Below the pieces are notes generated by a model. The model was not told the DNA's origin and searched no databases. It was given only the letters and a program-made list of their open reading frames with translations. From Candidatus Woesearchaeota archaeon (GTDB taxonomy: Archaea > Nanobdellota > Nanobdellia > SCGC-AAA011-G17 > JAGVXY01), in assembly GCA_018303545.1 (NCBI GenBank), contig JAGVXY010000009.1, forward strand, positions 24,350 through 88,349: a stretch of DNA of 64,000 bases. The letters are read 5' to 3'. Positions within the stretch are counted from its first letter, which is position 1. Every line of letters starts with the position of its first letter. Shown here piece after piece: positions 1 through 64,000 of the stretch. The position numbers and the translations under genes are program-made.

Positions 1-897
1 CGAGGGCATAAGTTTTAAAGATAAAAATTTCAAATCCCCCATTCCTGTATTTGATATGCTTAACACAACTTTTCCACTTGACCCTTCTTGCTTAGCATCA
101 GAAGATTTTAAACTTAATATATACTCTGGATCTGCACCAACCAACACGCCGATGTAATTTGATCGAGAGTAATTAACTCCTGAAGCATCATAATAAGTTA
201 GGTAAATAGGCAGTCTGTATGCTTGAGATTCTGCATCAGCCATAACAAACAGGTCAAAAGTGATATTATATTTTGAATTAGCTTCTATTTTAGGAATATT
301 CTTTATCGCTGTTGATCCAACTGTAACCAAAGGAATTGATTCGTTGGTTAATCCTAAGGCTACATTTACATCACTCAAGAAAGTGCCTGCATTATTCCTC
401 AGCATTAAAGTTAATTTTCCCTTCGAGCCGGGATTTAATAATTCGGGTTCAGAAATTACCGATTCAATATTTAAAAAAGCATCCCTTGTTTTTAGCTCAA
501 TCTTCATATCTTTAACTACACTTATTCCCCCGTTGTATTTAACCTCAAAATTAAGATTATAAATTCCAGGCAGAGCATTCTCATCCGCTCGTATTCTAAA
601 ATTAAAAAACTGAGAGTTTCCTCCTTTAATATCCCCCAGTATAACTGTATCTGTGCCAACCACTGAGAAAGGATTGCCAGATAAAGCCTTAATGGAAACA
701 TCATTATAATCGAAATTAGAATCTTCATTAGTTAATTCCAGCCATATCGTGAATTGATCTCCTGCTTGCACTGGAGCAGGTTCATATCTTAGAACTTTAA
801 ATTTTAACTGTGAATCTGGAACGTAAACTGCAACAGCATTTACACCAATAACTATCAATAAAAATACAATTAAAGCAAAAATTATCCCCCTTTTCAT
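1..897 (-). CDS. Exported protein with an S-layer/CARDB-like domain (COG1361-like), partial; the C-terminus lies beyond the window start
   Basis: Absent from the ORF track because there is no in-window stop. The minus-strand ATG at 895-897 overlaps the TGA of the upstream ATPase gene (ATGA). Translation reads MKRGIIFALIVFLLIVIGVNAVAVYVPDSQLKFKVLRYEPAPVQAGDQFTIWLELTN..., a signal/TM segment followed by a beta-rich domain, with no stop back to position 1. This is a common partner of MacB-type ABC pairs. Confidence 0.45.
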   Translation of the reverse strand, partial: MKRGIIFALIVFLLIVIGVNAVAVYVPDSQLKFKVLRYEPAPVQAGDQFTIWLELTNEDSNFDYNDVSIKALSGNPFSVVGTDTVILGDIKGGNSQFFNFRIRADENALPGIYNLNFEVKYNGGISVVKDMKIELKTRDAFLNIESVISEPELLNPGSKGKLTLMLRNNAGTFLSDVNVALGLTNESIPLVTVGSTAIKNIPKIEANSKYNITFDLFVMADAESQAYRLPIYLTYYDASGVNYSRSNYIGVLVGADPEYILSLKSSDAKQEGSSGKVVLSISNTGMGDLKFLSLKLMPS

Positions 898-1586
898 CGC
901 TTTGCCTCTTCAATAACATTACCATCTTTTAGCTTTATAATCCTTTCGGCTCTGTTCCCTATTGTTTGATCATGTGTTACTAAAATTATGGTCCTTTTTT
1001 CTTCCTTATGCAAGGTATCTAATAATGCTAAAACTTCTTGCCCTGTTTTTGAATCTAAATTTCCTGTAGGTTCATCTGCCAAAAGTACTTCTGGATCATT
1101 TACTAAAGCTCTTGCTATCGCAACCCTTTGTCTTTCACCGCCAGATAATTCTGAAGGTTTATGATAAAGTCTGTGACCCAAACCAACCTTTATCAAAAGT
1201 TCTCTTGCTCTTGCAAGCCGCCTTATATTTGATATTCCCTGAAACACTAAAGGCAATTCAACATTTTCTATTGCACTTAAACTAGGAATTAAATTAAAAA
1301 CTTGGAAGATATAGCCTATTTTTCTTCCTCTCAATCTTGCTAAGTCTGATTCTTCCAGTTTTGAAATATCTTTTCCATCAAGAAAGACTTGTCCTCTTGT
1401 AGGTATATCCAAAGAACCAATCATATTGAGGCAGGTAGACTTTCCGGAACCAGATGCACCCATAACAGAAACAAATTCTCCTGAATAAATCTTTATATTA
1501 ACTCCACGTAAAGCTGGAACTTCAACTTCATCCATCTTATAAATTTTCCATACATCTTTTAATTCAATAACTACTTTTTTAGGCAT
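894..1586 (-). CDS. ABC transporter ATP-binding protein (MacB/LolD-like)
   Basis: Walker A GASGSGKST, ABC signature LSGGERQRVAIARAL, Walker B LLADEPTGNLD, H-loop VTHD. Confidence 0.9.
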   Translation of the reverse strand: MPKKVVIELKDVWKIYKMDEVEVPALRGVNIKIYSGEFVSVMGASGSGKSTCLNMIGSLDIPTRGQVFLDGKDISKLEESDLARLRGRKIGYIFQVFNLIPSLSAIENVELPLVFQGISNIRRLARARELLIKVGLGHRLYHKPSELSGGERQRVAIARALVNDPEVLLADEPTGNLDSKTGQEVLALLDTLHKEEKRTIILVTHDQTIGNRAERIIKLKDGNVIEEAKR

Positions 1587-1638
1587 ATAAGAGAAAAAGA
1601 CAAGCCATATTTAAAAAATTAACTATAAAATAAAAAAA

Positions 1639-2265
1639 TTATGGGAAATAAACAACTTTTTTCTTGCTAGAGTATTTGTATATCCCTAAAAGAGCAATCA
1701 ATGCAATCAATATGCCTATGATATAACGGGCATATTGCCTTATATCCAATGTTTTAACTTTTGCATAATCAACAACACCTGCACCAGTAAGCTCTACAGA
1801 ATCGATTATTTCTTTATCTTCATCCAAATATTTCTTCTCATCAGGTGCTCTTTCTTCAGCAGTTAAATCCCTAATGGCAATAGTTGCCCTGCTCATATTT
1901 TCAATTTTCTTAACAGAAATTACATCTATGACGATATCATCAACCATGTCTCTATTAACATCCACCCTTAAGACTTCACCTTCAAGCGCAATAGACATAT
2001 ATGCAACAGGGTATCTTTTATCAGAATCGTCAGCAAAAGAAAATAGTTTAAAATCAATCCCTGGTTTGCTTCCTTCTGTTCTAATCTTATCTATTCCCAG
2101 AACGTGTGTCCCATCAAAAATATTGTGCAATTTTATTTCATCTTTTTCGCCCATTTCAAAGAACTGGACATTATTAAAAGAATCAGTTACGTCTATTCTT
2201 TCTGCAGCATAAACTACAGAACTTAACATAGCCAATACCATTAAAAACATTAAAATTTTTCTCAT
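1639..2265 (-). CDS. Secreted hypothetical protein with N-terminal signal peptide and C-terminal TM anchor
   Basis: The likely start is the internal Met (MRKILMFLMVLAMLSSVVYA), preceded by GGAGGGG. The C-terminal hydrophobic stretch is IIGILIALIALLGIY followed by KK. It lies in an operon with the ABC ATPase. Confidence 0.5.
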   Translation of the reverse strand: MRKILMFLMVLAMLSSVVYAAERIDVTDSFNNVQFFEMGEKDEIKLHNIFDGTHVLGIDKIRTEGSKPGIDFKLFSFADDSDKRYPVAYMSIALEGEVLRVDVNRDMVDDIVIDVISVKKIENMSRATIAIRDLTAEERAPDEKKYLDEDKEIIDSVELTGAGVVDYAKVKTLDIRQYARYIIGILIALIALLGIYKYSSKKKVVYFP

Positions 2266-2335
2266 GTAATCCCCTCCATAAATTTGATTGAACTCTTGAT
2301 TGTCTAGCTTTTTATAAAGATTTCTGTTTTTCGAA

Positions 2336-2385
2336 GCAATTATTCGAAAATCTTCCGGAAATAGCTTAAAAAGGCTTAAAAAACC
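2336..2385. promoter_or_regulatory. 50-bp conserved promoter/operator element, copy 1 (TTCCGGAA palindrome plus BRE/TATA-like aaaaggcttaaaaaa)
   Basis: 49/50 identical to 3669-3718. Both copies end exactly 20 nt before the first ATG of a + strand gene. Confidence 0.5.
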
Positions 2386-2543
2386 CAAAATTCAAGCATA
2401 AAAAGATGATAAATTGGAATATACATCTGCTGATTATTGTTTCACTTACGCTCTCCGTTTTCGTGGTTCCATTATGCATCCAAAGCGAAAGTTTTATAAA
2501 TAACCAATATTTAGGTTTATATGAACCAATAAAGTGGTTAAAT

Positions 2544-3164
2544 ATGATTACCGAAAAACAGCTAAAACTATTTGAAGTGTTTGCAAAAAAACCGTTTGCA
2601 GAACATATGCGGAAAGAGATAAAGAAAGAATCAAAAGAAAAATCAAACAACAAATTAGCATTGGTTATAAATCAATTAAAAAAAGAAAACGTGTTAATAG
2701 AGAGAAAAATTGGAAAATCTGGGCTTTTGACTCTTAATCTTGAAAATGATTTGACCTTTTATTATCTTGCCTTATCCAATGACAATCGGATTAATCGCCT
2801 TGCAAAGATTGCCTTAGAAAGTCTGAAAAAAGAAATTGCTGAAGATACACCTTTCTATTCAATTGTGATTTTTGGATCTTATGCGGCAAATGAGCAGAAA
2901 AAAGGTTCAGATTTGGACATAGCAATATTTATTGAAAATGAGGGAAAAAGAAAACAGATAGAAGCATCAGCAAATAGTGCCAAATTAAAAAGTATTCTTG
3001 AAATGGATGTTCATATTATACCAAAAGCAGAAATGCTTGATATGCTAACCAATAAAGAAGAAAATTTAGGCAAGCAGATAGCACGAAAACACTTGGCCGT
3101 TCATAATCAGGGGATATTTTACAATATAATCAAAGAGGGAATGAATCATGGATTCCGAATATAA
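2544..3164 (+). CDS. wHTH-fused minimal nucleotidyltransferase (MNT; HepT/MntA-type antitoxin-like)
   Basis: Pol-beta NTase motif IVIFGSYAANEQKKGSDLDIAIF. The N-terminal winged-helix begins at the internal Met 2544 (MITEKQLKLFEVFAKKP). The ORF-track start at 2406 adds an implausible hydrophobic extension. It overlaps the downstream HEPN gene by 17 bp. Confidence 0.75.
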   Translation: MITEKQLKLFEVFAKKPFAEHMRKEIKKESKEKSNNKLALVINQLKKENVLIERKIGKSGLLTLNLENDLTFYYLALSNDNRINRLAKIALESLKKEIAEDTPFYSIVIFGSYAANEQKKGSDLDIAIFIENEGKRKQIEASANSAKLKSILEMDVHIIPKAEMLDMLTNKEENLGKQIARKHLAVHNQGIFYNIIKEGMNHGFRI

Positions 3165-3636
3165 AATTTATCTTGCAAGAGCTCAAAACGAATTAAACTT
3201 GTCAACTATGATTCAAAAAATAAGTGATGATAAAAATATGCAGATTGAAATCTTCGGAGTGAAAGAAGACACTTATTATAGTGCAACAACCTCTCATGCA
3301 TACTATTCAATATTCTACGCCGCAAAAGCATATCTTTTGCTAAAAGGGATTAAAACGCAGGCACCTGAAGAGCATAAGAAAACGTTTGATGAGTTTTCAA
3401 AGCTTGTTGATAAAGGCATAGTTGATGTTGAATTGCTGAAGATTTATCAGAACATGATAGTTAAAGCAGATACACTCTTGCACATTTTTGAATTTGAGAA
3501 AAGCAAGCGGGGGAAGTTTACTTACAAAAGAATACCGCAGGCAAACCAAGAGCCAGCGCAAGAAAGTATCGAGAACGCGCAAATATTTTTTAACAATATA
3601 TTCAGATTATGCGAAAAGACTAAGGAAGATTCCTAA
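3148..3636 (+). CDS. HEPN domain protein (toxin partner of MNT)
   Basis: Archaeal HEPN signature AYYSIFYAAKAYLLLKGIKTQAPEEHKKTFDEF. Translationally coupled to the upstream MNT. Confidence 0.7.
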   Translation: MDSEYKIYLARAQNELNLSTMIQKISDDKNMQIEIFGVKEDTYYSATTSHAYYSIFYAAKAYLLLKGIKTQAPEEHKKTFDEFSKLVDKGIVDVELLKIYQNMIVKADTLLHIFEFEKSKRGKFTYKRIPQANQEPAQESIENAQIFFNNIFRLCEKTKEDS

Positions 3637-3668
3637 ACCTTTGGTCGTAGTCTAAACTTTCTTTTTAG

Positions 3669-3718
3669 GCAATTATTCGAAAATCTTCCGGAAATAGCTC
3701 AAAAAGGCTTAAAAAACC
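3669..3718. promoter_or_regulatory. 50-bp conserved promoter/operator element, copy 2
   Basis: See copy 1. It lies 20 nt upstream of the PLD gene ATG at 3739. Confidence 0.5.
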
Positions 3719-3738
3719 AGTAATTTTAGCACAAGAAT

Positions 3739-4728
3739 ATGGTAAATTTCAATAAAACTATCTTAATTACTGCATTAATTGCGTTCTCTATTTTAATAGT
3801 ATTGCTCAACACCGGAGAACCAGTGCTAACTTCAAAAACAATAATTCAAGAAAAACCTGTAATAAAGGAATATGGCCCTGAAATAAAAGTCTATTTCTGT
3901 CAGATGGAAAACTGTAGTTTGAAATTAATAGAATATATTAAAAACGCAACTACAATTCATTGCGCATTTTTTGATTTAGACAATAAACCCATAATAAATG
4001 CATTATTAAATAAAAAAGATGTTAAAATTGTTCTTGATGATACAAGCAAAACAACTTATCCTTATGCAAGAACAGATAATCAAAATCAATTAAGTCATAA
4101 TAAATTTTGCGTTTTCGATTCTTCAATCATCTGGACTGGCAGCCAGAATCCAACAGATCGCTGTACTTATCTCAATGATAATAATGCAATAGTAATAGAA
4201 TCAAAAACTTTGGCAAAAAATTATGAGGCTGAATTCGTAGAGCTTTGGAATGGAATTTACGGCAGAGGTTACGAAATAAGCAACCCAATCATTTATTTTA
4301 ATGATAAAAAAATAGAAAATTATTTCTGTCCTGAAGATGATTGCAAAAAGCAGGTCTTAAAAACCTTAAACAGCGCATCAGAATCAATTTATATTCTAGC
4401 TTTCAGTCTTACATTAGATGAAATAGGTGATTTGTTAATAAAAAAACAATCTGACTTGGATATAAAGGGGGTCTTTGAAAGAACTCAAGTAAATAAGTAT
4501 CATGAATTTTATAAGCTGAATGATTCAAATATCTCGGTTAAGTGGGATTCAAATAAATATAACATGCACCACAAAGTTTTCATAATAGACAAAAAAATAG
4601 TTCTTACAGGTTCTGCTAATCCTACGCAAGGGGGCTATGAAAAGAACGATGAAAATATTTTGATAATTCATGATGAAACTATTGCAAATTATTACCTGAG
4701 AGAGTTTAATCGTATCTGGAACAGGTAA
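3739..4728 (+). CDS. Phospholipase D superfamily protein with two HKD motifs, N-terminal signal/TM
   Basis: Motifs HNKFCVFDSSIIWTGSQNPT and HHKVFIIDKKIVLTGSANPT, each HxKx4Dx6GSxN. N-terminal hydrophobic segment ILITALIAFSILIVLL. Confidence 0.8.
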   Translation: MVNFNKTILITALIAFSILIVLLNTGEPVLTSKTIIQEKPVIKEYGPEIKVYFCQMENCSLKLIEYIKNATTIHCAFFDLDNKPIINALLNKKDVKIVLDDTSKTTYPYARTDNQNQLSHNKFCVFDSSIIWTGSQNPTDRCTYLNDNNAIVIESKTLAKNYEAEFVELWNGIYGRGYEISNPIIYFNDKKIENYFCPEDDCKKQVLKTLNSASESIYILAFSLTLDEIGDLLIKKQSDLDIKGVFERTQVNKYHEFYKLNDSNISVKWDSNKYNMHHKVFIIDKKIVLTGSANPTQGGYEKNDENILIIHDETIANYYLREFNRIWNR

Positions 4729-4761
4729 AGTATATAAATAAAATTAGATTCTTGAAGCAAT

Positions 4762-6531
4762 ATGTCACGTATAGCAATAGTAAATAAGGATAAATGTAAT
4801 CCGGTAAACTGCGGCAACCATTTTTGCATGCGTATCTGCCCCAGGAACATGCTTGGAGAGGAGTGCATAGTTAAGGGACCAGACTCAAAACCAATAATTG
4901 ACGAAGTTCTCTGTACCGGCTGTGGCATATGCACACATCGTTGTATTTTCGAAGCAATAAGAATAATAAATCTCCCGGAGGCATTAAAAGAAAATCCGGT
5001 CCATCGTTTTGGTGCCAATGCATTCGAATTATTTCATTTGCCGATTCCTAAAAAAGGCAAAGTTGTAGGAATCATAGGAAGAAATGGTATAGGAAAATCT
5101 ACTGCTTTCAATATTCTTTCAGGAAAAGTTATTCCCAATTTAGGCAATTATAATAAGGAACCATCGAAAGAAGAAATTATTGCAAAATATTCAACAACTC
5201 AATTAGGGGATTATTTTAGGCAATTATATGCAAATAAAATAGTTGTTTCATACAAACCTCAGAGAATAGAATTATTACCAAAAGTATACTCAGGAAAGGT
5301 CGGAGCACTATTAAAGAAAATAGATGAAAGAAAAATTTCAGAAAAATTAATGAAAGAATTAGAATTGGAAAACTTAAAAGACCGTGAATTAAGTCAGCTT
5401 TCAGGCGGTGAATTGCAAAAGGTCGCAATAATCGCAGCAGCTTCAAAAAAAGCAGATGTTTACTATTTTGATGAGCCGGCTTCATTTTTAGACGTTACTG
5501 CAAGAATTAAAGTTGCAAAATTAATTCGAGATTTGGCAGAAGATTCAGCAGTTTTAGTAGTTGAGCATGATTTAGCAACAATAGATTATATCAGCGATGA
5601 AATTCAGATCGTTTATGGTCAAGCTGGCGCTTATGGAGTTATATCCAACTCCCAAGGTGTAAGTCGTGGAATAAATGAATATTTAGACGGCTTCATAACC
5701 AGTGATAATGTTCGTTTTAGAGACTATTCGATAGTTTTTGGTAAATATAACGTAGAAAAAAGAAGGCATGAAATTTTATTCGAACTCCCCGAATTTGAAA
5801 AATCATTCGGTGATTTTAAATTAAAAACAATCAAAGGTGAAATCATTAAAGGCGAAGTTATGACTATCATGGGTGCAAACGGCTTAGGAAAAACAACTTT
5901 CCTCAAATTATTAGCAGGAGAAATAAAACCAGATAAAGGTTTAGTGAAAGAAAAAATAAAGATCGCTTACAAGGTGCAATATCCTACATCGGATGTTGAA
6001 GGCACAGTGCAAATGTGGCTTTTAAAATCCGCAAGAGAATTATTCAATTCCGGTTGGTACAAGCAGAACATTCTGGAAAAATTAGGATTAAATAAATTAT
6101 TAGACAATGAAATAAAGCATCTTTCGGGCGGTGAATTGCAGAAAGTTTACATTGCAGTTACTTTATCGCAAGATGCAGATATTTATGCTTTTGATGAGCC
6201 TTCAGCATTCATTGATGTCGAAGATCGTTTAAAAGTTGCAGAAGTAATAAAAGAATTCATAATCAAAAAAGACAAAGCTGCAATAGTAGTAGACCATGAT
6301 GTTCAGTTCATAGATTACATTTCAGATTCTATGCTTGTTTTCGAAGGCGTTCCTGGAAAGCACGGCAAAGTTGAAGGTCCCTTGAGCAAAACAGATGGCA
6401 TGAACAAAGTTTTAAAAATGTTAGATATAACTTATAGAGTAGATAAAGAAAACAACCGTCCAAGAATCAACAAGCACAATTCAGCGTTAGATAAAACGCA
6501 AAAGAAAGAAAATAAGTATTATCGCAGTTAA
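4762..6531 (+). CDS. abcE1: ABCE1 / RNase L inhibitor (ribosome recycling ATPase)
   Basis: N-terminal 4Fe-4S cysteine clusters (CNPVNCGNHFCMRICP, CTGCGICTHRC), then two ABC domains with GRNGIGKST/GANGLGKTT, LSGGELQKV x2 and Walker B. Confidence 0.95.
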   Translation: MSRIAIVNKDKCNPVNCGNHFCMRICPRNMLGEECIVKGPDSKPIIDEVLCTGCGICTHRCIFEAIRIINLPEALKENPVHRFGANAFELFHLPIPKKGKVVGIIGRNGIGKSTAFNILSGKVIPNLGNYNKEPSKEEIIAKYSTTQLGDYFRQLYANKIVVSYKPQRIELLPKVYSGKVGALLKKIDERKISEKLMKELELENLKDRELSQLSGGELQKVAIIAAASKKADVYYFDEPASFLDVTARIKVAKLIRDLAEDSAVLVVEHDLATIDYISDEIQIVYGQAGAYGVISNSQGVSRGINEYLDGFITSDNVRFRDYSIVFGKYNVEKRRHEILFELPEFEKSFGDFKLKTIKGEIIKGEVMTIMGANGLGKTTFLKLLAGEIKPDKGLVKEKIKIAYKVQYPTSDVEGTVQMWLLKSARELFNSGWYKQNILEKLGLNKLLDNEIKHLSGGELQKVYIAVTLSQDADIYAFDEPSAFIDVEDRLKVAEVIKEFIIKKDKAAIVVDHDVQFIDYISDSMLVFEGVPGKHGKVEGPLSKTDGMNKVLKMLDITYRVDKENNRPRINKHNSALDKTQKKENKYYRS

Positions 6532-6541
6532 TTAAATAAAA

Positions 6542-7216
6542 TCAGTGTCCATTAATTCTATAATGTTTTTCGCATCTTCCCTGATAAGAAACATTTTCAT
6601 TATTTTTAATATCTGCGCCAACAGAGACTAAAGGAGAATTGTAAGGTGCAGGATTTCCATCAATAAGCTTCTGTGTATAAATTGCAGTTGGCACACCATC
6701 ATGCCCGCATATACTGCCATTCTTAAATTCATACATGCAAAGTGCCCTTCTCGAAATATTGAATCCTATTACCATCAAATCTCCCATATGCTTATCTGAA
6801 AAGACAATAGGCTCCTCACCCAAATGTTTAGAATCTCTAAAGGGAAAAGGCTCTCCCCTAAAACTCATATTCAAACCCGCAACAATAATCAGTTTATCAC
6901 GTCTAAACTCATAGCAAAAATCTACTATTTTTTCATCAAAGAATTGTATTTCATCAATGCCAATAATATCTGGTTTTTGCTCACCTACGATTTTGTATAA
7001 TTCGTCCGTGCTAGGTACTACAATCGCAGGTCTTTTATGCGCATTATGCGATGAAACATCAATTGCAGAATATTTTTCATCAAGTTCAGATCGATTATCA
7101 AGAGTAGGCTTAAATAATAAAATACGTTTTTTAGTTATATCCAATCTATCCAATCGGTCAAGTAATTCTCCTGTTTTACCGGAAAACATACATCCCGTAA
7201 TAAGTTCAAGCGCCAT
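6542..7216 (-). CDS. tdk: Thymidine kinase
   Basis: ITGCMFSGKTGELL P-loop and C-terminal Cys/His zinc ribbon (CGHDG...C..H). The likely start is the internal Met at 7216 (MALELITG). Confidence 0.9.
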   Translation of the reverse strand: MALELITGCMFSGKTGELLDRLDRLDITKKRILLFKPTLDNRSELDEKYSAIDVSSHNAHKRPAIVVPSTDELYKIVGEQKPDIIGIDEIQFFDEKIVDFCYEFRRDKLIIVAGLNMSFRGEPFPFRDSKHLGEEPIVFSDKHMGDLMVIGFNISRRALCMYEFKNGSICGHDGVPTAIYTQKLIDGNPAPYNSPLVSVGADIKNNENVSYQGRCEKHYRINGH

Positions 7217-7340
7217 TTCAACAACCAAAGAGTTATCCGATATAAAAATACTTTCAAATTCAATTAAATACATCCGATAATATATATTCAACTAAAAAAA
7301 TACAAAAATTTATATAAAGTCAGCTATCTCTCCCAAAATT

Positions 7341-8528
7341 ATGGCCCGTAAAGTCTCAATTTGCATTGATGGAGTTCCCTTTAGGACTATAATAGATCTG
7401 CAAAAACAGGGGTATTTCCAAGAGTTTAAAGCGCCAAATAGGGTTATCTCAGCATATCCTAGTTTGACAAGGCCAAACCATTCTGTATTTCACAATTATA
7501 AGAAGCCAAAATGTTACGAATCTATTGGTTTTCAAAAGCGCAAGAACCTTCCGTACTATATTATAATAGATAAGGATTTCAGAAAAAAGAAGACTTTTGA
7601 ATCTCTTTACACCACAGTCGGAAAGACAAGAGACAAAATTAGGGCTTTCACAAAATCATATTTCAGCCCAAACCATAAAAAACTATTTAAAAAACTTGAG
7701 GCTCAATTAGAACGCTACATTTTAGGCAATTATAGCAACAATATCTGGGTTATTACTTATGATCAAATAACACATAGATATGGCACAGAACGCACAAAAA
7801 GAGAATTAAAAAGTCTCTCGAAATTATTTTCTCGTATAATCCATGAGCATCCTGAATTAGAAATCTCTTTATGGTCCGATCATGGGGCAATAAACTGTAC
7901 TCATTTCATTGACTTAAAGCGCAAATTCAAGGATTATGGTTTCAGTGTTCACAATAGATTGTGGAAAGAAAAATCAGTCATCCTCTCTGCTCCAGGTATA
8001 ACTAATTTTATCCCCTTATTTCACACTCCTTCGTATAGCAAAGAGATTCACGCAATATTGGACAAAATAGATGAAATTAGCTTCTTTGTTTATCATGAAA
8101 AAGAAGACATAATCATTAGAAAAAATAAATTAACAGCTAGAATCACAAAAAGGGAAAATAAATTTAAATATGAAGTTTTAACAGGAGACCCTCTAAATTA
8201 TTCTGAAATAATAAATAATCTTGAAAAAGATCAAAATGGATTTATATCCAATGATTTATTATTTATAAATACAACAAATCATAAATATCCCGATGCATTG
8301 CATCGCATATATAATGCATTTCGTATAGTTGAAAATCCCGGTGATGTTTTGATAGATTTAGAGGAAGGATTTTTCTTCGGGAAAAAAATTTTCAGGAAAG
8401 GGGGCAAAGGCACCCATGGCAGTTTATCAAATAATTGTTCAGAATGTTTTTATATGGATCTTAATCAAGAAAGAGATACCTCAAAAGTTTTAAGAATTGA
8501 AGAAGTTTCTGAACATTTCAATGTCTGA
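7341..8528 (+). CDS. Alkaline-phosphatase-superfamily protein, type I phosphodiesterase / nucleotide pyrophosphatase-like
   Basis: N-terminal metal site ICIDGVPFRT and nucleophile motif PSLTRPNHSVF, compared with NPP DGFR and TKTFPNH. Confidence 0.6.
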   Translation: MARKVSICIDGVPFRTIIDLQKQGYFQEFKAPNRVISAYPSLTRPNHSVFHNYKKPKCYESIGFQKRKNLPYYIIIDKDFRKKKTFESLYTTVGKTRDKIRAFTKSYFSPNHKKLFKKLEAQLERYILGNYSNNIWVITYDQITHRYGTERTKRELKSLSKLFSRIIHEHPELEISLWSDHGAINCTHFIDLKRKFKDYGFSVHNRLWKEKSVILSAPGITNFIPLFHTPSYSKEIHAILDKIDEISFFVYHEKEDIIIRKNKLTARITKRENKFKYEVLTGDPLNYSEIINNLEKDQNGFISNDLLFINTTNHKYPDALHRIYNAFRIVENPGDVLIDLEEGFFFGKKIFRKGGKGTHGSLSNNCSECFYMDLNQERDTSKVLRIEEVSEHFNV

Positions 8529-8667
8529 ATTCTTTTCTATTAAGTGGCATAAACAGCCTTATTATTCAAAATATATGATTTAAATGAGAAATTTTTATAA
8601 ACAGCCATTAAATAATAGATTAGAACATAATTTTATATCATTTACAATAAAAGGGGGATGAATAAAA

Positions 8668-8910
8668 ATGAATACATTCATAGGATTTATACTTGCTCAC
8701 AAAGTGGCTTCAGTCATTGCAGCCATTGTGATAATTGTCGCATTGTATGTTTACTTCAGAGAATCTCCGAATAAGCATATGAGAAAAGCAATAAATTATC
8801 ATAAGAAAGGTGAGATTTATTACAATAAGGGAGACATAGCGTCAGCTGAGGATTTTTACGGCGCAGCTGAATATCATAGAGAAAAATCAACAGAATTAAG
8901 AGAGGCATGA
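8668..8910 (+). CDS. Small membrane protein (N-terminal TM), first gene of a three-gene operon
   Basis: SD-like AAGGGGGATG upstream. TM segment VASVIAAIVIIVALYVYF. The stop overlaps the ATG of the next gene (TGATGA). Confidence 0.4.
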   Translation: MNTFIGFILAHKVASVIAAIVIIVALYVYFRESPNKHMRKAINYHKKGEIYYNKGDIASAEDFYGAAEYHREKSTELREA

Positions 8911-9884
8911 TGAATATGGATAGATGGTTTGAAGAACTGGATTTTGACAAAAACCCATTTGACACTAATCCGCTTAATGGTCATTCTGAATTTGTAGGCC
9001 ATAGCGGTATAAAAGACGAAATAATCTACAGGATCATTTCTGGTAACATGCTTGTTATCGAAGGTTCACCTGAGACAGGAAAGACGACTTTGCTTAAATT
9101 TGCAATTGATAACTTCAAAGGCAAGGGCAAGGTCATTTATGTAGACTGCAAGCGCATGGATCCGGACTTTAATATCACAAATTTGGTCTTCGGAAACATA
9201 AGTTTGCTTGATAAATTGCGCGGAAGCAAGCCAAAGAATATGATTCTCCTTTTGGATGAAATTCAATTCTTATCAAAAAAGAACTCTGAAAGGATAAAAC
9301 ATTTATATGATCACAACTATATTCGTGCGGTTGTATTCACAAGCAAGAGTTTTAACAAGGTGAATATCTCACCAAGCTTAAAGCATAGAATAGGTAGAAG
9401 GATCATCCATTTGAAAGAGCTTACTGAATATGATGCAATAGAAATTATAAGGGGCAGAATCGGAGAGCATAAAATTCTTTCTGATGATATGATAAAAGAA
9501 ATATTCAAGAAATCGAATGGTTCGCCAAAACAGTTATTAGAAAATTGTGAGAAACTCTGCGCTTATGCAGTTGAAAACGGTGAAGAAACAGTTCTCCAAG
9601 AGCACATTAATGCGCTTTTGGGCGGAAAATCTTCCAAGGCAGCTAAACAATCAAAGGCTCCAAAAGAAGAAATTCTCGAACCGGAAGAAATAGTAGAAAC
9701 TAGCAGGACAATAGAAGAAAATGAACCTGTTGTTGAAGTCTTAGAAGATGAAGACCCCGTTGTTGAGCCTTTAGAAGAAGACAAGGATACAAAAAAAGTC
9801 AACATCGTCTATGAAAAGCCACAAATTGTCATCGGGCCTAAGGAAGAAGGCGCCGAAAAAGACATTGCAGAAAGGTATTATTAG
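8907..9884 (+). CDS. P-loop NTPase, AAA-like (paralog 1) with acidic C-terminal tail
   Basis: Walker A GSPETGKTT, Walker B ILLLDE, N-terminal NPF motif, C-terminal LLENCE motif, acidic repeat tail EEPVVEVLEDEDPVVEPLEED. Confidence 0.6.
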   Translation: MMNMDRWFEELDFDKNPFDTNPLNGHSEFVGHSGIKDEIIYRIISGNMLVIEGSPETGKTTLLKFAIDNFKGKGKVIYVDCKRMDPDFNITNLVFGNISLLDKLRGSKPKNMILLLDEIQFLSKKNSERIKHLYDHNYIRAVVFTSKSFNKVNISPSLKHRIGRRIIHLKELTEYDAIEIIRGRIGEHKILSDDMIKEIFKKSNGSPKQLLENCEKLCAYAVENGEETVLQEHINALLGGKSSKAAKQSKAPKEEILEPEEIVETSRTIEENEPVVEVLEDEDPVVEPLEEDKDTKKVNIVYEKPQIVIGPKEEGAEKDIAERYY

Positions 9885-9896
9885 GAGGAATGAAAG

Positions 9897-10622
9897 ATGA
9901 AACAAACATGGTACAAACAACTTGGTTTTTATAACAATCCTTTCAGCATAAAGCCTGCTGCATTTCACGATGACATTGTAGGCTATGAAAAGGAAGTTGA
10001 ACAAATTTTAGACCTGGTGGAAATGGGTGCTATAATAAGCTTAGAAGGCGACTTTGGATTAGGAAAAACATCTATTCTAAAGAGGATTGTAGCTGAATTT
10101 GGGGGCAATAAAAAAATTGTTTACTACAGCTGCAATACTACTGAATCCAATATTGATTACGATAAATTATTGATCGAGAGGCATGGATTCATAGGTCGTT
10201 TATTAAAGCTTAAATCAAAGGAAATGATTCTTTTGCTTGATGAGGCTCAAGATCTTTCAGCAGAAGATTCTGAAAAGCTTCTTGAATACTATAGAGAAGG
10301 ATTTTTCAAATCCATCGTCCTAGTAAGTAAAGAAGGAAAAAACGAGTATCAAGCAGGAATAAAAAAGCTAATAGGTAAAAATATTTTCAAGCTGAAAAAA
10401 CTTTCAGATGAAGAAGCAGTTAAACTAGTCAGAAAAAGAATTGGTAACTTGAGTTTCTTGACAGATGACATGATTATCGATATTTACAAGAAATCTGAAA
10501 ATAATCCAAGAGTATTATTGGAAAACTGCGAAGATGTCTGTAAGGAAGCCGTCGAAGAGATGGAAGACAAGGTTCAGAAAGAACAAGTCAAGAACATAAT
10601 CGATAAAAAAGCCTTATTTTAA
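9897..10622 (+). CDS. P-loop NTPase, AAA-like (paralog 2)
   Basis: Walker A GDFGLGKTS, Walker B ILLLDE, and the same NPF and LLENCE motifs. SD GGAGGA upstream. Confidence 0.6.
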   Translation: MKQTWYKQLGFYNNPFSIKPAAFHDDIVGYEKEVEQILDLVEMGAIISLEGDFGLGKTSILKRIVAEFGGNKKIVYYSCNTTESNIDYDKLLIERHGFIGRLLKLKSKEMILLLDEAQDLSAEDSEKLLEYYREGFFKSIVLVSKEGKNEYQAGIKKLIGKNIFKLKKLSDEEAVKLVRKRIGNLSFLTDDMIIDIYKKSENNPRVLLENCEDVCKEAVEEMEDKVQKEQVKNIIDKKALF

Positions 10623-10701
10623 TTTTTTTTAATTAATTCTTTATTTTATAATACAAAAAAAACAAAAACTATTATGAATGGTATAGTATCTAAGAATTAA
10701 G

Positions 10702-10863
10702 TTAGAACTTTTTTCTCTTGCTATAACAGTCTCTGCAGAAAACAGGTTTGCCTGCTGTTGGCTTGAATGGTACTTCACATTCAGCTCCACACTCAGAACA
10801 AGTTGCTTTGTGCATCTCTCTTGGCCCAAAATCCCTTCTTGGACCTCTGTCGAATTCTTTCAT
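10702..10863 (-). CDS. 53-aa zinc-ribbon protein (CxxC...CxxC)
   Basis: Hand-translated MKEFDRGPRRDFGPREMHKATCSECGAECEVPFKPTAGKPVFCRDCYSKRKKF, with GGAG 6 nt upstream. The ORF track reports an overlapping ORF (10641..10829) in a different frame. Confidence 0.55.
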   Translation of the reverse strand: MKEFDRGPRRDFGPREMHKATCSECGAECEVPFKPTAGKPVFCRDCYSKRKKF

Positions 10864-10994
10864 TTTTTCTCCTTAAACATAAAAGAAATTACTTTCGTTT
10901 ATGTATGAAGATATATTTGTAGTCCCTATTTATAAACTTTTGCCCTGTTTAGACGAAAGAAACGATTATAAATAACCCTATCTTATGTCTCTAA

Positions 10995-11627
10995 ATGAGC
11001 ATTTTAACAGAGATTTTAAGCCATGTAGGTGTATTCTGTATCCAAGTTATCTCTTATTTAGGCTATTTTGGCGTTTTCGTCCTTATGACGATGGAAAGCA
11101 TGATTTTTCCTATCCCTTCTGAGCTGGTTATGCCATTTGCAGGCTTTTTAGCAGCCACAGGAGAAATGAATCTCTATTTAGTTATAGTATTTAGCTCTTT
11201 AGGCAGTATATTTGGTTCTTGGCTTTCCTATTGTCTTGGAAGATATGGGGGCAATAGATTTATTTTGAAATATGGCAAATATTTCTTCCTAGATGAAACA
11301 GATTTAATGAAGACAGAAAAATGGTTCAAAGAAAAAGGTGAAAAAACAGTTCTGATAAGCAGATTCATTCCTGTTGTCAGGCATTTAATATCTATACCTG
11401 CCGGGATAGGAAAGATGGACTTGAAGAAATTCTTTTTGTATACTTTAATAGGTGCAACTGCTTGGAACGCTTTCTTAGCATATTTAGGATTTCTGTTAGG
11501 CAAGAACTGGGCCTTAGTTAGAGCATATTCTGAGTATTTCTCTATAATTATAGTTGCCTTGTTGCTTATTGCAGGTTCTTATTTCATTTACAGGCACATC
11601 AAGCACAAGTTGAAGAAAACGAATTAA
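10995..11627 (+). CDS. DedA family membrane protein
   Basis: DedA core ISRFIPVVRHLISIPAGIGKM plus multiple TM segments. Confidence 0.85.
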   Translation: MSILTEILSHVGVFCIQVISYLGYFGVFVLMTMESMIFPIPSELVMPFAGFLAATGEMNLYLVIVFSSLGSIFGSWLSYCLGRYGGNRFILKYGKYFFLDETDLMKTEKWFKEKGEKTVLISRFIPVVRHLISIPAGIGKMDLKKFFLYTLIGATAWNAFLAYLGFLLGKNWALVRAYSEYFSIIIVALLLIAGSYFIYRHIKHKLKKTN

Positions 11628-12131
11628 TTATTCTCTTAGGAAATATAAAATTTGATCGTACGGAATTTTTCTCGCGCCATTTATCCAGCAGCTGAGTTGT
11701 TTTATTTCGGAAGGAGTTAGCTCAATTCCTTCAAATGTTCTTCCTACATAACTCATCGAAAAATCATCTGTCAGCTTAATATGGTCATTATAAATCCCAG
11801 TAAGCCTGCCGAGTGAGGATACTCTTGTGGCGCCAAGGAACTTGGCTAACTTATGTTTTTTGGGATTAAAATAGACTTCTACACATCTGCCAATATCCTG
11901 TTTATCAAACTTATCTCTGCTTAATTCACAAGCGCCAATGACTTCATAATTTGATATCAAACCATAAGACAAATTTTTTTCAACGTTAAAACTTCTCCAA
12001 GGAACCGGTCGGTATATAATTCCTACTTTCATAGAATTATTACCAATCTCGAGCAGCTCGCCTGCTAAATCTCGCCTCTCTTTAAGAATAATTTTAATCT
12101 GTTTTCCAATGTCTTCTTTGTTTATATTCAT
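11628..12131 (-). CDS. Hypothetical protein (167 aa) next to kae1
   Basis: ORF only, with no motif I can name. Its position beside Kae1 invites the KEOPS-subunit question, but that is not supported by sequence. Confidence 0.4.
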   Translation of the reverse strand: MNINKEDIGKQIKIILKERRDLAGELLEIGNNSMKVGIIYRPVPWRSFNVEKNLSYGLISNYEVIGACELSRDKFDKQDIGRCVEVYFNPKKHKLAKFLGATRVSSLGRLTGIYNDHIKLTDDFSMSYVGRTFEGIELTPSEIKQLSCWINGARKIPYDQILYFLRE

Positions 12132-12196
12132 ATGATCTAATAAAACCTAGAGAATTATTTAATCTTTTCTGAAAAAATTATTCAAATAAGAATAAA

Positions 12197-13183
12197 TTAA
12201 AGAACCCAAAACACATCAATGTCATCAGATCTTTCTTTCGGCAAAATATCTATCTCTTCTAACTTCAAAGGTTTGTATCCCGAATTCATATACATTATTC
12301 CAAGCCAAGCAATCATAGCCGCATTATCCCCTGCATACCTCAAAGGCGCAGCATAATATTTAGCATTTCTTTCTAAGCACATAGTCTCAAGCATTTCTTT
12401 AAATCTAGAATTGGCAGCAACTCCGCCAATTACCAAAACTTCATCTTTATCGCAGTGCGCCAAAGCTCTTTCAGTTATTTCTGTAACCATTGCAAAAAGG
12501 GTCTCTTGCAAAGAGTAGCAGATATCTTCTAATTTATACTTTCCGGATTTAACCATACTTCCTGCTTTGGTTATAATTCCAGAAAAAGCGACATCCATCC
12601 CTTTTACAGCATAAGGCAATTCTACATACTTTCCCCTTTTCGCAAGTTCCTCAATTTTAGGTCCAGCTGGAAATCCTAACCCCACTTCACGACCAAATTT
12701 ATCAAGGGCATTTCCAATTCCCACACAAAGGGTCTCACCAAATACCCTATACCGTCCTCCTTCTAAAGCAATTATCTGTGTATTTGCACCAGAAACAAAA
12801 ACGAATATTGGATCTTTGGCATTAGTCAGTAATTTTCCTATCTCTAAATGCGCGCAAATGTGATTTACAGGCACTAAAGGAATTTCAAGTCTTAAAGCCC
12901 ACCTTTTGGCTATTTCCATCCCTGCAAGCAAGCATGGGGCTAATCCAGGTGCATTTGAAAGAGCAACGAAATCTATATCTTCTTTTTTAACATTAGCTTG
13001 GGTCAATGCATCTTCAATAACCTTATCTCCAATTTTAAGATGATGTTTTTTAACTTCATTTGGGATCATACCTCCCTCAGTAGTCGTATACATATCTCGA
13101 ACTTCACTCAATATTTTACCTTCTCCAGTAACTACTGAAGCTCCAAAAGTATGTGCAGTCGTCTCAATACCTAAGCATAGCAT
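12197..13183 (-). CDS. kae1: tRNA N6-adenosine threonylcarbamoyltransferase Kae1 (KEOPS catalytic subunit)
   Basis: MLCLGIETTAHTFGASVV N-terminus, metal-binding HICAHLE, Kae1/TsaD fold length. Confidence 0.9.
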   Translation of the reverse strand: MLCLGIETTAHTFGASVVTGEGKILSEVRDMYTTTEGGMIPNEVKKHHLKIGDKVIEDALTQANVKKEDIDFVALSNAPGLAPCLLAGMEIAKRWALRLEIPLVPVNHICAHLEIGKLLTNAKDPIFVFVSGANTQIIALEGGRYRVFGETLCVGIGNALDKFGREVGLGFPAGPKIEELAKRGKYVELPYAVKGMDVAFSGIITKAGSMVKSGKYKLEDICYSLQETLFAMVTEITERALAHCDKDEVLVIGGVAANSRFKEMLETMCLERNAKYYAAPLRYAGDNAAMIAWLGIMYMNSGYKPLKLEEIDILPKERSDDIDVFWVL

Positions 13184-13224
13184 AAGTTAAAATTATCAAA
13201 GAAGTGTTTTAAATATCTTTCTGT

Positions 13225-13578
13225 CTAGAGCATCTTCAAAGAGCCGGTAATCTTATCAATCTCTTCTTCTTTATCGGGTCCTATTCCCAGGCAAGTTGTT
13301 GTAGGTGAATCAAAGTACGTTCTTCCAGCATCAGTTATAAGGGCAGTAACCAAGCCCAAACTATCTGCCTCAGCTTTTAGTTTGTGTAAATCATTTATCC
13401 CCAGAACTTTCAAAACAACCTTCTTCATGCCCTGCTTTCTCCATTCTTTCAATTTGTCTTTATCTGCTTTCAAAGCTGCTTCAACAGCCGCATGACCTAC
13501 TTGTGCAGCCAATTTACCCGGAGGCATCTTTAAATCCATCCTTACAAGGATTACCTGTTTCATTTCCATATTCCTCAT
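13225..13578 (-). CDS. pth2: Peptidyl-tRNA hydrolase, archaeal type (Pth2)
   Basis: VILVRMDLKMPPGKLAAQVGHAAV and the conserved C-terminal D(A)GRT(Y/Q) motif, here as TDAGRTYF. The true start is probably MEMKQ or MKQ. Confidence 0.85.
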   Translation of the reverse strand: MRNMEMKQVILVRMDLKMPPGKLAAQVGHAAVEAALKADKDKLKEWRKQGMKKVVLKVLGINDLHKLKAEADSLGLVTALITDAGRTYFDSPTTTCLGIGPDKEEEIDKITGSLKML

Positions 13579-13664
13579 AAGATTTAAGCAGATATATAAA
13601 ACTTTTTAAAATATAATATTGAAGTCCATAAATCTTTAAAAGTTCATTTCTACATATTAATCTT

Positions 13665-14423
13665 ATGGCCAATTCTCTGTCTTTCGAATTGAAACGTTTT
13701 CAAGATTCACTATTAGATGCAATGTATCATAATGTAGATGTATCTGAAAAGCCCAAAAATGAAATTCGACTATCTATTTCAAAGAAAAAAGGTCAATTTT
13801 CTGCATCGGCAATTCATTCTTCAAAAGAAAATATAAATAAAAATGTCTGGGCGCTCACAAAACTCCACACTGTTGAAAACAATAAGCCTGTAATAATTGA
13901 ATTGATGAATTTGGTTCATGAATTAAATCAGGAATTCAACAAGAAAAACTATATGAACTCATTGGAGATAATACAAAAGATAAAATTAGAGCAAAAAAAA
14001 TTAATTATTCCTGAAAGCGAAAATAATAAAATGACAATAGACCGACCAAAATTAAACCCAGAGATAGCCCAAGAAGTTTTAGCGGATATAGAAGAGTTAG
14101 AAAATGCTTATAATGCCTCCTGTTACAGGAGCTGTATTATTCTTTGTGGTAGAATCCTAGAAACTTGCCTGCATCGTAAATATTACGACGTAACCGGTTT
14201 TGACATTTTAGAAAAAAATCCAGGCATAGGTTTGGGCACATTAATCGCAAAGATGCAGGAAAAAGATATCAAATTAGATCCAGGCATAACGCAGCAAATC
14301 CATTTAATCAACAATGTAAGGATTTTCTCAGTTCATAAGAAAAGAGACTTATTTATTCCAACAAGGCAGCAGACATATGCAATAATTTTATTCACTCTGG
14401 ATATTGTTTCTAAAATGTTTTAA
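13665..14423 (+). CDS. Hypothetical protein (252 aa)
   Basis: ORF only. C-terminal CYRSCIILCGRILETCLH ... LINNVRIFSVHKK faintly resembles DUF4145-type helical domains. Confidence 0.4.
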   Translation: MANSLSFELKRFQDSLLDAMYHNVDVSEKPKNEIRLSISKKKGQFSASAIHSSKENINKNVWALTKLHTVENNKPVIIELMNLVHELNQEFNKKNYMNSLEIIQKIKLEQKKLIIPESENNKMTIDRPKLNPEIAQEVLADIEELENAYNASCYRSCIILCGRILETCLHRKYYDVTGFDILEKNPGIGLGTLIAKMQEKDIKLDPGITQQIHLINNVRIFSVHKKRDLFIPTRQQTYAIILFTLDIVSKMF

Positions 14424-15120
14424 TCCATTCTAAAATTCTTTTAGTCTCATTAAACGACAAGCTATCAACAGTCTTGTCAGGCACGTGAAATTTAAGAAGT
14501 ATTGCTTTAATCTCATTTTTTGTTTTATTTTTAAGTTTGCATAAAGTTTCCCTTATCGCATTTGCCACCTTTTTGTCTTCCTGTAATAGCAATTCTTTTA
14601 TTGCTTTGCTTTCAGTTTCATTTGGTTTTATTTCTACAATTGCAGATACAACTTTAGGCAAAGGAGAAAATGAGCTTGGAGGCACTTCTTCAAGGATCTT
14701 AATTTCAAAGAAATATTTGCTTATTAACCCTATTTTAGTTTCATCTCTTATTAATATATCTGCAAAACTCTTGCTTACTGTTAATATTGCAAGCTTAAAA
14801 TCGCAGTGCATTAGTTTTTTGATTAAGGGTTCAGAAATTGAATAAGGAATATTAGACACTAATTTATCAAATTCCCGAGGCAAAAGTTCCAAAGCATTGC
14901 CCTTAACAACCTTTACATTTTTTATTTTCTCAAGTTCATCAATGAATGCATTATCCATTTCAAATGCTTCAATCTTAACCTTCCTAGCCAAAAATCTCGT
15001 TAAGTTTCCAGAACCAGGACCAATTTCAATTACTTTTTCATTTTCTTTTAAATCAGCATAATCTACAATTCTTTCTATCAAATCAATATCTACCATGAAA
15101 TGCTGATCAAAGTAAGTCAC
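14410..15120 (-). CDS. rsmA: 16S rRNA (adenine1518/1519-N6)-dimethyltransferase KsgA/Dim1
   Basis: FDQHFMVD (the GQNFL-type motif), SAM site IEIGPGSGNLT, catalytic NIPY. Confidence 0.85.
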   Translation of the reverse strand: MTYFDQHFMVDIDLIERIVDYADLKENEKVIEIGPGSGNLTRFLARKVKIEAFEMDNAFIDELEKIKNVKVVKGNALELLPREFDKLVSNIPYSISEPLIKKLMHCDFKLAILTVSKSFADILIRDETKIGLISKYFFEIKILEEVPPSSFSPLPKVVSAIVEIKPNETESKAIKELLLQEDKKVANAIRETLCKLKNKTKNEIKAILLKFHVPDKTVDSLSFNETKRILEWIKTF

Positions 15121-15151
15121 AAAAATAAAAGAAATAAAAAAATTTAAAAGC

Positions 15152-17092
15152 TTATCGCTTTTTTAATACAAAATAAATGGCGAATCCTATTCCTGCTAAA
15201 ACCGCAATACCAAATATCCAAATCCAGATATTGCTCTTGCTTCCAGCTTCTGGAGGCAATGTGCTTGATTCTGTACCAGTACCTGCCACATTTTCTCCGG
15301 TAGTAGATCCAGTTTGTTCGCTAGATGTGCTCTTTTCAGCAGAGATTGCGAAATAACTAAATCCAGGGACATTTGCAGAATAGTACACATATTGGTCATC
15401 TTCGCTCAATATTGTTGCAGTGTATGATGTCCATTCTACAGCCCATCTATTCAGCCTCACATCAGCTTTATCAAATCCATTTTCAGTAAGCCATGACTTG
15501 CTGACTTTGAACTTGATAGTTGCTGTATCAATGTTGTTTGTAGCAATATTGCTAACAGTTATTAGCACATATTTATACAGACCCCCATCTACATTTGTAG
15601 TTATAGTCGAAGGTTTTGTATTGACTTGTTCAACTTTAAGAACAACATTGCTAGCGCTATTTATAACAGCGATATCAACACCTGTTACTCCTATTGCGTC
15701 AACTTTAGAAGCAGCCGTCTCAAATTGAGCTACTCCGCCTGCGGCAATAGAATCAACGCCAACGGTACTTGAAACAGTTGTTGTGCCCGAAGATCCACCT
15801 GCACCTGAAGACGTTGTCGATGAGTGTGGGGATACCACAAATGTCGTTGATGAAAGTTTATAATAGCCCGCATCATCTCTAGCACCACATCTCAAAGTGT
15901 ATGTTCCAGCTTCACCTGTGTCCGTAAAGGTCAAACTTGAAGGGTTAACTATCGCACCAGATGGCTTAATAATCGTCATTGCATCATAAGTCAACGAGCT
16001 ATCAACGGTATCTGAATAAGTGCAACTTAAAGTGAATGCTGTTGTCAATGAAGTTCCAGTCGTAGGAGTTACACTTGGTGTAACCGTAGGTGCAGCACCA
16101 TCAATTGTTATATTGTAGTACTTTCCATCATTCGTAAAATTGACTTGTCTACCTGAGCTAGTGTATACATAAATCATAAAGCTCAAGACAGCGCCATCAG
16201 TGGTCAATCTTGCGGGTTCTAGGAATGTATTCAACGTATAATTATAAAATACAACACTAGATGCATTTGCTACAAGAGATAGATTAGTCACATTCATATA
16301 ATTTACATTTGGTACACCACCTGTCGAATTGTAATATATTCTGACTCCTGTAATATTTCTAATTGCGCCGGTGACATTATATGCCGTAATATTAATTGTC
16401 AATTGCGTCACATTAGTTGCATTAAGAAATCCTGCCCCTGCCGCACCAGTGGTTCCATTGAAATCACCCTCTGAATCATATAGAGTATTAACCCCATCTG
16501 TAGCAGAAAAGAGATTATATTCAACAGTCTTAAGATAGAAACTCTGTATCGCTGTTGATGAAGAGTTTGCTGCAATCAATGCCTGAGTTGCAGTAGTGTT
16601 ATATTGTGTACAATTTATATACCAATGAACCACGCCTTCAGCTAATCCTCCAGTTAATGCAGGACCGCCTATTCCTGGAATCAATACATAATTTGTATGA
16701 TTAGTCACATGAGGGCCAGTTATATTCGCAACTCTAGCTAAATCTGTTCCTGGAATGTCGGCATATAATGTACAATTAGCCGAGTCATTATTTGGCGCAA
16801 CCGGAATTGTCGAATTAGTATAATTAAAAATGAAAGCTGGAGTTGTATTGTAAACCAATGCCCCCCCAGTCAAACCGGTATCTTTAATTGAAACAATAAC
16901 TGTCGGGGAAGTCCAAGCTTCCAAACCAAGTTCAGAATCCAAATCCCCTGCTGTTGCTCCACCAGTTAAATCTGTGTCTGAAATAGATAAGTTCTTGCCT
17001 GTAGTGAGCTGCCCTACAAAAAATAATACAGCAAAAACCATTAAGAAACCAACCAAAATACTAACTATAACTTTATTTTCCAAAACCATCAC
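15152..17092 (-). CDS. Cell-surface glycoprotein (signal peptide, many N-glycosylation sequons, PGF-pre-PGF-like domain, C-terminal TM anchor)
   Basis: N-terminal TM/signal, many dozen NxS/T sequons, Thr/Ser-rich linkers, domain ending ...YYSANVPGFSYFAISAEK, C-terminal IWIWIFGIAVLAGIGFAIYFVLKKR. Confidence 0.6.
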   Translation of the reverse strand: MMVLENKVIVSILVGFLMVFAVLFFVGQLTTGKNLSISDTDLTGGATAGDLDSELGLEAWTSPTVIVSIKDTGLTGGALVYNTTPAFIFNYTNSTIPVAPNNDSANCTLYADIPGTDLARVANITGPHVTNHTNYVLIPGIGGPALTGGLAEGVVHWYINCTQYNTTATQALIAANSSSTAIQSFYLKTVEYNLFSATDGVNTLYDSEGDFNGTTGAAGAGFLNATNVTQLTINITAYNVTGAIRNITGVRIYYNSTGGVPNVNYMNVTNLSLVANASSVVFYNYTLNTFLEPARLTTDGAVLSFMIYVYTSSGRQVNFTNDGKYYNITIDGAAPTVTPSVTPTTGTSLTTAFTLSCTYSDTVDSSLTYDAMTIIKPSGAIVNPSSLTFTDTGEAGTYTLRCGARDDAGYYKLSSTTFVVSPHSSTTSSGAGGSSGTTTVSSTVGVDSIAAGGVAQFETAASKVDAIGVTGVDIAVINSASNVVLKVEQVNTKPSTITTNVDGGLYKYVLITVSNIATNNIDTATIKFKVSKSWLTENGFDKADVRLNRWAVEWTSYTATILSEDDQYVYYSANVPGFSYFAISAEKSTSSEQTGSTTGENVAGTGTESSTLPPEAGSKSNIWIWIFGIAVLAGIGFAIYFVLKKR

Positions 17093-17184
17093 CTCTCATT
17101 TTTTCTCTCAAACTAATAATATTACAAGAAAACAATATTTATGTATTAATAAACTTTTCTATAAATTCTATTTAAAAAAAAATA

Positions 17185-18951
17185 TTATTTCTTCGCTATA
17201 TCCAACTTTATATGCAAATCTTTCAGCATCTGCTTGTCGGGATCTGAAGGGCACCCATCCATAGGGCATTCCATTTTTTTATTTTTGGGAAATGCGTAAA
17301 CTTCTCTTATATCATCATAGCCCAACATAACCATCAATAACCTGTCAAAACCTGGTGCAATTCCACCATGAGGCGGAGCGCCATATCTGAAAGCTTCCAT
17401 CAAAAATCCAAATTGCTGTTCAGCATCTTCCATCGTCAAACCAATAACATCCATTACTCTTTGCTGCACATCTCTTCTGTTTATCCTTATGCTTCCAGAG
17501 CAAATCTCATATCCATTTATTACCATATCATATAATTTCCCTTTCACTTTTCCTGGATCTGTTTCTAATAATTCTAAATCCTCATCTCTTGGAGCAGTAA
17601 AAATGTGATGCATAGCAAGCCATCTCTCAGTATCATTATCCCATTCAAATAATGGAAAATCCGTAACCCAGCATATTTCAAAAGCATCCTTATTTATTAG
17701 ATTTAATTTCTTTCCTAAATGATTTCTTATCTGACCTAAAGCAGAGCAGGCAATTCTAAACTCATCAGCAACAAACAACAATAAATCGCCGTTTTTTGCA
17801 TTAGTATGTTTAATCAATTTAATTAGCAATTCTTCAGAAAAATATTTAGTAACAGAACTTTCTAATTTTCCGTTTGCCATTTTCATCCAGGCAAGACCTT
17901 TAGCCCTATAAACTTTGGCAACCTCTTCAAGTTCATCAATATCCTTCCTCGAAAATTCAGCACATTTTTTAACATTTAAGCACTTAACAACGCCTTTATT
18001 ATCTAAGGCTTGTTTGAAAACCCCAAAATTTGAATGCTTTACAATTTCAGAAACATCGCAAAGTTCTAAACCAAATCTTAAATCAGGTTTGTCAACGCCA
18101 TACTTATTCATTGCTTCATCATAGGTCATTCTTTTAAACGGAGTTTTGATCTCTGCATTTATTCCTTTCTTAAAGCATTCCTTCATGAGCCCTTCAACAA
18201 CCTGAAAAATATCTTCCTGTTCGGCAAAGCTCATTTCAATATCAATTTGTGTAAATTCCGGCTGTCTGTCTCCTCGATTATCTTCGTCTCTTAGGCATCT
18301 TGCGATTTGAAAATATCTGTCACATCCAGAAACCATTAATATTTGTTTGTATAATTGGGGTGACTGCGGCAAAGAATAAAACTTTCCCGGACTCACTCTA
18401 CTTGGTACAACAAAATCTCTTGCCCCCTCAGGGGTCGATCTAATCAATAAAGGGGTTTCAATCTCCAAAAATCCCTTAGATGATAAATATTCTCTTGCAG
18501 CCAAAGCAACTTTATGTCTGACAAGCAGATTCCTCTGCATCTCAGGCCTTCTCAAATCCAAGTACCTATATTTTAACCTTAAAAATTCATTTGCTAATTT
18601 TCTATCATCAATCTCAAAGGGTGGAACATCAGATTTATTTAATATCTCAAGTTCATCAGCAAACATCTCAACTTCACCAGTATCCATATTTGGATTTATC
18701 ATGCCTTTTTTTCTTTCTCTTAATTTACCTTTAACTTTAATGACAAATTCTCTTCCTAAATGTTCCGCTTCCTTGTGGAGCTTAGCTAAATGAGAAGGAT
18801 CAAAAACCACTTGGGTTAAACCATACCTATCCCTTAAATCGATAAAAATCACTCCGCCATGGTCTCTTCTGCTTTGAACCCATCCACAAAGAGTTATTGT
18901 TTTATTAATATCTTTTCTTCTTAATTCTCCACAGGTATTTGTTCTGAGCAT
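17185..18951 (-). CDS. aspS: Aspartyl-tRNA synthetase, bacterial type
   Basis: N-terminal anticodon-binding RTNTCGELRRKDINKTITLCGWVQSRRDHGGVIFIDLRDRYG. Class II motifs, 588 aa including the bacterial GAD insertion. Confidence 0.95.
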   Translation of the reverse strand: MLRTNTCGELRRKDINKTITLCGWVQSRRDHGGVIFIDLRDRYGLTQVVFDPSHLAKLHKEAEHLGREFVIKVKGKLRERKKGMINPNMDTGEVEMFADELEILNKSDVPPFEIDDRKLANEFLRLKYRYLDLRRPEMQRNLLVRHKVALAAREYLSSKGFLEIETPLLIRSTPEGARDFVVPSRVSPGKFYSLPQSPQLYKQILMVSGCDRYFQIARCLRDEDNRGDRQPEFTQIDIEMSFAEQEDIFQVVEGLMKECFKKGINAEIKTPFKRMTYDEAMNKYGVDKPDLRFGLELCDVSEIVKHSNFGVFKQALDNKGVVKCLNVKKCAEFSRKDIDELEEVAKVYRAKGLAWMKMANGKLESSVTKYFSEELLIKLIKHTNAKNGDLLLFVADEFRIACSALGQIRNHLGKKLNLINKDAFEICWVTDFPLFEWDNDTERWLAMHHIFTAPRDEDLELLETDPGKVKGKLYDMVINGYEICSGSIRINRRDVQQRVMDVIGLTMEDAEQQFGFLMEAFRYGAPPHGGIAPGFDRLLMVMLGYDDIREVYAFPKNKKMECPMDGCPSDPDKQMLKDLHIKLDIAKK

Positions 18952-18988
18952 ATTAGGTAATAAAAGGGAATTTACTTATATATAAATT

Positions 18989-19519
18989 TTACTTGCCCAA
19001 AGTCCTTAGAATCTTATCTTTAATCACTTTTATCGGCATTTTCGTCGTATCAATAACTAAATCGTAATTCTTAAAATCACAATAATCCACGTTGTATTTG
19101 CTCAGGAATCTTTTTCTTAATGAGTCATTTCTTTCTCTCAATTTATATTCCGCATCTTTTAGGCTTAAATAATGCTCTTCACTCCTGCCCTCTTTGAATA
19201 TTCTCTCCGCAGCAACTCGGTCAGAGACATCCAAAAAAATTTTAAAGGAATGCGGAATGAAAAAAAATGAAAGTCTTCCATCCATCACAAAATTATTTTC
19301 AATTTCTCCAAACCTTTTCTGTTTGTTGTCAATTTCATTGTCAATCTTAGGATCTTTATCTGCAAGCTTCCCAAGTTCATCAAAACTTAATCCTTTCTCT
19401 TTGGCTAGATCTCTGAAAAAATCCCCTGATGATTTATGTTTCAGTCCAAGTGATTTAGCAAGTTCTTTAGCAATTGTGCTTTTTCCGCTTCCATTCTTGC
19501 CGGATATAGTGATTATCAT
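18989..19519 (-). CDS. cmk: Cytidylate kinase, archaeal type
   Basis: MIITISGKNGSGKSTIAKELAK; about 176 aa. 4-bp overlap with tmk. Confidence 0.8.
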   Translation of the reverse strand: MIITISGKNGSGKSTIAKELAKSLGLKHKSSGDFFRDLAKEKGLSFDELGKLADKDPKIDNEIDNKQKRFGEIENNFVMDGRLSFFFIPHSFKIFLDVSDRVAAERIFKEGRSEEHYLSLKDAEYKLRERNDSLRKRFLSKYNVDYCDFKNYDLVIDTTKMPIKVIKDKILRTLGK

Positions 19520-20211
19520 CTTAATACATAAAATCCTGATTCAAGTTTCATAAATTTGCTTAAACTAGGATCAAAAGCCTCAATAACTTTAATTAATATA
19601 TCTCGAACTTCATTAATATTTCCTCTAGCATTAATCATAACAAATTTTTCATCATCAAATAAACTAGGTAATTTGTTATATCCTTCGAATGTTTTTCTCA
19701 TATCATCAGCCTTAGCCTCAAAAACATCAGCTTCATCATTTTTTTGGGCATATCTTCTTTTTGCGGCTTCATATGGATCAACATCCATAATGATATTTAA
19801 ATCTGGAATTGCTAAAAAAGCCTTATTTAAATTATGATATTGTTTGAATAAATTAACATCCAATCCCATTCTTTGTGTTTGATAAACTGCGGTAGAATCA
19901 TAATTCCTAGCCCCAATAACAATTTCTCCTAAATCTAATGCGGGCTGATATTCCACTTCATTTTTGTCGCGCCTATCTGCATAATATAGGCACATCGCCC
20001 CATACGCATCAACTTTTAATAACCCCTTAAGAAAAAGATCCCTTATTATATCTCGGCCAATAGTCCCTTTTTTCTTTGAGGGCTCTTCAAAACAGCTTAC
20101 CTTATAACCCTTATTTTCAAGATATTCTTTAAGCAAAACACTTTGAGTACTTTTACCATTTCCAGGTCCGCCTTCTAAGTTTATATATCTTAAATCAGGA
20201 TGTATTTTCAT
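19516..20211 (-). CDS. tmk: Thymidylate kinase
   Basis: INLEGGPGNGKSTQ P-loop and DRY-like ADRR. The likely start is the internal Met at 20211 (MKIHPDLRYINLEGG). Confidence 0.85.
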   Translation of the reverse strand: MKIHPDLRYINLEGGPGNGKSTQSVLLKEYLENKGYKVSCFEEPSKKKGTIGRDIIRDLFLKGLLKVDAYGAMCLYYADRRDKNEVEYQPALDLGEIVIGARNYDSTAVYQTQRMGLDVNLFKQYHNLNKAFLAIPDLNIIMDVDPYEAAKRRYAQKNDEADVFEAKADDMRKTFEGYNKLPSLFDDEKFVMINARGNINEVRDILIKVIEAFDPSLSKFMKLESGFYVLR

Positions 20212-20490
20212 TTTAATTAATATCGAAAAAACAAATTTATAATTATTATTATTATCAAAACTCACTATTAGAGTTAAAACTCAATGAATCTGTCTAAAAA
20301 AACTTCAAAACAACTAATTAAAACGTTAATAACCCAATTACAAGGGGCTAGGAACGTTAGGGAATATTTAAGAAACTAAATCAAAGGGCATGCACGAAAG
20401 CAGAACACTGAAAGAATTGTAAAAGCGCTTAAGAAAATCAAATACTTGTTTAACAAAATATTTAAATAATGCAAAAACAATTAAAGCTTC

Positions 20491-20778
20491 ATGAATCTAA
20501 TAACAGATATAAAATTAAAGAAATATTTTTCAATTACTGAAAAAGCATTAAAAAAAGCAAAAATCAAGATCCCAGAGAGAACGCACCTTCATGTCGTAGC
20601 GATGGACTTCTACAATATGGCTGAACTTTATTTCAATGATGCAAAGCACTTTGAGCAGAAAGGAAATCTAGTAAATGCATTCGCAGCCTTAAACTACGCT
20701 CACGGATGGTTAGACGCAGGTGCTAGACTAGGATTATTTGATGTCAAGCATGATTCTAAATTATTTACGGTTGATTAA
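20491..20778 (+). CDS. DUF357-like archaeal protein
   Basis: C-terminal LNYAHGWLDAGARLGL signature. Confidence 0.5.
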   Translation: MNLITDIKLKKYFSITEKALKKAKIKIPERTHLHVVAMDFYNMAELYFNDAKHFEQKGNLVNAFAALNYAHGWLDAGARLGLFDVKHDSKLFTVD

Positions 20779-21062
20779 TACAACCTTTTAAGAACTCCTG
20801 CATTCAAATCCTTTTTAAAATGTTTTTGGATTTGATTAATACTAGATTCATACTTTTCAGAAAATCTTTTATTAAAAATCCCAATGGAGTCTTCTAAACC
20901 GAATATACTGTCTCGAACATGAGAATCAATGCTATTAGAATACAAAAACATTTTCCATTGAATATCCCTAACGTATTCATCCAAACTTGCCTTAAAACCA
21001 AGCATCGCCTCGTCTAAAGACATAACCATCCATTTATATAATCCCAGAAAATATAAAAACAT
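20775..21062 (-). CDS. Hypothetical protein
   Basis: ORF only. Convergent with the upstream gene. Confidence 0.3.
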   Translation of the reverse strand: MFLYFLGLYKWMVMSLDEAMLGFKASLDEYVRDIQWKMFLYSNSIDSHVRDSIFGLEDSIGIFNKRFSEKYESSINQIQKHFKKDLNAGVLKRLY

Positions 21063-21144
21063 TTATCTCCTATAATATACATTGTTTGAAACAGATATTT
21101 TCAATCAATAATGCTTTTAAATCGCACCTATTTAATGAAGTTTA

Positions 21145-21858
21145 ATGGTAGACCAAATCAAAAAAAATGCTTCTAAAATGATGGAAGATCATAGTGCATT
21201 TGAAGATTCCCCATTTGCAAAAATTGTGCCAAATATTCTTAGCAAGGGAATCGACAATGTAAATCTATCTATGTTTGAAGAAGATAAAAGGAAACAGATT
21301 CTAAACACAGTAGGAGATTTTTGTTTAGAAAAAGGAAAATTAGCTGAAGCATTGAAAGCATTTTACAAAGCAGGTAATGGGGCAAAATTATCAAAAGTTG
21401 GAGATCAATTAAGAGATCTTGGTCGCTATGATCAAGCATTGGAAACTTATAATCTTGCCAAAGATTTCGGAAAGATTGAACGTTTGGGTGATTATTGTTA
21501 TAAGCAGGGCGACATGAGCAATGCTGCAAAAGCCTATGTATTCGTGAATAATGTTCAAAAAATAGTTCTTGTCGGGGAAGAATGTGTAAAAAGAGGAAGA
21601 TATGATTTGGCAATAGATATTTTTTACGATTCTGGAGACATGCCAAGATTAATCGCATTAGGTGAAAAATGTCTAAATGAAAATCAGCTTGTTCTTGCAG
21701 CAAAAGCATTTGAAATAGCAATGGATAAAGGCAAATTAAATGAGCTAGGAGATATTCTCCTAAAGAAAGGCGAATATGATGCAGCCTTAAAATCATACCA
21801 AAGGGCGAATAACCATCAAATGGTTGATTTCATAAGAGAAAATTTTCAGATTGTTTAA
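21145..21858 (+). CDS. Helical-repeat protein (six tandem 29-aa repeats)
   Basis: Repeats of the form G(K/R)(L/Y)(A/D)xAL(K/E)x(F/Y)...(K/R)LG(D/E), for example GKLAEALKAFYKAGNGAKLSKVGDQLRDL and GRYDQALETYNLAKDFGKIERLGDYCYKQ. Confidence 0.45.
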   Translation: MVDQIKKNASKMMEDHSAFEDSPFAKIVPNILSKGIDNVNLSMFEEDKRKQILNTVGDFCLEKGKLAEALKAFYKAGNGAKLSKVGDQLRDLGRYDQALETYNLAKDFGKIERLGDYCYKQGDMSNAAKAYVFVNNVQKIVLVGEECVKRGRYDLAIDIFYDSGDMPRLIALGEKCLNENQLVLAAKAFEIAMDKGKLNELGDILLKKGEYDAALKSYQRANNHQMVDFIRENFQIV

Positions 21859-21870
21859 TTAAGACCCATA

Positions 21871-22122
21871 ATGACAGAAAATAACTTAATCAGTTTAGTG
21901 TTGGAATCAAGGCATTGCGAAGGCAAAAAAGCAAAATTAACAGCGTATGATCAAACCGGATGGCAAATGGCAATATGCACCTGCGGTAAAGAATACTTGC
22001 ATGATAATGGTGCAATTGGGCAAGCATTAGGAAAAAAACCAACAGAAGAAATAACGATAGAAGAAATAAAAAATTACTCAGACAATTATTATTGCATTCC
22101 TCTAGCGATGTTTGAATCTTAA
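21871..22122 (+). CDS. Small Cys/His-containing hypothetical protein
   Basis: ORF only (83 aa; C16, C36, C38, C74). Confidence 0.3.
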   Translation: MTENNLISLVLESRHCEGKKAKLTAYDQTGWQMAICTCGKEYLHDNGAIGQALGKKPTEEITIEEIKNYSDNYYCIPLAMFES

Positions 22123-22125
22123 TTT

Positions 22126-22335
22126 TTATCTGCTTACAATCTCAATAGTAATAGGCATGGGCTGTATAATATAATTTTCTTCCTTAAGTCTGCCCAACGC
22201 CTCATAAACCTGCTGTTCGCCTATGCCAAACTCTCCAGCCTCAAATATAAGAGTTTCAGTAAGAATGCTATTTGTCCTCTGCGTCAACTTTTTTATTATG
22301 TTTTTTATAACTTCGTCCTCTTTCAAAATGCCCAC
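22126..22335 (-). CDS. Hypothetical small protein (GTG start in the ORF track)
   Basis: ORF only. The reported start codon is GTG. Confidence 0.3.
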   Translation of the reverse strand: MGILKEDEVIKNIIKKLTQRTNSILTETLIFEAGEFGIGEQQVYEALGRLKEENYIIQPMPITIEIVSR

Positions 22336-22442
22336 CTCTTTTTAAAATCAGAAAGTTCTGCTTGCTTTTGATTGTGGCAAAAAGGGCATGCAGGAAATTT
22401 AACATCAAAAAATCCCCCACAATCAGCACATTTTTTCCTCAT
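22323..22442 (-). CDS. Possible 39-aa zinc-ribbon ORF (CxxC-x10-CxxC)
   Basis: Hand-translated MRKKCADCGGFFDVKFPACPFCHNQKQAELSDFKKRWAF. Its 3' end overlaps the GTG start of 22126..22335. The upstream SD is weak. Confidence 0.25.
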   Translation of the reverse strand: MRKKCADCGGFFDVKFPACPFCHNQKQAELSDFKKRWAF

Positions 22443-22633
22443 CAGTTCAAGCCATCCCTCTTTTTTAAAACAAGAAAAATTCTTAAACTAATTAATGTTT
22501 TTTTCATTTATAAACATTAGGTTTATGTAATAAATATCTTTTAGTCCCTATTATAAAAAGCAATTTTTAGTAAGCATAAATATTTATAAAGAAATTTTTT
22601 GTGCAGTGGTGATTGATGTTTGTCATTCAATGA

Positions 22634-23506
22634 TTACAATGTTTTCTTCAAGGCAGCTATCGCAACTTCAATTTGGTCGTCTGTGGGCTGTCTAGTGGTA
22701 ATTTTCTGTACAAACAATCCAGGATAACTTAAGAATTTAGTGAATTTTCTCTTGCCTGCAAATTTTATTGTCTCATAAGACATTCCAGAAATTACTGGTA
22801 GCAATAAAAGCCTATACGCAAATTTTTCAAAAAAACTTAAATTCAAAGGCAAAAAAGAATAAACCACAACGCTCATTATCAAAACAATGATAATAAAACT
22901 TGTTCCACATCTTGGGTGTAATGTAGAATATTTCTTAACATTCTTAACTGTCAGTGGTTCTCCTGCTTCATAGCAGTAAACCGTCTTATGCTCGGCCCCA
23001 TGATACATAAAGACTCTTTTTACATCTTTCATAAAAGATATTGCAAACACATAACCTATGAACATTGAAATTTTTATTATTCCTTCCATACTATTAAAAG
23101 CCCAAGTATCCCTCAATAGCCCTAAATTATTATATATAAGCTGCGTAGCCAATAAAGGCAAAAATTTGAAAATGGCAATTGCAAAGATTAGTGCAAAAAA
23201 TATCGAGCCAAACAAAGGCCAGAAGCCAAAAGATTCTTTTTCTTTACTTTCCCCTTCATCGAGAGCCTTATTTGCAGAAAAGTTCAAAGCTTTTGTGCCT
23301 ATTACTAGCATATCAATCAACTGTATTACGCCTCGTAAAAATGGTAATTTTAATATCTTTGATTTATCTGCAAATGATTTTGTATCTTCAACCTTATATA
23401 CTAATTTCTTAGAAGGAAGTCTCACAACTATAGCTGTTTTTTTGGGAGAACGCATCATCACGCCTTCCATAACTGCCTGCCCCCCAATTAAATATTTTTC
23501 GCTCAT
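22634..23506 (-). CDS. DUF1385 family membrane protein (YqhQ-like)
   Basis: IGGQAVMEGVMMRSP N-motif, HGAEHK, multiple TM segments. The likely start is the internal Met (MSEKYLIGGQ). Confidence 0.75.
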   Translation of the reverse strand: MSEKYLIGGQAVMEGVMMRSPKKTAIVVRLPSKKLVYKVEDTKSFADKSKILKLPFLRGVIQLIDMLVIGTKALNFSANKALDEGESKEKESFGFWPLFGSIFFALIFAIAIFKFLPLLATQLIYNNLGLLRDTWAFNSMEGIIKISMFIGYVFAISFMKDVKRVFMYHGAEHKTVYCYEAGEPLTVKNVKKYSTLHPRCGTSFIIIVLIMSVVVYSFLPLNLSFFEKFAYRLLLLPVISGMSYETIKFAGKRKFTKFLSYPGLFVQKITTRQPTDDQIEVAIAALKKTL

Positions 23507-23605
23507 GGAAATTAAAATGGTAAACAATATTATATAAATGTTTTTAATTTATTAGAATGCATACTCCTGCTAATCAATAAAAAATAAAGAAATAGAAATT
23601 AAATT

Positions 23606-24406
23606 TTAAGCTTCAACCTTTGTCCAGCTAACATCAAACATGTCGCCCATTGCTTTTGCAAAGAAAGGCGAGCTTGCCCAAATGCCTACATCGTAGCTTT
23701 CATGCACTTCTGCATCATCATTCATCATGAAAACAACTTCCTTATTATCAATGACTGCAAATCTAGCATTAATTCTTCCGATATTCTTGACATCTGCGAC
23801 CTCTTTCAAAGACTTAACAGCTTCATCATTCTCTTTTGTGAATGGAGATATAATTTTTATCTTCACACCGCTAGTCTTAAGTTTTTTGAATTGTTTCTTG
23901 TACAGGTCATTTTTTCTGATTAAACCATTAGCGCTTGTGACTAAAAATATGCTTTTCTCTGCTCTATTGAACATTGATCTCAAGTGCTCATAGACATTTT
24001 CTCTGCCTTTCAAGGCACCAGAAACATTTGCAGGATCAACATTCTTTATGCCTTGCTTGTGCAGCAATTCCAATTCGGTATAAATCTCAGTATTTCTCAC
24101 AGTATCCAAAGAAGCAATATGCTCTTCAGTTCTCTTAGCCAAACTATTCTTTACTCTTGTAACTATCTCTTTAGGTTCAACCGCAAGATATTTGATAGGC
24201 TTGCCAAGCTTCATTACAATAAATCCCTTCTTCTCCAAAGACTCAAGAACATCATAGCTTCTTGACCTTGGAACAGAACTTATATCACTAAGTTCACCAG
24301 CTGTTGCAACACCTTTGGAAAGCAATGCAATCCAAATCTTGACTTCATAAATATTCAAATCAAATACACTTCTCAACTTTTTCAAAAAATCATTAGGTAC
24401 TAACAT
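23606..24406 (-). CDS. TrmB family transcriptional regulator
   Basis: N-terminal wHTH LNIYEVKIWIALLSKGVATAGELSDISSVPRSRSYDVLESLEKKGFI plus a C-terminal TrmB domain. Confidence 0.85.
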   Translation of the reverse strand: MLVPNDFLKKLRSVFDLNIYEVKIWIALLSKGVATAGELSDISSVPRSRSYDVLESLEKKGFIVMKLGKPIKYLAVEPKEIVTRVKNSLAKRTEEHIASLDTVRNTEIYTELELLHKQGIKNVDPANVSGALKGRENVYEHLRSMFNRAEKSIFLVTSANGLIRKNDLYKKQFKKLKTSGVKIKIISPFTKENDEAVKSLKEVADVKNIGRINARFAVIDNKEVVFMMNDDAEVHESYDVGIWASSPFFAKAMGDMFDVSWTKVEA

Positions 24407-24529
24407 TTTTCATATCCTCCTGCATTCTACCCCTTCAAGCACATTAGACTAAGAACTAATATTTAAACCTTTCGGTTTTGTTGTATCTGTTCAGTAGTAA
24501 TATGAAAAAAGAAATTTTTAAGAAACAGG

Positions 24530-26080
24530 CTATAAAACCCTATTCTTTGATAGTCTATGCGCAATGGCTAAAATAACTACCAATCCCGCTATTATACCTG
24601 CTACAATGTACAAGCCCTCCTGTATTTCTTGTAGATTCGCTGAAAATAGAACTACTTTCCTTAATATATTGTCTCCTAATACATAGGGATTAAATTCTAC
24701 ATATGTTCTTATTTTAATAGGTATGCTCTCCAAAGGTAATATAGCATTAGAAAATATCAAAAAGATGCAACCTAAGCAAATCGATGCTAAAGTCGAACCT
24801 TCTTCAGACCCCGAAACATTTCCAATAACCATGCCTAAAAGTATAAACATAGTTGAAAGAGCAAGAACGGCTAATGCAGTTAAAGGAAGTATTGTAAAAA
24901 TCTGTTCCTTAAAGAATATCCAGCTTACAGAAAATATGATAATAAGTTGCACAAAAACAATAAGCAAATTAGTCAAAAAAGTGGAAAAAACAAAAAGGAA
25001 ATCTGAAGTGGGCGTAATAAAATTTCTGAAGTAAGAAGAAGATATCTTTTCTCTTATCACAACTAAAGATGAAAGTAACAATGAAACAAACATAACGACG
25101 ATTAAAAGTAACGTGGGGAATAAATAATTCAAATTCGTTTTCTGTTCTGTTATCGGATGCATTGTTGTTGAAATTGGGTTCGCAATGCTTGCCGCATTTG
25201 TAACTGCAATTGAATCTATGTTTGCATTTATGCCTGTAAGCCCATTCCTTATCTCGGTAATTTGAGTAGATGCAGAATCCACGCTGCTGGTAACTGCCTC
25301 AAAAGAAGCCAATAAACTTGAAGTAGTCGTCGCAGCATTTGTAAGTTTAGCATTTAATGCATTATAATCTGCTTCCAATGTGGCAATATTTGTATTTATT
25401 GAACTTATATCACTGCTACTCAAATTTTTGCTTGAAGCCAATGAACTTAGTTGACCTGAAACAGTTGAGAAAAGCGCAGCATTTGCCCCTGCGGTAAAAT
25501 TCATTAAACCAAGATTCTCTTTGGCTGCTGTTGCGCTTGATTTTACTTGACTATTAGACGTCAATAATCCTTCCAATGCAGTTAATTGGGAAAAAACTGT
25601 ATTTTTAGAACTCAATAAAACATTTATTATGTTATTGGTCATATCTAAGCTTAATTGATTCGAAGTTCCAGAAATTTTATCATTTATAGTGCTTGTAATT
25701 AACGAGGCCAAATTTTTCCTTGAATCATCCACATATATATCCAAATTCTTTGTTGCAAAATTATCCACACTCAAACCAGGCGGAAAAATAACGCAAATAT
25801 GATATTCTTCAACCTTAATACCTGACATGCATGACGCAGCATCGTTTACCTTTATTACTTTATAATTCTCAGATTGTAAACTCATAACAATTGAGTCAGC
25901 AAGACTAGAATACTGATCCGAATAGCATGCAATTTTGATATCTGAAACACCAGTGGAACTAAAAGCAGTCCCAACGAGGAATATTAGTAATAATGGGCCT
26001 AAGAGCAATATGAGGGAAGTAATTTTTGATCTAAACAAAAGAGTGATATTTCGACCCATTAACACAAGTAATTTCATCAT
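24530..26080 (-). CDS. ABC-2 family permease with large extracellular low-complexity domain (YhgE/Pip-like)
   Basis: N-terminal TM, an S/T/N/A-rich coiled region of about 250 aa, C-terminal multi-TM block. Adjacent to the ATPase gene. Confidence 0.7.
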   Translation of the reverse strand: MMKLLVLMGRNITLLFRSKITSLILLLGPLLLIFLVGTAFSSTGVSDIKIACYSDQYSSLADSIVMSLQSENYKVIKVNDAASCMSGIKVEEYHICVIFPPGLSVDNFATKNLDIYVDDSRKNLASLITSTINDKISGTSNQLSLDMTNNIINVLLSSKNTVFSQLTALEGLLTSNSQVKSSATAAKENLGLMNFTAGANAALFSTVSGQLSSLASSKNLSSSDISSINTNIATLEADYNALNAKLTNAATTTSSLLASFEAVTSSVDSASTQITEIRNGLTGINANIDSIAVTNAASIANPISTTMHPITEQKTNLNYLFPTLLLIVVMFVSLLLSSLVVIREKISSSYFRNFITPTSDFLFVFSTFLTNLLIVFVQLIIIFSVSWIFFKEQIFTILPLTALAVLALSTMFILLGMVIGNVSGSEEGSTLASICLGCIFLIFSNAILPLESIPIKIRTYVEFNPYVLGDNILRKVVLFSANLQEIQEGLYIVAGIIAGLVVILAIAHRLSKNRVL

Positions 26081-26082
26081 CT

Positions 26083-27267
26083 TTATTCGTCTCCAAAAAG
26101 GCCTTTCTTCTTAGGTCCTTCTTCCTTCATTTCATCTTTCATCATTTCTATCTCTTTCTTTTTCATCAAATCACTATCAAAAAAGCCATCATCCTCTTTT
26201 TTTGCAGGTCCGAAAATAGCGCTCTTAAAAATAGCGACCTTAACCTGTCTTAAATAATCCTTAAGCTTAACCCACCTGCTCAGCTCTTGTGGGGCCTTAT
26301 CTACAATTTTTGATTCATCAAGATGTATACCCTTAATGGTCAATGCCTTAAATATTTCCTGCAAGGTAGGTCTATTCAGTTCTAAATTTAATAATGCCAT
26401 ACCTTCGCTGTCAATAAAACTTAATAATCCCCTTAGTGTGAGTTTTGAACTTTCAGTAAATATAGTCAAGGAATTTGCCTTCTTTGTTATATTCTTAACT
26501 TTGAACTTGGGATTTTTTAAATATGTAATCATACGCTTGTAATCTGCAGGAGCAGTTTCAAGCATTATCTCTTCACTCTTTGTATATAATTGCCTCAATT
26601 CATCAGGTGTTCCTGAAACCAAAATCTTGCCTTCGTGCAATATTGCCAGTCTTGTGCATATCAATTCCATATCTGCAAGCAAATGCGAAGTTATTACCAC
26701 CGTTGTACCCGTTTCATTTATTTTCTTTATCAGCAATAAAATTTCATTTCTTAGATGTGGGTCTAAATCTTCAGTAGGCTCATCTAAAATAAGAATCTCT
26801 GGTTTATGCAGCATTGAGCAAGTAATATCAAGCCTTCTTTTCATTCCTTTTGAAAGATCTTTTGCTTTATTCTTTGCAGCATAATCTAATTCCATAAATT
26901 TCAATAGTTCATCCGCTCTCTTTGCCGCATTCTTCTTACTTAATCCATAAAGTTGACCAAAATATAATAAATTCTCCCTCACAGTTAAATTCTCATAGAA
27001 TGAACCTTCTTGTGTTGCAAAACCAAATCTCGATTTTACGCTACTTTGGTTTTTAGAAACATTTGTAAATTTGAAAAAAACTTTTCCCGAATCAGGCTGT
27101 AAAAACCCAATAAGAATATTCAATAAAGTTGTCTTTCCCGCACCAGAAAGTCCTATTATCCCAAATCTTTCACCGGGCTGAACTTGTAAATCCACCCCAT
27201 CGAGGACCTTTTTGTCTCCAAACCTCTTTTTTACATTGACAAAATTTAAAAACGTTGCATCAGGCAT
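26083..27267 (-). CDS. ABC transporter ATP-binding protein with C-terminal extension
   Basis: GLSGAGKTTLLNIL, signature LSKGMKRRLDITCSML, Walker B ILILDEPTEDLD. Confidence 0.85.
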   Translation of the reverse strand: MPDATFLNFVNVKKRFGDKKVLDGVDLQVQPGERFGIIGLSGAGKTTLLNILIGFLQPDSGKVFFKFTNVSKNQSSVKSRFGFATQEGSFYENLTVRENLLYFGQLYGLSKKNAAKRADELLKFMELDYAAKNKAKDLSKGMKRRLDITCSMLHKPEILILDEPTEDLDPHLRNEILLLIKKINETGTTVVITSHLLADMELICTRLAILHEGKILVSGTPDELRQLYTKSEEIMLETAPADYKRMITYLKNPKFKVKNITKKANSLTIFTESSKLTLRGLLSFIDSEGMALLNLELNRPTLQEIFKALTIKGIHLDESKIVDKAPQELSRWVKLKDYLRQVKVAIFKSAIFGPAKKEDDGFFDSDLMKKKEIEMMKDEMKEEGPKKKGLFGDE

Positions 27268-27328
27268 TTATATAAGTGGAATGATTTTTCTATTTATAAG
27301 CTTTTCTTATTAAAAAAACTTAGAAGTA

Positions 27329-27574
27329 TTATAGATATTTTTTTCTATGCCTAATTTCAATTATAAATATTGTTAGTTTATTTTCTTTTATATCTAAGAT
27401 TAAACGGTATTCTCCAACTCTTAATCTAAAATATGGTGAGTTAACAAGTCTTAAGATATAAGAGTAAGGCCGTATTTTTATTCTTTCTAAAGTAGAAATG
27501 ATTCTTTTTTGAACTTCTCGATTAAATTTGTAAAACTGTTTTTCAGCAGTTTCGGAGAATTCAAAAGAATACAT
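27329..27574 (-). CDS. RelE/ParE family toxin
   Basis: RLRVGEYRLILDIKENKLTIFIIEIRHRKKYL C-terminal signature. Confidence 0.75.
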   Translation of the reverse strand: MYSFEFSETAEKQFYKFNREVQKRIISTLERIKIRPYSYILRLVNSPYFRLRVGEYRLILDIKENKLTIFIIEIRHRKKYL

Positions 27575-27813
27575 TACAGCTTCAGCTCTTTCTTTATTTT
27601 ATCTAACGTTACAGTTTTTCCCTCTTTTATTTCTTTTTCGGACTGGGCTATATTTTTCTTTGTTTCTTCAGATAACTCCATGGTATCTTCAAGAAGATCC
27701 CAAATTACTTCTTCATAACTTTCCTTTTCATACATTTTTCTGTCTCTTAATGTATCCATCAATTTTTCACTTATTTGTATTGTTGTAGCCATAGCCATTA
27801 TATAACCCACCAT
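27574..27813 (-). CDS. Antitoxin partner of the RelE-like toxin
   Basis: 79-aa acidic helical protein directly upstream. The stop abuts the toxin start by 1 nt. Confidence 0.55.
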   Translation of the reverse strand: MVGYIMAMATTIQISEKLMDTLRDRKMYEKESYEEVIWDLLEDTMELSEETKKNIAQSEKEIKEGKTVTLDKIKKELKL

Positions 27814-28149
27814 AGTATTTAAAATTTTCTAAAAAAAATAGCTTCGTTAGAAGCTATCCATAACTTTTTCTAAGTAGCTCACAGGTTTGATATCTGTAAT
27901 GCTAACTTTGTGAATAATCCACTTTCCATCATCGCTCTTTCTTATAGTTGTTTCTACTATTGGTTGTTTATTTAATTCCTCGATTTTCTTTTCTCTTAGT
28001 TCTATCATTTTTCAAGCCTCCTTTGAAAATTTATTTAATTGAAACTCAAGGTCTTAAAATAAGTTTGTTAAAAAAAATAGTTGCTATTTTTACTATTTGC
28101 GTAAATCTTTCAGAAACATTTTTAAAGATAGGCAAGAATTTTTAATTTA

Positions 28150-28692
28150 ATGATAGATAAAAACGAGTTTAAAGACATTAAAACAGAATTAGAAAACCTG
28201 GAAGTGCAGAGAGAGAAGACTATCCAAACTTCAAGAGAAATAATCAAGCTTTCAAAACTTATCATATATAGTATACATAGAAACAATACGAGTAACACAG
28301 AATCACTAATCCAAGAGATTAAATCAAAAATAAAATCAATAAAAAACAATGAGCCTACAGCATCAGTGGCAAAGCAAGAATACGTCGAAGCAATAACTTA
28401 TTATGAAATTATAAAAAATAAAAAACTTCCAACAAGAAAAGATTTGGAGGTTAATACTGAAGATTACCTTTTGGGATTAGCCGATCTTACAGGTGAACTG
28501 GTAAGAAAGGCAGTTAATGAAGCAATAAATAATAATTTTGATGAAGTCCAAAAACTTAAAAATATTGTAGAAAATTTATATGGTGAATTCCTGCAGTTCA
28601 ACCCTCGTTCTTCCCACTTGAGAAAAAAAATAGATTCAGTAAGATGGAATCTCCAGAAGCTTGAAGAATTGCTTCTTAAAAGGATAATCTAA
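28150..28692 (+). CDS. Translin-family-like protein
   Basis: EDYLLGLADLTGELVRKAV matches the translin DYLLGLADLTGEL core. All-helical, 180 aa. Confidence 0.5.
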   Translation: MIDKNEFKDIKTELENLEVQREKTIQTSREIIKLSKLIIYSIHRNNTSNTESLIQEIKSKIKSIKNNEPTASVAKQEYVEAITYYEIIKNKKLPTRKDLEVNTEDYLLGLADLTGELVRKAVNEAINNNFDEVQKLKNIVENLYGEFLQFNPRSSHLRKKIDSVRWNLQKLEELLLKRII

Positions 28693-28733
28693 CCGATAAA
28701 TATATAAATAAACCCTAGCTTAAATACAATAAA

Positions 28734-29009
28734 ATGATAGAACTAGGCGGAAATATAAGGCTGGAAGGCTTTGAAGACGCAGAGAAGGGGAGTTTGGTCA
28801 TTATAAAGAAAATAGTAGGAAATTATGTAAGAAATATGCAGCAAAATCACAAGTTCAAAAGCTTGGAATTAATGATGAAAAATAAGGTCAATTTCAGCGC
28901 AAAACTGGAATTAGAAAACAAGAAAATAGAATCAAAGATAGAGAATAAAAACGTCTTTTTTGGCCTCAATGGGGTATTGAAAGACGTTTCGGAGCAATTG
29001 GGTGAATAA
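28734..29009 (+). CDS. Hypothetical protein upstream of rpl21e
   Basis: ORF only. Confidence 0.3.
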   Translation: MIELGGNIRLEGFEDAEKGSLVIIKKIVGNYVRNMQQNHKFKSLELMMKNKVNFSAKLELENKKIESKIENKNVFFGLNGVLKDVSEQLGE

Positions 29010-29011
29010 AC

Positions 29012-29302
29012 ATGGCAGGCAGACTAGGCGGAATGAGAAGGAAGACAAGGGCTCTTATGAGGAAGAATGTAAGGGCAAAAGGAAAGATTTCAATAAAGAA
29101 TTATCTGCAGAAATTTCAGACGGGCGAAAAGGTCTATCTTATTGCAGATTCTTCAGTTCATGAAGGAATGTTTTTTCCAAGATATCACAATAAATCAGGT
29201 GAAGTCATAGGTAAGAAGGGTACTTGCTACGAAGTCATGATTCATGATGGAAGTGTGAAAAAAATAATGATTGTTCATCCTGTCCATTTAAAGAGAGTAT
29301 AA
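29012..29302 (+). CDS. rpl21e: Ribosomal protein L21e
   Basis: GMRRKTRALMRKNVRAKGKISIKNYLQKFQTGEKV...HEGMFFPRYHNKSGEV. Confidence 0.9.
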   Translation: MAGRLGGMRRKTRALMRKNVRAKGKISIKNYLQKFQTGEKVYLIADSSVHEGMFFPRYHNKSGEVIGKKGTCYEVMIHDGSVKKIMIVHPVHLKRV

Positions 29303-29303
29303 A

Positions 29304-29636
29304 ATGTCAGACATAAAAATATTGGAAGAAAGACCAATTTCAATGGTTGAAGTGAAGAGTGCTTTAGATAAGTCTAAAAAAGACAATGAATTAAATTTCA
29401 GGGCTTTGAAGGCTTCAGAATATATGAATGCATTCGTAAAATTAAAACCTAAAGAATACAAAGAACTTTATGATAAAATAGAAGCCTTGGCGATACCAAG
29501 ACTTAAAGACAAGCATATAATTAAGATATTGGACATAATGCCTCAAGAAATAGAATCAATGAAAGCATTGTTCATAAATGATACCGTTACAGTAAAACAA
29601 GACGATCTTAAGAGGATACTTGAGGCCTTAAAGTGA
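29304..29636 (+). CDS. rpoF: DNA-directed RNA polymerase subunit F (Rpo4)
   Basis: About 110 aa, ILEERPISMVEVKSALDK start. Canonical position between L21e and DUF655. Confidence 0.65.
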   Translation: MSDIKILEERPISMVEVKSALDKSKKDNELNFRALKASEYMNAFVKLKPKEYKELYDKIEALAIPRLKDKHIIKILDIMPQEIESMKALFINDTVTVKQDDLKRILEALK

Positions 29637-29645
29637 AATTCAAAG

Positions 29646-30215
29646 ATGAACCAAATAAATCCTGCACCGCGCGAAGAATTCGCGATTGTACTGGACTTCC
29701 TTCCGAACGGTTATCCATTCGGAGTGCGAGGAGAATTCCAGAGAAAGTTTCCAGTAGCTCAAGGCATCGGAAAAATTCGTTTTGGACTTCTAGAATTAGC
29801 GCCTAAAAAAGGTATTTCATTACAGCCTGGTCAGGAAGTTTATCTCGGCGAAGGCAAAAGGGACGAAATACATCACATAATCGGCAAATTATCTTATTCC
29901 CGATTGACAGAAACAGCAAAGACGGAAGTTAAATTCATACTTGAAAAATTAATCAAAGAGAATGAGCAGAGATTTATCAAATTTTTCAATGAGGCTGGTC
30001 CAATAAATATGAGGAGACATTACCTAGAATTATTGCCAGGTGTAGGAAAAAAACACATGTGGGAAATCATAGAGCAAAGGAAGGAAAAACCATTTGAGAA
30101 TTTTGAAGACATTAAAAGCAGAGTTAAACTCCTCCCAGATCCTGAAAAATTAGTAATGAAAAGAATAATCAGTGAATTCGAAGAAAATGATAACTATCAT
30201 ATTTTTACCTCATAA
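29646..30215 (+). CDS. DUF655 archaeal RNA-binding protein (HhH)
   Basis: FAIVLDFLPNGYPFG...YLELLPGVGKKHMWEIIEQRK (HhH). Conserved archaeal neighbour of rpoF. Confidence 0.75.
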   Translation: MNQINPAPREEFAIVLDFLPNGYPFGVRGEFQRKFPVAQGIGKIRFGLLELAPKKGISLQPGQEVYLGEGKRDEIHHIIGKLSYSRLTETAKTEVKFILEKLIKENEQRFIKFFNEAGPINMRRHYLELLPGVGKKHMWEIIEQRKEKPFENFEDIKSRVKLLPDPEKLVMKRIISEFEENDNYHIFTS

Positions 30216-30256
30216 AAACGATAGGTTTTTAAAGGGTAAATAGTTTTTAAGCTAAG

Positions 30257-30730
30257 ATGGCAGAAAACACCAAATTCAAAGGTTTGGTGCGTATCGTTGA
30301 CACGAACGTACCGGGAGAAAAAAACCTAGTACAAGCCTTAATAAAAATAAAAGGCGTAGGTTCGATTTACGCGAACGCAGTAATTAGGACAGCAAAATTA
30401 AATCCTCTCGGAAAAATAGGTGATCTTTCTGACGAACAGATAAAACATTTAGAAGGTATAATAAAAAATCCACTAAATCATAACATACCTTCATTCATTC
30501 TTAACAGAAAAAAAGATCCAGAAACTGGTTCTGATAAGCATCTTCTTACCACAGATATTACCTTCATTAAAGATTTTGATATTAAAACTATGAAGCGAAT
30601 AAAAAGTTACAGGGGCATGCGTCATGCTTATGGTCAGCCATGCAGAGGTCAGAAAACGAGATCCCACTTTAGAACAGGAAGTTCAGTAGGAGTAAAAAGA
30701 AAAGCCAATCCGGGCAAAGCAGGGAAGTAA
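30257..30730 (+). CDS. rps13: Ribosomal protein S13 (uS13)
   Basis: VRIVDTNVPGEKNLVQALIKIKGVG...YRGMRHAYGQPCRGQKTRS. Confidence 0.95.
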   Translation: MAENTKFKGLVRIVDTNVPGEKNLVQALIKIKGVGSIYANAVIRTAKLNPLGKIGDLSDEQIKHLEGIIKNPLNHNIPSFILNRKKDPETGSDKHLLTTDITFIKDFDIKTMKRIKSYRGMRHAYGQPCRGQKTRSHFRTGSSVGVKRKANPGKAGK

Positions 30731-30735
30731 AATAA

Positions 30736-31344
30736 ATGGGTGATCCAAAACAAACAAGGAAAAAGTACGCAACTCCAAGTCATCCTTGGAACCGAGAACG
30801 CATTGAAGAAGAGCGCGTCATCAAGAGAGATTATGGTCTAAAAAATAAAAAAGAAATCTGGAAGATGCAGAGCATTTTAAGCAGATCAAAAGATCAAGCA
30901 AAAAGATTGATTCCTCAAATTTCCGCTCAGGCGAAAAAAGAAGAAAAGGATTTAATTCAAAGATTGCATAAGATGGGCTTGATTTCAGCAACTGCAAAAT
31001 TGGAAGACGTTTTAGGTTTAACTGCAAAAGATGTCATGGAACGAAGATTGCAAACAATTGTTTTCAAGAAAGGTCTTGCTCGTTCAGTCATTCAATCTCG
31101 TCAATTTATATCTCATGGTCATGTATTTGTAAATAACCGTAAAGTCACAGTTCCTTCTTATATCGTTCTTAAAGGCGAAGAAAATTCAATTTCATTCGAT
31201 CCCGCTTCTGCATTGGCAAGTCCAGAGCATCCCGAACGAGTTGTTGAAAAAGTAGAAAAACCGAAAATAATAACTGCTGAACAAATAGTCGCAGAAGAGC
31301 ACAATCTTGAAGAAGAGATTAAAGAGGGGGAAATAATCCAATGA
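30736..31344 (+). CDS. rps4: Ribosomal protein S4 (uS4)
   Basis: [18 protein letters not shown]-terminus and S4 domain. Confidence 0.95.
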
Positions 31345-31748
31345 TCAGAGAAGCGCCTAAAAAATTAAGATGGGGTATTGCGCACATTTATTCTTCATAT
31401 AATGATACAATAATTCATATTACTGATATTACTGGTTCAGAAACTCTTGCGCGAGCAAGTGGAGGCATGGTAGTCAAAGCTCACAGACTGGAATCCAGTC
31501 CTACTGCCGCAATGACTGCAGCAAAAAAAGCCGCTGAAGAAGCAATAGAAAAAGGAATCAGTGCATTGCACATCAGAATAAAAGCGCCAGGTGGTCACAA
31601 TGGTCCTAACAATCCAGGTCCAGGTGCGCAGGCAGCAGTAAGAGCATTATCTAGGATGGGATTGAGAATAGGCACCATTGAAGATGTTACAACTGTTCCT
31701 CATGACGGCTGTAAGAAAAAGGGCGGCAGAAGAGGGAGGAGAGTATAA
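31341..31748 (+). CDS. rps11: Ribosomal protein S11 (uS11)
   Basis: [19 protein letters not shown]...[12 protein letters not shown]. Confidence 0.95.
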
Positions 31749-32537
31749 ATGGAAGTCAAAACTTCTTCATTAAAGGTAAAGAATAAATCACGTTTCTTAA
31801 TTAAAGGAATAAATAATGCATATGCCAACACAATAAGAAGATTAATCACTGCAGAAACGCCTGTCATGGCAATTGATGAAGTTGAAATAATCTGCAACGA
31901 TTCTGCATTATATGATGAAATACTTGCTCATCGTTTGGGTCTTGTGCCATTTACCACTGATCTTAAATCTTATGTTTTGAAAGAAGATTGCAAGTGCAAG
32001 GGTGAAGGCTGTGCTCAGTGTACATTAAAGATGACTTTGAAAAAATCTGGTCCGTGTAATGTTTACACTTCCGATATCAAAACTCAAGATCCTAAAGTAA
32101 AACCCGTCTTCCCAAAGATGCTGTTAACAAAACTATTAGAGGGCCAAAATATAGAATTTATTGCAATCGCTCGTTTAGGCATAGGCAAAGAGCACGCAAA
32201 ATTCATTCCAGGTTTATGTTTTTATCAAGGCTATCCTGAATTTAAGATTGAAAAAGGCAAATTTGAAAATGATGTTTGTGCAAAAGTATGCCCCAAGAAA
32301 ATCCTTGTTGTAAAAAATAAAAATCTTTCAGTAACAGATGAAGAAAAATGTGATTTGTGCGGGGCATGTCATGATTGCTGCCCAGAATTCGTACAAGTTC
32401 ATGGTTCATCTGAAGATTTCATATTCACAATAGAGCCATGGGGTCAGCTCGATGAAAAAGAAATGCTTGTTACAGCTATAGAAGGATTTAATAAAAAATT
32501 AAAAAGTTTAGCGGATGATATTAAGGATCTAAAATGA
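31749..32537 (+). CDS. rpoD: DNA-directed RNA polymerase subunit D (Rpo3) with 4Fe-4S insertion
   Basis: ANTIRRLITAETPVMAIDEVEI and ferredoxin-like CDLCGACHDCCPE. Confidence 0.9.
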   Translation: MEVKTSSLKVKNKSRFLIKGINNAYANTIRRLITAETPVMAIDEVEIICNDSALYDEILAHRLGLVPFTTDLKSYVLKEDCKCKGEGCAQCTLKMTLKKSGPCNVYTSDIKTQDPKVKPVFPKMLLTKLLEGQNIEFIAIARLGIGKEHAKFIPGLCFYQGYPEFKIEKGKFENDVCAKVCPKKILVVKNKNLSVTDEEKCDLCGACHDCCPEFVQVHGSSEDFIFTIEPWGQLDEKEMLVTAIEGFNKKLKSLADDIKDLK

Positions 32538-32866
32538 AAACAGACATACAAAAAAGATATCTTGTAAAGGAGCTTCGCAAAATGAAAGTTCCTCTCTGGA
32601 CCAGAGTAGCTGAAGAACTCGAAAGGCCTACAAGAAATATGCGCTCTGTTAATTTGTCCAAGATATCCGAGCATGCAGGCAAGGAAATAATATTGGTGCC
32701 AGGCAAAGTATTGGCAACAGGAAGCTTAGATAAAAAAGTAACAATAGCGGCCTTCAAGTTTTCAATGGCTGCATTGAATAAAATAAAAAGTTCCGGCAAA
32801 GCAATGTCCTTGAAAGAATTGATGAAATCAAACCCTGCAGGAAAAGGAATAAAGATTATTGGTTAA
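32534..32866 (+). CDS. rpl18e: Ribosomal protein L18e
   Basis: 110 aa. Position between rpoD and rpl13. KRYLVKELRKMKVPLWTRVAEEL. Confidence 0.85.
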   Translation: MKTDIQKRYLVKELRKMKVPLWTRVAEELERPTRNMRSVNLSKISEHAGKEIILVPGKVLATGSLDKKVTIAAFKFSMAALNKIKSSGKAMSLKELMKSNPAGKGIKIIG

Positions 32867-32871
32867 AAAAA

Positions 32872-33294
32872 ATGGAATATACCTTGATTATCAACGGCGA
32901 AGGTTTAGTTATGGGTCGCTTAGCAGCCACAGTAGCTAAAAAGTTATTAAATGGAGAGTCAGTTGCAATAGTCAATTGTGAAAAAGTAATTATCACAGGA
33001 AATAAGGAAGCAACTTATGAGAAATATTTCGCGCACACTCATAGGGGCAGAACAACTAGGGGTCCTTACTTCCCAAGAAGATCAGATTTATTTTTAAAAA
33101 GAATAATTCGTGGAATGCTTCCAAACAAAAGAACTAGGGGCAGAAACGCATTAAGAAATATTCGCTGCTTCATTGGTGTTCCAATTGAATTAGAAGGCAA
33201 GGAACAGATAACTATAAAAGAAGCAAAGAAAGAAATTATATCCAATTACATCACGATACATAATTTAACAAAACTATTGGGAGCAAAGGCATAA
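32872..33294 (+). CDS. rpl13: Ribosomal protein L13 (uL13)
   Basis: LVMGRLAATVAKKLLNGESVAIVNCEKVIITG. Confidence 0.95.
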   Translation: MEYTLIINGEGLVMGRLAATVAKKLLNGESVAIVNCEKVIITGNKEATYEKYFAHTHRGRTTRGPYFPRRSDLFLKRIIRGMLPNKRTRGRNALRNIRCFIGVPIELEGKEQITIKEAKKEIISNYITIHNLTKLLGAKA

Positions 33295-33295
33295 A

Positions 33296-33700
33296 ATGGC
33301 AAAATCAGTTGTTCACGTTTCAGGAAAAAGAAAATCTGCAATCGCAAGAGCAACTCTTGTAGAGGGCAAAGGAAGCGTAAGAATAAATGGTCAGAAGCTG
33401 GATACATTTGGAAATTCTCTTGCTCGTGACCGCATTATAGAACCATTGATGATTGCAGGGGATTTTTCAAAGAAAATCGATATTTCTGTTAATGTTTATG
33501 GCGGAGGCTGGCAGGGCCAAGCTGAAGCTTCAAGATTAGTTGTTGCCAAGGGATTAGTAGAATTCACGGGCAGCAAGAAATTAAAGCAGGACTTTTTAGA
33601 TTATGACAGGCATCTTTTAGTTGCTGACGTCAGAAGAAAAGAACCAAGAAAACCAAACGATTCCAAAGCAAGAGCTAACCGTCAGAAGTCGTACAGATAA
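33296..33700 (+). CDS. rps9: Ribosomal protein S9 (uS9)
   Basis: GKRKSAIARATLVEGKGSVRING...ANRQKSYR C-terminus. Confidence 0.95.
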   Translation: MAKSVVHVSGKRKSAIARATLVEGKGSVRINGQKLDTFGNSLARDRIIEPLMIAGDFSKKIDISVNVYGGGWQGQAEASRLVVAKGLVEFTGSKKLKQDFLDYDRHLLVADVRRKEPRKPNDSKARANRQKSYR

Positions 33701-33743
33701 AACGAAAGCTTTAAAAATTTCTTTCTTATTTTTATAGTTAAAC

Positions 33744-33817
33744 GGGCCCATAGCTTAGCTTGGTTGAGCAACTGACTCTTAATCAGTAGGTCAAGGGTTC
33801 AAATCCCTTTGGGCCCG
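33744..33817 (+). tRNA. tRNA-Lys (anticodon CTT)
   Basis: Hand-folded. Acceptor GGGCCCA/TGGGCCC, D-arm with GG, anticodon stem ACTGA/TCAGT, loop CTCTTAA, T-arm AAGGG-TTCAAAT-CCCTT, followed by an oligo-T terminator. Confidence 0.85.
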
Positions 33818-33964
33818 CTTTTTTAGCAATATCTTCAGATTCGTATCTTCCAAGTTTGAAAGGAAAAAAATATTTAGAATTTGTATTCTCGATGTAGTTA
33901 GAAATTTAATAAGAATACCCTCTCTTTTTTATTTGTGCAAAAAATTATATTCTTTTTTATAAAT

Positions 33965-34555
33965 CTAACGCCTTAAATAGGTTATTACTTCTCTAAAACC
34001 TGCCTTCATAAGCAAGGTTTTATCTTTGTTTGCGGGAATATATGTGAACTGCCTATTGTAAGCAATTATTTCTGGCCCATAAGTCATATTGAATGAAAGC
34101 AAATTAATAGAATCCTTCTTGAAGACTAATCTATCTCGTGCGGACACGGCAAAATTAGCTGCTCCAAGAAATAAAGCAATATCTTCTGGATGAAAATGGC
34201 ATATGCCCTGGTATTTTCCCCTACAAGGAAAAAGTTTAACAGTTGATCTAAATCCCTCTCCAATAAGGCCCAGTTTTTTGCCTGTTCCAATATCTAAAAT
34301 ATTGTTAATTTGAACATAATGCTTAAAGCTCTGCTCCTGCAGCAAAGTACCCCATTCTATCTTGCTTTTTTCAGCGGTTTTTTGTAGAATTCCCTCTAAT
34401 CCAAATAAATCCGTAATCTGTACATATTCTGCAAATTCATATCTGCATTCTTCTTTATATTTTTGTATAAGCTGAATTTCTCTGTTAAGTCTGTATACAG
34501 AACAAACTCGAATAGAATTAAAAAGTATACCCAGCATATAACTCAATGGGTCCAT
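33965..34555 (-). CDS. Hypothetical protein (196 aa), last gene of the nucleotidyltransferase-module operon
   Basis: ORF only. Contains CHFHPED...SARD, but the spacing does not fit the JAB HxHx7Sx2D motif. Confidence 0.35.
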   Translation of the reverse strand: MDPLSYMLGILFNSIRVCSVYRLNREIQLIQKYKEECRYEFAEYVQITDLFGLEGILQKTAEKSKIEWGTLLQEQSFKHYVQINNILDIGTGKKLGLIGEGFRSTVKLFPCRGKYQGICHFHPEDIALFLGAANFAVSARDRLVFKKDSINLLSFNMTYGPEIIAYNRQFTYIPANKDKTLLMKAGFREVITYLRR

Positions 34556-34615
34556 TACACATAAAGCAAATGCATTTAGATTAATAAAATATGCCTATGC
34601 AGGGATTCGAAAACC

Positions 34616-34768
34616 TTATTTGATAATTTTTTTATGCTGGGAGCTCCATATTTTATTTGGAGTCTTTTTGACCCATTCAGCATACATATCAATAAACTTC
34701 AGTCTCTCTTCAAAGTTTTGTTCTTTGGATTTTTTCAGTTTATTCAAATCTATATTTAGATTTTTCAT
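34616..34768 (-). CDS. 50-aa small partner protein of the nucleotidyltransferase-like gene (module copy A)
   Basis: Absent from the ORF track (<60 aa). Hand-translated MKNLNIDLNKLKKSKEQNFEERLKFIDMYAEWVKKTPNKIWSSQHKKIIK. ATGA overlap with the upstream gene. Homologous to 61296..61499 (LKFIDMYAEWVKK vs LEYVEFYAEKLKE). Confidence 0.45.
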   Translation of the reverse strand: MKNLNIDLNKLKKSKEQNFEERLKFIDMYAEWVKKTPNKIWSSQHKKIIK

Positions 34769-35364
34769 TTTATATATTTGTTATATTTTTCTTCTATTTT
34801 AAGCTTTCTATTGAATGAATGCATTTTTTCTAAATTCAATTTGTCTTTGAATATTCTAAACAGATATCTTGCATCTTCTATGTCTTTCTCACTGCCCAAA
34901 AATAGTTTATATGATATCTGCAATTCTAATGGAGAAATATAAGTTAAGTTGCCATTTAATATCACCTTAATTCTCGAATTCAATGCCAATTCCCCTATCC
35001 TGTCTTGGGGAAACTTAATTTCCATATTGGGTAAAAATTCGCCCTTAAATGAGAACCTTATCGCATTGTTATTCAAAAGATATTGTTCGTAGGCAGTTTT
35101 TGCATCTTCGGTATTTAAGCATTCAAATTTCTCATATAATTTTAACCACAAATCTTGAAATCTCGTAAAAGTTAATTTTTCAAATAAAAGATCAATGTCC
35201 TCCGATGATCTGCTGCGCCCGAATAATATCGCAACATAACCTGACACTACAACATATTTAATTCCCAAATCATTCAATATTGACACAAACTCTATTGCAA
35301 ATTCATCTAGGGGACTGAGTTCTTTTTTGAATGCAATCTCATTCTCTGAATAATCTAATTCCAT
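34765..35364 (-). CDS. Pol-beta-superfamily nucleotidyltransferase-like protein with helical C-terminal domain (module copy A)
   Basis: VVVSGYVAILFGRSRSSEDIDLLF (a hG[GS]x9-13DhD-type motif). Clear paralog of 61496..62098 across three blocks. Confidence 0.55.
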   Translation of the reverse strand: MELDYSENEIAFKKELSPLDEFAIEFVSILNDLGIKYVVVSGYVAILFGRSRSSEDIDLLFEKLTFTRFQDLWLKLYEKFECLNTEDAKTAYEQYLLNNNAIRFSFKGEFLPNMEIKFPQDRIGELALNSRIKVILNGNLTYISPLELQISYKLFLGSEKDIEDARYLFRIFKDKLNLEKMHSFNRKLKIEEKYNKYIK

Positions 35365-35429
35365 ACATCTTTTAATATTTCAAAAGCAATTTATAAACCT
35401 TGCGCGACCATTTGGCAAGTGAATAGAAA

Positions 35430-35513
35430 CGCCTAGGCAGGGATTCGAACCCCGAAATCCTTGCGGAAACTGGCTCTCAAGGCCAGCGCACTACCAGGTT
35501 ATGCGACCTAGGC
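35430..35513 (-). tRNA. tRNA-Ser (anticodon TGA)
   Basis: Hand-folded from the reverse complement. Acceptor GCCTAGG/CCTAGGC, anticodon stem CTGGC/GCCAG, loop CTTGAGA, long variable arm, T-arm CGGGG-TTCGAAT-CCCTG. 84 nt. Confidence 0.85.
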
Positions 35514-35542
35514 ACTAAAGTAAATCTCCTCAAATAGAATAT

Positions 35543-35809
35543 TTAAACCTTTTTATTTTCAGCTATTTTGAGTATATCCAATTCTTTCATGCCTTTTGCA
35601 ATCAATCTTTTCTTTCCTTCTTTCGCTATCATTTCAAGCTCTTTTATCAGATCTTCTTTTGAGGGAATGTTAATTTTCTTCAGTATTACACTGTCTTTGC
35701 TTCCTATTACTGCAAACACAGTTCCCTCAACCGCATTAAGCTCGCCCCTTATATCTTGGGGAATTACAATCTGCCCTTTCGATGACATTTTTACCGTTTC
35801 AATATCCAT
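35543..35809 (-). CDS. AbrB/MazE/SpoVT-type DNA-binding protein (antitoxin-like)
   Basis: SSKGQIVIPQDIRGEL swapped-hairpin motif. The likely start is the internal Met at 35809, preceded by GGAGGT 7 nt upstream. Confidence 0.65.
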   Translation of the reverse strand: MDIETVKMSSKGQIVIPQDIRGELNAVEGTVFAVIGSKDSVILKKINIPSKEDLIKELEMIAKEGKKRLIAKGMKELDILKIAENKKV

Positions 35810-35828
35810 TTTAAATACCTCCAACAAT

Positions 35829-35847
35829 CTTACTTTCTTACAGTAAG
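35829..35847. repeat. Inverted repeat cttact-N7-agtaag upstream of the AbrB-like gene (between tRNA-Ser and tnpB)
   Basis: Seen directly. Possible operator, or left-end hairpin of the TnpB element. Confidence 0.3.
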
Positions 35848-35997
35848 ACAATAGAATATTTAAAGCTTTTTATTTTAACCATTTAAGTTTAAAGAACATA
35901 ATGCCTTACAATATGCCACAGTTGAGCAACATTATTAAACAAACCACTTGACAAACGCGCACGATTGGTTTATAATATTACTTTTGCATAAATTCAT

Positions 35998-37170
35998 TTG
36001 ATGATAAAAAACTACAAGTTTAGGATTTATCCAAATAAAATGCAGAATAATGCACTGCAAACCACATTGAAACAGGTTAGATTCGTGTACAATAAGCAGC
36101 TAGAACTTAAAATTAAGATATACAAAGATGAAAGCAAAAACCTTTCACAATTTGAATTGAACGATTATTTAATCGAATTAAAGAAAAAATATCCCTTTCT
36201 TCTAAAGCTGCATTCTCAAGTTCTGCAGAATATAAATCAAAGAATCAACTTAGCATTCAAGAGTTTTTACCTCAGGGCAAAAAGAGGCGAGAAGCCAGGG
36301 TTTCCAAGATTTAAGGGCAAGAATAGATATGATTCAATAACTTATCCGCAATCTGGATTTTCATTGAATGACAAGTTATATATTTCAAAAATCGGGGAAA
36401 TAAATATAGTGAAACATAGGTATATCAAAGGAAGGATAAAGACAATGACTATAAAAAGAACTGCTACAAACAAATGGTTTGCATTTTTTACCGCAATGCA
36501 AGAAAATAAACCTAGCAAAATAATCAATAGGCAAATAGTGGGCATAGATCTCGGACTATCTCATTTTTATGCAGATAGCAGAGGGAATATCATAAATAAC
36601 CCAAGATATCTGAGAAACTCTGAGCAGAGATTAATAAAAATTCAAAGGAAACATTCAAGAAAAAGGAAAGGAGGCCATAACAGAAAAAAATCTAGATTAA
36701 AACTAGCTATAATCCATGAAAAGATCACTAACCAAAGGAATGATTTCTTGCATAAGGAATCAAGAAAATTGGCAAATGATTACTCATTCGTTGCTGTTGA
36801 AAAATTATCAATAAAAGATATGTCCAAAAACAGATACTTAGCGAAATCAATTGCAGATGTATCATGGCATAAATTTCTGCAGATGCTTGCTTACAAAGTG
36901 GAAGAAACTGGTGGCAAGCTCGTGAAAATTAATGCTCATGGAACGTCGCAGCATTGTATATGTGGCAATAAAGTAGAAAAGACGTTGGCAATAAGAACCC
37001 ATAGATGCAATAATTGCGGAGTTGAAATTGACAGAGATATTATGTCTGCAATCATTATAGAAAAACTTGCCTTTTTTGGCACTACCGCAGGAAGTGCGGA
37101 AAGTAACGCTTGGGGATATGAAAGGATGCTTTCGTCGGTGAACCAAGAACTCTCTTTGCATTCAAGTTGA
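35998..37170 (+). CDS. tnpB: IS200/IS605-family TnpB (OrfB; RuvC-like RNA-guided nuclease)
   Basis: OrfB N-terminus MIKNYKFRIYPNKMQ, RuvC-like IVGIDLG, zinc finger CICGNKVEKTLAIRTHRCNNCG. 390 aa. Confidence 0.9.
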   Translation: MMIKNYKFRIYPNKMQNNALQTTLKQVRFVYNKQLELKIKIYKDESKNLSQFELNDYLIELKKKYPFLLKLHSQVLQNINQRINLAFKSFYLRAKRGEKPGFPRFKGKNRYDSITYPQSGFSLNDKLYISKIGEINIVKHRYIKGRIKTMTIKRTATNKWFAFFTAMQENKPSKIINRQIVGIDLGLSHFYADSRGNIINNPRYLRNSEQRLIKIQRKHSRKRKGGHNRKKSRLKLAIIHEKITNQRNDFLHKESRKLANDYSFVAVEKLSIKDMSKNRYLAKSIADVSWHKFLQMLAYKVEETGGKLVKINAHGTSQHCICGNKVEKTLAIRTHRCNNCGVEIDRDIMSAIIIEKLAFFGTTAGSAESNAWGYERMLSSVNQELSLHSS

Positions 37171-37177
37171 TGGATGC

Positions 37178-37195
37178 TTCGGAGTTTGCTCCGAA
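37178..37195 (+). repeat. Subterminal hairpin ttcggag-tttg-ctccgaa immediately 3' of tnpB (IS605-type right end / candidate omega-RNA region)
   Basis: Perfect 7-bp stem, 8 nt after the tnpB stop. Confidence 0.4.
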
Positions 37196-37205
37196 TTGGG
37201 AGGCT

Positions 37206-37856
37206 TCACTTTCTCATTATTCCGAGCATATAAAGCCCAAATTTAGAAGCATCTTTTAGCAGATCATCCTCTGTCACGCCCTCAATAACCACACATCCGT
37301 TATTCTCTTGGTATATTCTTGTCTGGTTGGCTAATTTCATATACAGCACGCCAGAAGTTTCATTTACATCAGCACAAGTAATTACTGGATTATCTTTATA
37401 TTCTTCTGTCATAGCCCCAATGGTCTCTTTATTGAATAATTTTCCTGAAGACATAACCCTTGCCAATTCAATAGAAGCAAGAACAGTTTTTCCTTGAAGC
37501 CTTTCATCATGATCTATAGTTATAAAATACATATTCTTGCTTTGTATGTATTCTCTGTCTATATCTATAGGTATATCTTCAAGTTCTCTAGGCCCATATC
37601 TGAAATCAAAGTAATATGGGACATTATCTATCAAAATAGTCACTCTTGAAATATTTGTCAAATCCTCCCTTATTTCTTCAACAGGATAACTATCGAAGCC
37701 GTTATCGTAATTATACTTCCCAGTTAATTCAGAGAATGTGTTTGTATCTTTGATTAAATAGACAAAAACAGCAAAAATTACCAATATGGCAACAAGTGCT
37801 CCCATGATAATATCAATTCCCTTTTCCATTTTATTCAAAAACTGTTTCAAGAACAA
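37206..37856 (-). CDS. Membrane-anchored hypothetical protein (tandem paralog A)
   Basis: N-terminal TM. Shares ...KLANQTRIYQENNGCVVIEG... with 37831..38397 (...KFMQANESKVSFDENCLIIEG...). Confidence 0.4.
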   Translation of the reverse strand: MFLKQFLNKMEKGIDIIMGALVAILVIFAVFVYLIKDTNTFSELTGKYNYDNGFDSYPVEEIREDLTNISRVTILIDNVPYYFDFRYGPRELEDIPIDIDREYIQSKNMYFITIDHDERLQGKTVLASIELARVMSSGKLFNKETIGAMTEEYKDNPVITCADVNETSGVLYMKLANQTRIYQENNGCVVIEGVTEDDLLKDASKFGLYMLGIMRK

Positions 37857-38397
37857 ATCTTTCAGTTGGAATATTTAAATCTTCCCCTTCTATTATAAGG
37901 CAGTTTTCATCAAAGCTTACTTTAGATTCATTGGCTTGCATGAATTTAACAATAAGGATTTTATTGGTCGCATCTTTGCAGTCTTTTAATGGCAGATTCT
38001 CACACCCGCTTCCATCATTATAGCAGGCCATATTTGTTGCAGCAGGGATATACATTTTAAGATTATTTGTATATGAATATAACGCTGGACGGTAATTCAA
38101 TCCTGGTGCAACAGAAAAGTATGCTTTTTCATAGCTTGAATATTTAAATCCCTCTATGCCCACAAGAGTTATATTTTTCATCAATTCTCTAGGATCGTTC
38201 ATAAGTGTAATCAATACATCTTCATTATATCCAACCCAATTGCTGTCTACCTGAGTGAACTTATGTCCATTAAATTCAACCGTTTCATTACTCTCATCAC
38301 CAAAATAGCCAAACACACTAAAAGTCATGAGAAAAATAATTAATAACCCGAAAATTATCTGCGTTCTCTTCTTCTTTACCTTGTCTCTATCTCTCAT
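37831..38397 (-). CDS. Membrane-anchored hypothetical protein (tandem paralog B; KKKRTQ-hydrophobic N-terminus)
   Basis: See paralog A. N-terminus KKKRTQIIFGLLIIFLM. Confidence 0.4.
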   Translation of the reverse strand: MRDRDKVKKKRTQIIFGLLIIFLMTFSVFGYFGDESNETVEFNGHKFTQVDSNWVGYNEDVLITLMNDPRELMKNITLVGIEGFKYSSYEKAYFSVAPGLNYRPALYSYTNNLKMYIPAATNMACYNDGSGCENLPLKDCKDATNKILIVKFMQANESKVSFDENCLIIEGEDLNIPTERFVLETVFE

Positions 38398-38438
38398 AGT
38401 ATAATGATAAAAAAAGAAGTAAGATATAAACTTTTTGG

Positions 38439-39293
38439 TTAAGCCGTGACTTTAATTAAGGCATATCTATTCTTTTGCTCATCATGATAAGGGAATATTT
38501 CGACAACAGTTACATCTAAGTCCCCAAGCTGTTTAGTTGTGCCTAAAATCACTTTTTTGTATGAATTACCCCCATTAAAGTCAAATCCAACACCCTTTTG
38601 ATCAATATATTCTATATCTGAAATGGTAATGGTTTGATTGGCAATAGTTATTTTATCGTGAACATAAGCTAAATATTCATCTGCCTTTAAAGCAAAGGGT
38701 TCAACTTTAATCGTAACATAGCTTTCTTGTCCCACAGATGCAGTCCAGTATCTTTTCGTTATCACAATTCTTTTATTCTTAAATATTTCAGCATCATTTA
38801 CATTATTCAGCGCAAGCTCAGTTCCATCAATATCAAAAGTAGAAGTGCCATCTTTTTCGTAGCTTAGAAGTGTAAATTCCATTCCATCAAGAGTTGCTGT
38901 TTCTCCTGCTGTTTTAAAAGTATATTCATTTGTGGAGACTACCCTAATTCCTCCGTCTAAAGCTTTGCAGTCATTTGGGCAATTGCATGAATTTTCTCCA
39001 GTCTTGCAGAAGCCATCTCCGCATTTTGCGCATACAAAAGCGCCTAACAATACTTGGCAGTTTTGTTCCGGTGTTGTCGGATTTAGGCTGTCTAATCCTT
39101 CGCAGCATTCATTTCCGGGAATTACTGCTCCAATCTTTCCCTCTTCAATGCAGGGCATTTTATTTTCCGAAGTGCATAAATCTGCGCTTTCAGCTTCAGT
39201 CCCATCAGGGCATATAAAAACTTTATTCTCTTCTGCGCAGCCAGCTAAAAACAGCAGAATAACAATCAACACCAATAATCCTCTTTTCATCAT
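38439..39293 (-). CDS. Cys-rich lipobox-bearing secreted protein (paralog 1)
   Basis: Signal MMKRGLLVLIVILLFLAGC, about 14 Cys in the N-terminal 110 aa. C-terminal domain shared with 39344..40012 (ADEYLAYVHDKITI / ADEYLLFVGEKVTI; FPYHDEQKNRYALIKV / FPKHDYQKDNYAIIKI). Confidence 0.45.
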   Translation of the reverse strand: MMKRGLLVLIVILLFLAGCAEENKVFICPDGTEAESADLCTSENKMPCIEEGKIGAVIPGNECCEGLDSLNPTTPEQNCQVLLGAFVCAKCGDGFCKTGENSCNCPNDCKALDGGIRVVSTNEYTFKTAGETATLDGMEFTLLSYEKDGTSTFDIDGTELALNNVNDAEIFKNKRIVITKRYWTASVGQESYVTIKVEPFALKADEYLAYVHDKITIANQTITISDIEYIDQKGVGFDFNGGNSYKKVILGTTKQLGDLDVTVVEIFPYHDEQKNRYALIKVTA

Positions 39294-39343
39294 AAATTCA
39301 CCACCTTATTAAATAAAATAAATAAAATAATATATAAATCTTT

Positions 39344-40012
39344 TTATCCTTTGACGATTTTTATAATCGCATAGTTGTCTTTTTGATAGTCATGCTTTGG
39401 GAACGCCTGTATATTGGTTATTTTCCAGCCTGCAACCTTTGTATTTGAATTATCATCAGTTACGCCAGGCATAAGCTCGACATCTTGATTCCCATCAAAT
39501 AGCATAGACAATTTATTTTGCATATCTATTTGCTCAAGTAAAAAATTTGTTCCATCTATTGTTACCTTTTCACCGACAAATAATAGATATTCGTCTGCGC
39601 CAAGTTCAAACTTTTTGCATTCTATCAAAACATTATTTCCTTCTGGTTTAGTTTCACTATAAATGTGCTGCCGTATTTTAAGGGTCACGCCATTTACAAT
39701 CTCTAAGGTTTTTGTGCCTTGAATTGTAGTTTTCATGTCATCTACACTTACGCCAAAATTAGCATATTTATCATGAGTCAATAATTTTAATGTTTTTCCC
39801 TCGCACATTACTGAATCACCTACTTTCATTGTGAACTCTCCGCTTGTTATTGTTTGATCCACATTTTGAGTTCCTGTATCTGCTGTTTTTTCCTGTTCTT
39901 CAGGGCATTGAATCATGTCATTAACTATTGTCCCATCTGGACACACATACTTTGCTCCGCATCCGCTTAAAATAAGCACCGCGAAAACTAAAATTGCTAA
40001 AATGTATTTCAT
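39344..40012 (-). CDS. Cys-containing lipobox-bearing secreted protein (paralog 2)
   Basis: Signal MKYILAILVFAVLILSGC. Conserved C-terminal domain, see 38439..39293. Confidence 0.45.
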   Translation of the reverse strand: MKYILAILVFAVLILSGCGAKYVCPDGTIVNDMIQCPEEQEKTADTGTQNVDQTITSGEFTMKVGDSVMCEGKTLKLLTHDKYANFGVSVDDMKTTIQGTKTLEIVNGVTLKIRQHIYSETKPEGNNVLIECKKFELGADEYLLFVGEKVTIDGTNFLLEQIDMQNKLSMLFDGNQDVELMPGVTDDNSNTKVAGWKITNIQAFPKHDYQKDNYAIIKIVKG

Positions 40013-40153
40013 ATTTTAAACACCTCCAATATATTGATAGAATTAATAATAATCATTTAATTTATAAAGTTTATCTAAGAAAAAATAAAATGTTAATTTT
40101 CAATCAATAATTTCGAAGCAGAACAAGCAATATAGGATTATAGGTACATAAAT

Positions 40154-40816
40154 TCATAATTCAACACTGCCGCTTAAGATAATTCCATTAAGAATATTCT
40201 CTCTAAGATTTTTATGTATTTCGTTCCATGACCCATAGAAATTTAAGCTTATTTTTCTCTCAAGCTTTTTTTCAAAATTGACCGTATTTACTTCTTTATC
40301 TTTAATTCCAATAATAGCAATATCAATATCCGAACAAAGTTCACCTACTTCATTGGCAATTATGTCTTCTCCTCTCGAATAGCTGCCAAATAAGACTATT
40401 GAAGCGCCGGGAAACAGTTCGTATAAGTATTCGGAAAGTCCAGATTCATATATCATCCTTAGATTTTCTGATCTTTTAAGCTCTATTGCTTTTGAATTAT
40501 TTCTGTTAAGCTCGACCATTGTTAAATTAATTGTTTTTGATTTTTTTATCATAACGAGCTCATCTTTACAAAATACCGTCAAAGAATTCGAAACAGCTGT
40601 CGGAGATGCTTTTAGCAATTTTGCTAGTTCCCGCATATTCATAGGCTGTCCGACTTTCAGGCAAAGTAATCTGAAAAGTTTAGCTTGTAAGCGTGTCCAA
40701 ATAAATTTATATATATCCATTTTATTAGATACGTATCCACTAAAGTTTATATAACTTTCGGTTTTATCATAATAATCAGTTTCAATTTCAGACGCAAGGC
40801 TCATAGTAATTCTCAA
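40154..40816 (-). CDS. wHTH-fused minimal nucleotidyltransferase (second of three in the window)
   Basis: IVLFGSYSRGEDI...SDIDIAII, N-terminal wHTH, C-terminal ENILNGIILSG shared with 48722..49252. Confidence 0.7.
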   Translation of the reverse strand: MRITMSLASEIETDYYDKTESYINFSGYVSNKMDIYKFIWTRLQAKLFRLLCLKVGQPMNMRELAKLLKASPTAVSNSLTVFCKDELVMIKKSKTINLTMVELNRNNSKAIELKRSENLRMIYESGLSEYLYELFPGASIVLFGSYSRGEDIIANEVGELCSDIDIAIIGIKDKEVNTVNFEKKLERKISLNFYGSWNEIHKNLRENILNGIILSGSVEL

Positions 40817-40964
40817 GACAGTTATTAACTCAATTTAAGGGGGCTTGTAGGTTTATATGACTTCTCCAAGAAAAATCGGAAGATTTTCGATAAGTAATCA
40901 ATTAATATATCTAAGAAAAAATGAAGAACCTCGGACTAAAGTCCGAGGTATCTCGAAGATAAAA

Positions 40965-41369
40965 TTACCACGCACCTTGCGAAGATGAGATGTAGTGCTT
41001 GATGGTTTCTGTGGTCACGTTTCCAACGCTTCTGAAGAATTTGCCTGAACTCCAAAAATGTCCTCTTCTGAAGTGTCTCCTCAGCCAAGGATGCTGCTTA
41101 AAAATTCTGTAAGCAGAATATCCTTTGAATAATTGCAGCGCCTTGGAAACGCTTATTGTGTGTGGAACTTCGACAAAGATATGTATGTGGTCCGGCTGTA
41201 CGATGAGTTCATACACCTCAAATTTGTGCTTTGCAGCAACTTCCCGAAGGACTTGCTCGCAAAGATCCCTAAGTTTTGCGAATTTGAACGGATCTTTGGC
41301 ATATTTTGGCTTCCATACAAAGTGAAATGCATTCTGTCCCGCTGCGTGTCTAAATCTATTTATTTCCAT
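40965..41369 (-). CDS. tnpA: IS200/IS605-family Y1 (HUH) transposase TnpA
   Basis: HUH motif HIHIFVEVP, catalytic Tyr region GYSAYRIF, 134 aa. Confidence 0.9.
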   Translation of the reverse strand: MEINRFRHAAGQNAFHFVWKPKYAKDPFKFAKLRDLCEQVLREVAAKHKFEVYELIVQPDHIHIFVEVPHTISVSKALQLFKGYSAYRIFKQHPWLRRHFRRGHFWSSGKFFRSVGNVTTETIKHYISSSQGAW

Positions 41370-41477
41370 TTTATTCTCCTGCGCAAAGCTTAAGAATACA
41401 GCACACTACTTACTAAATGGATTACGTGAGTGCGCCGATTCCGTTGCGCACTCTTATTTTTATTTTAAAAATTTAAG

Positions 41478-41589
41478 AAGATTTAGTTTACCCTGCGCTA
41501 AAGCGCAAGGTATTCTTACAATGTAATAAAAAAAAGATTTAGTTTACCCTGCGCTAAAGCGCAAGGTATTCTTACAATGTAATAAAAAA
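41478..41589. repeat. Perfect tandem direct repeat, 2 x 56 bp, each containing an imperfect palindrome ccctgcgc-taaa-gcgcaagg
   Basis: Seen directly. agatttagtttaccctgcgctaaagcgcaaggtattcttacaatgtaataaaaaaa occurs twice. Confidence 0.8.
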
Positions 41590-41611
41590 AATAAAAAAAT
41601 ATTAGTTAGGT

Positions 41612-43642
41612 TTAACTAACTGATATGTCGCTATTCGAAGTTCCGCTGATCTTAGCTTCTGCTTTATCAACAGTCATCAAGTAGGTTTCATACTCAGCAA
41701 CAGCTTTGCAAGCTCTTCTTGTATCAGCTGCACTTGTACCAGCAACAAGCATTGCTACATTGTCACCGTTCTCAACCAACTTTACCATTGCTTCACCAGA
41801 TGCTAGTTCCCAGCCATCACAAGTCACACCGAATAGACTTGCTGATAGTGCGTTTGCACATGGACCACCTATAGCTACGATGTTATAGGAAGCCGGACTT
41901 GAAACTTCACTTGCTAGCTTTGACACTGGACTGATAGACGTAGGTACATATGATGAACCTCCGCTTGTCACAACAGCGCTTGGGCCTTTAACGACGATGT
42001 TCGCATAGACTTGGTCAGATGGGATCATTAATGAAACCTCATCACTTGCACCATGGCTCTTAGGATTCAATATCTTGATTCCATAAGCGTTTCTATGGTC
42101 TTCATCTTTTGTACCAATGCTAGTTGTACCACTTACCAACTCGCTTGCTTCTTCAGTATCCTTTGCAGGACCTAATGAAGTAACATCGGCAGTAGTATTC
42201 TGCATTTTTCCCACATATTTTATTTTATGTGGTGAGTCCTTATCCTTGTAGAAGATAGCTGGAGTGCTATTCATATCTACTCCGAATTGAACCATCGTAG
42301 TGTACGCTATCCAAACTTCTTTAGTCTTTACATCACTGGTTACATTTTGGTCCCCAAGTATGTTTGCACCATGCACAGTAAGTCCTTCGTCTAATGGAGT
42401 ACTTATGTGGATAGTTGACATGCTGGTATTTGTTCCGCCAGATCCCCATGCATCACTCAAGTCTGTATTTGTCTCAAGCTCGATTGTCAATGCCTTATAC
42501 TGATCATCTGGAACAGACAATGAGTCTAAGCAAACTGATGCAAAGCTGTTTGGCATACTGATGCATTCTCCAACCTTTTTAGGGCTATCCGAATAGTCAT
42601 CAAAGTAGTTGTCGTTCTGCACACCTAGGATTTGACCTGTGCTTACAGCAAATATATTTGCAATACTCCATACCCAGTCAGGATCATCTTGGTCTTCACC
42701 AATAAATGCGTCCCCGCTGTCGTATGTTTCAGCAGATTGTGTACCGACTACTAAATTAGCCGATGACTCGCCAGCATTAGACTTTGCGATTACACTGTCA
42801 ACAGTGATCTCTAGTCCATTTACTGTGTTTGTAGTGGCTGTGTTAATGACTTTTGTGACGCCATCAACGCTCACTGAAACACTTGCTGAGCCAACAGATA
42901 ACAACTTTACTTCTTTGCCGTTAACTGTTACTGTCTCGCCTTCAGTTAGGTAATACTCTTCACCAACATAAGCAGTCAACGTAGTTCCGGTTGACGCTAC
43001 ATTTGTGATTTTCAAAGTCTTTCCTAAGAACTTGATTTCAGCTGGTTGTGCGGTTGTTGATGCGTTTAAACTTATCGCTTCATCAAACACATAGTAATAA
43101 TTTATTACTTTTCTAGCTGGTAGCTCGAAGTATATGTCCGACTTGTAGTCATCATCGCTGCTTGTCAACGAAGTTTGAGGTAAAGGACCGCCTGTGAAGT
43201 TTAACTTCTCAGATGTGTCATATACAGCGCCTTGGAATGTTATTTCTCCATCGAAGAAACCTTCCAAATCATCGTCCTGCAGTTCAGCATCAAACTTGTT
43301 TACACCGGATGTTATGTTCCATCCTAATGCGATTTTATTAGTCTTACCACCTGTAACAGAAACAGTTGTTCCGCCAGATGTGACTTTTGTCTTTGCTAGG
43401 TATTGCATATTTGCTGTGATCAGGCTCAGACCTAATGTGTCTGCAGCATCTGCTTTATCACCTACAACAAATACGTTTTTGCTATTGTAGACACCATTTG
43501 TGTCAACGAATGGAGCTGGATACTCGCTTAGCTTCAATGCCATAGCGCCAGTCAATGTTGCACCCAACATTGCCATTCCTGTACCAACAGCAGCAACTAC
43601 CTTCATAGCTTTCTTAGCTTTTAGTACATACTTTTCATGCAT
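41612..43642 (-). CDS. S-layer protein, Methanococcus-type (S_layer_N / S_layer_C-like)
   Basis: Signal peptide, then LKLSEYPAPFVDTNGVYNSKNVFVVGDKADAADTLGLSLI (N-terminal S-layer motif), and C-terminal YNIVAIGGPCANALSASLFGVTCDGWEL. SD GGAGGTG 9 nt upstream. Confidence 0.7.
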   Translation of the reverse strand: MHEKYVLKAKKAMKVVAAVGTGMAMLGATLTGAMALKLSEYPAPFVDTNGVYNSKNVFVVGDKADAADTLGLSLITANMQYLAKTKVTSGGTTVSVTGGKTNKIALGWNITSGVNKFDAELQDDDLEGFFDGEITFQGAVYDTSEKLNFTGGPLPQTSLTSSDDDYKSDIYFELPARKVINYYYVFDEAISLNASTTAQPAEIKFLGKTLKITNVASTGTTLTAYVGEEYYLTEGETVTVNGKEVKLLSVGSASVSVSVDGVTKVINTATTNTVNGLEITVDSVIAKSNAGESSANLVVGTQSAETYDSGDAFIGEDQDDPDWVWSIANIFAVSTGQILGVQNDNYFDDYSDSPKKVGECISMPNSFASVCLDSLSVPDDQYKALTIELETNTDLSDAWGSGGTNTSMSTIHISTPLDEGLTVHGANILGDQNVTSDVKTKEVWIAYTTMVQFGVDMNSTPAIFYKDKDSPHKIKYVGKMQNTTADVTSLGPAKDTEEASELVSGTTSIGTKDEDHRNAYGIKILNPKSHGASDEVSLMIPSDQVYANIVVKGPSAVVTSGGSSYVPTSISPVSKLASEVSSPASYNIVAIGGPCANALSASLFGVTCDGWELASGEAMVKLVENGDNVAMLVAGTSAADTRRACKAVAEYETYLMTVDKAEAKISGTSNSDISVS

Positions 43643-43927
43643 GTGTTAAACACCTCCGTGTTCTTATTTCCCACCCTGATTTTCAGGGCAGTCTAATGTT
43701 TTTCAACATTATACCCATACCTAACCATAGTTAGGCATAAACCTATAAATGACGGATTTCTTTTATAAATATTTCTGTATTTGATAACATATTAAACCCT
43801 CAATTCTCAAGTTTTAGAAGGCCACAGCCCGTATAACCCCATTTAACCGATAAATCGAGTTGACTACTGCGCATAAACAACAACTATTAAAAAGGGGTTT
43901 AAATAGGTTACGCAAAAAACACTATTT

Positions 43928-44386
43928 TTAGTATGAAGTAGTATTACTGCAGAATTTAATATTAACAAAGAAAGTTCCTTCTGGTCCAGTAGAAATTGGT
44001 GTGTCATAAGTGATTCCATACTTGCAGGGATCATTAATTTTAACAATAGACTGATTATTCAACAGGTAATTAAAATAGTAAGGCTTATCCCACCCAAGAG
44101 AATTCATTATTTTAGGCACTTCTTCTTTCACAAGTTCACAAGCATCCTTTCCGCAGACATCCAAATTTAAATAACAATCTTCTAAAATCTTTTTCATATC
44201 AGATTCACCACAAGGAGTATATTTGCCTATAGCATTAACTAAATTAGCTCCAAACAATTTATACCTTGCATTGTCAATATTCGAACTTTGAGGAGTTAAA
44301 CGAAACATTAGAAACACAACAGCAATTATCACAATAAGTATTACAATTATTACCATCCCCACAATTTCAATCTGTGCTCGCCTCAT
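43928..44386 (-). CDS. Pilin-like protein with class III signal peptide (MRRAQ|IEIV...)
   Basis: The likely start is the internal Met at 44386. The n-region RRA precedes Q and a long hydrophobic stretch with early Glu. Confidence 0.4.
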   Translation of the reverse strand: MRRAQIEIVGMVIIVILIVIIAVVFLMFRLTPQSSNIDNARYKLFGANLVNAIGKYTPCGESDMKKILEDCYLNLDVCGKDACELVKEEVPKIMNSLGWDKPYYFNYLLNNQSIVKINDPCKYGITYDTPISTGPEGTFFVNIKFCSNTTSY

Positions 44387-44608
44387 AAATAATATAATAA
44401 TCCAGACATTAATAAAGCTTATTGCCATTTTTTTAGAATTTTAATAAGACTGAATGGCTCAGATTATTTTTCAATTTCATTGTCTAAACGGAGTCAATTA
44501 GAAGATTATTGACAAAACAACTACCTCTTTCCGAAAGGCATATTAATCTTACCCCTACATTTTAAAAAAAAGAAAAGATTTAAATATTTGTAGGGATAAG
44601 GGATATTC

Positions 44609-45502
44609 ATGGTGAGCGTAAAGAAAAGGATTATAGGAAACAGGGAATATTACTATTTGGAGCACTCTTTCAGAGAAGGGAGCCTCATAAAAAAGAAAGA
44701 GCTGTACTTAGGTGCAAAAGTTCCAGGAAATATTGAAAATATAAAGAAAAGCTTTATCGATGAAATCGACAGAGAAAAATGGTACAAGGTTCTTGACTAT
44801 ATTAAACAGGAATTTTCTAAAGAAGCAAATGCAACTCCTGCCTCAGATAAGCTTAAAGAGATGGAATCATTCATGATTAAATTCACCTATGACACTCAGA
44901 GGATAGAGGGATCAAAGCTGACATTGAGAGAAACCGCAAATCTTCTTGATAAGGGAATAGGTCCAAAAGAAAAGCCAGTAAGGGACGCAAAAGAAGCCGA
45001 GGCTCATAAAAAAGTATTTTATGAGATGCTGAATTGCAAGAAAAATCTAACTATGAGTCTAATTTTGCATTGGCACAGGGAATTATTCATCAGTACCAAG
45101 CAAGATATTGCTGGCAAGATTCGTGCTCATGGTGTATCAATCTCTGGCAGTAGATTCACTCCTCCTTTTCCCTCAGAGATAAACTCGTTATTGGATGAAT
45201 TTTTCAGATGGTATAATAATAGCAAGTATAAGATGCACCCAGTTGAATTATCTGCGATGGTTCATTTAAAATTTGTTACTATACACCCTTTTGGTGATGG
45301 AAATGGGAGAATTTCTCGGCTTATGATGAATTTTATACTGCATAAATTCAATTATCCCCTTCTCGATATCACTTATGAAAACAGAGCCAGTTATTATAAT
45401 GCACTTGAAAGATCGCAGAGAAAAAATAATGAACGCATATTTGCCCAATGGTTCATTAAAAGGTATATAAAAGAAAATAAGAAATATTTGAAATCATATT
45501 AA
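44609..45502 (+). CDS. Fic family protein (class II, auto-inhibited adenylyltransferase-like)
   Basis: Fic motif HPFGDGNGRISR, with the inhibitory motif TQRIEG ([S/T]xxxE[G/N]) N-terminal to it. Confidence 0.85.
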   Translation: MVSVKKRIIGNREYYYLEHSFREGSLIKKKELYLGAKVPGNIENIKKSFIDEIDREKWYKVLDYIKQEFSKEANATPASDKLKEMESFMIKFTYDTQRIEGSKLTLRETANLLDKGIGPKEKPVRDAKEAEAHKKVFYEMLNCKKNLTMSLILHWHRELFISTKQDIAGKIRAHGVSISGSRFTPPFPSEINSLLDEFFRWYNNSKYKMHPVELSAMVHLKFVTIHPFGDGNGRISRLMMNFILHKFNYPLLDITYENRASYYNALERSQRKNNERIFAQWFIKRYIKENKKYLKSY

Positions 45503-45527
45503 CTTGCAGGAGATTCAATATCTTTTT

Positions 45528-46052
45528 TCATTCTGTTGAATAGACCTCCAGTTTTCCTATATAATACGTATCCTCAGAAGGTAAATATAATGATAAAGGT
45601 GTCGAGACAACGGTCGTAGTTTTCTTGCCTTCATCATAAAGAGTATACACTCCGCAATTATCCGGCCATTCCATTTTATTTACCATTTTTGCATCACATT
45701 CTACATCACTTTGTATAGGGTAAACCATCCTCACAACAACTTTGAACCCGGTAAATAAAGGCATATATTTTGATTTCTCCTTCATTACTTTCTCTTTGAA
45801 TGCAAATAATTTAAGCATATCAACGCAATTATCTGGACTCTCATATTTGCTGCACACAATCTCAGGCATTGAAGGCACAAAAGCCAATAAAACTGTTCTC
45901 TCAGTATTGGCGAATTCATCTTGTGTTTCTTCTATGCTTGTATGCTGCGCAGTAAAATAAAGATAAATTCCTAAAAATAGTAATACAAAGAAGACTACCA
46001 AAACAGAAATAGTTTCCATCATCTGAATCTGCCCTTTAGAAAAGCGGAACAC
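45528..46052 (-). CDS. Pilin-like protein with class III signal peptide (FSKG|QIQMMETISVLVVFF)
   Basis: KG-Q cleavage-type motif, Glu at +5, long hydrophobic helix. Third gene of a tight operon. Confidence 0.5.
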   Translation of the reverse strand: MFRFSKGQIQMMETISVLVVFFVLLFLGIYLYFTAQHTSIEETQDEFANTERTVLLAFVPSMPEIVCSKYESPDNCVDMLKLFAFKEKVMKEKSKYMPLFTGFKVVVRMVYPIQSDVECDAKMVNKMEWPDNCGVYTLYDEGKKTTTVVSTPLSLYLPSEDTYYIGKLEVYSTE

Positions 46053-46965
46053 AGCCAGACCCCCTTAAATTTGAATTTTCATCAGCTAAATTTTGTCTGA
46101 AATTCTCAAAACCCGAAGCAGAATTAGATTTATAGAACAGCCCTAAGGTTCTGCTCATCAAAGCATATCCGCAGTTTGGATCCTGCACTTTCTGTGATAA
46201 AAAATTAGATTTCCTTATGTAAATATCAGAAACTAGCTGCAGTTGTTCTAAGGCCTTGTCTTTCATGCAGTCATAGTTTCCTTTAGAATCCGACATTATC
46301 GCTCCAAGCATCATCTCATAGCCTATATAATATGAGCTCCCGTCATTAAAAGTTACAATTCCTGATTCCTTGCCGTCAATTTCAATAATCTCCCCATACT
46401 GCCTCAATGTATTATCCACAGGTTTATTGATAAAAACAAATTTTAATATTTTAGATGATTTCTCCGCATTTAAAATATTTTTAGAAGGCGTTGAAAAATT
46501 TAAGAAATCGATAAATGTTTTCTCATCACCAGAAATAAGTTCTAACTTAGTTTCATCATCAGCTATTACATAAATTTTATTTTTAGAATCTTTCAGATAA
46601 AATATATTCGCAATCCAAAAAGGATATTCCCAGCGCTTGCTCCATATGAAAAGTTTATTCCCTTGCATTTCTCTAGGCCCGAAAATTATTAAATTTACAG
46701 TCTGCGGATTCATATCCTCAACAGTTAATTTATTGCAGTTAAGATAAACATTTGAAGTTCTTGGCAAGTCTATTGTATCTTTTTGATTGTTAGCGTACCC
46801 CATTGCCAAAACTTTGTCATAAAGCATATTCTGAATTTGAAAGGAAACTTTTGCTCCCCCAAGATCAATCATCCCCGAAGCAAAGAAGATAAAAAACGCA
46901 AGTATCACCACACCGACGATAGAGACAAAAATCCAGGTCAGTGAATTTTCTATCTGCCCTTTCAT
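46036..46965 (-). CDS. Pilin-like protein with class III signal peptide (MKG|QIENSLTWIFVSIVGVV)
   Basis: KG-Q motif. ATGA overlap with the upstream gene. 309 aa. Confidence 0.5.
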   Translation of the reverse strand: MKGQIENSLTWIFVSIVGVVILAFFIFFASGMIDLGGAKVSFQIQNMLYDKVLAMGYANNQKDTIDLPRTSNVYLNCNKLTVEDMNPQTVNLIIFGPREMQGNKLFIWSKRWEYPFWIANIFYLKDSKNKIYVIADDETKLELISGDEKTFIDFLNFSTPSKNILNAEKSSKILKFVFINKPVDNTLRQYGEIIEIDGKESGIVTFNDGSSYYIGYEMMLGAIMSDSKGNYDCMKDKALEQLQLVSDIYIRKSNFLSQKVQDPNCGYALMSRTLGLFYKSNSASGFENFRQNLADENSNLRGSGCVPLF

Positions 46966-47444
46966 GGTGATTTTACTTCCACTATTGCACCCTTAGATTC
47001 CAAATCGTAACTCTTGCCATTTTCAAAGCATAATGGGTTAATAGCTTCATTATTTCTTAAATTAGAAACAGCAAACATAAGATCACAATCCTCTGTTTCC
47101 ATAGGCAGATAATACACATTCTTTCTTCCGTTTTGTATTACTGTTTTATATTCTTGCACAAGGTAATGGTTGTTATTTATTGGATTTTCAGAATTATAGA
47201 AGCATATCATATTCACTTTAGATGTTAATGAAGTCTTATAGCCTTGTCTTGATCCAGTATCCATTCTAAGCATTGATTTGACATCATTGTCTAATTTATT
47301 GTTGAAATCCTGTATTTTTACGCATTCGGCAAACTGCAGATATTTTACTATCTGTGATCCGCCCCATAAAAGAATCATCCCCGCAACAATAATTGCAAAG
47401 ATATACACCAACGGCATTCCAAGAAGCTGTCCTCTTTTTTTCAT
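46962..47444 (-). CDS. Pilin-like protein with class III signal peptide (MKKRG|QLLGMPLVYIFAIIV)
   Basis: KRG-Q motif. First gene of the three-gene operon. Confidence 0.5.
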   Translation of the reverse strand: MKKRGQLLGMPLVYIFAIIVAGMILLWGGSQIVKYLQFAECVKIQDFNNKLDNDVKSMLRMDTGSRQGYKTSLTSKVNMICFYNSENPINNNHYLVQEYKTVIQNGRKNVYYLPMETEDCDLMFAVSNLRNNEAINPLCFENGKSYDLESKGAIVEVKSP

Positions 47445-47505
47445 AGAATAAGTAAATATCTCTGAAATTTATAAAACTAATTGTTTTGTGCTTTTAGAAT
47501 AAGTC

Positions 47506-47757
47506 TTAGACTTCAAAAGATTCTTTTTTTGCATCAAGTTTCAAAAGAGCATCAATAACATCCTGTTTCTTTGCGACTTTTCGGCCCTGAATCTGCATCT
47601 CATACTTTAGAAGCAAAGCAATCTTTTCGGCAATTTCCACAAACTTGGCGTCAATCTGCTCCATCGCTTCATTATTAATTTTGACACTCTTGCTTTTGAA
47701 TAAATTGCAAAGTTTGTTTCTTTTTAATATGTTAATTGTTTCTATATTTTTTTTCAT
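47506..47757 (-). CDS. Histone-fold DNA-binding protein (archaeal histone-like)
   Basis: AMEQIDAKFVEIAEKIALLLKYEMQIQGRKVAKKQDVIDAL, compared with the archaeal histone ...AxxHAGRKTVKxEDIxLA pattern. Confidence 0.5.
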   Translation of the reverse strand: MKKNIETINILKRNKLCNLFKSKSVKINNEAMEQIDAKFVEIAEKIALLLKYEMQIQGRKVAKKQDVIDALLKLDAKKESFEV

Positions 47758-47763
47758 TTTTTA

Positions 47764-48303
47764 TTAATGCATTAATAAATAGTTTTTCTTGTATTTTGCG
47801 CCGAACTTCAAAAATAAATCTTCAAACAATTTTTCATTTTCAGCAGGCATGAAGAATACCTGCCGCGTCAGCCACTCGCCGTTGTATCGTTCCACCAAAG
47901 AATCTTTTCCCCTCAGGATATTAACTAGCCTTACTTTATCGCTTGCAGAAAGCCCATTCAGTTCATAAAAGAACATTAGTTTTGCGGAAAATTTAAAAAC
48001 TTCTGAAAAAGGCTTATTATGCCTCAGGCTGTACCCTTCTCTAAGCAGAGTATTTATGAGGGAAACTGGTTTGATAAAAAAATCATTAATCGAAATGATG
48101 CTTATATGCGCGCCCTCCAGCTCAATTTTGATTTCTTTTTTGCATATTACTGCGGCATCTATATCATCAGGGTTTATTTTTCCCTTTGCAGCAGATCCAA
48201 ATATTACAACATCAAGTACTGATTCATTTTTCAGAATATTTTTCAGGTCATTTATTAATGGAGTTTTTAAGTTCATATGCATATTTCCTCGCTTCAGCAA
48301 CAT
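47764..48303 (-). CDS. Minimal nucleotidyltransferase (MNT) domain protein
   Basis: VVIFGSAAKGKINPDDIDAAVI. Overlaps the upstream HEPN gene by 56 bp. Confidence 0.75.
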   Translation of the reverse strand: MLLKRGNMHMNLKTPLINDLKNILKNESVLDVVIFGSAAKGKINPDDIDAAVICKKEIKIELEGAHISIISINDFFIKPVSLINTLLREGYSLRHNKPFSEVFKFSAKLMFFYELNGLSASDKVRLVNILRGKDSLVERYNGEWLTRQVFFMPAENEKLFEDLFLKFGAKYKKNYLLMH

Positions 48304-48595
48304 CTTTTAATCCAAGCCGGAGATTATAGGTTTTGACATAAGTCTTGAATAATTTTGAGGCATTAGTATACACTTCAGGAAAATATTTCATGAGTAAAGA
48401 AAATCTTTCATTATGATTCTTGGGAAGAATCTTTATCTGGATATAAATACGATAGTCGCACAAGATAACTATCGCTTTAAAAAAGTCAGAGATTGCGGCA
48501 TTGAATCTTTTTTTCGTGAGATTATCCTCGCCAGAATCTAAAAATTCATTTGCATTTTTCAAAAGCTCTTCCATTAATACATTAATAATTATCAT
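48248..48595 (-). CDS. HEPN domain protein
   Basis: RFNAAISDFFKAIVILCDYRI helical HEPN core, 115 aa. Cognate of the downstream MNT. Confidence 0.65.
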   Translation of the reverse strand: MIIINVLMEELLKNANEFLDSGEDNLTKKRFNAAISDFFKAIVILCDYRIYIQIKILPKNHNERFSLLMKYFPEVYTNASKLFKTYVKTYNLRLGLKDVAEARKYAYELKNSINK

Positions 48596-48616
48596 AGATT
48601 TATAAGCTTTTCGTTA

Positions 48617-48628
48617 ATGCATTAATTT
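48617..48628. promoter_or_regulatory. Palindrome TTAATGCATTAA in the divergent promoter region between the HEPN-MNT operon and the wHTH-MNT gene
   Basis: Seen directly. A candidate operator, not verified. Confidence 0.3.
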
Positions 48629-48721
48629 AATAAGTTAATTTGGTTCAATTAAAGATTAAAATTAAACCAAAAAGCTTTTAAATGTATAATAAAATATACA
48701 ATTGTATAAAATAAAAGACAG

Positions 48722-49252
48722 ATGTATAAAAAAATAGATGCAAAAAATCAGGTTTTGAAGGTATTGTTTGAAAATCCAACTTACAGATACCATATTCGAG
48801 AGTTAGCCTCCGTTTCTAGACTAAATCCTAATACCATAATAAATGTTGCCATTTTGTTAGAAAAAGAAAATTTAATCCAAATTATCAAAAAAAAGCATGT
48901 AACAGAAATATATGCCAATCTAGAAAGCAAGGAATTCATAAGAAAAAAGAGATTGTTCAATATTGCTCAGCTTTATGATTCAGGACTGGTTGATTTTATT
49001 GATAGTAAATATTTTCCTAAGGTTATCAGTGTTATTGGCAGTTACAGTTCAGGAGAAGATATTGAAAAAAGTGATATTGATCTAATTGTTATAAATAATA
49101 CAGATAAAAAAATTATTGATCTTTCGCAGTTTGAGAAGAAATTATCAAGAAATATTCATTTAATCTTGACAGACTACCGAAATATTTCCGAAGAATTCTA
49201 CGCAAGTTTGATAAACGGGGTTATTCTTTCAGGTTTTCTTGATAAAAGGTGA
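48722..49252 (+). CDS. wHTH-fused minimal nucleotidyltransferase (third of three)
   Basis: ISVIGSYSSGEDIEKSDIDLIVI, N-terminal wHTH, C-terminal SLINGVILSG. Confidence 0.75.
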   Translation: MYKKIDAKNQVLKVLFENPTYRYHIRELASVSRLNPNTIINVAILLEKENLIQIIKKKHVTEIYANLESKEFIRKKRLFNIAQLYDSGLVDFIDSKYFPKVISVIGSYSSGEDIEKSDIDLIVINNTDKKIIDLSQFEKKLSRNIHLILTDYRNISEEFYASLINGVILSGFLDKR

Positions 49253-49336
49253 AACCATTTAAATATTTCCTTCAAATAAGTGAAGTCAAAAGAAAATAGA
49301 AAAAATAATAGTTAATATTAATTAAAAAAAAGAAAT

Positions 49337-52300
49337 TTACCTGTATGTTTTTACGCGGTATATTACCCAGGCAATTGCTAAGAGTATCAGCAAGATAAGC
49401 AGTATGATTAAGCTTACCTTAGTCCCTGTTCCAATTACCGCACCAGTAATCTGATTTCCTGCATCAGAGATGGCTTCACTATTTAATGCATCAATATCCT
49501 TAGTTTCCTCTGTGTTCGTTGGAATAATCACTGGTTCAGATATTGCAGGTACTATTACAGCAGGCACAGGCACAACAATACTGCTGCCCCCACTGCCGCC
49601 TCCCCCTCCACCGCCGCCAGGCGCCACGTAAGGCGCTGATCCAAATGCCCCAAATAAACTAAAGTGGGTCACATTTGCCCATACATAATCATTTATTGTA
49701 TCTATTCCCTGGTTAGGTTCCAACTGCCAATTTCCTAGAGTTTCATTGAAATAATATATTCTCAATGTATTCTCATCTATCCCTAAGGCATCTAATTCAG
49801 ACTGGTTGTAATAGATTTTTATTAAAGCCCATTCTAATGCCCCTTCTGTGTTTGTATCAATCTCAACATTGATACCTTTCAGATAAGTTAGTCCAGCTGT
49901 TGCCCCAGAAGGATCAACATCTGCGCCAGCAATAGTTACTGTTGATGTTACACTGCTATTTAGATAGAATGTAATATTTGTATCTGCTCCAGGTGCTTCA
50001 ATCTCTGTCATATTATAGGCATCAATCATAGTCTGCAATTGTTCAATTGAAGTCACATTTCCATTCAAATTTATTTCGGGATTATTATCCAAGATGATTG
50101 TGCAGCTTACAAGTTCCAAGACTCCGCCATCAAAAATTATGCCCTGACCATCTGTATCAATGGAAATATTGTTGTTTATGCATTTTGCATTGCCATCAAT
50201 CATCCAATAAACATACATAGGCCTATTATCATAGATACCCCACGCCCCATTGTTATCAAACACACCGTTAGTCAAATGGGCGATAGAATTGCCATCGACA
50301 TACAATCCTGTATTTGCTGGAGGTAGGCAAACATCCATAACACTATCATCATTCGCATTAAATGTAGGATTAATGATAGTCTCTTCAGATGAAACTAGTC
50401 TCATACCCTCACAGTTATATTCTGCTAAGTTATTTTCAAATATATTGCCATTTGAATCAGCGGAGAATATTCCTATTTCATTGTATCGAACTGTATTCTC
50501 ATAGATATTATTGCCTGTTGAACTTCCAATATCAAGGCCATTTCCTATGCCCCCAATGGCAGTTCTTGTATCAAACAAATCACCTGTGTTATTTGCAATA
50601 GTATTGCTGTAGACCTGATTGTTATCGGAATTCGAGAGTCTTATTCCTGCATATAAATTGCCAGTAACTGTATTATCATAAATGACATTCTCTGCAGAAT
50701 ACTTGATATTTATTCCGACTTTTGCATCACGGACCACATTGCCTGAGATTGTGTTGTTATCTGAATTCAGCCTTACATCAATATTGTGCTGGAAAGTACC
50801 TTGTCCATTATTGTTGTGCACATAGTTGTCCAAAATCTGATTATTACTGGACTCCTTCAAATAAATTCCTCTGTCAAAACCCGAAATGGCACAATTCTTA
50901 ACCATAATATCGGATCTGCCTGCAACATAAATCCCATTGCCAGAATCACCGGTAATCGAATGTTTATTGCAGTTCAAGGCAATGTCATCTGCACCAATAT
51001 TTAATCCATTTATTGTTGCACCCTTTCCAGGTAATCTACAGTCAATATCTTTCTCCAATGTCAAATCTTCTTTGATTGTATCTCCGCACTGAACATTGCT
51101 TCCGTCAATAAGATTAACAATGAAAGTATGGCTTGAATCTTCAATTATTGAATTTCCTGCAAGGTCTTCTGCTCCACTTACAGTAATTGTTTCAGTTGTT
51201 AGATCAACTCTTGGCAAAGAATAAACAAAACAGAATGTTTCTGAAAGTTTATCTCTGCAATCATCAACAGTTTGAGCTCCGCCGTCAGGGCTTACTGTGA
51301 TAGCAGGAATATTAGTTATATATTCGCTGAATATTACTCTAATTTCTGGTTGTGAATCCTTATCATATATTACTCCATCAGAGCTTACAGAAACAATAGT
51401 AGGAATTACGGTATCAACAGTGAACCCTGAAACATCAAGGTGCCCAGAATTTCCGGCATTATCTGTAAGTACCAGTGCACAATCCAAATATATGTCATCT
51501 CCTAACGTATTAAAGGTAATAGTCTGTGTTCCTGCAGTATACTCTTGTTCAATTGAGGTGCATGCACCATTAAATTGTAAAAGACCTGCCTCATCTGTGT
51601 TAAAAGTATAATCTGGGGTATTGTCATTGGTATTTACTGGCACAGGAATTATTTCTGTTAAAACCGGTGCAGTATTATCTACAATTACATTTACCTTATT
51701 AGATGAAAAAACATTTCCGGTATTATCATAAGCTTCAACCCATAAGCTATAGGGGCCATCAGCAACAGAAGTTGTATCCCATTCAATGGAATATAAACCA
51801 TTTAAGTCACTATAAATTCCACGGCCTATGAATACATTTGAACCGCCATTCACAAACCAAAAATTAACATAATCGATTTTACTGGCTTTGTCATTAGCAT
51901 CCGCATTGATAGTAATTAGTTTGTTTAAATATTTATTTTCTTCCGGAAAAATTATAGTTGCAACTGGTGCAGTATTATCTAATCTTACATCAATTAATTT
52001 TTCAGGTGTTTCAATATTTCCAGCATTATCAACGGAATAATAAGAAATTGCATAAGTGCCCTCGTCACTTATGGAGATGGAATTTCCAACGATGGGTTTG
52101 GAATCATCAATGGAATAATATGTATTACTGCAACCACTGCCACCAATGCCATCATCACAAGTTAAGGTAATTGTAAATGGATTATTTTGCCAACCACTGG
52201 GAGCGTCATCCGTGGTAGCTGGAGCTGTAACATCTCCTACAACCATCGCACTGCCTCCGCTAACACTAAAAATAATCATAGCTATTAATAAGACTGAAAT

Positions 52301-52381
52301 AAAAATTGATCTTCTATTGTTTGTCATAATCTTCGTCCCCCAACATTTCATTTGATATAATTTTTTCGAAAGCGTAAACAT
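49337..52381 (-). CDS. Giant (1014 aa) surface protein with right-handed parallel beta-helix repeats, Gly-rich stalk and C-terminal TM anchor
   Basis: Signal/TM N-terminus. PbH1-type repeats (NNNGQGTFQHNIDVRLNSDNNTISGNVVRDAKVGINIKYSAENVIYDNTVTGN...). GGGGGGGGSGGSS stalk, then IILLILLILLAIAWVIY followed by RVKTYR. Confidence 0.65.
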   Translation of the reverse strand: MFTLSKKLYQMKCWGTKIMTNNRRSIFISVLLIAMIIFSVSGGSAMVVGDVTAPATTDDAPSGWQNNPFTITLTCDDGIGGSGCSNTYYSIDDSKPIVGNSISISDEGTYAISYYSVDNAGNIETPEKLIDVRLDNTAPVATIIFPEENKYLNKLITINADANDKASKIDYVNFWFVNGGSNVFIGRGIYSDLNGLYSIEWDTTSVADGPYSLWVEAYDNTGNVFSSNKVNVIVDNTAPVLTEIIPVPVNTNDNTPDYTFNTDEAGLLQFNGACTSIEQEYTAGTQTITFNTLGDDIYLDCALVLTDNAGNSGHLDVSGFTVDTVIPTIVSVSSDGVIYDKDSQPEIRVIFSEYITNIPAITVSPDGGAQTVDDCRDKLSETFCFVYSLPRVDLTTETITVSGAEDLAGNSIIEDSSHTFIVNLIDGSNVQCGDTIKEDLTLEKDIDCRLPGKGATINGLNIGADDIALNCNKHSITGDSGNGIYVAGRSDIMVKNCAISGFDRGIYLKESSNNQILDNYVHNNNGQGTFQHNIDVRLNSDNNTISGNVVRDAKVGINIKYSAENVIYDNTVTGNLYAGIRLSNSDNNQVYSNTIANNTGDLFDTRTAIGGIGNGLDIGSSTGNNIYENTVRYNEIGIFSADSNGNIFENNLAEYNCEGMRLVSSEETIINPTFNANDDSVMDVCLPPANTGLYVDGNSIAHLTNGVFDNNGAWGIYDNRPMYVYWMIDGNAKCINNNISIDTDGQGIIFDGGVLELVSCTIILDNNPEINLNGNVTSIEQLQTMIDAYNMTEIEAPGADTNITFYLNSSVTSTVTIAGADVDPSGATAGLTYLKGINVEIDTNTEGALEWALIKIYYNQSELDALGIDENTLRIYYFNETLGNWQLEPNQGIDTINDYVWANVTHFSLFGAFGSAPYVAPGGGGGGGGSGGSSIVVPVPAVIVPAISEPVIIPTNTEETKDIDALNSEAISDAGNQITGAVIGTGTKVSLIILLILLILLAIAWVIYRVKTYR

Positions 52382-52523
52382 TAAATTCGCTCGAACGCAT
52401 ATTAATTTCAGATGAAAATAGGGTGCACCTTAATAAAGTTTTGTATTTATGTTGACTTTACACTAATAACAATAATTTAATACTAAAAATAACCCCTCTA
52501 AAAGAACAAATAAAAAAATAAAT

Positions 52524-53258
52524 TTAATTTAAATTCACACTAAAAGCAACAGGCGCAACAGTCTGAGATTCAGTTGTTATCAAAGATGAAATTTGATCAT
52601 CAGCAATCTCACCGACAAATTTGTATTTACCAATATATTTGTCATACAAATAAACGCCCATCAATCCAGTAGTCTGGCTGTCTTTAGTTATGAATACAGA
52701 TCTTGTGCTCAAAACACCAAAAGGACCATCAAGCTTATTTCCATCAAGTTTCAAAACTTCATAAGGAACAGTATTCTTTGAATAGACAGAAATATACAGC
52801 GCTTCTTGGCCTTCATTGTATTTTGGTGCAATTACTCTGTCTCTTGCATAAGCCATGCCCATTTTTGTTGAAAGCACAACTCTCTCTCCAGGTAAGCCCC
52901 CATTTTTCTTAAGATTGATCAAAACTTCATCTTTAAGCGAATAGCCGTTCTTTCCTGCAGGATTCAATATATGATCCAATTTATCAGTAAAATCAGGAAG
53001 GTACACAGCAACTTTTGACCAGCTTATGTCTTTGCCATTAAGTATAATTTCATCATGCTCAACAGCAGCATTTCTCATGCCAAGTCCAATCAAAAGATTA
53101 TCTGAAAGGCCCCAGTTTGTCTTTATATTGTCTGAGTATATCTGCATCTCAAGTCCAAAAGTTGAGTTATCAACTTTGGCATCAGAAAATGGAGCAAAAG
53201 CAGAAATAACCAGCACAATTGCGGCTAATATTGTTAGTTTAATATTAAAGGTTTTCAT
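52524..53258 (-). CDS. Secreted hypothetical protein (signal peptide)
   Basis: MKTFNIKLTILAAIVLVISAFAPFSDA signal. Same strand as the giant-protein cluster. Confidence 0.4.
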   Translation of the reverse strand: MKTFNIKLTILAAIVLVISAFAPFSDAKVDNSTFGLEMQIYSDNIKTNWGLSDNLLIGLGMRNAAVEHDEIILNGKDISWSKVAVYLPDFTDKLDHILNPAGKNGYSLKDEVLINLKKNGGLPGERVVLSTKMGMAYARDRVIAPKYNEGQEALYISVYSKNTVPYEVLKLDGNKLDGPFGVLSTRSVFITKDSQTTGLMGVYLYDKYIGKYKFVGEIADDQISSLITTESQTVAPVAFSVNLN

Positions 53259-53367
53259 GGGGTTGGATATTAAGTCCTATTTAAATACTTTATGGTAGTT
53301 ACAATCAGTAATTCAGGTTTAAGGCAGAAATGAAGTTATCCATAGTTAAAAACTAAATTAAAAAAAT

Positions 53368-56300
53368 CTAAATTTCTTCTTCAGTATAGATTATATACTC
53401 GCCTAAATTGCCATAAATATCCTTGCACTTAACATAAAACTTGTCATAACTCAATGAAGTCTCATGCACTTTGGAATTATCTCCAGTCATCTTATTCCCT
53501 TCCCCAAATCTGAAATTTTTGTCTCCAGATTCGCAGGAGCAGTCTTCATCAGTCTCAATATATAATGTTCCCTCTGTGAAAATATACATAAGTTTCGGCG
53601 CAGTAGTATCTGCCGTAACCCTAAAGGTAGTATTAGTATTGACTTGGTTTCCTGCTGCATCTCTGCAGGCCACATAATATTTATATTCAGCCATAGGCAA
53701 AATTAATGGCTGTTCATGCAGTGTTTCATTTGTTTTGAAGAAATAAACCATATTCTCAAAAACAGTATCCTTATCAGCGAAAGCGCACATTGCCTTTCCA
53801 TTATCTGCTCCTTTCTCAGTAAGCACTTTTAATGTAACATTATTTGTGTATAATTCTCCTGAAGGCCCAATAGAAACAACTTTCAATGCTTCAGTTCCTT
53901 TCAAGCTAAATTTATAGCTGTCTTCATTAAAGTTTTTTGACATATCTTCACATTTAAAATAATAATTAGTCTCTTGATTTGGTTTTATTCCTGTTAATTT
54001 TGTTTTGCATTCATAGAGCCCACCAAACACTCCGGCTATATCATAAGCTGCGGTGGCGCATTGCATGCTTGTATTCATTGAAATATAATCAACATCATTG
54101 AAATCCCACTTGCATCTCGCAGGCTCACTTACATATACACTTAAATCAGTATCATTTTTATTAGCTGCAATCATTGCTCCATTAGTTAGACTTGTCTGTT
54201 CAATTACCGGCGCTGTTAAATCCGGTGAAGGATCTATCGAGAATCTTACAAAGTAATCATTCTCATTTGCATTTCCCGCTCCGTCCTGGCATCTTATATA
54301 TAGAGTTACAGTATTTCCGTTTACTAATTGTATAACTTGGTTTCCATCTGTATAGCTTGCATTAGGCAGCATTAATTGCGATGACTGATTGTATCTGTAT
54401 AAACTATCCTGCACATAGAATGCAGGCATATCATTATATTTAACAGAATGATTTGCGCTGATTTTGCACTGCGCAGGTTCATTAGTTCTAATTCCAAATG
54501 TTATTGGTTGGAATGCTTTTACTTTTGGCTGTATTTCAAAGCCTGGATTTCCTTGGTAAGTTATTTCTCTTAATGTGTATCCCTCTTTTAATTTTTCAGG
54601 CCATGGTTTTATTATTGGTGCGTTGACATCATTTGGATGCATATTTACGCAAGTCTCATTGTTTCCAGTTCCTGGATTTAATAATGTGCAGTATTTTCCT
54701 AAAGATTTGCATCTGTATTCAGAGCAAGGTTTTATTGGATCCTTATTGCATTCTTCACAGTCTCTTCCACCATCAGGCGCTTCCCATGGTGCGCAGTTTA
54801 CAACAATAGTTTTTGTTTTTTCTGAAGCTGCAACAATATCAACAACTTGATAGATTGTGTATATCCATAACAGTGTATTAAATAATTGCATAAATCCACC
54901 TGCTGCCCCCCCAGTAGAAGAATATTTCGAAACGGATGTTGCCCCTTTCGCATCTGCAGCACTTGAAGCTACTTGATTACCTAAACTTCCATCAGCATTT
55001 ATAGCATACTTATACCATCCATTTTGTGTATTAGTGTAGAGAAAATCTTTTCCAATAAAAACATTGTCTGTACCAAGGTTTCTAATGCCATTAGCCAATT
55101 CTTCTTGTCCTATTGAATTTAATCCTAAATCATAAGTTATTGCTGCCTGTCCAGTCAACCCAAAAGCCTCAGTTCTAACACCAGTTAAAGTAGATTGTTT
55201 GCTAACCATTGCGGCAGAAGATTTTGGTCCGAGGGCGAAACCACTAAATATCTTGTCAATATTCGACCAACCCCATCCCGCGTGACCCCAAGAGGCAATA
55301 CCAGTAAGAGCCATCCATGAAAGTATCATCCATCCGCCTTTCCTATCAAGTTCATCCAACATTCCAGGTTTCTGGTCTTTATATTTATCAGCAGGGAATT
55401 GCAATTCCAAAAATTTAGTAACTTCAGATTTAGTTAATTTCAATCCAGATTCAGTAAACACACCTAAATAATTAAAGTAAGCTCCGCAGTCTCCCTGCGC
55501 AATGCAAGAGGTACTTTGAGCTAGTAGCCAATCTTTTTCTAAGCAGTGACAGTTTCTTACGCATTTCCATTTGTCGCTTATCCCTCCAACAGCAGGAATA
55601 TATTTCCCAATCAATGAAGTCCATCCGCCAGCAGCATAAGTAACCTCACATTTTGATGAAGCTTGTTCACATGCATCAATATTTGTTCCGCCAGTTGGAT
55701 TAGTGCTAGAACTTGAAGTTGAAGTCGCAGCCGCCGCAGCATTTCCCGAACCAGATTGACTAGAACCGGTAGTAAAGCTAGCAGAACCTAAATCATCACC
55801 CCAAAAAGTAAATCCAGGAGGAACCATAGGCACACACTTTCCAGGAGAATCTTTGCTCACTTCATTTCCAGTAGATTTAACGACAGCATCTCCCCACCAA
55901 TAGCAGTCCCTATATTGCAGTTCGGTGCAGCATTTGTATGCATCTTCCAATTTATCAACATAAGAATTCATCGCATCTTCAGAATCAATCTCTTCAAACG
56001 TGGGATCTTCTACATTGCATGCAGCGCAATCAGCCCATCTGTTTTCTCTGCATCTACCTTCAATATATTCTCCTCGGGAAGCAAGCAATGTAAACGAAGT
56101 GCCGGTAGAAAGAGGCTCTGAACCTAAAATACCCTGAACGCAAATCTGTTCCCTATAATCTGCGCAAGGTTCAACAGTAGTCTCACCGTTTATACAAATC
56201 TGTCTGAACTGTCTCGAACCTACAGCATCTCTGCCCCAGCCAGTAGCTCCATCATATAAACACCATGACTCACCATTCTTTTTGTCTCCACCTGAAGCAG

Positions 56301-57108
56301 GAGAACTAGTTTCTTTGTAAACACTTGAGCAGTCAACAGAGTTGCATTTAGCATTTGCTTCATCAACAGCCTTGCATAACGTACCCGAAGCATAATCGCA
56401 GTCTTCAGCGATGTCTTCTGGATTTCCGCATGAATCAAACCAATAAACATCTTCTTTGTAACAAGCTTTATGATGATGAGAAGCGCAGTCGCAGCTTAAT
56501 TTTTTATCTGAACAAAAAGTATCCTTGTGAAAACCTATAGAACTTCCAATATCTGCACTCTGTTCTCCGCAGCTTTCTCTAGCAGTCCATGAGCAGGTAT
56601 CTTGAGAAACGCAGCAGCCCATTTCATTATTTCTGCAAGAATCAACGCATTCTTGTTCAGAAGCAGCATCTTTAAAATCCATCTGCACAAAAGGAAATTT
56701 TTGAGTTTCAGTTTTACAGCGCGTTTGTGTCACATAAGAGCATTCAGTTCCAATAGTGCAGCATCCTCTGGTGCATTTAGGATCATTGCACTCAGGAGAA
56801 GCAAGCCAAACAATTCCTTCGCCTTTGCTTTGCGCAAGAGACCTTGGAACATTTTTGTAGCATACTCCAACTTCTTCATCAACGCCGCATCCTAACTGGC
56901 AGTAACTTGTTTGTTCGCAAGCAGTAGGCGCAGAATTGAAATTAGCATCGCAACTCTTAGCATCAGTATACATGCAATACTCTCCATTAACGGTTTTCTC
57001 GCAGCACCTTAAATCTTGCACAACCGCTTCAGCAGAAGGAGTATACACTGAGAAAATGGAAAAAATTATTACTGTACATAAAAACATCGATGTTATTTTC
57101 TTTATCAA
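53368..57108 (-). CDS. Giant (about 1240 aa) cysteine-rich surface protein with internal hydrophobic segments (paralog 1)
   Basis: TTG start in the ORF track; a likely ATG at 57087 gives a clean signal peptide MFLCTVIIFSIFSVYTPSAEA. About 50 Cys in the first 330 aa. S/T/G linker, two or three hydrophobic segments, then a beta-rich C-terminal domain about 450 aa long. Paralogous to 58030..61089. Confidence 0.6.
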   Translation of the reverse strand: MIKKITSMFLCTVIIFSIFSVYTPSAEAVVQDLRCCEKTVNGEYCMYTDAKSCDANFNSAPTACEQTSYCQLGCGVDEEVGVCYKNVPRSLAQSKGEGIVWLASPECNDPKCTRGCCTIGTECSYVTQTRCKTETQKFPFVQMDFKDAASEQECVDSCRNNEMGCCVSQDTCSWTARESCGEQSADIGSSIGFHKDTFCSDKKLSCDCASHHHKACYKEDVYWFDSCGNPEDIAEDCDYASGTLCKAVDEANAKCNSVDCSSVYKETSSPASGGDKKNGESWCLYDGATGWGRDAVGSRQFRQICINGETTVEPCADYREQICVQGILGSEPLSTGTSFTLLASRGEYIEGRCRENRWADCAACNVEDPTFEEIDSEDAMNSYVDKLEDAYKCCTELQYRDCYWWGDAVVKSTGNEVSKDSPGKCVPMVPPGFTFWGDDLGSASFTTGSSQSGSGNAAAAATSTSSSSTNPTGGTNIDACEQASSKCEVTYAAGGWTSLIGKYIPAVGGISDKWKCVRNCHCLEKDWLLAQSTSCIAQGDCGAYFNYLGVFTESGLKLTKSEVTKFLELQFPADKYKDQKPGMLDELDRKGGWMILSWMALTGIASWGHAGWGWSNIDKIFSGFALGPKSSAAMVSKQSTLTGVRTEAFGLTGQAAITYDLGLNSIGQEELANGIRNLGTDNVFIGKDFLYTNTQNGWYKYAINADGSLGNQVASSAADAKGATSVSKYSSTGGAAGGFMQLFNTLLWIYTIYQVVDIVAASEKTKTIVVNCAPWEAPDGGRDCEECNKDPIKPCSEYRCKSLGKYCTLLNPGTGNNETCVNMHPNDVNAPIIKPWPEKLKEGYTLREITYQGNPGFEIQPKVKAFQPITFGIRTNEPAQCKISANHSVKYNDMPAFYVQDSLYRYNQSSQLMLPNASYTDGNQVIQLVNGNTVTLYIRCQDGAGNANENDYFVRFSIDPSPDLTAPVIEQTSLTNGAMIAANKNDTDLSVYVSEPARCKWDFNDVDYISMNTSMQCATAAYDIAGVFGGLYECKTKLTGIKPNQETNYYFKCEDMSKNFNEDSYKFSLKGTEALKVVSIGPSGELYTNNVTLKVLTEKGADNGKAMCAFADKDTVFENMVYFFKTNETLHEQPLILPMAEYKYYVACRDAAGNQVNTNTTFRVTADTTAPKLMYIFTEGTLYIETDEDCSCESGDKNFRFGEGNKMTGDNSKVHETSLSYDKFYVKCKDIYGNLGEYIIYTEEEI

Positions 57109-57878
57109 CTAGGTTCACCCTCTACAAAAAACTGGAACATTAATCCATCTGTAGTCTGTGTTCTTTTTATCTGGTATAATTTATCAGGATAAGGCCGGTG
57201 TTTGTAAATCATATATTTCCCCGTTTTTGAAAGCATGTATATAAGCTGATCAAAATCTCCAAATTCAGTTTCGACATTTATTATGTCCTGTGAAACATCA
57301 TACAAATCGCCTAAAGGCAAATTAACCATAGTATTGAATTTATTTTCGGTAATTGTAATATCTTTCTGTGTCAGCACAACAGGGTAAGTTACATCAACTT
57401 GCACATTTTCCTTATTTATAATTACCGTTGCCTTTGGCATTCCCTGTCCGCTTACAGTTACGCCTGAAAATATTGATGAAAAAGAATTTACATCTATGCA
57501 TTTCTGCAGATTAAAATTTATCACCTGTGAAAGGTCTTTTTCCATATCTGAAATTGTAAGCATTTTATTATAGCATGTAGGCTGACCCTTAATATTATAG
57601 CAAAGATAGCTTACAGTAGTCCCATTAAATAATTTGTAAGATTTTGGAGTCAGCTGTCCGCCTTTCAAAGCAATCTCTCTTATTGGCCCATTAGCCGATT
57701 CATCAACACATTCTTGAATATGTTCTCTTATTGGCCCAAATTCTGTCTGCACTGTCTCTATAGTAATCGTTCCTGGCAGAATTCTTTCTCTAAATGCCAA
57801 AGTCAGGCCTATTACCCCTACTATTAGAATCCCTAATATAATATAGATTGTTACTTGACCTCTTTTTCCCATTTCCAT
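57105..57878 (-). CDS. Pilin-like protein with class III signal peptide (MEMGKRG|QVTIYIILGILIVGV) inside the giant-protein cluster
   Basis: KRG-Q motif plus a long hydrophobic helix. Lies immediately upstream of giant paralog 1. Confidence 0.5.
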   Translation of the reverse strand: MEMGKRGQVTIYIILGILIVGVIGLTLAFRERILPGTITIETVQTEFGPIREHIQECVDESANGPIREIALKGGQLTPKSYKLFNGTTVSYLCYNIKGQPTCYNKMLTISDMEKDLSQVINFNLQKCIDVNSFSSIFSGVTVSGQGMPKATVIINKENVQVDVTYPVVLTQKDITITENKFNTMVNLPLGDLYDVSQDIINVETEFGDFDQLIYMLSKTGKYMIYKHRPYPDKLYQIKRTQTTDGLMFQFFVEGEPS

Positions 57879-58029
57879 TTTCCCTGAATACCCCTTTCTA
57901 TTTAAATATTTTGATTATGAATATACGATTATTTCAGTCATTGCATTGCCGTATTGATCGATGCATTTCACATGATAAGCGGTTGTTGATAGTGGCGCTC
58001 CATGCAATGTTGTATTTATTCCAGACATA

Positions 58030-61000
58030 TCATATCCCTGACCAAGTCATATTTGAATATTGGCATGTTGTTATTTCGCTCAGTTCAATTCTAAGTTCTG
58101 TGTCTCTGAATATTCCTAATAATAAAGGCGCCGAAGTATCTACAGTTATTCTAAATTTAGTTGCATTGCTGGCAACATTTCCGGCAATATCTGTACATTC
58201 AAAATTATAATTATATTCCCCTAACTTTAATCCTTGCAGTAATTGTCTGTGCACTGAGCTTGAAGTTTCCATCATCTCAATCATGCCTCTTCCTTTTTCA
58301 GCAAAAGAGCATATTGCTTTTCCGCCTTCAGCTCCTCCGAAAGTTCCTAATTTTAATTCTGCGTTTGTTGAATATATCTCTTTTCCCATTGTGGGTTCAA
58401 CAAAAGTTATTTTTAATTCATCAGTGCCAATTACAGAAATTGGATAGCTCTGCTGGTTTGTATTTCCATATCTGTCCTGGCATCTTATATAATACTGATT
58501 TGCTCCTTTTGAAATATTTGGTAAAATTATTAGTGCATTAAATCCAAAATTAGAATAGCTATTAGCGCTCAATCCGCCATACTGCATCAGTTCATAATCT
58601 GTGTCAATTGTATCGACTCTGCAAGTTCCAGGCTCATTTAAAGTTACTGTTAAAGGTGAGTAAGTTACATTAAAAGGTATGAACGCTCCATCTTTCAGGC
58701 TTACATTTTCTATCACCGGGGCTGTTAAATCTGGGCCTTCTTTTGTTTTATATTTTATTACATAATATATGGGATTATCATTTCCTTGATAGTCTGAACA
58801 TTTTATTGCATAACTATATTCTGTATTAGGTTCCATTACGGAAATAGTCATTGTGTGATTTAATCTGAACATCACATCTTCAAAGTAACTTGCAGGCATC
58901 TCTTCGAACTTCTTTGGATATTGTATATCTGCATTCGTATCTACTTTGCATTGTGCAGGCTCTGAAGTCTCAATGCCAAAAGTTATTGGCTTGAATGGAT
59001 CAACTAAAGGTAAAATATTATATCCGGATTGTGCTCCATCTTGAATTTGATATTCTTTATTTAAAACTTCCAACCAAGGTTTTATCATCGGTGCATTAAC
59101 ATCATTCGGATGCGCTACAACACAAGTCTCATTTCCTGTTCCTTCATTTACTAATTTGCAGTCCGCTCCTAAAGATCTGCATTTATATTCAGAACATACT
59201 TTGAAAGGCCCCGTGCATTCCTCGCATTTATTTTCTTTAGGTGCCGTCCACGGAGCGCAGATAGAGGTAAAAATATGTTCATGCTGCTCACTTCCTGAAG
59301 TTACAAGCCAGGTAATTATTAAAATTATCGCTAAAACAATCCAACCCCAAATGGGAATTACACCAAGCCATCCTGAACCAGCCACAACACTCCCCAGAGC
59401 GCCCTTAGCTGCCGCAAGAGCAAGAATACTAATTGTTCCACCTGTAAACGTAACTGCCCCAACCGTTACAGTTGCTGTTGCAAAAACCAAGATATAAATA
59501 GAAATTAAAGTAGCAGCAATTCCACCATAAGCTCCAAATTGATTGATAGTTCCTATTGTGTTCATTTCACTTAAAACAGCATCACTAATGCTACCCAAAA
59601 CATCCATCATAACACTTAAGCCACCATGAACTCCGTAAGTTGCCCAATAATTCCATAAATATTCAGGAACACCACTATATTCTAAATTGCCATCAGCTGA
59701 TCGGACCATCCATTTTGGAGGGCCGCTAGGATCCCAATTATCTTGATAAGCGGATTTTAAATCAAAAGAATCCAAACCGCCTTTGACTAATTCAACATTA
59801 TATGCTGGACCGCAATCTCCCTTGCTCTTGCAATATAATAAAACATTATCTGCAAATTTTTGCTGCAAGGTTTCTTGATTAATTTCATGCCAGTCTGCAA
59901 AAGTATTTTTTTTATAATAAAAATAATGGGCTTCAATATTTGCTTCTGAGCAAGTTTCAGCAACAGTTTCATCTTCAGTATCCCAGAACTTAAATCCTTC
60001 AGGAACAGTAGTTATAGATGTATTCCAATTTTCAATGCAAGCCGCAGCAGCATAAGATCCTCTGTCAGCGCTAGCTTTTCCCTGCAGACAAATTTCTTCT
60101 CTATAATCTTTGCACTCTTCATACACTTCTTCACCATTTATACATAAGTGTCTATAGTGTCTAGAGCCAACAGCATCAGTCCAATTTCCAGTAGGTCCTT
60201 CATAAATGCACCAAGATTCTCCATTCATCCTAAAGCCACCAAGTCTAGCATCATGAACATTCTTCTCATCGGTATAAGTAGAAGTGCAATCTAAAGAAGA
60301 GCAAGAAGCCGTATTGTTATCTATCTGCTTACAAAGTGTCCCTTTGGCATAATCACAATCATCTGCAATCCCTTCCATGTTTCCGCATGAATCAAAATAA
60401 TAAACATCTTCACCGACACATTGAGTTTTATATTGTTTCGTACAGTCACAACCTAAACTTGAATCTGAACAGTAAGTATTAAAATTAAATTGAATACCTT
60501 GACTAGTCAAGGCTTGTCGGCTTTCACAGTCATCCCTAGTTGTCCAAGAGCACTCCCCGAGACCTAGAGAGCAGCACCCATGGTCTTGCCCCTGGCAGTA
60601 GCCAACACATTCTAATTCAGAAGTGGCATCCCTAAAATCCATCGATAAATAAGGAAAATTAGAAACAGCATTTTTACATTCTAACTGGGTAGACATAAAG
60701 CATTGGTCTCCAATTACACAGCAGTTTTTTTGGCATTCAGGAACTTGGCAAAGTGGATCAGCACTAAATAATCCGTCTTTAGAAGCGCAAGTCGGCTGCG
60801 GTGTATTTTTATAGCATGCCCCATCATTTTTATCATAGCAGCAACCTAATTTGCAGAAAGAAGAAGCCTCACAGGACGAAGCGGAAACCCTGTATCCTGG
60901 ATTGCACTGGTCCTGCGTTGTATACTGGCAAGTCTCTCCGCCCTTAGTAATCTCACAGCAGACTTTATTCGCATCCCCATTCGTATTCTCATCTTCAGCA

Positions 61001-61089
61001 TTGACTTCGGAAACAAAATAAGAAAAAGCAACAATGGCAATAATCATAATAAAGCACATGCTCACCGCTTTTTCTTTTAAAAATATCAT
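58030..61089 (-). CDS. Giant (1019 aa) cysteine-rich surface protein with internal multi-TM block (paralog 2)
   Basis: Signal peptide. Cys-rich N-terminal domain alignable to paralog 1 (VCCEITKGGETCQY... vs RCCEKTVNGEYCMY...). Conserved CAPWTAPKENKCEECTGPFKVCSEYKCRSLG module. About 75-aa hydrophobic block. Confidence 0.6.
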   Translation of the reverse strand: MIFLKEKAVSMCFIMIIAIVAFSYFVSEVNAEDENTNGDANKVCCEITKGGETCQYTTQDQCNPGYRVSASSCEASSFCKLGCCYDKNDGACYKNTPQPTCASKDGLFSADPLCQVPECQKNCCVIGDQCFMSTQLECKNAVSNFPYLSMDFRDATSELECVGYCQGQDHGCCSLGLGECSWTTRDDCESRQALTSQGIQFNFNTYCSDSSLGCDCTKQYKTQCVGEDVYYFDSCGNMEGIADDCDYAKGTLCKQIDNNTASCSSLDCTSTYTDEKNVHDARLGGFRMNGESWCIYEGPTGNWTDAVGSRHYRHLCINGEEVYEECKDYREEICLQGKASADRGSYAAAACIENWNTSITTVPEGFKFWDTEDETVAETCSEANIEAHYFYYKKNTFADWHEINQETLQQKFADNVLLYCKSKGDCGPAYNVELVKGGLDSFDLKSAYQDNWDPSGPPKWMVRSADGNLEYSGVPEYLWNYWATYGVHGGLSVMMDVLGSISDAVLSEMNTIGTINQFGAYGGIAATLISIYILVFATATVTVGAVTFTGGTISILALAAAKGALGSVVAGSGWLGVIPIWGWIVLAIILIITWLVTSGSEQHEHIFTSICAPWTAPKENKCEECTGPFKVCSEYKCRSLGADCKLVNEGTGNETCVVAHPNDVNAPMIKPWLEVLNKEYQIQDGAQSGYNILPLVDPFKPITFGIETSEPAQCKVDTNADIQYPKKFEEMPASYFEDVMFRLNHTMTISVMEPNTEYSYAIKCSDYQGNDNPIYYVIKYKTKEGPDLTAPVIENVSLKDGAFIPFNVTYSPLTVTLNEPGTCRVDTIDTDYELMQYGGLSANSYSNFGFNALIILPNISKGANQYYIRCQDRYGNTNQQSYPISVIGTDELKITFVEPTMGKEIYSTNAELKLGTFGGAEGGKAICSFAEKGRGMIEMMETSSSVHRQLLQGLKLGEYNYNFECTDIAGNVASNATKFRITVDTSAPLLLGIFRDTELRIELSEITTCQYSNMTWSGI

Positions 61090-61295
61090 AAAGAGAAAAG
61101 AGAGTTATAGAATATTTAAAGTTTACTCAATCTCATCAACAATCGCATTCATCGGTCTAACTTTCTGCACTGTTCCTTTCTTGCCGCAGAATGGGCAGAC
61201 AGATTCAAAACGATTTCTTCTGAAATTGTATCCGCAGCCAACGCATTGATAGCTTATTTTTTCTTCCATGTTAAAAAATAAATCTTTCTCATTTA

Positions 61296-61499
61296 TTAAT
61301 CTTTCTCAAGCAACCCGATAGCTTTCAAGTATTTTCTTGCATTAGTCTTGAAATCTTCGCCGAACATATTCTTAAATAGGCTCTGGCTTGACTTCAATTG
61401 CGATTCAATCAATATCTTTTGTTGCCTAAACAGAGAGCCATCTTCCTTAAGTTTCTCGGCATAGAATTCAACATATTCTAAATCATTCATAGGCCTCAT
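61296..61499 (-). CDS. 67-aa small partner protein of the nucleotidyltransferase-like gene (module copy B)
   Basis: ATGA overlap with the upstream gene. Homologous to the 50-aa ORF at 34616..34768. Confidence 0.45.
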   Translation of the reverse strand: MRPMNDLEYVEFYAEKLKEDGSLFRQQKILIESQLKSSQSLFKNMFGEDFKTNARKYLKAIGLLEKD

Positions 61500-62098
61500 T
61501 TTAATTCATCCCTTATTATAATTTCATACCTTTTAAAGTTTTCTTCTTTAATCAGGTCAGAAAAGAAAGTTCTCAAATGTTTTGCATCTTCCATATCTTT
61601 TTTGCCAGCCAGTATTATTTCCTTATATAATATTTCAAATTCAATAGGAGGAATCTTAAATTCAAAATCTCCAACTTTAATTTTCTGGGGATGAGAATAT
61701 TCAAAAGATTTGGCCTTCTTGCTCTTATCAAATGGGACCAGTTCTATATTAGGATACATCTTATTAATTTCAGCAAATCTTACGCTATTCATATTTTTAA
61801 TATAAGGATAAACTTCCGTAGAATTATCGCCCTGATAGCACCAAAATTTATTTTCAATCAAATCATTAAATAGAGAAACAAACTTATTTTCATTCATTAT
61901 AGACACTATAATATCAACATCTTCCGTGCCTCTTGCTCTCCCTGTGGAAATGCTTACAAAACCGCTTACAATCAAATAATCCGCATGTTTTTTTAGTACT
62001 TTCAAAAACTTTTTTACAAAGAGATCTAATTCAGTCAATTCCCTGTCAATTACAATTATTCCTCCTTCAACAGAATAGCCTTTCATAAAAAGAATCAA
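61496..62098 (-). CDS. Pol-beta-superfamily nucleotidyltransferase-like protein (module copy B)
   Basis: YLIVSGFVSISTGRARGTEDVDIIV. Paralog of 34765..35364 (IPPIEFEILYKEIILAGKKDMEDAKHL vs ISPLELQISYKLFLGSEKDIEDARYL). Confidence 0.55.
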   Translation of the reverse strand: MILFMKGYSVEGGIIVIDRELTELDLFVKKFLKVLKKHADYLIVSGFVSISTGRARGTEDVDIIVSIMNENKFVSLFNDLIENKFWCYQGDNSTEVYPYIKNMNSVRFAEINKMYPNIELVPFDKSKKAKSFEYSHPQKIKVGDFEFKIPPIEFEILYKEIILAGKKDMEDAKHLRTFFSDLIKEENFKRYEIIIRDELK

Positions 62099-62133
62099 AA
62101 GAATAGGATATATAAATACTTCGCCGACCTATG

Positions 62134-63120
62134 TCAAGTGGATTCAAATACCTGTTCAAGAAAAACAGTAGCATATGAGCCCTTAGGTAAAAAGAATCTA
62201 AATCGCTGGGAACTTCCCTTAAATGGATAAACTTTCAATTTTGTAACTTTAACAATTCCTTCCCTCTTTCCAGCATGTAAATTGTAAAATTCAGTTTTAA
62301 AATCTTTCAACTCAATGCCTTCTTTTTTCAATAGGTTAGTATAAATTTCATCTGGTTTTGAATCAAAGCCTAAAACTTCAACTTCATCAGCAACTTTTAT
62401 TTTAAGATATAAATTAAACAAATAAGCCTGATATGCTTGTAAAAATAAAGTTAGTAATCTTTTAGGTAAAGAGAGCATTGCTTTTTTGTAATCTTTAGTC
62501 TCAGTAAATATTCGAACAACACTGATTTCATTTATTAGATATCTAGGTATAATTTTAAAATCCAATTTCTCTCTTAATTTACGTCTAAATTCTCTGTGAT
62601 CTTTAGTTTCAGTTTCATAATCTCTAAGCACATATTCAAAGAAAGCTTTTTCATAGTCCCTTTTCATTAGATATTTTCCAACCAGATGCGTATTAGCTCT
62701 GAACTCTCCTCCAAAGCGTTGCTGCCCAAAATAATTCACAAATTCATCAGGCACATCTGCGGATTTTTTTAAGCCCCGAACAATTATATCAAAATCATTT
62801 CCTTCGAGCATCCCAAGACCTATTTGTTTGGTGCCATAACCCAAAATCTTAATCGAAATATCTTTTATCTTTACCCTCTTAAGCATATTTTCATATTTTC
62901 TCAAGCATGAAACAAACTGTTCTGTTATTCCTGCATAATCTTTCAATCCTGCATAGCCGAAGTCATTGCATTTAGTTCTTTTAGAAAGTTCATTCAAGGC
63001 TTTCATAGTGGTCCAGTTTTTCTTCTTCAATAAAAAATAAATGTAATTGCCCTTTTCATCAAATTTCAAATCAAGAACCTCTTTAACCTTGAAATCTTCA
63101 GGTTGAAATTTAAGTATCAT
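62134..63120 (-). CDS. truD: tRNA pseudouridine synthase TruD/Pus7-type
   Basis: Catalytic-Asp motif GYAGLKDYAGITEQF. FKVKE N-terminus. 328 aa. Confidence 0.8.
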   Translation of the reverse strand: MILKFQPEDFKVKEVLDLKFDEKGNYIYFLLKKKNWTTMKALNELSKRTKCNDFGYAGLKDYAGITEQFVSCLRKYENMLKRVKIKDISIKILGYGTKQIGLGMLEGNDFDIIVRGLKKSADVPDEFVNYFGQQRFGGEFRANTHLVGKYLMKRDYEKAFFEYVLRDYETETKDHREFRRKLREKLDFKIIPRYLINEISVVRIFTETKDYKKAMLSLPKRLLTLFLQAYQAYLFNLYLKIKVADEVEVLGFDSKPDEIYTNLLKKEGIELKDFKTEFYNLHAGKREGIVKVTKLKVYPFKGSSQRFRFFLPKGSYATVFLEQVFEST

Positions 63121-63791
63121 GGTAGTTCCACGCTTTCCAGCTTATATCCTTCTGCAATCTTGAAGCCAGGTATTCCAAAAAGATTTAATGCCCTTCCTGT
63201 AACTAAGTTCGGTTTAAATTCCAAAACTAATGCATTGTGCTTATTGTCAAGAATTACATACTCATTGGAAAATGTATCTTTAGCACTTATCGCCTTCATA
63301 TTTACAGTCATATTGTTCACACCACTATACACCTTCATAGGGTAAGTTATATATCCTTTATTTTCTAACACAAGCAATCCTAATGGCGAAGAGGTTTCAA
63401 CTGCATTTCCCAGTGCATCAATAAAAACATTTGATCCCTTAAATTCTATATCCCACTTTGTTTTCCCTTCATATTTGAGCCAGATAAATGAATCTTTTGA
63501 AAGCCACATCATTGCCGTGCTTGTCACAATCTCTTCCTCATTTGTATTCAGATTAATCCGTTCTCTTTTAAACTTCTCGAACCCATTTGAAGGTTTGCTT
63601 TCTATTACAGCAACATCATTTTCAAATGAAAGCACTCTTATTTTTTCCAAATCGTTACTTTCAATAGAATAAGGTTGAATATTCATTACTAAGTCTTTCT
63701 CAAGATTGAACTCGAAATTCAAATATTCATTATTTTGAGAGCAGCCAGAAATTAACAAAAAAATTAAGATAATCATAAAACCCCATTTCAT
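63117..63791 (-). CDS. Lipobox-bearing secreted hypothetical protein
   Basis: MKWGFMIILIFLLISGC signal with a lipobox-like LISGC. Confidence 0.45.
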   Translation of the reverse strand: MKWGFMIILIFLLISGCSQNNEYLNFEFNLEKDLVMNIQPYSIESNDLEKIRVLSFENDVAVIESKPSNGFEKFKRERINLNTNEEEIVTSTAMMWLSKDSFIWLKYEGKTKWDIEFKGSNVFIDALGNAVETSSPLGLLVLENKGYITYPMKVYSGVNNMTVNMKAISAKDTFSNEYVILDNKHNALVLEFKPNLVTGRALNLFGIPGFKIAEGYKLESVELP

Positions 63792-63827
63792 TAGAATCAG
63801 ATTGTTAAAAAGGCTATAAAAATATTT

Positions 63828-64000
63828 CTATATTTTTCTCGTTTTTATAGCATTTACAGGGCAATTTTCTTCTGCATCTTTAGCGCAACCCAACTCCTCA
63901 ACTTTAGCTTCAAGAACTTCTGCTTTATTATCTTCGTTCATAGCAAAGTTATCCGAGCATACGCTGACACAAAGTCCGCAACCAATGCATTTGTCCTTGT
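63828..64000 (-). CDS. 4Fe-4S ferredoxin-domain protein, C-terminal fragment (N-terminus lies beyond the window end)
   Basis: Hand-translated ...KDKCIGCGLCVSVCSDNFAMNEDNKAEVLEAKVEELGCAKDAEENCPVNAIKTRKI, with stop at 63828-63830. Confidence 0.5.
   Translation of the reverse strand, partial: KDKCIGCGLCVSVCSDNFAMNEDNKAEVLEAKVEELGCAKDAEENCPVNAIKTRKI

What the first reader, a model, noticed from the sequence alone, without database searches (positions are those of the whole stretch)
37206..40012. Two tandem paralog pairs of exported proteins between the two IS elements
The first pair is 37206-38397. These are two membrane-anchored proteins of 188 and 216 aa, with N-termini resembling class III signal peptides. 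They share a C-terminal block (K/F)(L/M)(A/Q)(N/A)...(N/D)(G/E)NC(V/L)(V/I)IEG. The second pair is 38439-40012. These are two lipobox-bearing (LAGC, LSGC) proteins with a Cys-rich N-terminal region and a shared C-terminal domain. The whole four-gene block is on one strand, bracketed by TnpB on one side and the wHTH-MNT and IS200 on the other. This suggests a mobile or recently duplicated surface-protein cassette.
Basis: seen in the sequence. Interest (0 to 1): 0.5.

Follow-up and report, generated by a model that had tools for sequence, protein, structure and literature searches.

The report
S-layer-linked membrane and lipoprotein gene pairs
The four genes are the tail end of a conserved surface-layer gene cluster of a tiny DPANN archaeon, not a mobile cassette, and two of them belong to a widespread, unnamed family pair that almost always follows the S-layer gene and may anchor that layer to the membrane.

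Summary
All four ORFs exist on the minus strand.

**B pair (B1 39344-40012, B2 38439-39293).** They are clear paralogs (BLASTP E=1e-17, 24% identity). Both have canonical lipoboxes. Each carries two ~80-aa beta repeats that match a conserved central domain of the adjacent S-layer protein (hhalign E=9e-6). The family is rare.

**A pair (A1 37831-38397, A2 37206-37829).** Pairwise similarity is weak (E=0.005). Each gene nevertheless belongs to a large family absent from Pfam and NCBIfam, and the two family profiles match at E=6e-33. They are therefore ancient paralogs.
- In every other genome where both genes were visible, an A1-like gene is directly followed by an A2-like gene.
- In 7 of 9 informative genomes the pair lies just downstream of the S-layer gene.
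- Class III signal peptides are not supported. These look like N-in signal anchors.

**IS elements.** The IS200 and TnpB elements look like separate insertions. Nothing indicates mobility or recent duplication.

**Inference.** A1-A2 are S-layer-associated membrane proteins, possibly its anchor. B1 and B2 are lineage-specific lipid-anchored S-layer-like proteins.

The parts
39344..40012 (-). B1, a 222-aa lipoprotein. Signal peptide with lipobox LILSG|C, then a YVCPDGT...C module, a short linker, and two ~80-aa beta repeats.
   Evidence: ORF. Lipobox. Paralog of B2. Repeats and S-layer-domain match. AF2 model is all-beta, pLDDT 71. Exact match to hypothetical protein J4468_01010 of a Candidatus Woesearchaeota archaeon.
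38439..39293 (-). B2, a 284-aa lipoprotein. Lipobox LFLAG|C, an FICPDGT...C module, an extra Cys-rich insert (residues ~40-110, including CGDGFCKTGENSCNCPNDC), then the same two beta repeats.
   Evidence: (Cys positions).
37831..38397 (-). A1, a 188-aa single-pass membrane protein. It has a strongly basic N-tail, a TM helix with a conserved IM..S motif, and an ectodomain with four invariant Cys.
   Evidence: Family of 50 or more members with C125/C132/C140/C166 invariant. N-tail mean net charge +4.1 across the family. Homologous to the A2 family.
37206..37829 (-). A2, a 207-aa single-pass membrane protein. TTG-extended readings of 214 or 216 aa run up to 37856. TM helix at residues 3-28, a beta-meander, then an alpha/beta domain with an invariant Cys pair. 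The start lies one base after the A1 stop.
41612..43642 (-). S-layer protein, 676 aa, with a Sec signal peptide and no TM anchor. Its N- and C-terminal segments form the 9FSA-type anchor domain. Its central domain (residues ~227-296) is related to the B repeats.
   Evidence: Pfam S_layer_C E=6.7e-10. The 3-sequence profile hits 9fsa_A at E=3.3e-4. Matches to B.
40154..40816 (-). Winged-HTH plus nucleotidyltransferase protein. Homologs are recurring neighbours of the A1-A2 pair in other genomes, so it is not IS cargo.
   Evidence: Pfam NTP_transf_2 and MarR-like HTH. Homologs near the pair in L010 and L013.
40930..41600 (-). IS200-type element: tnpA at 40965-41369 with hairpin ends. The left-end hairpin unit is tandemly duplicated (56 nt x2, 41475-41586). 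It is inserted between the S-layer gene and the downstream genes.
   Evidence: Y1_Tnp 6.6e-30. Repeat D1. Sequence. L001 has a single copy of the 56-nt unit.
35998..37205 (+). TnpB-only IS200/IS605-family element with a 3' hairpin. It occupies the position downstream of A2 where five other genomes have an MTS-type methyltransferase gene.
   Evidence: NF040570 8e-84. Sequence. Contexts.
43928..47444 (-). Four genes for proteins with class III (prepilin-like) signals: 46962-47444, 46036-46965, 45528-46052 and 43928-44428. They lie upstream of the S-layer gene and are conserved in the same order in L013, L014 and L026. A Fic gene on the + strand (44609-45502) interrupts them here.
38424..38430 (-). 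TATA-like box TTTATAT about 30 nt upstream of the A1 ATG. Similar boxes lie at 40061-40068 (B1) and 39331-39338 (B2), and B1 and B2 also have GGAGGTG / AAGGTGGTG ribosome-binding sites. Inferred separate promoters for B1, B2 and A1-A2.
   Evidence: Read directly from the sequence. Not tested further.

Best explanation
The block is the downstream part of a conserved cell-envelope gene cluster of a Woesearchaeota-type DPANN archaeon. The cluster runs: four prepilin-like genes, the S-layer gene, then A1 and A2.

**Shown**
- A1 and A2 are ancient paralogs from two widespread families absent from Pfam and NCBIfam.
- They are single-pass membrane proteins with disulfide-containing ectodomains. From the basic N-tail, the N-terminus is predicted to face the cytoplasm and the C-terminal domain to face outwards.
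- They are encoded as a tightly coupled A1-then-A2 pair that usually directly follows the S-layer gene.
- B1 and B2 are lipobox lipoproteins. Each carries two copies of a beta domain related to a conserved central domain of the S-layer protein.
- The B family is rare and occurs elsewhere as single genes.

**Inferred**
- A1 and A2 form a membrane-embedded heterodimer sitting at the membrane surface.
- This heterodimer binds the membrane-proximal, dimerising anchor domain of the S-layer protein, which has no TM segment of its own. It would tether or organise the lattice, as an accessory anchor encoded in the same operon.
- B1 and B2 are lineage-specific, lipid-anchored S-layer-like proteins of the space under or within the lattice.
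- The IS200 element and the TnpB element are independent later insertions. The 3.2 kb now separating the S-layer gene from A1 (IS200, wHTH-nucleotidyltransferase, B1, B2) is a local expansion of the cluster.
For: - **Homology of A1 and A2:** hhalign of the two family alignments gives probability 99.9%, E=6e-33.
- **Family size:** 597 hits at E<=1e-3 in an exhaustive search. Of the 150 best listed, 96 group with A2 and 51 with A1.
- **No curated family:** no consistent Pfam or NCBIfam match for the members.
- **Pair adjacency:** an A1-like gene directly followed by an A2-like gene in L010, L013, L022, L024, L025, L026/27, L028 and L029. Spacing is -4 to +2 nt in all but L025.
- **S-layer gene directly upstream on the same strand:** window, L013, L014, L024, L025, L026/27 and L028, which is 7 of 9 informative genomes. 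L025 was retrieved through the S-layer protein, not through A.
- **Upstream prepilin-like genes are syntenic**.
- **Topology:** basic N-tail and an invariant Cys pattern.
- **The window's own S-layer protein has that domain:** (E=3.3e-4).
- **It has no TM segment:** sequences.
- **B pair:**. B repeats against the S-layer central domain give E=8.9e-6 and 0.002.
- **Lipoproteins are common in DPANN:** PMC12462473.
- **Accessory-protein anchoring is a recognised archaeal mode:** preprint 10.1101/2024.05.28.596244.
Against: - **Physical interaction is untested.**
- **Fold resemblance to 9FSA is not specific.**
  - Foldseek finds nothing significant, and 9fsa is not in its top 50.
  - Profile-profile comparisons of the A families with S-layer C-termini are not significant, E 0.012-0.5.
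- **Linkage is not universal.** Two genomes (L010, L022) have the pair away from any S-layer gene in the sequence available.
- **There is a second recurrent neighbour.** A cytoplasmic MTS-type methyltransferase follows the pair in five genomes and has no obvious envelope role.
- **The B1 model is mediocre** (pLDDT 71). The B-to-S-layer domain match has only 83% hhalign probability.
Confidence: 0.5

Rival explanations
1. One reading: the four genes form a mobile or recently duplicated surface-protein cassette carried between two IS elements.
For: TnpB and IS200 TnpA do bracket the block. The B family is rare and patchy. B1, B2 and the wHTH-nucleotidyltransferase lie where other genomes have 0-2 unrelated small genes.
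Against: - The A1-A2 position downstream of the S-layer gene is conserved in genomes without IS elements.
- No direct or inverted repeats flank the block.
- tnpA and tnpB are different genes in opposite orientation. From general knowledge, IS200/IS605 elements move as single-strand units and are not known to form composite transposons.
- Identity within the pairs is low (24-28% for B, about 20% for A).
- GC content matches the surroundings.
- The arrangement is identical in all population contigs.
- There are no plasmid or viral relatives.
Confidence: 0.04
2. A1 and A2 are general envelope or housekeeping membrane proteins. Examples would be an assembly, folding or secretion factor for exported proteins, or a partner of the downstream methyltransferase or glycosyltransferase. 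On this view their linkage to the S-layer gene reflects co-regulation of envelope genes rather than physical anchoring.
For: - The pair also occurs next to a radical SAM gene (L010) or SpoIIM (L022) with no S-layer gene nearby.
- An MTS methyltransferase follows the pair in L010, L024, L026, L028 and L029.
- The ectodomain fold is a generic flavodoxin-like alpha/beta sandwich, also seen in carbohydrate-enzyme accessory domains.
- No significant sequence link to the S-layer anchor domain.
Against: - In 7 of 9 genomes the S-layer gene is immediately upstream on the same strand, 73-225 nt away in four of them.
- The single best structural match in the PDB is the S-layer anchor domain.
- The S-layer protein has no membrane anchor of its own.
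Confidence: 0.3
3. A1 and A2 are pilin-like subunits with class III signals. They would be processed by a prepilin peptidase and assembled with the four prepilin-like proteins encoded upstream of the S-layer gene into a pilus or pseudopilus.
For: The N-termini look superficially like class III signals (KRT|QIIF and MEKG|IDII). Four genuine KRG|Q-type genes lie in the same cluster.
Against: - The cleavage motif is absent from the families: 1 of 48 and 2 of 90 members have it.
- A1 lacks G/A at position -1.
- The A2 model is a globular alpha/beta domain on a TM helix rather than a pilin fold.
- No pilin or archaellin Pfam match.
Confidence: 0.06
4. B1 and B2 are adhesins or host-interaction proteins of an ectosymbiotic DPANN cell, or miniature relatives of class II fusogens, rather than S-layer-related structural proteins.
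For: - The family is rare and fast-evolving.
- The same lipobox-CPDG leader module precedes varied adhesin-like domains in other DPANN lipoproteins (L018, L021).
Against: - B1 has only about 170 ectodomain residues and no equivalents of fusogen domains II and III or of a fusion loop.
- The model is of modest quality (pLDDT 71).
- The sequence-profile link is to the S-layer protein next door.
Confidence: 0.1

Closest known systems
SlaB of Sulfolobales (membrane-anchored partner of the S-layer protein SlaA, encoded next to slaA)
   Same: An accessory protein with a TM anchor, encoded directly downstream of the S-layer gene, proposed to tether a lattice protein that has no anchor of its own. The gene order and TM anchor were shown here. 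The role is inferred.
   Different: No sequence or fold relationship was found. A1 and A2 are N-terminally anchored, compact alpha/beta ectodomains with no long stalk, and they come as a paralogous pair. The description of SlaB rests on my own knowledge and on the title of PMC10903991, not on a test here.
Dimeric anchor domain of Methanococcales-type S-layer proteins (PDB 9FSA; Pfam S_layer_C PF05124)
   Different: In S-layer proteins the domain is split between the N- and C-termini. In A1 and A2 it is contiguous, preceded by a TM helix and a beta-meander. There is no significant sequence similarity (E 0.012-0.5), no Pfam hit and no Foldseek support.
FlaF/FlaG (ArlF/ArlG) of the archaellum
   Same: By analogy only. 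FlaF is a monotopic membrane protein that binds the S-layer protein (PMC4425475, listed). That FlaF and FlaG are adjacent paralogs with uncleaved, pilin-like N-termini is from my own knowledge.
   Different: FlaF is a beta-sandwich and belongs to the archaellin-like families. A1 and A2 have no such Pfam match and a different predicted fold. No archaellum genes lie nearby.
Archaeal lipobox lipoproteins (AliA/AliB-dependent)
   Same: B1 and B2 have canonical lipoboxes. Such proteins are reported as prevalent in DPANN (PMC12462473).
   Different: Lipidation and the presence of AliA/AliB in this genome were not tested. The mature domains have no curated family.
MSTP-like / DUF1608 beta-sandwich domains of methanogen and DPANN S-layer proteins
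   Different: B1 and B2 are small lipid-anchored proteins with two repeats rather than lattice-forming tiles. The hhalign probability is only 83% and the model is of moderate confidence.

Membership tests
Archaeal class III (prepilin-like) signal peptide proteins | [KR][GA] cleavage motif immediately before the hydrophobic stretch (FlaFind-style pattern) | tested here: not met
   A1 reads KRT|QII, with T at -1. A2 reads MEKG|IDI, with D at +2. The motif is present in only 1 of 48 A1-family and 2 of 90 A2-family members. Other window proteins do carry KRG|Q.
Archaeal class III (prepilin-like) signal peptide proteins | Cleavage by a prepilin peptidase (PibD/FlaK/EppA) | not testable with these tools
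   Needs N-terminal sequencing or proteomics.
Lipobox lipoproteins (B1, B2) | Basic n-region, hydrophobic h-region, then [LVI][ASTVI][GAS]C | tested here: met
   MKYILAILVFAVLILSG|C and MMKRGLLVLIVILLFLAG|C. Weak NCBIfam hits to lipoprotein signal models. The orthologue P0071 has IVS|C.
Lipobox lipoproteins (B1, B2) | Lipid modification of the Cys by the archaeal machinery (AliA/AliB) | not tested
   The literature reports the machinery in DPANN, with some gaps. This genome was not searched for it.
Composite transposon / mobile cassette | Flanking copies of one IS, or terminal repeats able to mobilise the interval | tested here: not met
   No flanking repeats. One side has tnpB only, on the + strand. 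The other has tnpA only, on the - strand.
Composite transposon / mobile cassette | Variable presence, a different locus in relatives, or foreign composition | tested here: not met
   Same arrangement in all population contigs. A1-A2 is syntenic with the S-layer gene in IS-free genomes. GC content is typical. No viral or plasmid hits.
S_layer_C / 9FSA anchor domain (for the A1/A2 ectodomain) | Significant sequence-profile match to the domain | tested here: not met
   No Pfam S_layer_C hit among 146 members. hhalign against S-layer C-termini gives E 0.012-0.5. Profiles against PDB sequences find nothing.
S_layer_C / 9FSA anchor domain (for the A1/A2 ectodomain) | The same three-dimensional fold | tested here: inconclusive
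Accessory S-layer membrane anchor (SlaB-like role) | Encoded with the S-layer gene and carrying a TM anchor | tested here: met
   S-layer gene directly upstream in 7 of 9 informative genomes. One N-terminal TM helix per protein.
Accessory S-layer membrane anchor (SlaB-like role) | Physical binding to the S-layer protein | not testable with these tools
No multimer tool was available.
S-layer central beta-sandwich domain (for the B repeats) | Profile similarity to the conserved S-layer domain | tested here: inconclusive
Class II fusion proteins / fusexins (for B1) | Three-domain ectodomain of about 400 aa with a fusion loop and a C-terminal TM segment | tested here: not met
   Only about 77 residues align, and only to domain I. 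The B1 ectodomain is about 170 aa, lipid-anchored at the N-terminus, with no C-terminal TM segment.

The most novel reading that the evidence does not exclude
A1 and A2 define a widespread two-gene module of DPANN archaea that is absent from Pfam and NCBIfam and that acts as the membrane anchor of S_layer_C-type S-layers. On this reading, a TM-tethered heterodimer has ectodomains that are stand-alone copies of the S-layer protein's own dimerising anchor domain. It would capture that domain by heterotypic pairing. This would explain how lattice proteins with no TM helix or lipid anchor are held on the cell.
Probability: 0.2. Interest if true: 0.65.

Novelty: new variant of a known kind. Interest (0 to 1): 0.45.

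Why it matters
How S-layers are held on the membrane is unresolved for archaea whose S-layer proteins lack a TM helix or lipid anchor. The S-layer proteins compared here end without one. The dimeric anchor domain was itself described only recently, for Methanococcus and Thermococcales proteins (PMC11410804).

A conserved, tightly coupled pair of membrane proteins encoded right after the S-layer gene gives a concrete, testable candidate for the missing anchor or assembly factor. DPANN cell surfaces also mediate their symbiotic life.

For annotation, two large families absent from Pfam and NCBIfam could be named and linked to the envelope. The result also shows that bracketing by IS elements need not mean mobility.

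Tried and rejected
- **Word-index homology searches.** Searches with B1 and A1 found only the proteins themselves. The merged-family profile search returned just 11 proteins.
- **Linking the A families to the S-layer anchor domain by sequence.** All attempts were non-significant. These were: hhalign against the single S-layer protein; against 3-sequence and 7-sequence C-terminal alignments; and against a 9FSA-style N+C construct.
- **Other structure and profile searches.**
  - Foldseek against the PDB gave nothing significant.
  - The afdb50 library was unavailable.
  - PDB sequence searches with the A profiles were empty.
- **dN/dS on population contigs.** Impossible, because the contigs are 99.6-100% identical.
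- **Readings rejected.**
  - Composite transposon: rejected for lack of flanking repeats.
  - Class III signals: rejected.
  - Fusogen reading of B1: rejected on size and domain content.
  - Toxin-antitoxin 'MNT' reading of the wHTH-nucleotidyltransferase: set aside, because homologs recur next to the pair in IS-free genomes.
Full report
**1. Naming**

All four genes are on the minus strand and are transcribed in the order B1, B2, A1, A2.

| Gene | Coordinates | Length |
|---|---|---|
| B1 | 39344-40012 | 222 aa |
| B2 | 38439-39293 | 284 aa |
| A1 | 37831-38397 | 188 aa |
| A2 | 37206-37829 | 207 aa (the ORF lister extends it to a TTG at 37856, 216 aa) |

B1 is an exact match to a hypothetical protein of a Candidatus Woesearchaeota archaeon. 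The window is therefore from a DPANN archaeon with about 34% GC.

**2. The observation**

*B pair*
- The pair is a real paralog pair: BLASTP E=1e-17, 24% identity over 216 aa. The Smith-Waterman score is 180 against 35+/-6 for shuffles.
- Both proteins start with a basic and hydrophobic signal ending in a canonical lipobox: LILSG|C and LFLAG|C.
- A shared [FY][VI]CPDGT-x11-C module follows the lipobox.
- Only B2 has the Cys-rich insert (13 Cys).

*A pair*
- Pairwise similarity is marginal: E=0.005 over 37 residues. Seven of 2000 shuffles reach the ectodomain score.
- The shared pieces are colinear. They are a PREL motif and a C-x26/27-C...IEG block.

*A2 start*
- Sister contigs call A2 from the ATG one base after the A1 stop.
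- Homologs start at the equivalent point.

**3. The A genes are not orphans**

I ran an exhaustive phmmer search with the four mature sequences concatenated.
- It gave 597 hits at E<=1e-3.
- Of the 150 best, 96 group with A2 (best 8.6e-40) and 51 with A1 (best 6.5e-20).
- Only one hit besides B1 and B2 themselves is B-like (P0071).

Family alignments show the following.
- The A1 family has four invariant Cys.
- The A2 family has an invariant Pro and Cys pair.
- The two profiles match with hhalign probability 99.9%, E=6e-33 over 174 columns.

A1 and A2 are therefore homologous along their whole length, but the duplication is ancient. Neither Pfam nor NCBIfam gives a consistent match to any of the 146 members.

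**4. Genomic context in other genomes**

*Pair adjacency.* An A1-like gene is directly followed by an A2-like gene in L010, L013, L022, L024, L025, L026/27, L028 and L029. The spacing is between a 4-nt overlap and a 2-nt gap in all but L025. In L014 only the A1-like gene was seen.

*S-layer gene upstream.* An S_layer_C-type S-layer gene lies immediately upstream on the same strand as follows.

| Locus | Arrangement |
|---|---|
| L024 | 85 nt upstream |
| L026/27 | 80 nt upstream |
| L028 | 73 nt upstream |
| L025 | 225 nt upstream; this locus was found through the S-layer protein, not through A |
| L013 | one small gene in between |
| L014 | two small genes in between |
| Window | 3.2 kb in between |

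That is 7 of 9 informative genomes. L010 (radical SAM upstream) and L022 (SpoIIM upstream) are the exceptions.

*Other recurrent neighbours*
- Upstream of the S-layer gene, L013, L014 and L026 carry four genes with KG|/RG|Q class III signals. These are homologs, in the same order, of window genes 46962-47444, 46036-46965, 45528-46052 and 43928-44428.
- An MTS-type methyltransferase follows the pair in five genomes. In the window, TnpB sits at that position.
- Homologs of the wHTH-nucleotidyltransferase (40154-40816) recur near the pair in L010 and L013.

*Gene orders*
- The ancestral order is: four prepilin-like genes, S-layer gene, A1, A2, then the methyltransferase.
- The window shows that order with several additions:
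  - a Fic gene;
  - an IS200 element;
  - a TnpB element;
  - the segment wHTH-nucleotidyltransferase-B1-B2.

**5. Mobility**
- No direct or inverted repeats flank the block.
- The IS200 element has its own hairpin ends, one tandemly duplicated. TnpB has its own 3' hairpin.
- The two IS genes are different components in opposite orientation.
- All contigs carrying B1 are 99.6-100% identical to the window and share the arrangement.
- Composition is ordinary.
- There are no plasmid or viral relatives.

The mobile or recently duplicated cassette reading is not supported.

**6. Signals**
- The class III reading of A1 and A2 fails at the family level. Only 1 of 48 and 2 of 90 members have a FlaFind-style motif at the TM start.
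- The A1 N-tail is strongly basic, with mean net charge +4.1. The TM helix carries a conserved IM..S motif.
- This fits an uncleaved N-in/C-out signal anchor.
- The lipoboxes of B1 and B2 are canonical. Lipoproteins are reported to be prevalent in DPANN (PMC12462473).

**7. Structure of A2**
- With the 96-sequence alignment, AlphaFold2 gives pLDDT 95.1 and pTM 0.86. The model has a TM helix at 3-28, a four-stranded meander at 38-76, then an alpha/beta domain.
- The SymProFold paper shows that this domain forms the two-fold dimer of the anchor (PMC11410804).
- The window's S-layer protein has the same domain. Pfam S_layer_C spans its N- and C-termini. A 3-sequence profile hits 9fsa_A at E=3.3e-4.
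- The S-layer proteins compared here end without a TM segment.

Cautions:
- Foldseek finds nothing significant.
- Profile-profile comparisons between the A families and S-layer C-termini give E 0.012-0.5, although always in the same motif register.

I treat the resemblance as a lead, not as membership.

**8. The B proteins**
- The region after the linker consists of two tandem ~80-aa repeats. In the relative on L017 the two halves score 81 against 32+/-6 for shuffles. In B1 itself the signal is weaker: 16 of 1000 shuffles reach the score.
- A profile of four B-family domains matches the conserved central domain of a seven-member S-layer alignment, at window residues ~227-296. Repeat 1 gives E=8.9e-6 (probability 83%) and repeat 2 gives E=0.002. 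Weaker single-sequence signals were seen earlier.
- A preprint assigns MSTP-like beta-sandwiches to DPANN S-layer proteins.
- B relatives elsewhere (P0071 on L016, and L017) are single genes in unrelated contexts.
- The lipobox-CPDG leader alone precedes other domains in other DPANN lipoproteins on L018 and L021.

**9. Mechanism**

*Shown*
- Gene order and its conservation.
- Homology relations.
- Topology signals.
- The fold prediction.

*Inferred*
- A1 and A2 are made in equal amounts from a coupled message.
- They pair through their TM helices and ectodomains at the membrane surface.
- They bind the membrane-proximal dimeric anchor domain of the S-layer protein, tethering or nucleating the lattice.
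- B1 and B2 are lipid-anchored proteins built from S-layer-type domains that sit beneath or within the lattice in this lineage.

I put about 0.85 on 'conserved S-layer-linked module with secondary IS insertions'. I put about 0.4 on 'anchor or assembly partner of the S-layer'.

**10. Novelty and score**

Accessory S-layer anchors are a known kind; SlaB is one, and 'co-expressed accessory proteins' are mentioned. This family pair has no match in Pfam or NCBIfam, and I found no sequence or fold link to SlaB. It would be a new variant if the inference holds. The finding as originally framed is ordinary. The follow-up gives a testable candidate for an open question, hence an interest score of 0.45.

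Noticed in passing
window 34593-35449 (repeats at 34593-34611 and 35431-35449): A 19-nt direct repeat copies the 3' end of tRNA-Ser(tga) (35429-35514, -). It brackets an 818-bp segment holding a 199-aa gene and a 50-aa DUF8150 gene. Sister contigs L003 and L004 lack exactly 34612-35428. This looks like a small tRNA-integrated element or its excision.
   Followed up: partly
window 41475-41586: A 56-nt unit containing the hairpin CCCTGCGCTAAAGCGCAAGG, at the IS200 end upstream of tnpA, is tandemly duplicated. Contig L001 has a single copy.
   Followed up: partly
window 42205-42791 versus L001 1-579: Part of the S-layer gene is only 84.5% identical between two contigs of the same population, while the flanking DNA is 100% identical. 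This suggests strain-level hypervariability or recombination in the exposed part of the S-layer protein.
   Followed up: no
window 43928-47444: Four genes with class III (prepilin-like) signals lie upstream of the S-layer gene. They are conserved in the same order in L013, L014 and L026. A Fic-domain gene on the opposite strand (44609-45502) is inserted among them here.
   Followed up: partly
window 47764-48303, 48722-49252 and 40154-40816: There are several nucleotidyltransferase or wHTH-nucleotidyltransferase genes within 9 kb. Homologs of the 40154-40816 copy recur next to the A1-A2 pair in other genomes, which argues against a simple toxin-antitoxin cargo reading.
   Followed up: partly
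L018 4137-4853; L021 7836-8825; L016 1329-2069; L017 1151-1936: The module [FY][VI]CPDG[TS]-x-V-x5-6-C, followed by an acidic or Pro-rich linker, prefixes unrelated surface domains in Woesearchaeota and other archaeal MAGs. It follows a lipobox Cys in L016, L018 and L021. In L017 the N-terminus looks like a TM anchor instead. It may be a common leader module of DPANN surface proteins.
   Followed up: partly
window 49337-61089: A run of very large putative surface proteins lies here: 1014 aa with beta-helix/NosD and Big domains, 1246 aa with no family, and 1019 aa with a Big_13 domain. A 257-aa protein with a canonical class III signal (MEMGKRG|Q, 57105-57878) lies between them.
   Followed up: no
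C-termini of S-layer proteins: window 41612-41700; L024, L026, L028: After the anchor domain, several S-layer proteins share a short tail of the form V-K-G-T-S-x-x-D-I-x-V-E. It could be a docking strand or a processing signal.
   Followed up: no
window 35533-35559 and 35850-35876: A 27-nt direct repeat (96% identical) flanks the 102-aa AbrB/MazE-like gene at 35543-35851.
   Followed up: no
L013 4025-6715: The S-layer gene of this MAG is called as two ORFs of 221 and 645 aa. This may be a frameshift, an assembly error or a genuine split.
   Followed up: no
window 63117-63791: A further lipobox protein (MKWGFMIILIFLLISG|C, 224 aa) with no Pfam family.
   Followed up: no

What the first reader, a model, noticed from the sequence alone, without database searches (positions are those of the whole stretch)
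49337..61089. 11.7-kb single-strand cluster of giant surface proteins plus a pilin-like gene: candidate host-attachment apparatus
Five consecutive minus-strand genes encode exported proteins. The first is a 1014-aa protein with parallel beta-helix repeats, a poly-Gly stalk and a C-terminal TM anchor. The second is a 244-aa secreted protein. The third is a roughly 1240-aa cysteine-rich protein. The fourth is a 257-aa protein with a class III (type IV pilin-like) signal peptide, KRG|Q. The fifth is a 1019-aa paralog of the cysteine-rich giant. Giant cysteine-rich ectodomain proteins co-encoded with pilin-like proteins, in an AT-rich archaeon that otherwise carries a minimal translation core, fit the surface machinery of DPANN-type episymbionts. 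The specific architecture does not match anything I can name. That architecture is a Cys-rich roughly 300-aa head, an internal TM block and a beta-rich tail.
Basis: partly seen in the sequence, partly recalled or inferred. Interest (0 to 1): 0.75.

Follow-up and report, generated by a model that had tools for sequence, protein, structure and literature searches.

The report
Conserved DPANN pilin-like surface-protein locus
Two giant disulfide-rich surface proteins and five pilin-like proteins form an uncharacterised gene set next to the S-layer gene, conserved across Woesearchaeota/Pacearchaeota archaea, and probably build a fixed cell-surface complex.

Summary
The five minus-strand genes are real and have the features described. 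They are not the natural unit.

- **Conserved unit.** About 80 related genomes share the order giant A, a ~255-aa class-III-signal protein ("p255"), giant B, four further pilin-like proteins (~165, 320, 175 and 145 aa), then the S-layer gene.
- **Extent in the window.** This block runs from 41612 to 61089.
- **Insertions.** The 244-aa gene is an ORFan. It sits with the 1014-aa beta-helix surface protein and toxin–antitoxin-like genes at a recurrent insertion site.
- **Giants.** Each has a Sec signal, a 450–530-aa cysteine-rich head with no structural match found, a Cys-free hydrophobic hairpin, a Cys knot and about four Ig-like domains.
- **p255.** It nearly always directly precedes a giant and is fused to one in three proteins.
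- **Split forms.** In Pacearchaeota-type loci one giant is split into a secreted head and a separately exported tail.
- **Missing machinery.** No pilus ATPase lies within 10 kb in any locus.
- **Status.** All members are annotated "hypothetical". The family has more than 2,600 clusters at 50% identity.

Best reading: a lineage-wide surface complex of pilin-like proteins plus giant proteins. A role in host attachment is plausible but unproven.

The parts
57915..61089 (-). Giant A. The ORF as assembled is 58030-61089 (1019 aa). The intact orthologue is 1060 aa and ends at 57915. Layout: Sec signal (residues 1-31, VNA|E); Cys-rich head (~41-480) with four CC-x-C-x-T-x-C modules and conserved motifs DVYYFDSCGN, NGESWC and VGSRHYRH; hydrophobic Cys-free block (~488-598); 7-Cys knot (611-656); about four Ig-like domains.
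   Evidence: AF2 pLDDT 78.9; Ig/Fn3 matches only; frameshift.
57105..57878 (-). p255, a 257-aa class-III-signal (type IV pilin-like) protein beginning MEMGKRG|QVTIYIILGILIV. It has a globular alpha/beta domain with 4 invariant Cys. Its gene overlaps giant B by 4 bp.
   Evidence: AF2 pLDDT 93.2; no PDB fold match; directly adjacent to a giant in 55 of 73 loci; fused to giants in P0063, P0064 and P0065.
53368..57108 (-). Giant B (1246 aa, TTG start, 66 Cys). Layout: Sec signal (AEA|V); head 29-~560; weakly hydrophobic helix 591-614; Cys-free low-complexity loop 615-738; helix 739-761; Cys knot from C772; Ig-like tail to 1246.
52524..53258 (-). 244-aa signal-peptide protein, an ORFan. It is not part of the conserved set and lies in the insertion site after giant B.
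49337..52381 (-). 1014-aa accessory surface protein with a signal peptide, OmpL47/Big Ig-like domains, a right-handed beta-helix (438-667), a poly-Gly stalk and a C-terminal TM anchor. It is lineage-specific, with no counterpart in syntenic loci.
47506..49252 (.). Inserted genes resembling minimal-nucleotidyltransferase toxin-antitoxin modules: 47764-48303 (NTase), 48248-48595, 48722-49252 (HTH+NTase) and 47506-47757.
   Evidence: Similar modules interrupt the locus in L006 and L009.
46962..47444 (-). p165, a 160-aa pilin-like protein beginning MKKRG|QLLGMPLVYIFAIIVAG.
   Evidence: Orthologue of the L003 165-aa protein, E 6e-15..
46036..46965 (-). p320, a 309-aa pilin-like protein beginning MKG|QIENSLTWIFVSIVGVVIL. 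Its gene overlaps p165 by 4 bp.
   Evidence: Orthologue of the L003 321-aa protein, E 7e-13..
45528..46052 (-). p175, a 174-aa pilin-like protein with ..FSKG|QIQMMETISVLVVFF. An acidic residue is conserved about 6 positions after the Gly.
   Evidence: Orthologue of the L003 177-aa protein, E 1e-19..
44609..45502 (+). Fic/DOC gene on the opposite strand, inserted between p175 and p145. It is not part of the conserved set.
   Evidence: PF02661, 75.1 bits. Absent at this position in the other loci.
43928..44428 (-). p145 pilin-like protein. The ORF is 166 aa; the likely true start is M15 at 44386, giving MRRA|QIEIVGMVIIVILIV.
   Evidence: Orthologue of the L003 143-aa protein, E 1e-4..
41612..43642 (-). 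S-layer protein (676 aa, PF05124 S_layer_C). It is the conserved last gene of the block.
   Evidence: 39.3 bits against a cut-off of 23.9. Orthologous to the L003 S-layer protein, E 4e-23. Same position in L001, L003, L005 and L007.

Best explanation
The region is the local copy of a vertically inherited surface-structure locus found widely in Woesearchaeota and Pacearchaeota (DPANN). It is interrupted here by strain-specific insertions.

Shown:
- The conserved gene order is giant A, p255, giant B, p165, p320, p175, p145, S-layer.
- All five small proteins carry class-III-type (prepilin-like) N-termini, [KR]-[GA]|Q followed by about 20 hydrophobic residues.
- Each giant has a Sec signal peptide, a novel disulfide-type Cys-rich head, a Cys-free hydrophobic hairpin, a Cys knot and about four Ig-like domains.

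Inferred:
- Head and tail are both outside the cell, held by the membrane hairpin.
- p255 is a stoichiometric partner that binds the head. The evidence is translational coupling and Rosetta-stone fusions.
- The N-terminal helices of the five pilin-like proteins bundle into a short pilus-like or pseudopilus-like stub. This stub organises and presents the giants at or through the S-layer. The arrangement is analogous to a minor-pilin priming complex carrying a large tip protein.
- Assembly would use a prepilin peptidase, and possibly an ATPase and platform protein, encoded elsewhere.
- The exposed Cys-rich heads most likely mediate contact with another surface, either a host cell or a substrate.
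For: Synteny:
- It holds in 9 loci fetched through homologues and in 79 loci from GTDB species-representative genomes.
- A giant ORF was called in 73 of the 79 loci. p255 is directly adjacent in 55 of these and present somewhere in the locus in 64.
- At least three of the four small pilin-like families occur in 30 loci, and in 16 of the 26 loci that have at least 5 kb downstream.
- The window genes are one-to-one orthologues of the L003 genes.

Class-III N-termini:
- G7 and Q8 are invariant in p255.
- A crude motif test is positive in 88-98% of members of the five small families, against 3% of other ORFs (sequences).

p255-giant link:
- The 4-bp gene overlap recurs.
- Three proteins (P0063, P0064 and P0065) carry a full p255 domain fused N-terminally to a giant, E ~1e-53.

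Topology:
- Cys density is 9.2% in the head, 3.7% in the tail and 0.4% in the linker.
- Tail composition matches the extracellular proteins of this genome (charged 21-23%, S+T+N+G 28%) and not the cytoplasmic ones (charged 24-33%, S+T+N+G 17-25%).
- In at least 11 Pacearchaeota-type loci one giant is split. The head gene has a signal peptide and usually no TM. The tail gene has its own N-terminal signal placed upstream of the same hairpin.

Structure:

Precedent:
- Predicted archaeal type IV pilus loci contain minor pilins, two large proteins, an S-layer-like protein and many conserved cysteines (PMC4858521).
Against: - No T2SSE/FlaI-type ATPase motif or A24 peptidase motif was found within ±10 kb in any of about 80 loci, or in the window ORFs that were scanned.
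- One preprint states that type IV pilus components are missing from DPANN genomes (10.1101/2020.05.14.094862).
- Pfam finds no pilin family in any of the five small proteins, and NCBIfam (run only on p255) finds none either. The confident p255 model has no pilin match in PDB by Foldseek.
- Membrane topology rests on hydropathy, composition and gene splits, not on a dedicated predictor. In Pacearchaeota tail genes a Lys-rich flank (YKKES) follows the last TM helix, which argues mildly against an outside tail.
- Part of the synteny, with PCNA, TFS and RpoL upstream, could reflect general gene-order conservation rather than functional coupling.
- There are no expression, localisation or binding data.
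Confidence: 0.5

Rival explanations
1. Structural envelope scaffold. The giants and pilin-like proteins are fixed components that anchor, space or nucleate the S-layer over the membrane, forming a pseudo-periplasm. They would have no role in binding other cells.
For: - The S-layer gene is the conserved last gene of the block.
- Conservation is strong and lineage-wide, with invariant Cys frameworks and motifs, unlike fast-evolving host-specific adhesins.
- The locus sits in housekeeping synteny.
- No pilus ATPase is encoded in the locus.
- Class-III-signal proteins can serve non-pilus surface assemblies, such as the Sulfolobus bindosome (from my own knowledge).
Against: - The S-layer gene was detected in only 10 of 73 loci. 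Many loci are truncated and my S-layer HMM was weak.
- Nothing shows contact between the giants and the S-layer protein.
- Two to three divergent paralogous giants with large exposed Cys-rich heads look more like ligand-binding modules than spacers.
Confidence: 0.25
2. All five genes (49337-61089), including the 1014-aa beta-helix protein and the 244-aa protein, form one dedicated host-attachment apparatus.
For: - The genes share a strand and have short intergenic gaps.
- All five have export signals.
- The 1014-aa protein has adhesin- or polysaccharide-lyase-like domains.
Against: - The 244-aa and 1014-aa proteins have no counterpart in any syntenic locus, and the 244-aa protein is an ORFan.
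- The same site after giant B carries unrelated insertions in other genomes, such as HTH genes or nucleotidyltransferase/HEPN modules.
- This unit omits four conserved pilin-like genes and the S-layer gene.
Confidence: 0.1
3. Cell-cell bridge, docking or fusion machine. The hairpin-anchored giants with disulfide-rich beta heads act as a docking platform or fusogen-like device that opens a cytoplasmic connection to a host.
For: - DPANN-host cytoplasmic connections exist, and a large unidentified barrel-shaped complex sits in a DPANN envelope (PMC11329633).
- The giants are membrane-embedded with large beta-rich, disulfide-type ectodomains.
- The head has no known structural relative.
Against: - No fusion-loop or pore features were shown.
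- The organism imaged in that paper is a Micrarchaeota relative, not a Woesearchaeon.
- This reading is pure analogy.
Confidence: 0.08
4. Mobile-element or viral cargo, for example receptor-binding proteins of an integrated element.
For: - IS200/IS605 genes, Fic and toxin-antitoxin-like genes lie in and near the locus.
- Ig-like tails are common in phage fibres.
Against: - The same gene order and housekeeping neighbours (PCNA, TFS, RpoL, S-layer) recur across orders.
- GC content is close to that of the rest of the window, 0.34-0.39 against about 0.32-0.37.
- No integrase or capsid genes are present.
Confidence: 0.02

Closest known systems
Predicted archaeal type IV pilus loci with minor pilins, two large proteins and an S-layer-like protein (Methanococci, Thermoproteales and halobacterial systems; Makarova et al. 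2016, PMC4858521)
   Same: - Several different class-III-signal proteins encoded in a row.
- Two large secreted or membrane proteins.
- A neighbouring S-layer-like gene.
- Many conserved cysteines.
   Different: - Those loci contain the secretion ATPase and TadC, which are absent here within ±10 kb in about 80 loci.
- Their large proteins carry DUF2341 (PilY-like), which is not found here.
- The hairpin-anchored architecture with two ectodomains and the Cys-rich head are not described there.
Bacterial minor-pilin priming complexes with a large tip protein (FimU-PilVWX-PilY1; T2SS GspH-I-J-K)
   Same: - Four small pilin-like proteins of unequal size, one of about 320 aa, are encoded together with protein(s) of more than 1000 aa.
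- This is a working analogy for how the system might assemble.
- The comparison comes from my own knowledge.
   Different: - There is no sequence or fold relationship.
- PilY1 has no TM hairpin.
- The processing signal here is the archaeal KRG|Q type.
- No assembly ATPase is linked.
Giant Ig-repeat adhesins (Salmonella SiiE, Marinomonas MpIBP) and Ig/Fn3 cell-adhesion molecules
   Different: - There are only four repeats.
- Conserved cysteines lie at the positions of motifs that recur in each tail domain.
- The protein is membrane-anchored by an internal hairpin.
- An unrelated Cys-rich head is attached.
- No T1SS signal is present.
- Big_13 scores just below the Pfam cut-off, 26.1 against 27 bits.
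[quoted passage not shown] 2019, PMC6393860)
   Same: It is a DPANN-restricted secreted protein family with S-layer-linked context, found in 43 of 67 DPANN genomes.
   Different: No Nanoarchaeum equitans hit appeared in my searches.
SPEARE giant surface proteins of Nanohaloarchaeota (Hamm et al. 2019, PMC6642349)
   Same: They are very large DPANN surface proteins proposed to mediate host interaction.
   Different: - As I recall from that paper, SPEARE proteins are far larger and carry protease, adhesion and restriction-endonuclease domains.
- No Pfam match of those kinds appeared for the giants here.
- No direct comparison with SPEARE sequences was made.

Membership tests
Archaeal class III signal peptide / type IV pilin-like proteins | Short basic leader ending in [KR]-[GA], a cleavage site, then a ~20-residue hydrophobic helix. 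EppA-type substrates have Gln at +1. | tested here: met
   - In p255, G7 and Q8 are invariant in 51 sequences.
- All five small families show the motif across loci.
- G|Q or A|Q is the commonest junction in p255, p165, p175 and p145. In p320 G|V and G|F are commoner.
- A crude motif test is positive in 88-98% of family members, against 3% of other ORFs.
Archaeal class III signal peptide / type IV pilin-like proteins | Match to a curated pilin or class-III-signal HMM | tested here: not met
   No Pfam hit for any of the five small proteins at E<=5. No NCBIfam pilin hit for p255.
Archaeal class III signal peptide / type IV pilin-like proteins | Pilin fold: a long N-terminal helix packed on a beta-sheet | tested here: inconclusive
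   The AF2 model of p255 (pLDDT 93.2) has helices 6-33 and 40-71 followed by beta-sheets. Foldseek against PDB finds no pilin; the best hit has E 4e-3 and TM 0.14. The other four proteins were not modelled.
Archaeal class III signal peptide / type IV pilin-like proteins | Cleavage by a prepilin peptidase (PibD/FlaK/EppA) | not testable with these tools
   This needs N-terminal sequencing or a peptidase assay. No A24-like motif was found within ±10 kb of the loci.
Type IV pilus / archaeal T4P-like system (as a locus) | Linked VirB11/FlaI-type secretion ATPase and TadC/FlaJ platform protein | tested here: not met
   No GxxG[SAT]GK[TS]T ATPase other than ABC or kinase-type proteins in about 80 loci with ±10 kb flanks. 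None among the window ORFs scanned with Pfam. Whole genomes were not searched. TadC/FlaJ was not screened in the ~80 loci; it was covered only by the Pfam scans of selected window ORFs.
PilY1 / DUF2341 tip adhesins | DUF2341 or PilY1 beta-propeller domain | tested here: not met
   No such Pfam or NCBIfam hit in either giant. The listed fold hits are Ig/Fn3 only.
S-layer proteins (PF05124 S_layer_C) | Match to the S_layer_C domain | tested here: not met
   The giants have no hit. The separate gene 41612-43642 does match, at 39.3 bits against a cut-off of 23.9.
Bacterial Ig-like domain adhesins (Big_13 and relatives) | Ig-like domains reaching the curated Pfam threshold, or a clear fold match | tested here: inconclusive
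Class II fusogens / fusexins (HAP2, Fsx1) | Three-domain beta-rich class II fusion fold | tested here: inconclusive
Right-handed parallel beta-helix proteins (PF13229 / NosD PF05048), for the 1014-aa protein only | Beta_helix or NosD repeats above threshold | tested here: met
   Beta_helix 71.7 bits (cut-off 25.9), NosD 64.3 bits (cut-off 23.6), and TIGR03804 repeat 71.3 bits.

The most novel reading that the evidence does not exclude
The giants, p255 and the four small pilin-like proteins make up the so-far unidentified envelope machine through which Woesearchaeota and Pacearchaeota dock onto, or open a connection with, host cells. It would be a new class of archaeal surface organelle. It would be built from prepilin-like subunits without a dedicated pilus ATPase, and it would carry a new disulfide-rich fold as the contact module.
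Probability: 0.15. Interest if true: 0.9.

Novelty: new variant of a known kind. Interest (0 to 1): 0.6.

Why it matters
Woesearchaeota and Pacearchaeota are among the most abundant uncultured DPANN archaea. How they hold on to, or exchange material with, other cells is unknown, and the envelope complexes seen by cryo-ET in other DPANN have no assigned genes (PMC11329633).

This work defines a compact 7-8 gene module that is conserved across the lineage. It comprises unnamed protein families:
- the giant family, with more than 2,600 clusters at 50% identity;
- p255;
- four small pilin-like families.

It also gives concrete architecture, a fusion-based partner prediction and natural split variants.

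These are specific targets for proteomics, antibody or cryo-ET labelling, and recombinant expression. The results can help annotate thousands of 'hypothetical proteins'.

The work also shows that the eye-catching 1014-aa beta-helix protein and the 244-aa protein are local add-ons rather than part of the machine.

Tried and rejected
**Searches that found nothing useful**
- Pfam and NCBIfam on the five proteins, and Pfam on the four extra small proteins. Only the 1014-aa protein and a near-threshold Big_13 hit gave anything.
- Sequence and profile searches against PDB. Nothing scored below E 0.2.
- Foldseek of p255 against PDB. No significant hit.
- The AFDB50 library was not available.
- Literature searches for a prior description of these proteins. 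None was found. The nearest leads are the Makarova papers.
- Motif scan for a pilus ATPase or an A24 peptidase near the loci. None was found.

**Ideas rejected**
- The TM block has an odd number of spans, which would place the tail in the cytoplasm. Cys density, composition and the split genes argue against it.
- The locus is of viral or mobile origin. Conserved housekeeping synteny argues against it.
- The 244-aa protein is a conserved partner. It is an ORFan.

**Not done**
- Testing whether NEQ255 (cls.004306) equals one of these families.

Full report
**1. The observation**

All five ORFs lie on the minus strand at the stated coordinates.

- **1014-aa protein.** It has right-handed beta-helix/NosD repeats (Pfam Beta_helix 71.7 bits, NosD 64.3 bits) and Ig-like Big_7 and OmpL47-type domains. 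It also has a G7SGG stalk and a C-terminal hydrophobic anchor.
- **244-aa protein.** It has a signal-like N-terminus and no family match.
- **The two giants.** They have 66 and 54 cysteines. They are clear paralogues, with 42% identity over the head (E 2e-87) and 38% over the tail (E 9e-87).
- **257-aa protein.** It begins MEMGKRG|QVTIYIILG. Its gene overlaps the start of the 1246-aa gene by 4 bp.
- **Organism.** The window is archaeal, carrying RpoF, DUF655 and an S13-S4-S11-RpoD-L13-S9 cluster. The encoded proteins match records of a Candidatus Woesearchaeota MAG (locus tags J4468_01080 to 01095). All are annotated 'hypothetical protein'.

**2. A correction to giant A**

The 1019-aa ORF ends in ...CQYSNMTWSGI*. 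The next frame continues with QGYDMSGINTTLHGAPLSTTAYHVKCIDQYGNAMTEIIVYS*. That stretch is identical to the C-terminus of the 1060-aa version found in JGI and ENA assemblies of the same population.

The window therefore carries an ~8-nt deletion near 58037. This is either an assembly error or a real truncation. The intact gene would end at 57915, only 36 nt upstream of the p255 start.

**3. The natural unit is different from the finding**

Homologues of giant A are all 'hypothetical' proteins of Woesearchaeota, Nanoarchaeota, Nanoarchaeia or Pacearchaeota MAGs. Their contigs show a repeated order:

giant A (~1040-1075 aa), a ~255-aa protein, giant B (~1230-1260 aa, 4-bp overlap), then proteins of ~165, ~320, ~175 and ~145 aa, then an S-layer protein (PF05124).

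The window has the same genes further downstream:
- 46962-47444 (160 aa)
- 46036-46965 (309 aa)
- 45528-46052 (174 aa)
- 43928-44428 (166 aa)
- the S-layer gene at 41612-43642

Each is the one-to-one best match of its L003 counterpart, with E values of 6e-15, 7e-13, 1e-19, 1e-4 and 4e-23.

The 244-aa and 1014-aa proteins have no counterpart. The 244-aa protein has no homologue at all apart from itself. Together with nucleotidyltransferase/HEPN-like genes (47506-49252), they occupy a site after giant B where other genomes carry other insertions. A Fic gene on the plus strand interrupts the small-gene run.

**4. Census across species**

A scan of GTDB species-representative genomes found at least 590 stretches encoding relatives. 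The best 79 loci were kept, all from these DPANN lineages. I called ORFs and classified them with HMMs built here. Results:

| Feature | Loci |
|---|---|
| Giant ORF called | 73 of 79 |
| p255 directly adjacent to a giant | 55 of 73 |
| p255 anywhere in the locus | 64 of 73 |
| At least 3 of the 4 small families | 30 of 73 |
| Same, among loci with ≥5 kb downstream | 16 of 26 |

Many loci are cut by contig ends, so these are lower bounds.

An exhaustive phmmer search found 2,674 clusters at 50% identity with E≤1e-3, and 1,063 with E≤1e-30. This is a large, unnamed family.

**5. The small proteins are pilin-like by their N-termini**

Across loci all five families begin with a short basic leader ending in [KR]-[GA]. 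This is mostly followed by Gln in four of the five families (in p320 G|V and G|F are commoner) and then by about 20 hydrophobic residues.

- In p255, G7 and Q8 are invariant in 51 sequences, as are four cysteines.
- A crude motif test is positive in 88-98% of members, against 3% of other ORFs in the same loci.
- A Gln at +1 is typical of the euryarchaeal EppA-type prepilins (my recollection, not tested).
- No curated pilin HMM matches.
- The confident p255 model (pLDDT 93.2) has helices 6-33 and 40-71 followed by beta-sheets. It has no PDB fold match.

The 'pilin-like' label therefore holds at the level of the signal and N-terminal helix, and not yet at the level of fold.

**6. Anatomy of the giants**

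The AF2 model of giant A (pLDDT 78.9) is confident everywhere except residues 26-40 and 488-583.

- **Head.** It starts after a Sec-type signal (VNA|E in A, AEA|V in B). It contains four CC-x-C-x-T-x-C modules and highly conserved motifs (DVYWFDSCGN, NGESWCxYD, VGSRHYRHxCINGEE, GDCG) with many invariant cysteines.
- **Tail.** It starts with a 7-Cys knot (CxPW...CSEYxCxSLG), followed by about four Ig-like domains. Conserved cysteines lie in motifs that recur in each of these domains (EPAxC and YxIxCxD).

**7. Topology (inferred)**

- **Linker types.** A-type giants have a 135-180-aa linker with 70-110 strongly hydrophobic residues. B-type giants have two weaker hydrophobic helices separated by a 120-300-aa loop.
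- **Cys density.** It is 9.2% in heads, 3.7% in tails and 0.4% in linkers. 22 of 28 linkers have no Cys.
- **Composition.** Tail composition matches this genome's extracellular proteins, not its cytoplasmic ones.
- **Split giants.** In at least 11 Pacearchaeota-type loci one giant is split. The head gene keeps its signal peptide and usually lacks any TM segment. The tail gene has its own N-terminal signal, sometimes of the KKG|A type. That signal is followed by a low-complexity linker, the same hydrophobic pair and then the tail.

This fits a hairpin with both ectodomains outside. One caveat is that a Lys-rich flank follows the last helix in some tail genes. No dedicated predictor was available.

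**8. p255 is the giants' partner (inferred)**

- p255 almost always sits immediately upstream of a giant, and the short gene overlap recurs.
- In Pacearchaeota each giant has its own p255.
- Three proteins (P0063, P0064 and P0065; 1171-1257 aa) are natural fusions. A complete p255 domain (E ~1e-53) replaces the four N-terminal CC modules of a giant.

Gene fusion together with conserved adjacency is standard evidence for physical interaction.

**9. What is missing**

No FlaI/PilB-type ATPase motif or A24 peptidase motif occurs within ±10 kb in any of about 80 loci. None appears among the window ORFs that were scanned.

The literature disagrees on this point. Makarova et al. report T4P ATPases in some nanoarchaea whose cognate pilins were not identified (PMC4858521; PMC6393860). 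He et al. state that T4P components are missing in DPANN.

A long filament is therefore not established. A short pseudopilus-like stub, or a bindosome-like membrane assembly, fits the data equally well.

**10. Comparison with known systems**

The closest described kind is the predicted archaeal T4P locus with minor pilins, two large proteins, an S-layer-like protein and many conserved cysteines.

As a working analogy, it resembles the bacterial minor-pilin/PilY1 tip complex.

It differs in four ways:
- It lacks the ATPase and platform protein.
- It has no DUF2341/PilY domain.
- Its large proteins have a previously undescribed architecture with a hairpin anchor and two ectodomains.
- Its head and p255 folds have no detectable relatives.

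A DPANN-specific 'secreted protein next to S-layer-like proteins' (cls.004306, NEQ255) may be one of these families. I could not test that.

**11. Verdict**

- **Observation:** confirmed.
partly supported. It is a DPANN locus of giants plus pilin-like proteins, but with different boundaries and membership, and the attachment role is unproven.
- **Best explanation (confidence ~0.5):** a conserved surface complex of pilin-like proteins plus giants, next to the S-layer gene.
- **Main rival (~0.25):** a purely structural envelope or S-layer scaffold.
- **Novelty:** a new variant of a known kind.
- **Interest:** 0.6.

Noticed in passing
window 58030-58045 (giant A 3' end); continuation 57915-58040 (-): An ~8-nt deletion frameshifts giant A. 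The next frame encodes the 41 residues that end the 1060-aa version seen in other assemblies of the same population (P0001). This is either an assembly error or a real truncation of the last Ig-like domain.
   Followed up: yes
window 47506-49252; also L006 15297-18995 and L009 16347-17277: Minimal-nucleotidyltransferase/HEPN-type (toxin-antitoxin-like) gene pairs are repeatedly inserted inside this surface locus in different lineages. They usually sit after giant B or between the split head and tail genes. The site looks like an insertion hot spot.
   Followed up: partly
L006, L009, L060, L074-L076, L079, L081, L083-L085, L088: In Pacearchaeota-type genomes one giant is split into a secreted head gene (~500-600 aa, usually with no TM) and a tail gene (~700-930 aa). 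The tail gene has its own N-terminal signal, sometimes of the class-III-like KKG|A type.
   Followed up: yes
P0063, P0064 (= L008 10001-13516), P0065: These are natural fusions in which a complete p255 domain sits at the N-terminus of a giant that lacks the four N-terminal CC modules.
   Followed up: yes
window 44609-45502 (+): A Fic/DOC family gene on the opposite strand is inserted between two of the small pilin-like genes. It is absent at this position in the other loci.
   Followed up: partly
window 40965-41369 (-) and 35998-37170 (+): An IS200-type Y1 transposase (104 bits) lies just downstream of the S-layer gene. An IS605 OrfB/TnpB-like gene lies about 4 kb further on, next to tRNA-Ser (35429-35514).
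   Followed up: no
window 15152-17092 (-): A 646-aa protein has no family match, a weak fn3 hit and a weak C-terminal anchor hit. It is probably another lineage-specific surface protein.
   Followed up: no
window 39344-40012 (-) and 37206-37856 (-): A 222-aa ORF weakly matched my ad hoc S-layer HMM. A 216-aa ORF has a class-III-like N-terminus (..EKG|IDIIMGALVAILVIF). Neither has a Pfam match.
   Followed up: no
window 45528-46052 and orthologues (L001, L003, L005, L007): The p175 family keeps an acidic residue about 6 positions after the predicted cleavage Gly (KG|QxxxxE). The p145 family keeps one at +3 (G|QxE). This recalls the conserved Glu5 of bacterial type IV pilins.
   Followed up: no
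upstream of the locus in L001, L003, L005, L006, L007, L009 and many of L010-L088: PCNA, TFS (Zn_ribbon_TFIIS) and RpoL genes commonly lie just upstream of giant A in relatives. In this window the upstream neighbours are TruD and small unknown ORFs instead, so the window's genome is rearranged on that side.
   Followed up: partly

What the first reader, a model, noticed from the sequence alone, without database searches (positions are those of the whole stretch)
53368..61089. Two paralogous giant Cys-rich proteins share a conserved CAPW...CEEC...CSEY(K/R)C(K/R)SLG module following an internal hydrophobic block
Beyond N-terminal Cys-rich heads that align residue by residue, both proteins carry a hydrophobic block. 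This is GGWMILSWMALTGIASW... and LLWIYTIYQVVDIVAAS in paralog 1. Paralog 2 has a roughly 75-aa stretch, YGGIAATLISIYILVFATATVTVGAVTF...IPIWGWIVLAIILIITWLV. The block is immediately followed by a conserved Cys motif. That motif reads CAPWEAPDGGRDCEECNKDPIKPCSEYRCKSLGKYC in paralog 1 and CAPWTAPKENKCEECTGPFKVCSEYKCRSLGADC in paralog 2. After it comes HPNDVNAP(I/M)IKPW. A polytopic membrane segment embedded inside an otherwise extracellular giant protein is unusual. It suggests a membrane-anchored hinge or a processing site.
Basis: seen in the sequence. Interest (0 to 1): 0.6.

Follow-up and report, generated by a model that had tools for sequence, protein, structure and literature searches.

The report
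Membrane-anchored giant surface protein pair
Two giant cysteine-rich proteins of a tiny symbiotic archaeon (Woesearchaeota/Pacearchaeota group) belong to a large, unnamed family encoded in a conserved operon with five pilin-like proteins and the S-layer gene; only one of the pair has a true membrane-anchoring segment, and the conserved cysteine motif after it probably clasps the two halves of each protein together by a disulfide.

Summary
The sequences are real and the two proteins are true paralogs (N-terminal parts 42% identical, C-terminal parts 38%). The C-x-P-W…C-x-x-C…C-[ST]-E-Y-x-C-x-S-L-G motif is conserved across a large, unannotated family found only in Woesearchaeota, Pacearchaeota and Nanoarchaeia.

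The shorter, upstream protein has an uncharged 78-residue block with 2-3 membrane-competent helices. The longer protein's two "blocks" are too polar (about +5 to +6 kcal/mol). One is a conserved amphipathic helix.

This split is systematic. In 15 of 16 adjacent gene pairs the upstream gene has the membrane-competent helix and the downstream one does not.

Context changes the picture. The conserved order is short giant, prepilin-like gene, long giant, four prepilin-like genes, S-layer gene.

Cysteine counts are informative. The head is odd in 112 of 115 members, the motif module has exactly 7 in 113 of 115, and the totals are even. Naturally split genes are odd plus odd. This implies a head-to-module disulfide clasp with both halves outside the cell.

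Best reading: a membrane-anchored two-paralog surface complex that works with pilin-like partners. Its function (envelope scaffold or attachment) is unresolved.

The parts
58030..61089 (-). Paralog 2, the 'short giant' (ORF as it reads in the window, 1019 aa)
   Evidence: ORF list. It is 100% identical to P0001 (1060 aa) up to the frameshift. Orthologs lie upstream in the conserved cluster.
57915..58043 (-). Frameshifted continuation of paralog 2 (last 42 codons plus stop, GQGYDMSG...EIIVYS*). An 8-bp deletion at about 58043/58044 causes the shift.
   Evidence: Three-frame translation and comparison with L083 DNA and P0001.
60997..61089 (-). Paralog 2 Sec-type signal peptide (MIFLKEK...SEVNA, V-N-A cleavage motif)
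   Evidence: Read directly from the sequence. Hydrophobic segment 8-26 at -1.9 kcal/mol. Cleavage is inferred.
59635..60996 (-). Paralog 2 disulfide-rich head (residues 32-485, 39 Cys)
   Evidence: Translation. AF2 block-mean pLDDT is mostly 75-93, with dips to about 56-59. Cys count.
59296..59529 (-). Paralog 2 hydrophobic block, 78 aa with one charged residue (K). It has 2-3 membrane-competent helices and is the proposed membrane hairpin anchor.
   Evidence: Hessa-scale sums of -0.4, +1.9 and -2.2 kcal/mol. AF2 shows helices and coil at pLDDT about 30, with no beta strands. Family statistics.
59260..59295 (-). 12-residue polar linker (GSEQHEHIFTSI) that forms the first beta strand of the C-terminal half
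   Evidence: AF2 strand 601-611 with block-mean pLDDT about 85. The first charged residue lies 10 aa before the motif Cys in 41 of 85 short-type members.
59158..59259 (-). Paralog 2 motif CAPWTAPKENKCEECTGPFKVCSEYKCRSLGADC (core of the 7-Cys module)
   Evidence: Invariant columns. The module has exactly 7 Cys in 113 of 115 members.
59074..59112 (-). Paralog 2 HPNDVNAPMIKPW, the end of the Cys module
   Evidence: D663 and P667 are at least 90% conserved.
57105..57878 (-). 'pilA': 257-aa prepilin-like protein encoded between the two giants (MEMGKRG|QVTIYIILGILIVGV...)
   Evidence: Orthologs in L001 and L003 at 36-42% identity. The K-[KR]-[GA]|Q leader occurs in 90 of 98 orthologs. Synteny.
53368..57108 (-). 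Paralog 1, the 'long giant' (1246 aa from a TTG start; public gene callers start at Met8)
57025..57108 (-). Paralog 1 Sec-type signal peptide (...TPSAEA)
   Evidence: Hydrophobic segment at 0.0 kcal/mol. Cleavage is inferred.
55267..55338 (-). Paralog 1 'block 1' (GGWMILSWMALTGIASWGHAGWGW). It is not membrane-competent. It lies where the separately encoded C-halves of Pacearchaeota begin.
   Evidence: Best window +5.2 kcal/mol. AF2 pLDDT about 30. N-halves align to residues 1 to about 557 and C-halves from about 622-768 onward.
54823..54894 (-). Paralog 1 pre-motif amphipathic helix (FMQLFNTLLWIYTIYQVVDIVAAS). It occupies the same position as the last membrane helix of paralog 2.
   Evidence: Best window +6.0 kcal/mol. 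AF2 helix at pLDDT 78-89. Conserved N, W, Y and D positions in the long type.
54688..54795 (-). Paralog 1 motif CAPWEAPDGGRDCEECNKDPIKPCSEYRCKSLGKYC
   Evidence: pLDDT about 94.
54601..54639 (-). Paralog 1 HPNDVNAPIIKPW
46962..47444 (-). 'pilB': 160-aa prepilin-like protein (MKKRG|QLLGMPLVYIF...)
46036..46965 (-). 'pilC': 309-aa prepilin-like protein (MKG|QIENSLTWIF...)
45528..46052 (-). 'pilD': 174-aa prepilin-like protein (..FSKG|QIQMMETISVLVV..)
43928..44428 (-). 'pilE': 166-aa ORF, prepilin-like protein (..MRRA|QIEIVGMVIIV..)
41612..43642 (-). S-layer protein gene (PF05124). It is the last member of the conserved cluster and has no membrane anchor of its own.
   Evidence: Pfam E 6.7e-10. 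Orthologs. Synteny.

Best explanation
The two genes encode the two subunit types of a conserved cell-surface complex of Woesearchaeota, Pacearchaeota and Nanoarchaeia.

Each protein is exported by an N-terminal Sec-type signal peptide and has two halves:
- a head built from small disulfide-rich modules;
- a stalk made of a 7-Cys module (the C-x-P-W...C-x-x-C...C-[ST]-E-Y-x-C-x-S-L-G motif) followed by four Ig-like beta-sandwich domains.

The halves are joined by a variable insert.
- In the upstream, shorter paralog (58030..61089) the insert is an uncharged block rich in Gly, Ala, Val, Ile and Thr. It most likely forms a helical hairpin in the cell's own membrane, leaving both halves outside. 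The Cys module starts only 10-14 residues after the last helix, so it sits on the membrane surface.
- In the downstream, longer paralog (53368..57108) the insert has degenerated. It is now a weakly hydrophobic stretch, a disordered linker of about 125 residues and a conserved amphipathic helix. This protein is therefore a secreted partner that must be held by protein contacts.

The motif module has seven cysteines and the head an odd number. One module cysteine therefore most likely forms a disulfide with the head, clasping the two halves across the insert.

The complex is made together with five proteins carrying prepilin-type (class III) signal peptides and is genetically tied to the S-layer gene. 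I therefore read it as a membrane- and pilin-anchored envelope or attachment structure.

Shown here: paralogy, motif conservation, the difference in hydrophobicity, synteny and Cys parity. Inferred: topology, the disulfide clasp, heteromeric assembly, and the final function.
For: 1. Paralogy and motif conservation. The motif is found in 139 of 202 representatives.
2. Family size and range: 2295 clusters at 50% identity with E<=1e-30. At least 584 genomic loci encode a relative; the best 80 (78 distinct loci) were examined and all are Woesearchaeota, Pacearchaeota or Nanoarchaeia MAGs.
3. Hydrophobicity: 85 of 139 members have a helix at <=1.5 kcal/mol within 45 aa of the motif (median length 1138 aa). 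The other 54 do not (median 1275 aa, median best value +5). The window's paralog 2 scores -2.2 and paralog 1 scores +5 to +6.
4. In 15 of 16 adjacent giant-pilA-giant pairs the upstream gene is membrane-competent and the downstream one is not.
5. The short-type block has a median of 64 aa with 0 charged residues. It shows only hydrophobic-character conservation. The long-type helix has conserved N(-28), W(-24), Y(-19) and D/E(-15).
6. AF2: head and stalk are confident. The block is helix or coil at pLDDT about 30. The long-type helix has pLDDT 78-89 and runs into a strand of pLDDT about 94.
7. The stalk matches tandem Ig/FN3 arrays.
8. Cys parity: the mature total is even in 150 of 160 members (p=3e-33). 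The head is odd in 112 of 115 although it ranges from 37 to 59. The module has 7 in 113 of 115 and the remainder is even.
9. In naturally split genes the N-half is odd in 10 of 11 and the C-half is odd in 10 of 10. The C-half has its own N-terminal export signal.
10. Synteny: short giant, pilA, long giant, pilB-E, S-layer, with 4-bp overlaps between genes.
11. Prepilin-type leaders K-[KR]-[GA]|Q occur in all five small families. They match the EppA-type pilin signal described in PMC3875500.
Against: - No dedicated topology predictor was available. The hydrophobicity test is a simple 19-residue sum.
- Many short-type blocks show one or three strong segments rather than two (41 with one, 36 with two, 7 with three). 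An odd number of crossings is therefore excluded only indirectly, by Cys parity and by the long paralog.
Odd cysteines could instead form bonds between molecules.
- No type IV pilus ATPase, TadC-type membrane protein or prepilin peptidase lies within about 10 kb in three annotated loci.
- The pilin-like genes match no Pfam or NCBIfam pilin model.
- No expression, proteomic or imaging data exist for these uncultured organisms.
Confidence: 0.6

Rival explanations
1. Processing site. The last helix of the hydrophobic block acts as an internal signal sequence and is cut (by signal peptidase I after the small-residue cluster at its end, or within the Gly/Ala-rich helices by a rhomboid-type protease). 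The mature short paralog would then be a two-chain, disulfide-linked protein: a membrane-anchored head plus a released stalk. This is like flavivirus or retrovirus envelope precursors.
For: - Positions -13 to -11 before the motif Cys are Gly/Gly/Gly-or-Ala in about 35-60% of short types, followed by a charged residue.
- The residue before the first charged residue is G, A, S or T in 56 of 85.
- Some lineages encode the two halves of the long paralog as separate genes, so two-chain forms are functional.
- Cys parity predicts an inter-half disulfide that would hold cut chains together.
Against: - A full small/small pattern at -1 and -3 occurs in only 28 of 85.
- The helix is long (about 20-25 residues), which favours uncleaved anchors.
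- The long paralog lacks the small-residue cluster.
- No direct evidence of cleavage exists.
Confidence: 0.2
2. Function-level rival A. The complex is the tip or adhesin module of a type IV pilus-like fibre. The five prepilin-like proteins would form a minor-pilin priming or tip complex. The giants would be its adhesins (the role PilY1 plays with minor pilins in bacteria), used to attach to host cells.
For: - Five families with conserved prepilin-type leaders sit in one operon with the giants.
- Archaeal type IV pilus loci are known to include large adhesin-like and S-layer-like proteins, minor pilins and conserved cysteines (PMC4858521).
- DPANN genomes have unrecognisable pilins (PMC6393860).
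Against: - No assembly ATPase, membrane platform or peptidase is in the cluster.
- The giants are well conserved (27-37% identity to paralog 2 across the 78 loci examined, with invariant Cys) and sit among housekeeping genes (PCNA, TFIIS). This is unlike fast-evolving host-specific adhesins.
- A membrane hairpin is not a feature of known tip adhesins.
Confidence: 0.3
3. Function-level rival B. The complex is an envelope scaffold that anchors or spaces the S-layer. The S-layer protein itself has no membrane anchor. The short giant and the prepilin-like proteins would provide membrane attachment. This resembles the SlaB/SlaA division of labour in Sulfolobales.
For: - The S-layer gene (PF05124) is the last gene of the cluster in 23 loci.
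- The window's S-layer protein ends without a hydrophobic tail.
- One paralog is anchored and one is not.
- Near-universal, conserved presence in a housekeeping context.
Against: - The S-layer gene is separated by a gap of about 235 bp and may be a separate transcription unit.
- Gene adjacency is not interaction.
- Makarova et al. deliberately excluded several S-layer arCOGs from pilus-linked sets.
- There is no structural similarity to SlaB.
Confidence: 0.3
4. The C-terminal half of the short paralog is cytoplasmic (an odd number of membrane crossings). Its cysteines would bind metal (C-x-x-C ... C-x4-C) instead of forming disulfides.
For: - Many short-type blocks show one or three strong hydrophobic segments.
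- Several have Lys-rich linkers after the last helix.
- C-x-x-C plus C-x4-C resembles a zinc knuckle (read directly from the sequence).
Against: - The homologous half of the long paralog follows no membrane-competent helix and so is exported with the head.
- Separately encoded C-halves carry their own export signal.
- The odd-plus-odd Cys parity of head and module across 105 of 115 members is hard to explain if they lie on opposite sides of the membrane.
- Tandem Ig-like arrays with paired Cys are typical of exported proteins.
Confidence: 0.05
5. The hydrophobic block is not in any membrane. It would be a buried core element or a low-complexity artefact.
For: AF2 gives it very low confidence. 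Its composition is unusual for membrane helices, with 13% Gly, 16% Ala and only 10% Leu.
Against: - A median of 64 consecutive uncharged residues with segments down to -6 kcal/mol.
- No beta structure is predicted.
- Hydrophobic character is conserved without residue-specific conservation, as expected for lipid-facing helices.
Confidence: 0.05

Closest known systems
Large S-layer-like and adhesin-like proteins encoded with minor pilins in archaeal type IV pilus loci (Makarova, Koonin & Albers 2016, PMC4858521; e.g. Thermoproteales subclades 4E/4G)
   Same: Both have two large exported proteins, one membrane-anchored and one with only a signal peptide. Both are encoded with several small pilin-like proteins, have many conserved cysteines thought to form disulfides, and are frequently associated with S-layer genes.
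   Different: - Here the anchor is an internal hairpin between two large outside domains, not a C-terminal helix.
- The two large proteins are paralogs of each other.
- No ATPase or TadC gene is in the cluster.
- No sequence or Pfam relationship to those arCOGs was detected.
PilY1 plus the minor-pilin tip complex of bacterial type IVa pili, and the five-pseudopilin sets of type II secretion (from established knowledge)
   Same: A set of about five prepilin-type proteins is co-encoded with large non-pilin, Sec-exported proteins. A possible shared role is priming or tip adhesion.
   Different: - The giants have no beta-propeller or vWA domain: Pfam scans down to E = 0.1 returned no such family.
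- The giants have a membrane hairpin and a disulfide-rich head.
- This is an archaeal system with an EppA-like +1 Gln leader.
SlaA/SlaB S-layer of Sulfolobales (from established knowledge)
   Same: Two large envelope proteins are encoded side by side. One is anchored in the membrane and carries the other.
   Different: - These archaea have a separate Methanococcus-type S-layer protein (PF05124).
- The anchor position differs.
EppA-processed pilins of Methanococcus maripaludis (PMC3875500)
   Same: The leader is short and basic and ends in Gly, with Gln at +1, an acidic residue near the start of the helix, and then about 20 hydrophobic residues.
   Different: - The acidic residue is at +3 (pilE) or +6 (pilD), not +5, and is absent in pilA.
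- The proteins are much larger (140-330 aa).
- None matched any Pfam pilin or class III signal-peptide model, even at E up to 10.
Viral envelope precursors whose two outside domains are separated by a membrane hairpin and/or linked by a disulfide controlled by a C-x-x-C motif (flavivirus prM-E and E1-E2; gammaretrovirus SU-TM) (from established knowledge)
   Same: An outside head, a Gly/Ala-rich hydrophobic segment, then a Cys module with C-x-x-C. A head-to-stalk disulfide is inferred.
   Different: - No heptad repeats and no C-terminal anchor.
- No structural match in BFVD or PDB.
- Cleavage is not shown.
- The genes are chromosomal and absent from viral contigs.

Membership tests
[quoted passage not shown] | Short basic leader ending in Gly/Ala directly before a hydrophobic helix of about 20 residues | tested here: met
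   [KR][GA] directly before the hydrophobic stretch in 90/98 (pilA), 37/39 (pilB), 37/38 (pilC), 28/34 (pilD) and 29/32 (pilE) orthologs.
[quoted passage not shown] | Conserved +1 residue (Gln in EppA-type archaeal pilins) and an acidic residue early in the helix | tested here: inconclusive
   +1 Gln in 86/90 pilA, 29/29 pilE and 23/28 pilD, but variable in pilC. Glu is at +3 (pilE, 29/29) or +6 (pilD, 26/28) and not at +5.
[quoted passage not shown] | Match to a curated pilin or class III signal-peptide model | tested here: not met
   No pilin or class III signal-peptide model among the Pfam hits even at E up to 10, and no NCBIfam pilin model at E up to 0.1. HMMER speed filters make short-motif models hard to hit.
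[quoted passage not shown] | Cleavage by a prepilin peptidase and assembly by a pilus ATPase and membrane platform | not testable with these tools
   No such genes within about 10 kb in L001, L003 or L083. The rest of the genomes was not available.
PilY1/PilC-type pilus tip adhesins | C-terminal beta-propeller domain and N-terminal vWA domain | tested here: not met
   Pfam shows only borderline Ig-like matches. AF2 plus Foldseek shows four beta-sandwich domains, not a propeller.
[quoted passage not shown] | Match to pfam07760 (DUF1616) | tested here: not met
   Not among the Pfam hits for either giant at E<=0.1. The resemblance is only architectural.
Bacterial Ig-like domain family Big_13 (PF19077) | Score above the Pfam gathering threshold; beta-sandwich fold | tested here: inconclusive
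   Paralog 2 scores 26.1 bits against a cut-off of 27, and paralog 1 scores 14.5. Fold-level similarity to Ig/FN3 arrays is clear.
Fusexin/HAP2 class II fusogens (archaeal Fsx1) | Three-domain beta-rich ectodomain superimposable on Fsx1/HAP2 | tested here: not met
Sec-exported, disulfide-bonded extracellular proteins | N-terminal signal peptide; even number of cysteines in the mature chain | tested here: met
   Signal-like N-termini with A-x-A type ends. Even Cys count in 150/160 members, p=3e-33. Actual disulfides were not observed.

The most novel reading that the evidence does not exclude
The short giant could be a disulfide-latched membrane-insertion device. The Gly/Ala-rich hydrophobic hairpin would be held between a receptor-binding head and a C-x-x-C-containing module. 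On contact with a host cell, thiol-disulfide exchange at the clasp would free the hairpin to insert into the host membrane. Together with the pilin-like proteins this would form the long-sought machinery by which Woesearchaeota and Pacearchaeota attach to, or open a bridge into, their hosts. A milder version: the giants are incorporated into a pilus-like fibre through their internal hydrophobic helices, as 'giant pilins'.
Probability: 0.1. Interest if true: 0.9.

Novelty: new variant of a known kind. Interest (0 to 1): 0.6.

Why it matters
Woesearchaeota and Pacearchaeota are among the most abundant uncultured archaea. They are thought to live attached to other cells, yet nothing is known about how their envelope is built or how they hold on to hosts.

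This analysis gives concrete targets for that question:
It has 2295 clusters at 50% identity.
- The family sits in a near-universal operon with five prepilin-like genes and the S-layer gene.
- One paralog appears to be membrane-anchored and the other not.
- A head-to-stalk disulfide is predicted at the 7-Cys module.

These points can be tested by proteomics, cryo-tomography and heterologous expression.

The Cys-parity argument is also a cheap, general way to infer covalent links and topology in uncultured organisms.

Tried and rejected
1. Internal prepilin cleavage site before the last helix of the block. This was prompted by 'AAAKG|ALGSVV' in paralog 2. It was rejected because no K/R-G is conserved there. 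A P-x-x-G-[WFAC] turn occurs in only 16 of 85.
3. Sequence links to known families. Pfam, NCBIfam and PDB profile searches gave nothing for the giants except borderline Big_13.
4. Link to the DPANN-specific 'NEQ255' family of Makarova et al. 2019. This could not be established. The pilA search returned only unnamed or 'hypothetical' proteins, and NEQ255 appears in no other paper.
5. A conserved signal-peptidase site at the end of the last helix. It is only partly conserved (28 of 85), so it is kept as a rival rather than adopted.
7. Direct alignment of paralog 1's first block with the N-terminal signals of split C-halves. BLAST does not align them, so only positional correspondence is claimed.

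Full report
**What is at the coordinates**

Both ORFs lie on the minus strand.
- Paralog 1 is 53368..57108 (1246 aa).
- Paralog 2 is 58030..61089 (1019 aa as read in the window).

BLASTP of the two proteins gives two strong alignments:
- 42% identity over 366 aa for the N-terminal heads (E 2e-87);
- 38% over 465 aa from just before the motif to the C-terminus (E 9e-87).

The middle parts do not align.

The window carries an 8-bp deletion at about 58043/58044 relative to three other contigs of the same population. Those contigs encode an intact 1060-aa protein (P0001). In the window the last beta-sandwich domain continues in another frame down to 57915. The stated end of the feature is therefore an artefact of a frameshift.

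**The family**

A word-indexed search with paralog 2 found 65 proteins. All are unnamed or labelled hypothetical, and all are from Woesearchaeota or Nanoarchaeota metagenome bins.

A profile of 20 short-type members was searched against 1.84 billion representatives. It found 2295 clusters at E<=1e-30 and 8758 at E<=1e-3.

A scan of one genome per species found at least 584 loci that encode a relative. The best 80 (78 distinct loci) all come from Woesearchaeota, Pacearchaeota or Nanoarchaeia.

No relatives were found in viral contigs.

Searches against curated libraries found almost nothing for the giants:
- Pfam gave only sub-threshold hits, the best a borderline Ig-like match (Big_13, 26.1 bits against a cut-off of 27). 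NCBIfam and a PDB sequence-profile search gave only noise-level hits.

In a 59-sequence alignment the motif cysteines and P617 and G641 are invariant. W614, Y635, S639, L640, D663 and P667 are at least 90% conserved. The motif is real and is a family signature.

**The hydrophobic block is not the same thing in the two paralogs**

I summed the Hessa biological hydrophobicity scale over 19-residue windows.
- Paralog 2 has segments at -0.4, +1.9 and -2.2 kcal/mol within residues 524-598.
- The best windows in paralog 1's two blocks are +5.2 (residues 591-614) and +6.0 (residues 739-762). These values are not compatible with independent membrane insertion.

The same split holds across 139 family members that carry the full motif:
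- 85 have a helix at <=1.5 kcal/mol within 45 residues upstream (median protein length 1138 aa);
- 54 do not (median length 1275 aa, median best value +5).

In 15 of 16 adjacent gene pairs the upstream gene is the membrane-competent one.

The short-type block has these properties:
- median length 64 residues with no charged residue;
- composition 13% Gly, 16% Ala, 13% Val, 12% Ile, 10% Thr and 10% Leu;
- the first charged residue lies 10 residues before the first motif Cys in 41 of 85 members.

The conservation patterns differ between the types.
- In the short type the helix is conserved only in hydrophobic character.
- In the long type the helix at the same position has residue-specific conservation: Asn at -28, Trp at -24, Tyr at -22 and -19, Asp/Glu at -15.

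This is the pattern expected for a lipid-facing anchor in one case and a protein-contact helix in the other.

**Structure predictions**

AlphaFold2 on the intact short protein gave a mean pLDDT of 80.5.
- The head (about residues 40-480) and residues 600-1060 are modelled confidently.
- The block (506-583) is helix or coil at pLDDT about 30, and a helix at 581-597 leads into strand 601-611.
- No beta structure is predicted in the block.

Foldseek against the PDB matched only tandem Ig/FN3 arrays, so the C-terminal part is a four-domain beta-sandwich stalk.

A second model covered paralog 1 residues 28-835.
- The head has pLDDT about 95.
- Residues 575-736, including the first block, have pLDDT about 30.
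- The pre-motif helix has pLDDT 78-89 and the Cys module about 94.

**Genomic context**

In L001 and L003 the gene order is as follows:
1. short giant;
2. a protein of about 255 aa;
3. long giant;
4. four small proteins (about 160, 320, 170 and 150 aa);
5. an S-layer protein (PF05124).

Most genes are separated by 4-bp overlaps or very short gaps.

The window has orthologs of every one of these. The cluster here is interrupted by insertions: a 244-aa secreted protein, a 1014-aa beta-helix protein, nucleotidyltransferase/HEPN-type genes and a Fic gene.

I called ORFs in 81 loci and classified them with small profiles:
- giant-pilA-giant occurs in 40 loci;
- pilB-C-D-E in order occurs in 26;
- pilE followed by the S-layer gene occurs in 23.

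Most exceptions are contig ends.

All five small families have a short basic leader ending K-[KR]-[GA] directly before about 20 hydrophobic residues.
- Gln is at +1 in 86 of 90 pilA and 29 of 29 pilE.
- Glu is at +3 in pilE and at +6 in pilD.

This matches the class III (prepilin) signal described for EppA-processed pilins of Methanococcus maripaludis: a leader ending in Gly, +1 Gln, and an early Glu (PMC3875500). They match no curated pilin model. No pilus ATPase, platform or peptidase gene lies nearby.

**A natural experiment: split genes**

In Pacearchaeota-type loci the long paralog is encoded as two adjacent genes.
- The N-half is about 510-595 aa, with its own Sec signal and the Cys-rich head.
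- The C-half is about 650-930 aa.

The N-halves align to paralog 1 residues 1 to about 557. The C-halves align from about 622-768 onward. The break therefore falls where paralog 1 has its first weak hydrophobic block.

The C-halves begin with their own basic-plus-hydrophobic export signal, many with K-[KR]-G. They continue with a Gly-rich region, a hydrophobic helix, a linker of about 10 residues, the C-x-P-W motif and the Ig-like domains.

This shows two things. The junction is a genuine module boundary, and the C-half is exported in its own right.

**Cysteine parity**

- The number of cysteines in the mature protein is even in 150 of 160 members (p=3e-33).
- The head count ranges from 37 to 59 but is odd in 112 of 115.
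- The motif module has exactly seven in 113 of 115, and the Ig-like remainder is even.
- In the split genes the N-half is odd in 10 of 11 and the complete C-half is odd in 10 of 10.
- The globular parts of pilA-E carry 2, 4 or 6 cysteines.

The simplest explanation is that all cysteines are paired and that one head cysteine pairs with one cysteine of the seven-Cys module. This would be a disulfide clasp across the insert.

The clasp places both halves on the same, outer side of the membrane. The short-type block must then enter and leave the membrane an even number of times, as a hairpin. This is inference: I could not read model coordinates, and bonds between molecules would satisfy parity as well.

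**How it most likely works**

The short paralog is anchored in the cell's own membrane by the hairpin. Its head and stalk are both outside and clasped together at the membrane-proximal Cys module.

The long paralog has lost membrane competence. It keeps an amphipathic helix at the same position and is a secreted partner.

Three features suggest the two work together with the prepilin-like proteins:
- the constant pairing of the two paralogs;
- translational coupling of the genes;
- a pilA gene next to each giant (duplicated in Pacearchaeota).

I cannot separate two functional readings, and I rate them about equally:
- an S-layer or pseudoperiplasm scaffold, favoured by S-layer linkage, housekeeping context and strong conservation;
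- a pilus-tip or attachment complex, favoured by the five prepilin-like genes.

Proteolytic processing at the end of the last helix remains possible but is only weakly supported.

**Comparison with what is known**

The nearest described organisation is that of archaeal type IV pilus loci. These include a membrane-anchored S-layer-like protein, a signal-peptide-only adhesin-like protein, minor pilins and many conserved cysteines (PMC4858521). Makarova et al. also noted that DPANN pilins are unrecognisable and that a DPANN-specific secreted family sits next to S-layer-like genes (PMC6393860).

The present system differs in four ways:
- the anchor is an internal hairpin between two large ectodomains;
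- the two large proteins are paralogs with divided roles;
- there is a parity-implied clasp;
- assembly genes are absent from the cluster.

It fails the tests I could run for the following families:
- PilY1-type adhesins;
- pfam07760 S-layer-like proteins;
- fusexins.

I therefore rate it a new variant of a known kind. The family itself is uncharacterised.

**Verdict**

The finding is worth following up mainly because of the conserved operon and the disulfide and topology inference, both of which can be tested directly.

Noticed in passing
window 58043/58044 (minus strand): There is an 8-bp deletion relative to L083, L084 and L085, which come from the same population. It frameshifts paralog 2 and cuts off its last beta-sandwich domain. 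The tail is still readable in another frame to 57915. This could be an assembly error or a real strain variant.
   Followed up: yes
window about 55451 (paralog 1, near residue 552): The window lacks 63 bp (21 codons, in frame) that are present in L083 and P0091, just upstream of paralog 1's first hydrophobic block. L083 also has about 100 extra bp in the intergenic region upstream of paralog 2.
   Followed up: partly
window 49337..53258 (minus strand): Two genes are inserted into the conserved cluster between the long giant and pilB. One is a 244-aa secreted protein with no family match. The other is a 1014-aa protein with Big_7/Big_13 Ig-like domains, a NosD/right-handed beta-helix region, a Gly-rich stretch and a C-terminal membrane helix. 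Both are also present in L083 but absent from the cluster in other species.
   Followed up: partly
window 47764..49252, 40154..40816 and 44609..45502: Several minimal nucleotidyltransferase and HEPN-like small genes (toxin-antitoxin type) and a Fic/DOC gene are scattered inside and beside the envelope cluster.
   Followed up: partly
window 35998..37170 (+) and 40965..41369 (-): An IS200/IS605-type TnpB (OrfB_IS605 plus a Cas12f-like TNB domain) and, about 4 kb away, a 134-aa ORF that looks like a Y1 (IS200-type) transposase. The second assignment is read from the sequence only.
   Followed up: partly
window 38439..39293 and 39344..40012 (minus strand): Two adjacent paralogous small exported proteins with lipobox-like N-termini (LFLAGC, ILSGC), Cys-rich N-terminal parts and similar C-terminal ends (...YALIKVTA, ...YAIIKIVKG).
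   Followed up: no
L061, L062, L066, L067, L069, L071, L073, L074, L079, L080, L082: In Pacearchaeota-type loci the long paralog is split into two genes, most of them adjacent and some overlapping by a few bp (head half and stalk half). The stalk half has its own N-terminal export signal, often K-[KR]-G followed by a hydrophobic stretch with a conserved 'AF.W.IG'. A pilA-like gene precedes each giant.
   Followed up: yes
L001, L003, L005 and many other loci, upstream of the short giant: PCNA, TFIIS-type zinc ribbon and RNA polymerase subunit L genes recur just upstream of the cluster. The envelope operon therefore sits in a conserved housekeeping neighbourhood. In the window and L083 this neighbourhood has been rearranged, with TruD and a 200-aa gene upstream.
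   Followed up: partly
short-type hydrophobic blocks (e.g. P0007, P0008, P0028): A subset of short-type blocks contains a conserved polar turn 'YGIEHGD' between hydrophobic segments and a 'P-x-x-G-W' start to the last helix. This suggests four-helix versions of the anchor. The number of crossings may differ between lineages.
   Followed up: partly
window 33744..33818 (+) and 35429..35514 (-): tRNA-Lys(CTT) and tRNA-Ser(TGA). These are the only RNA genes found by ARAGORN and Rfam in the window.
   Followed up: yes
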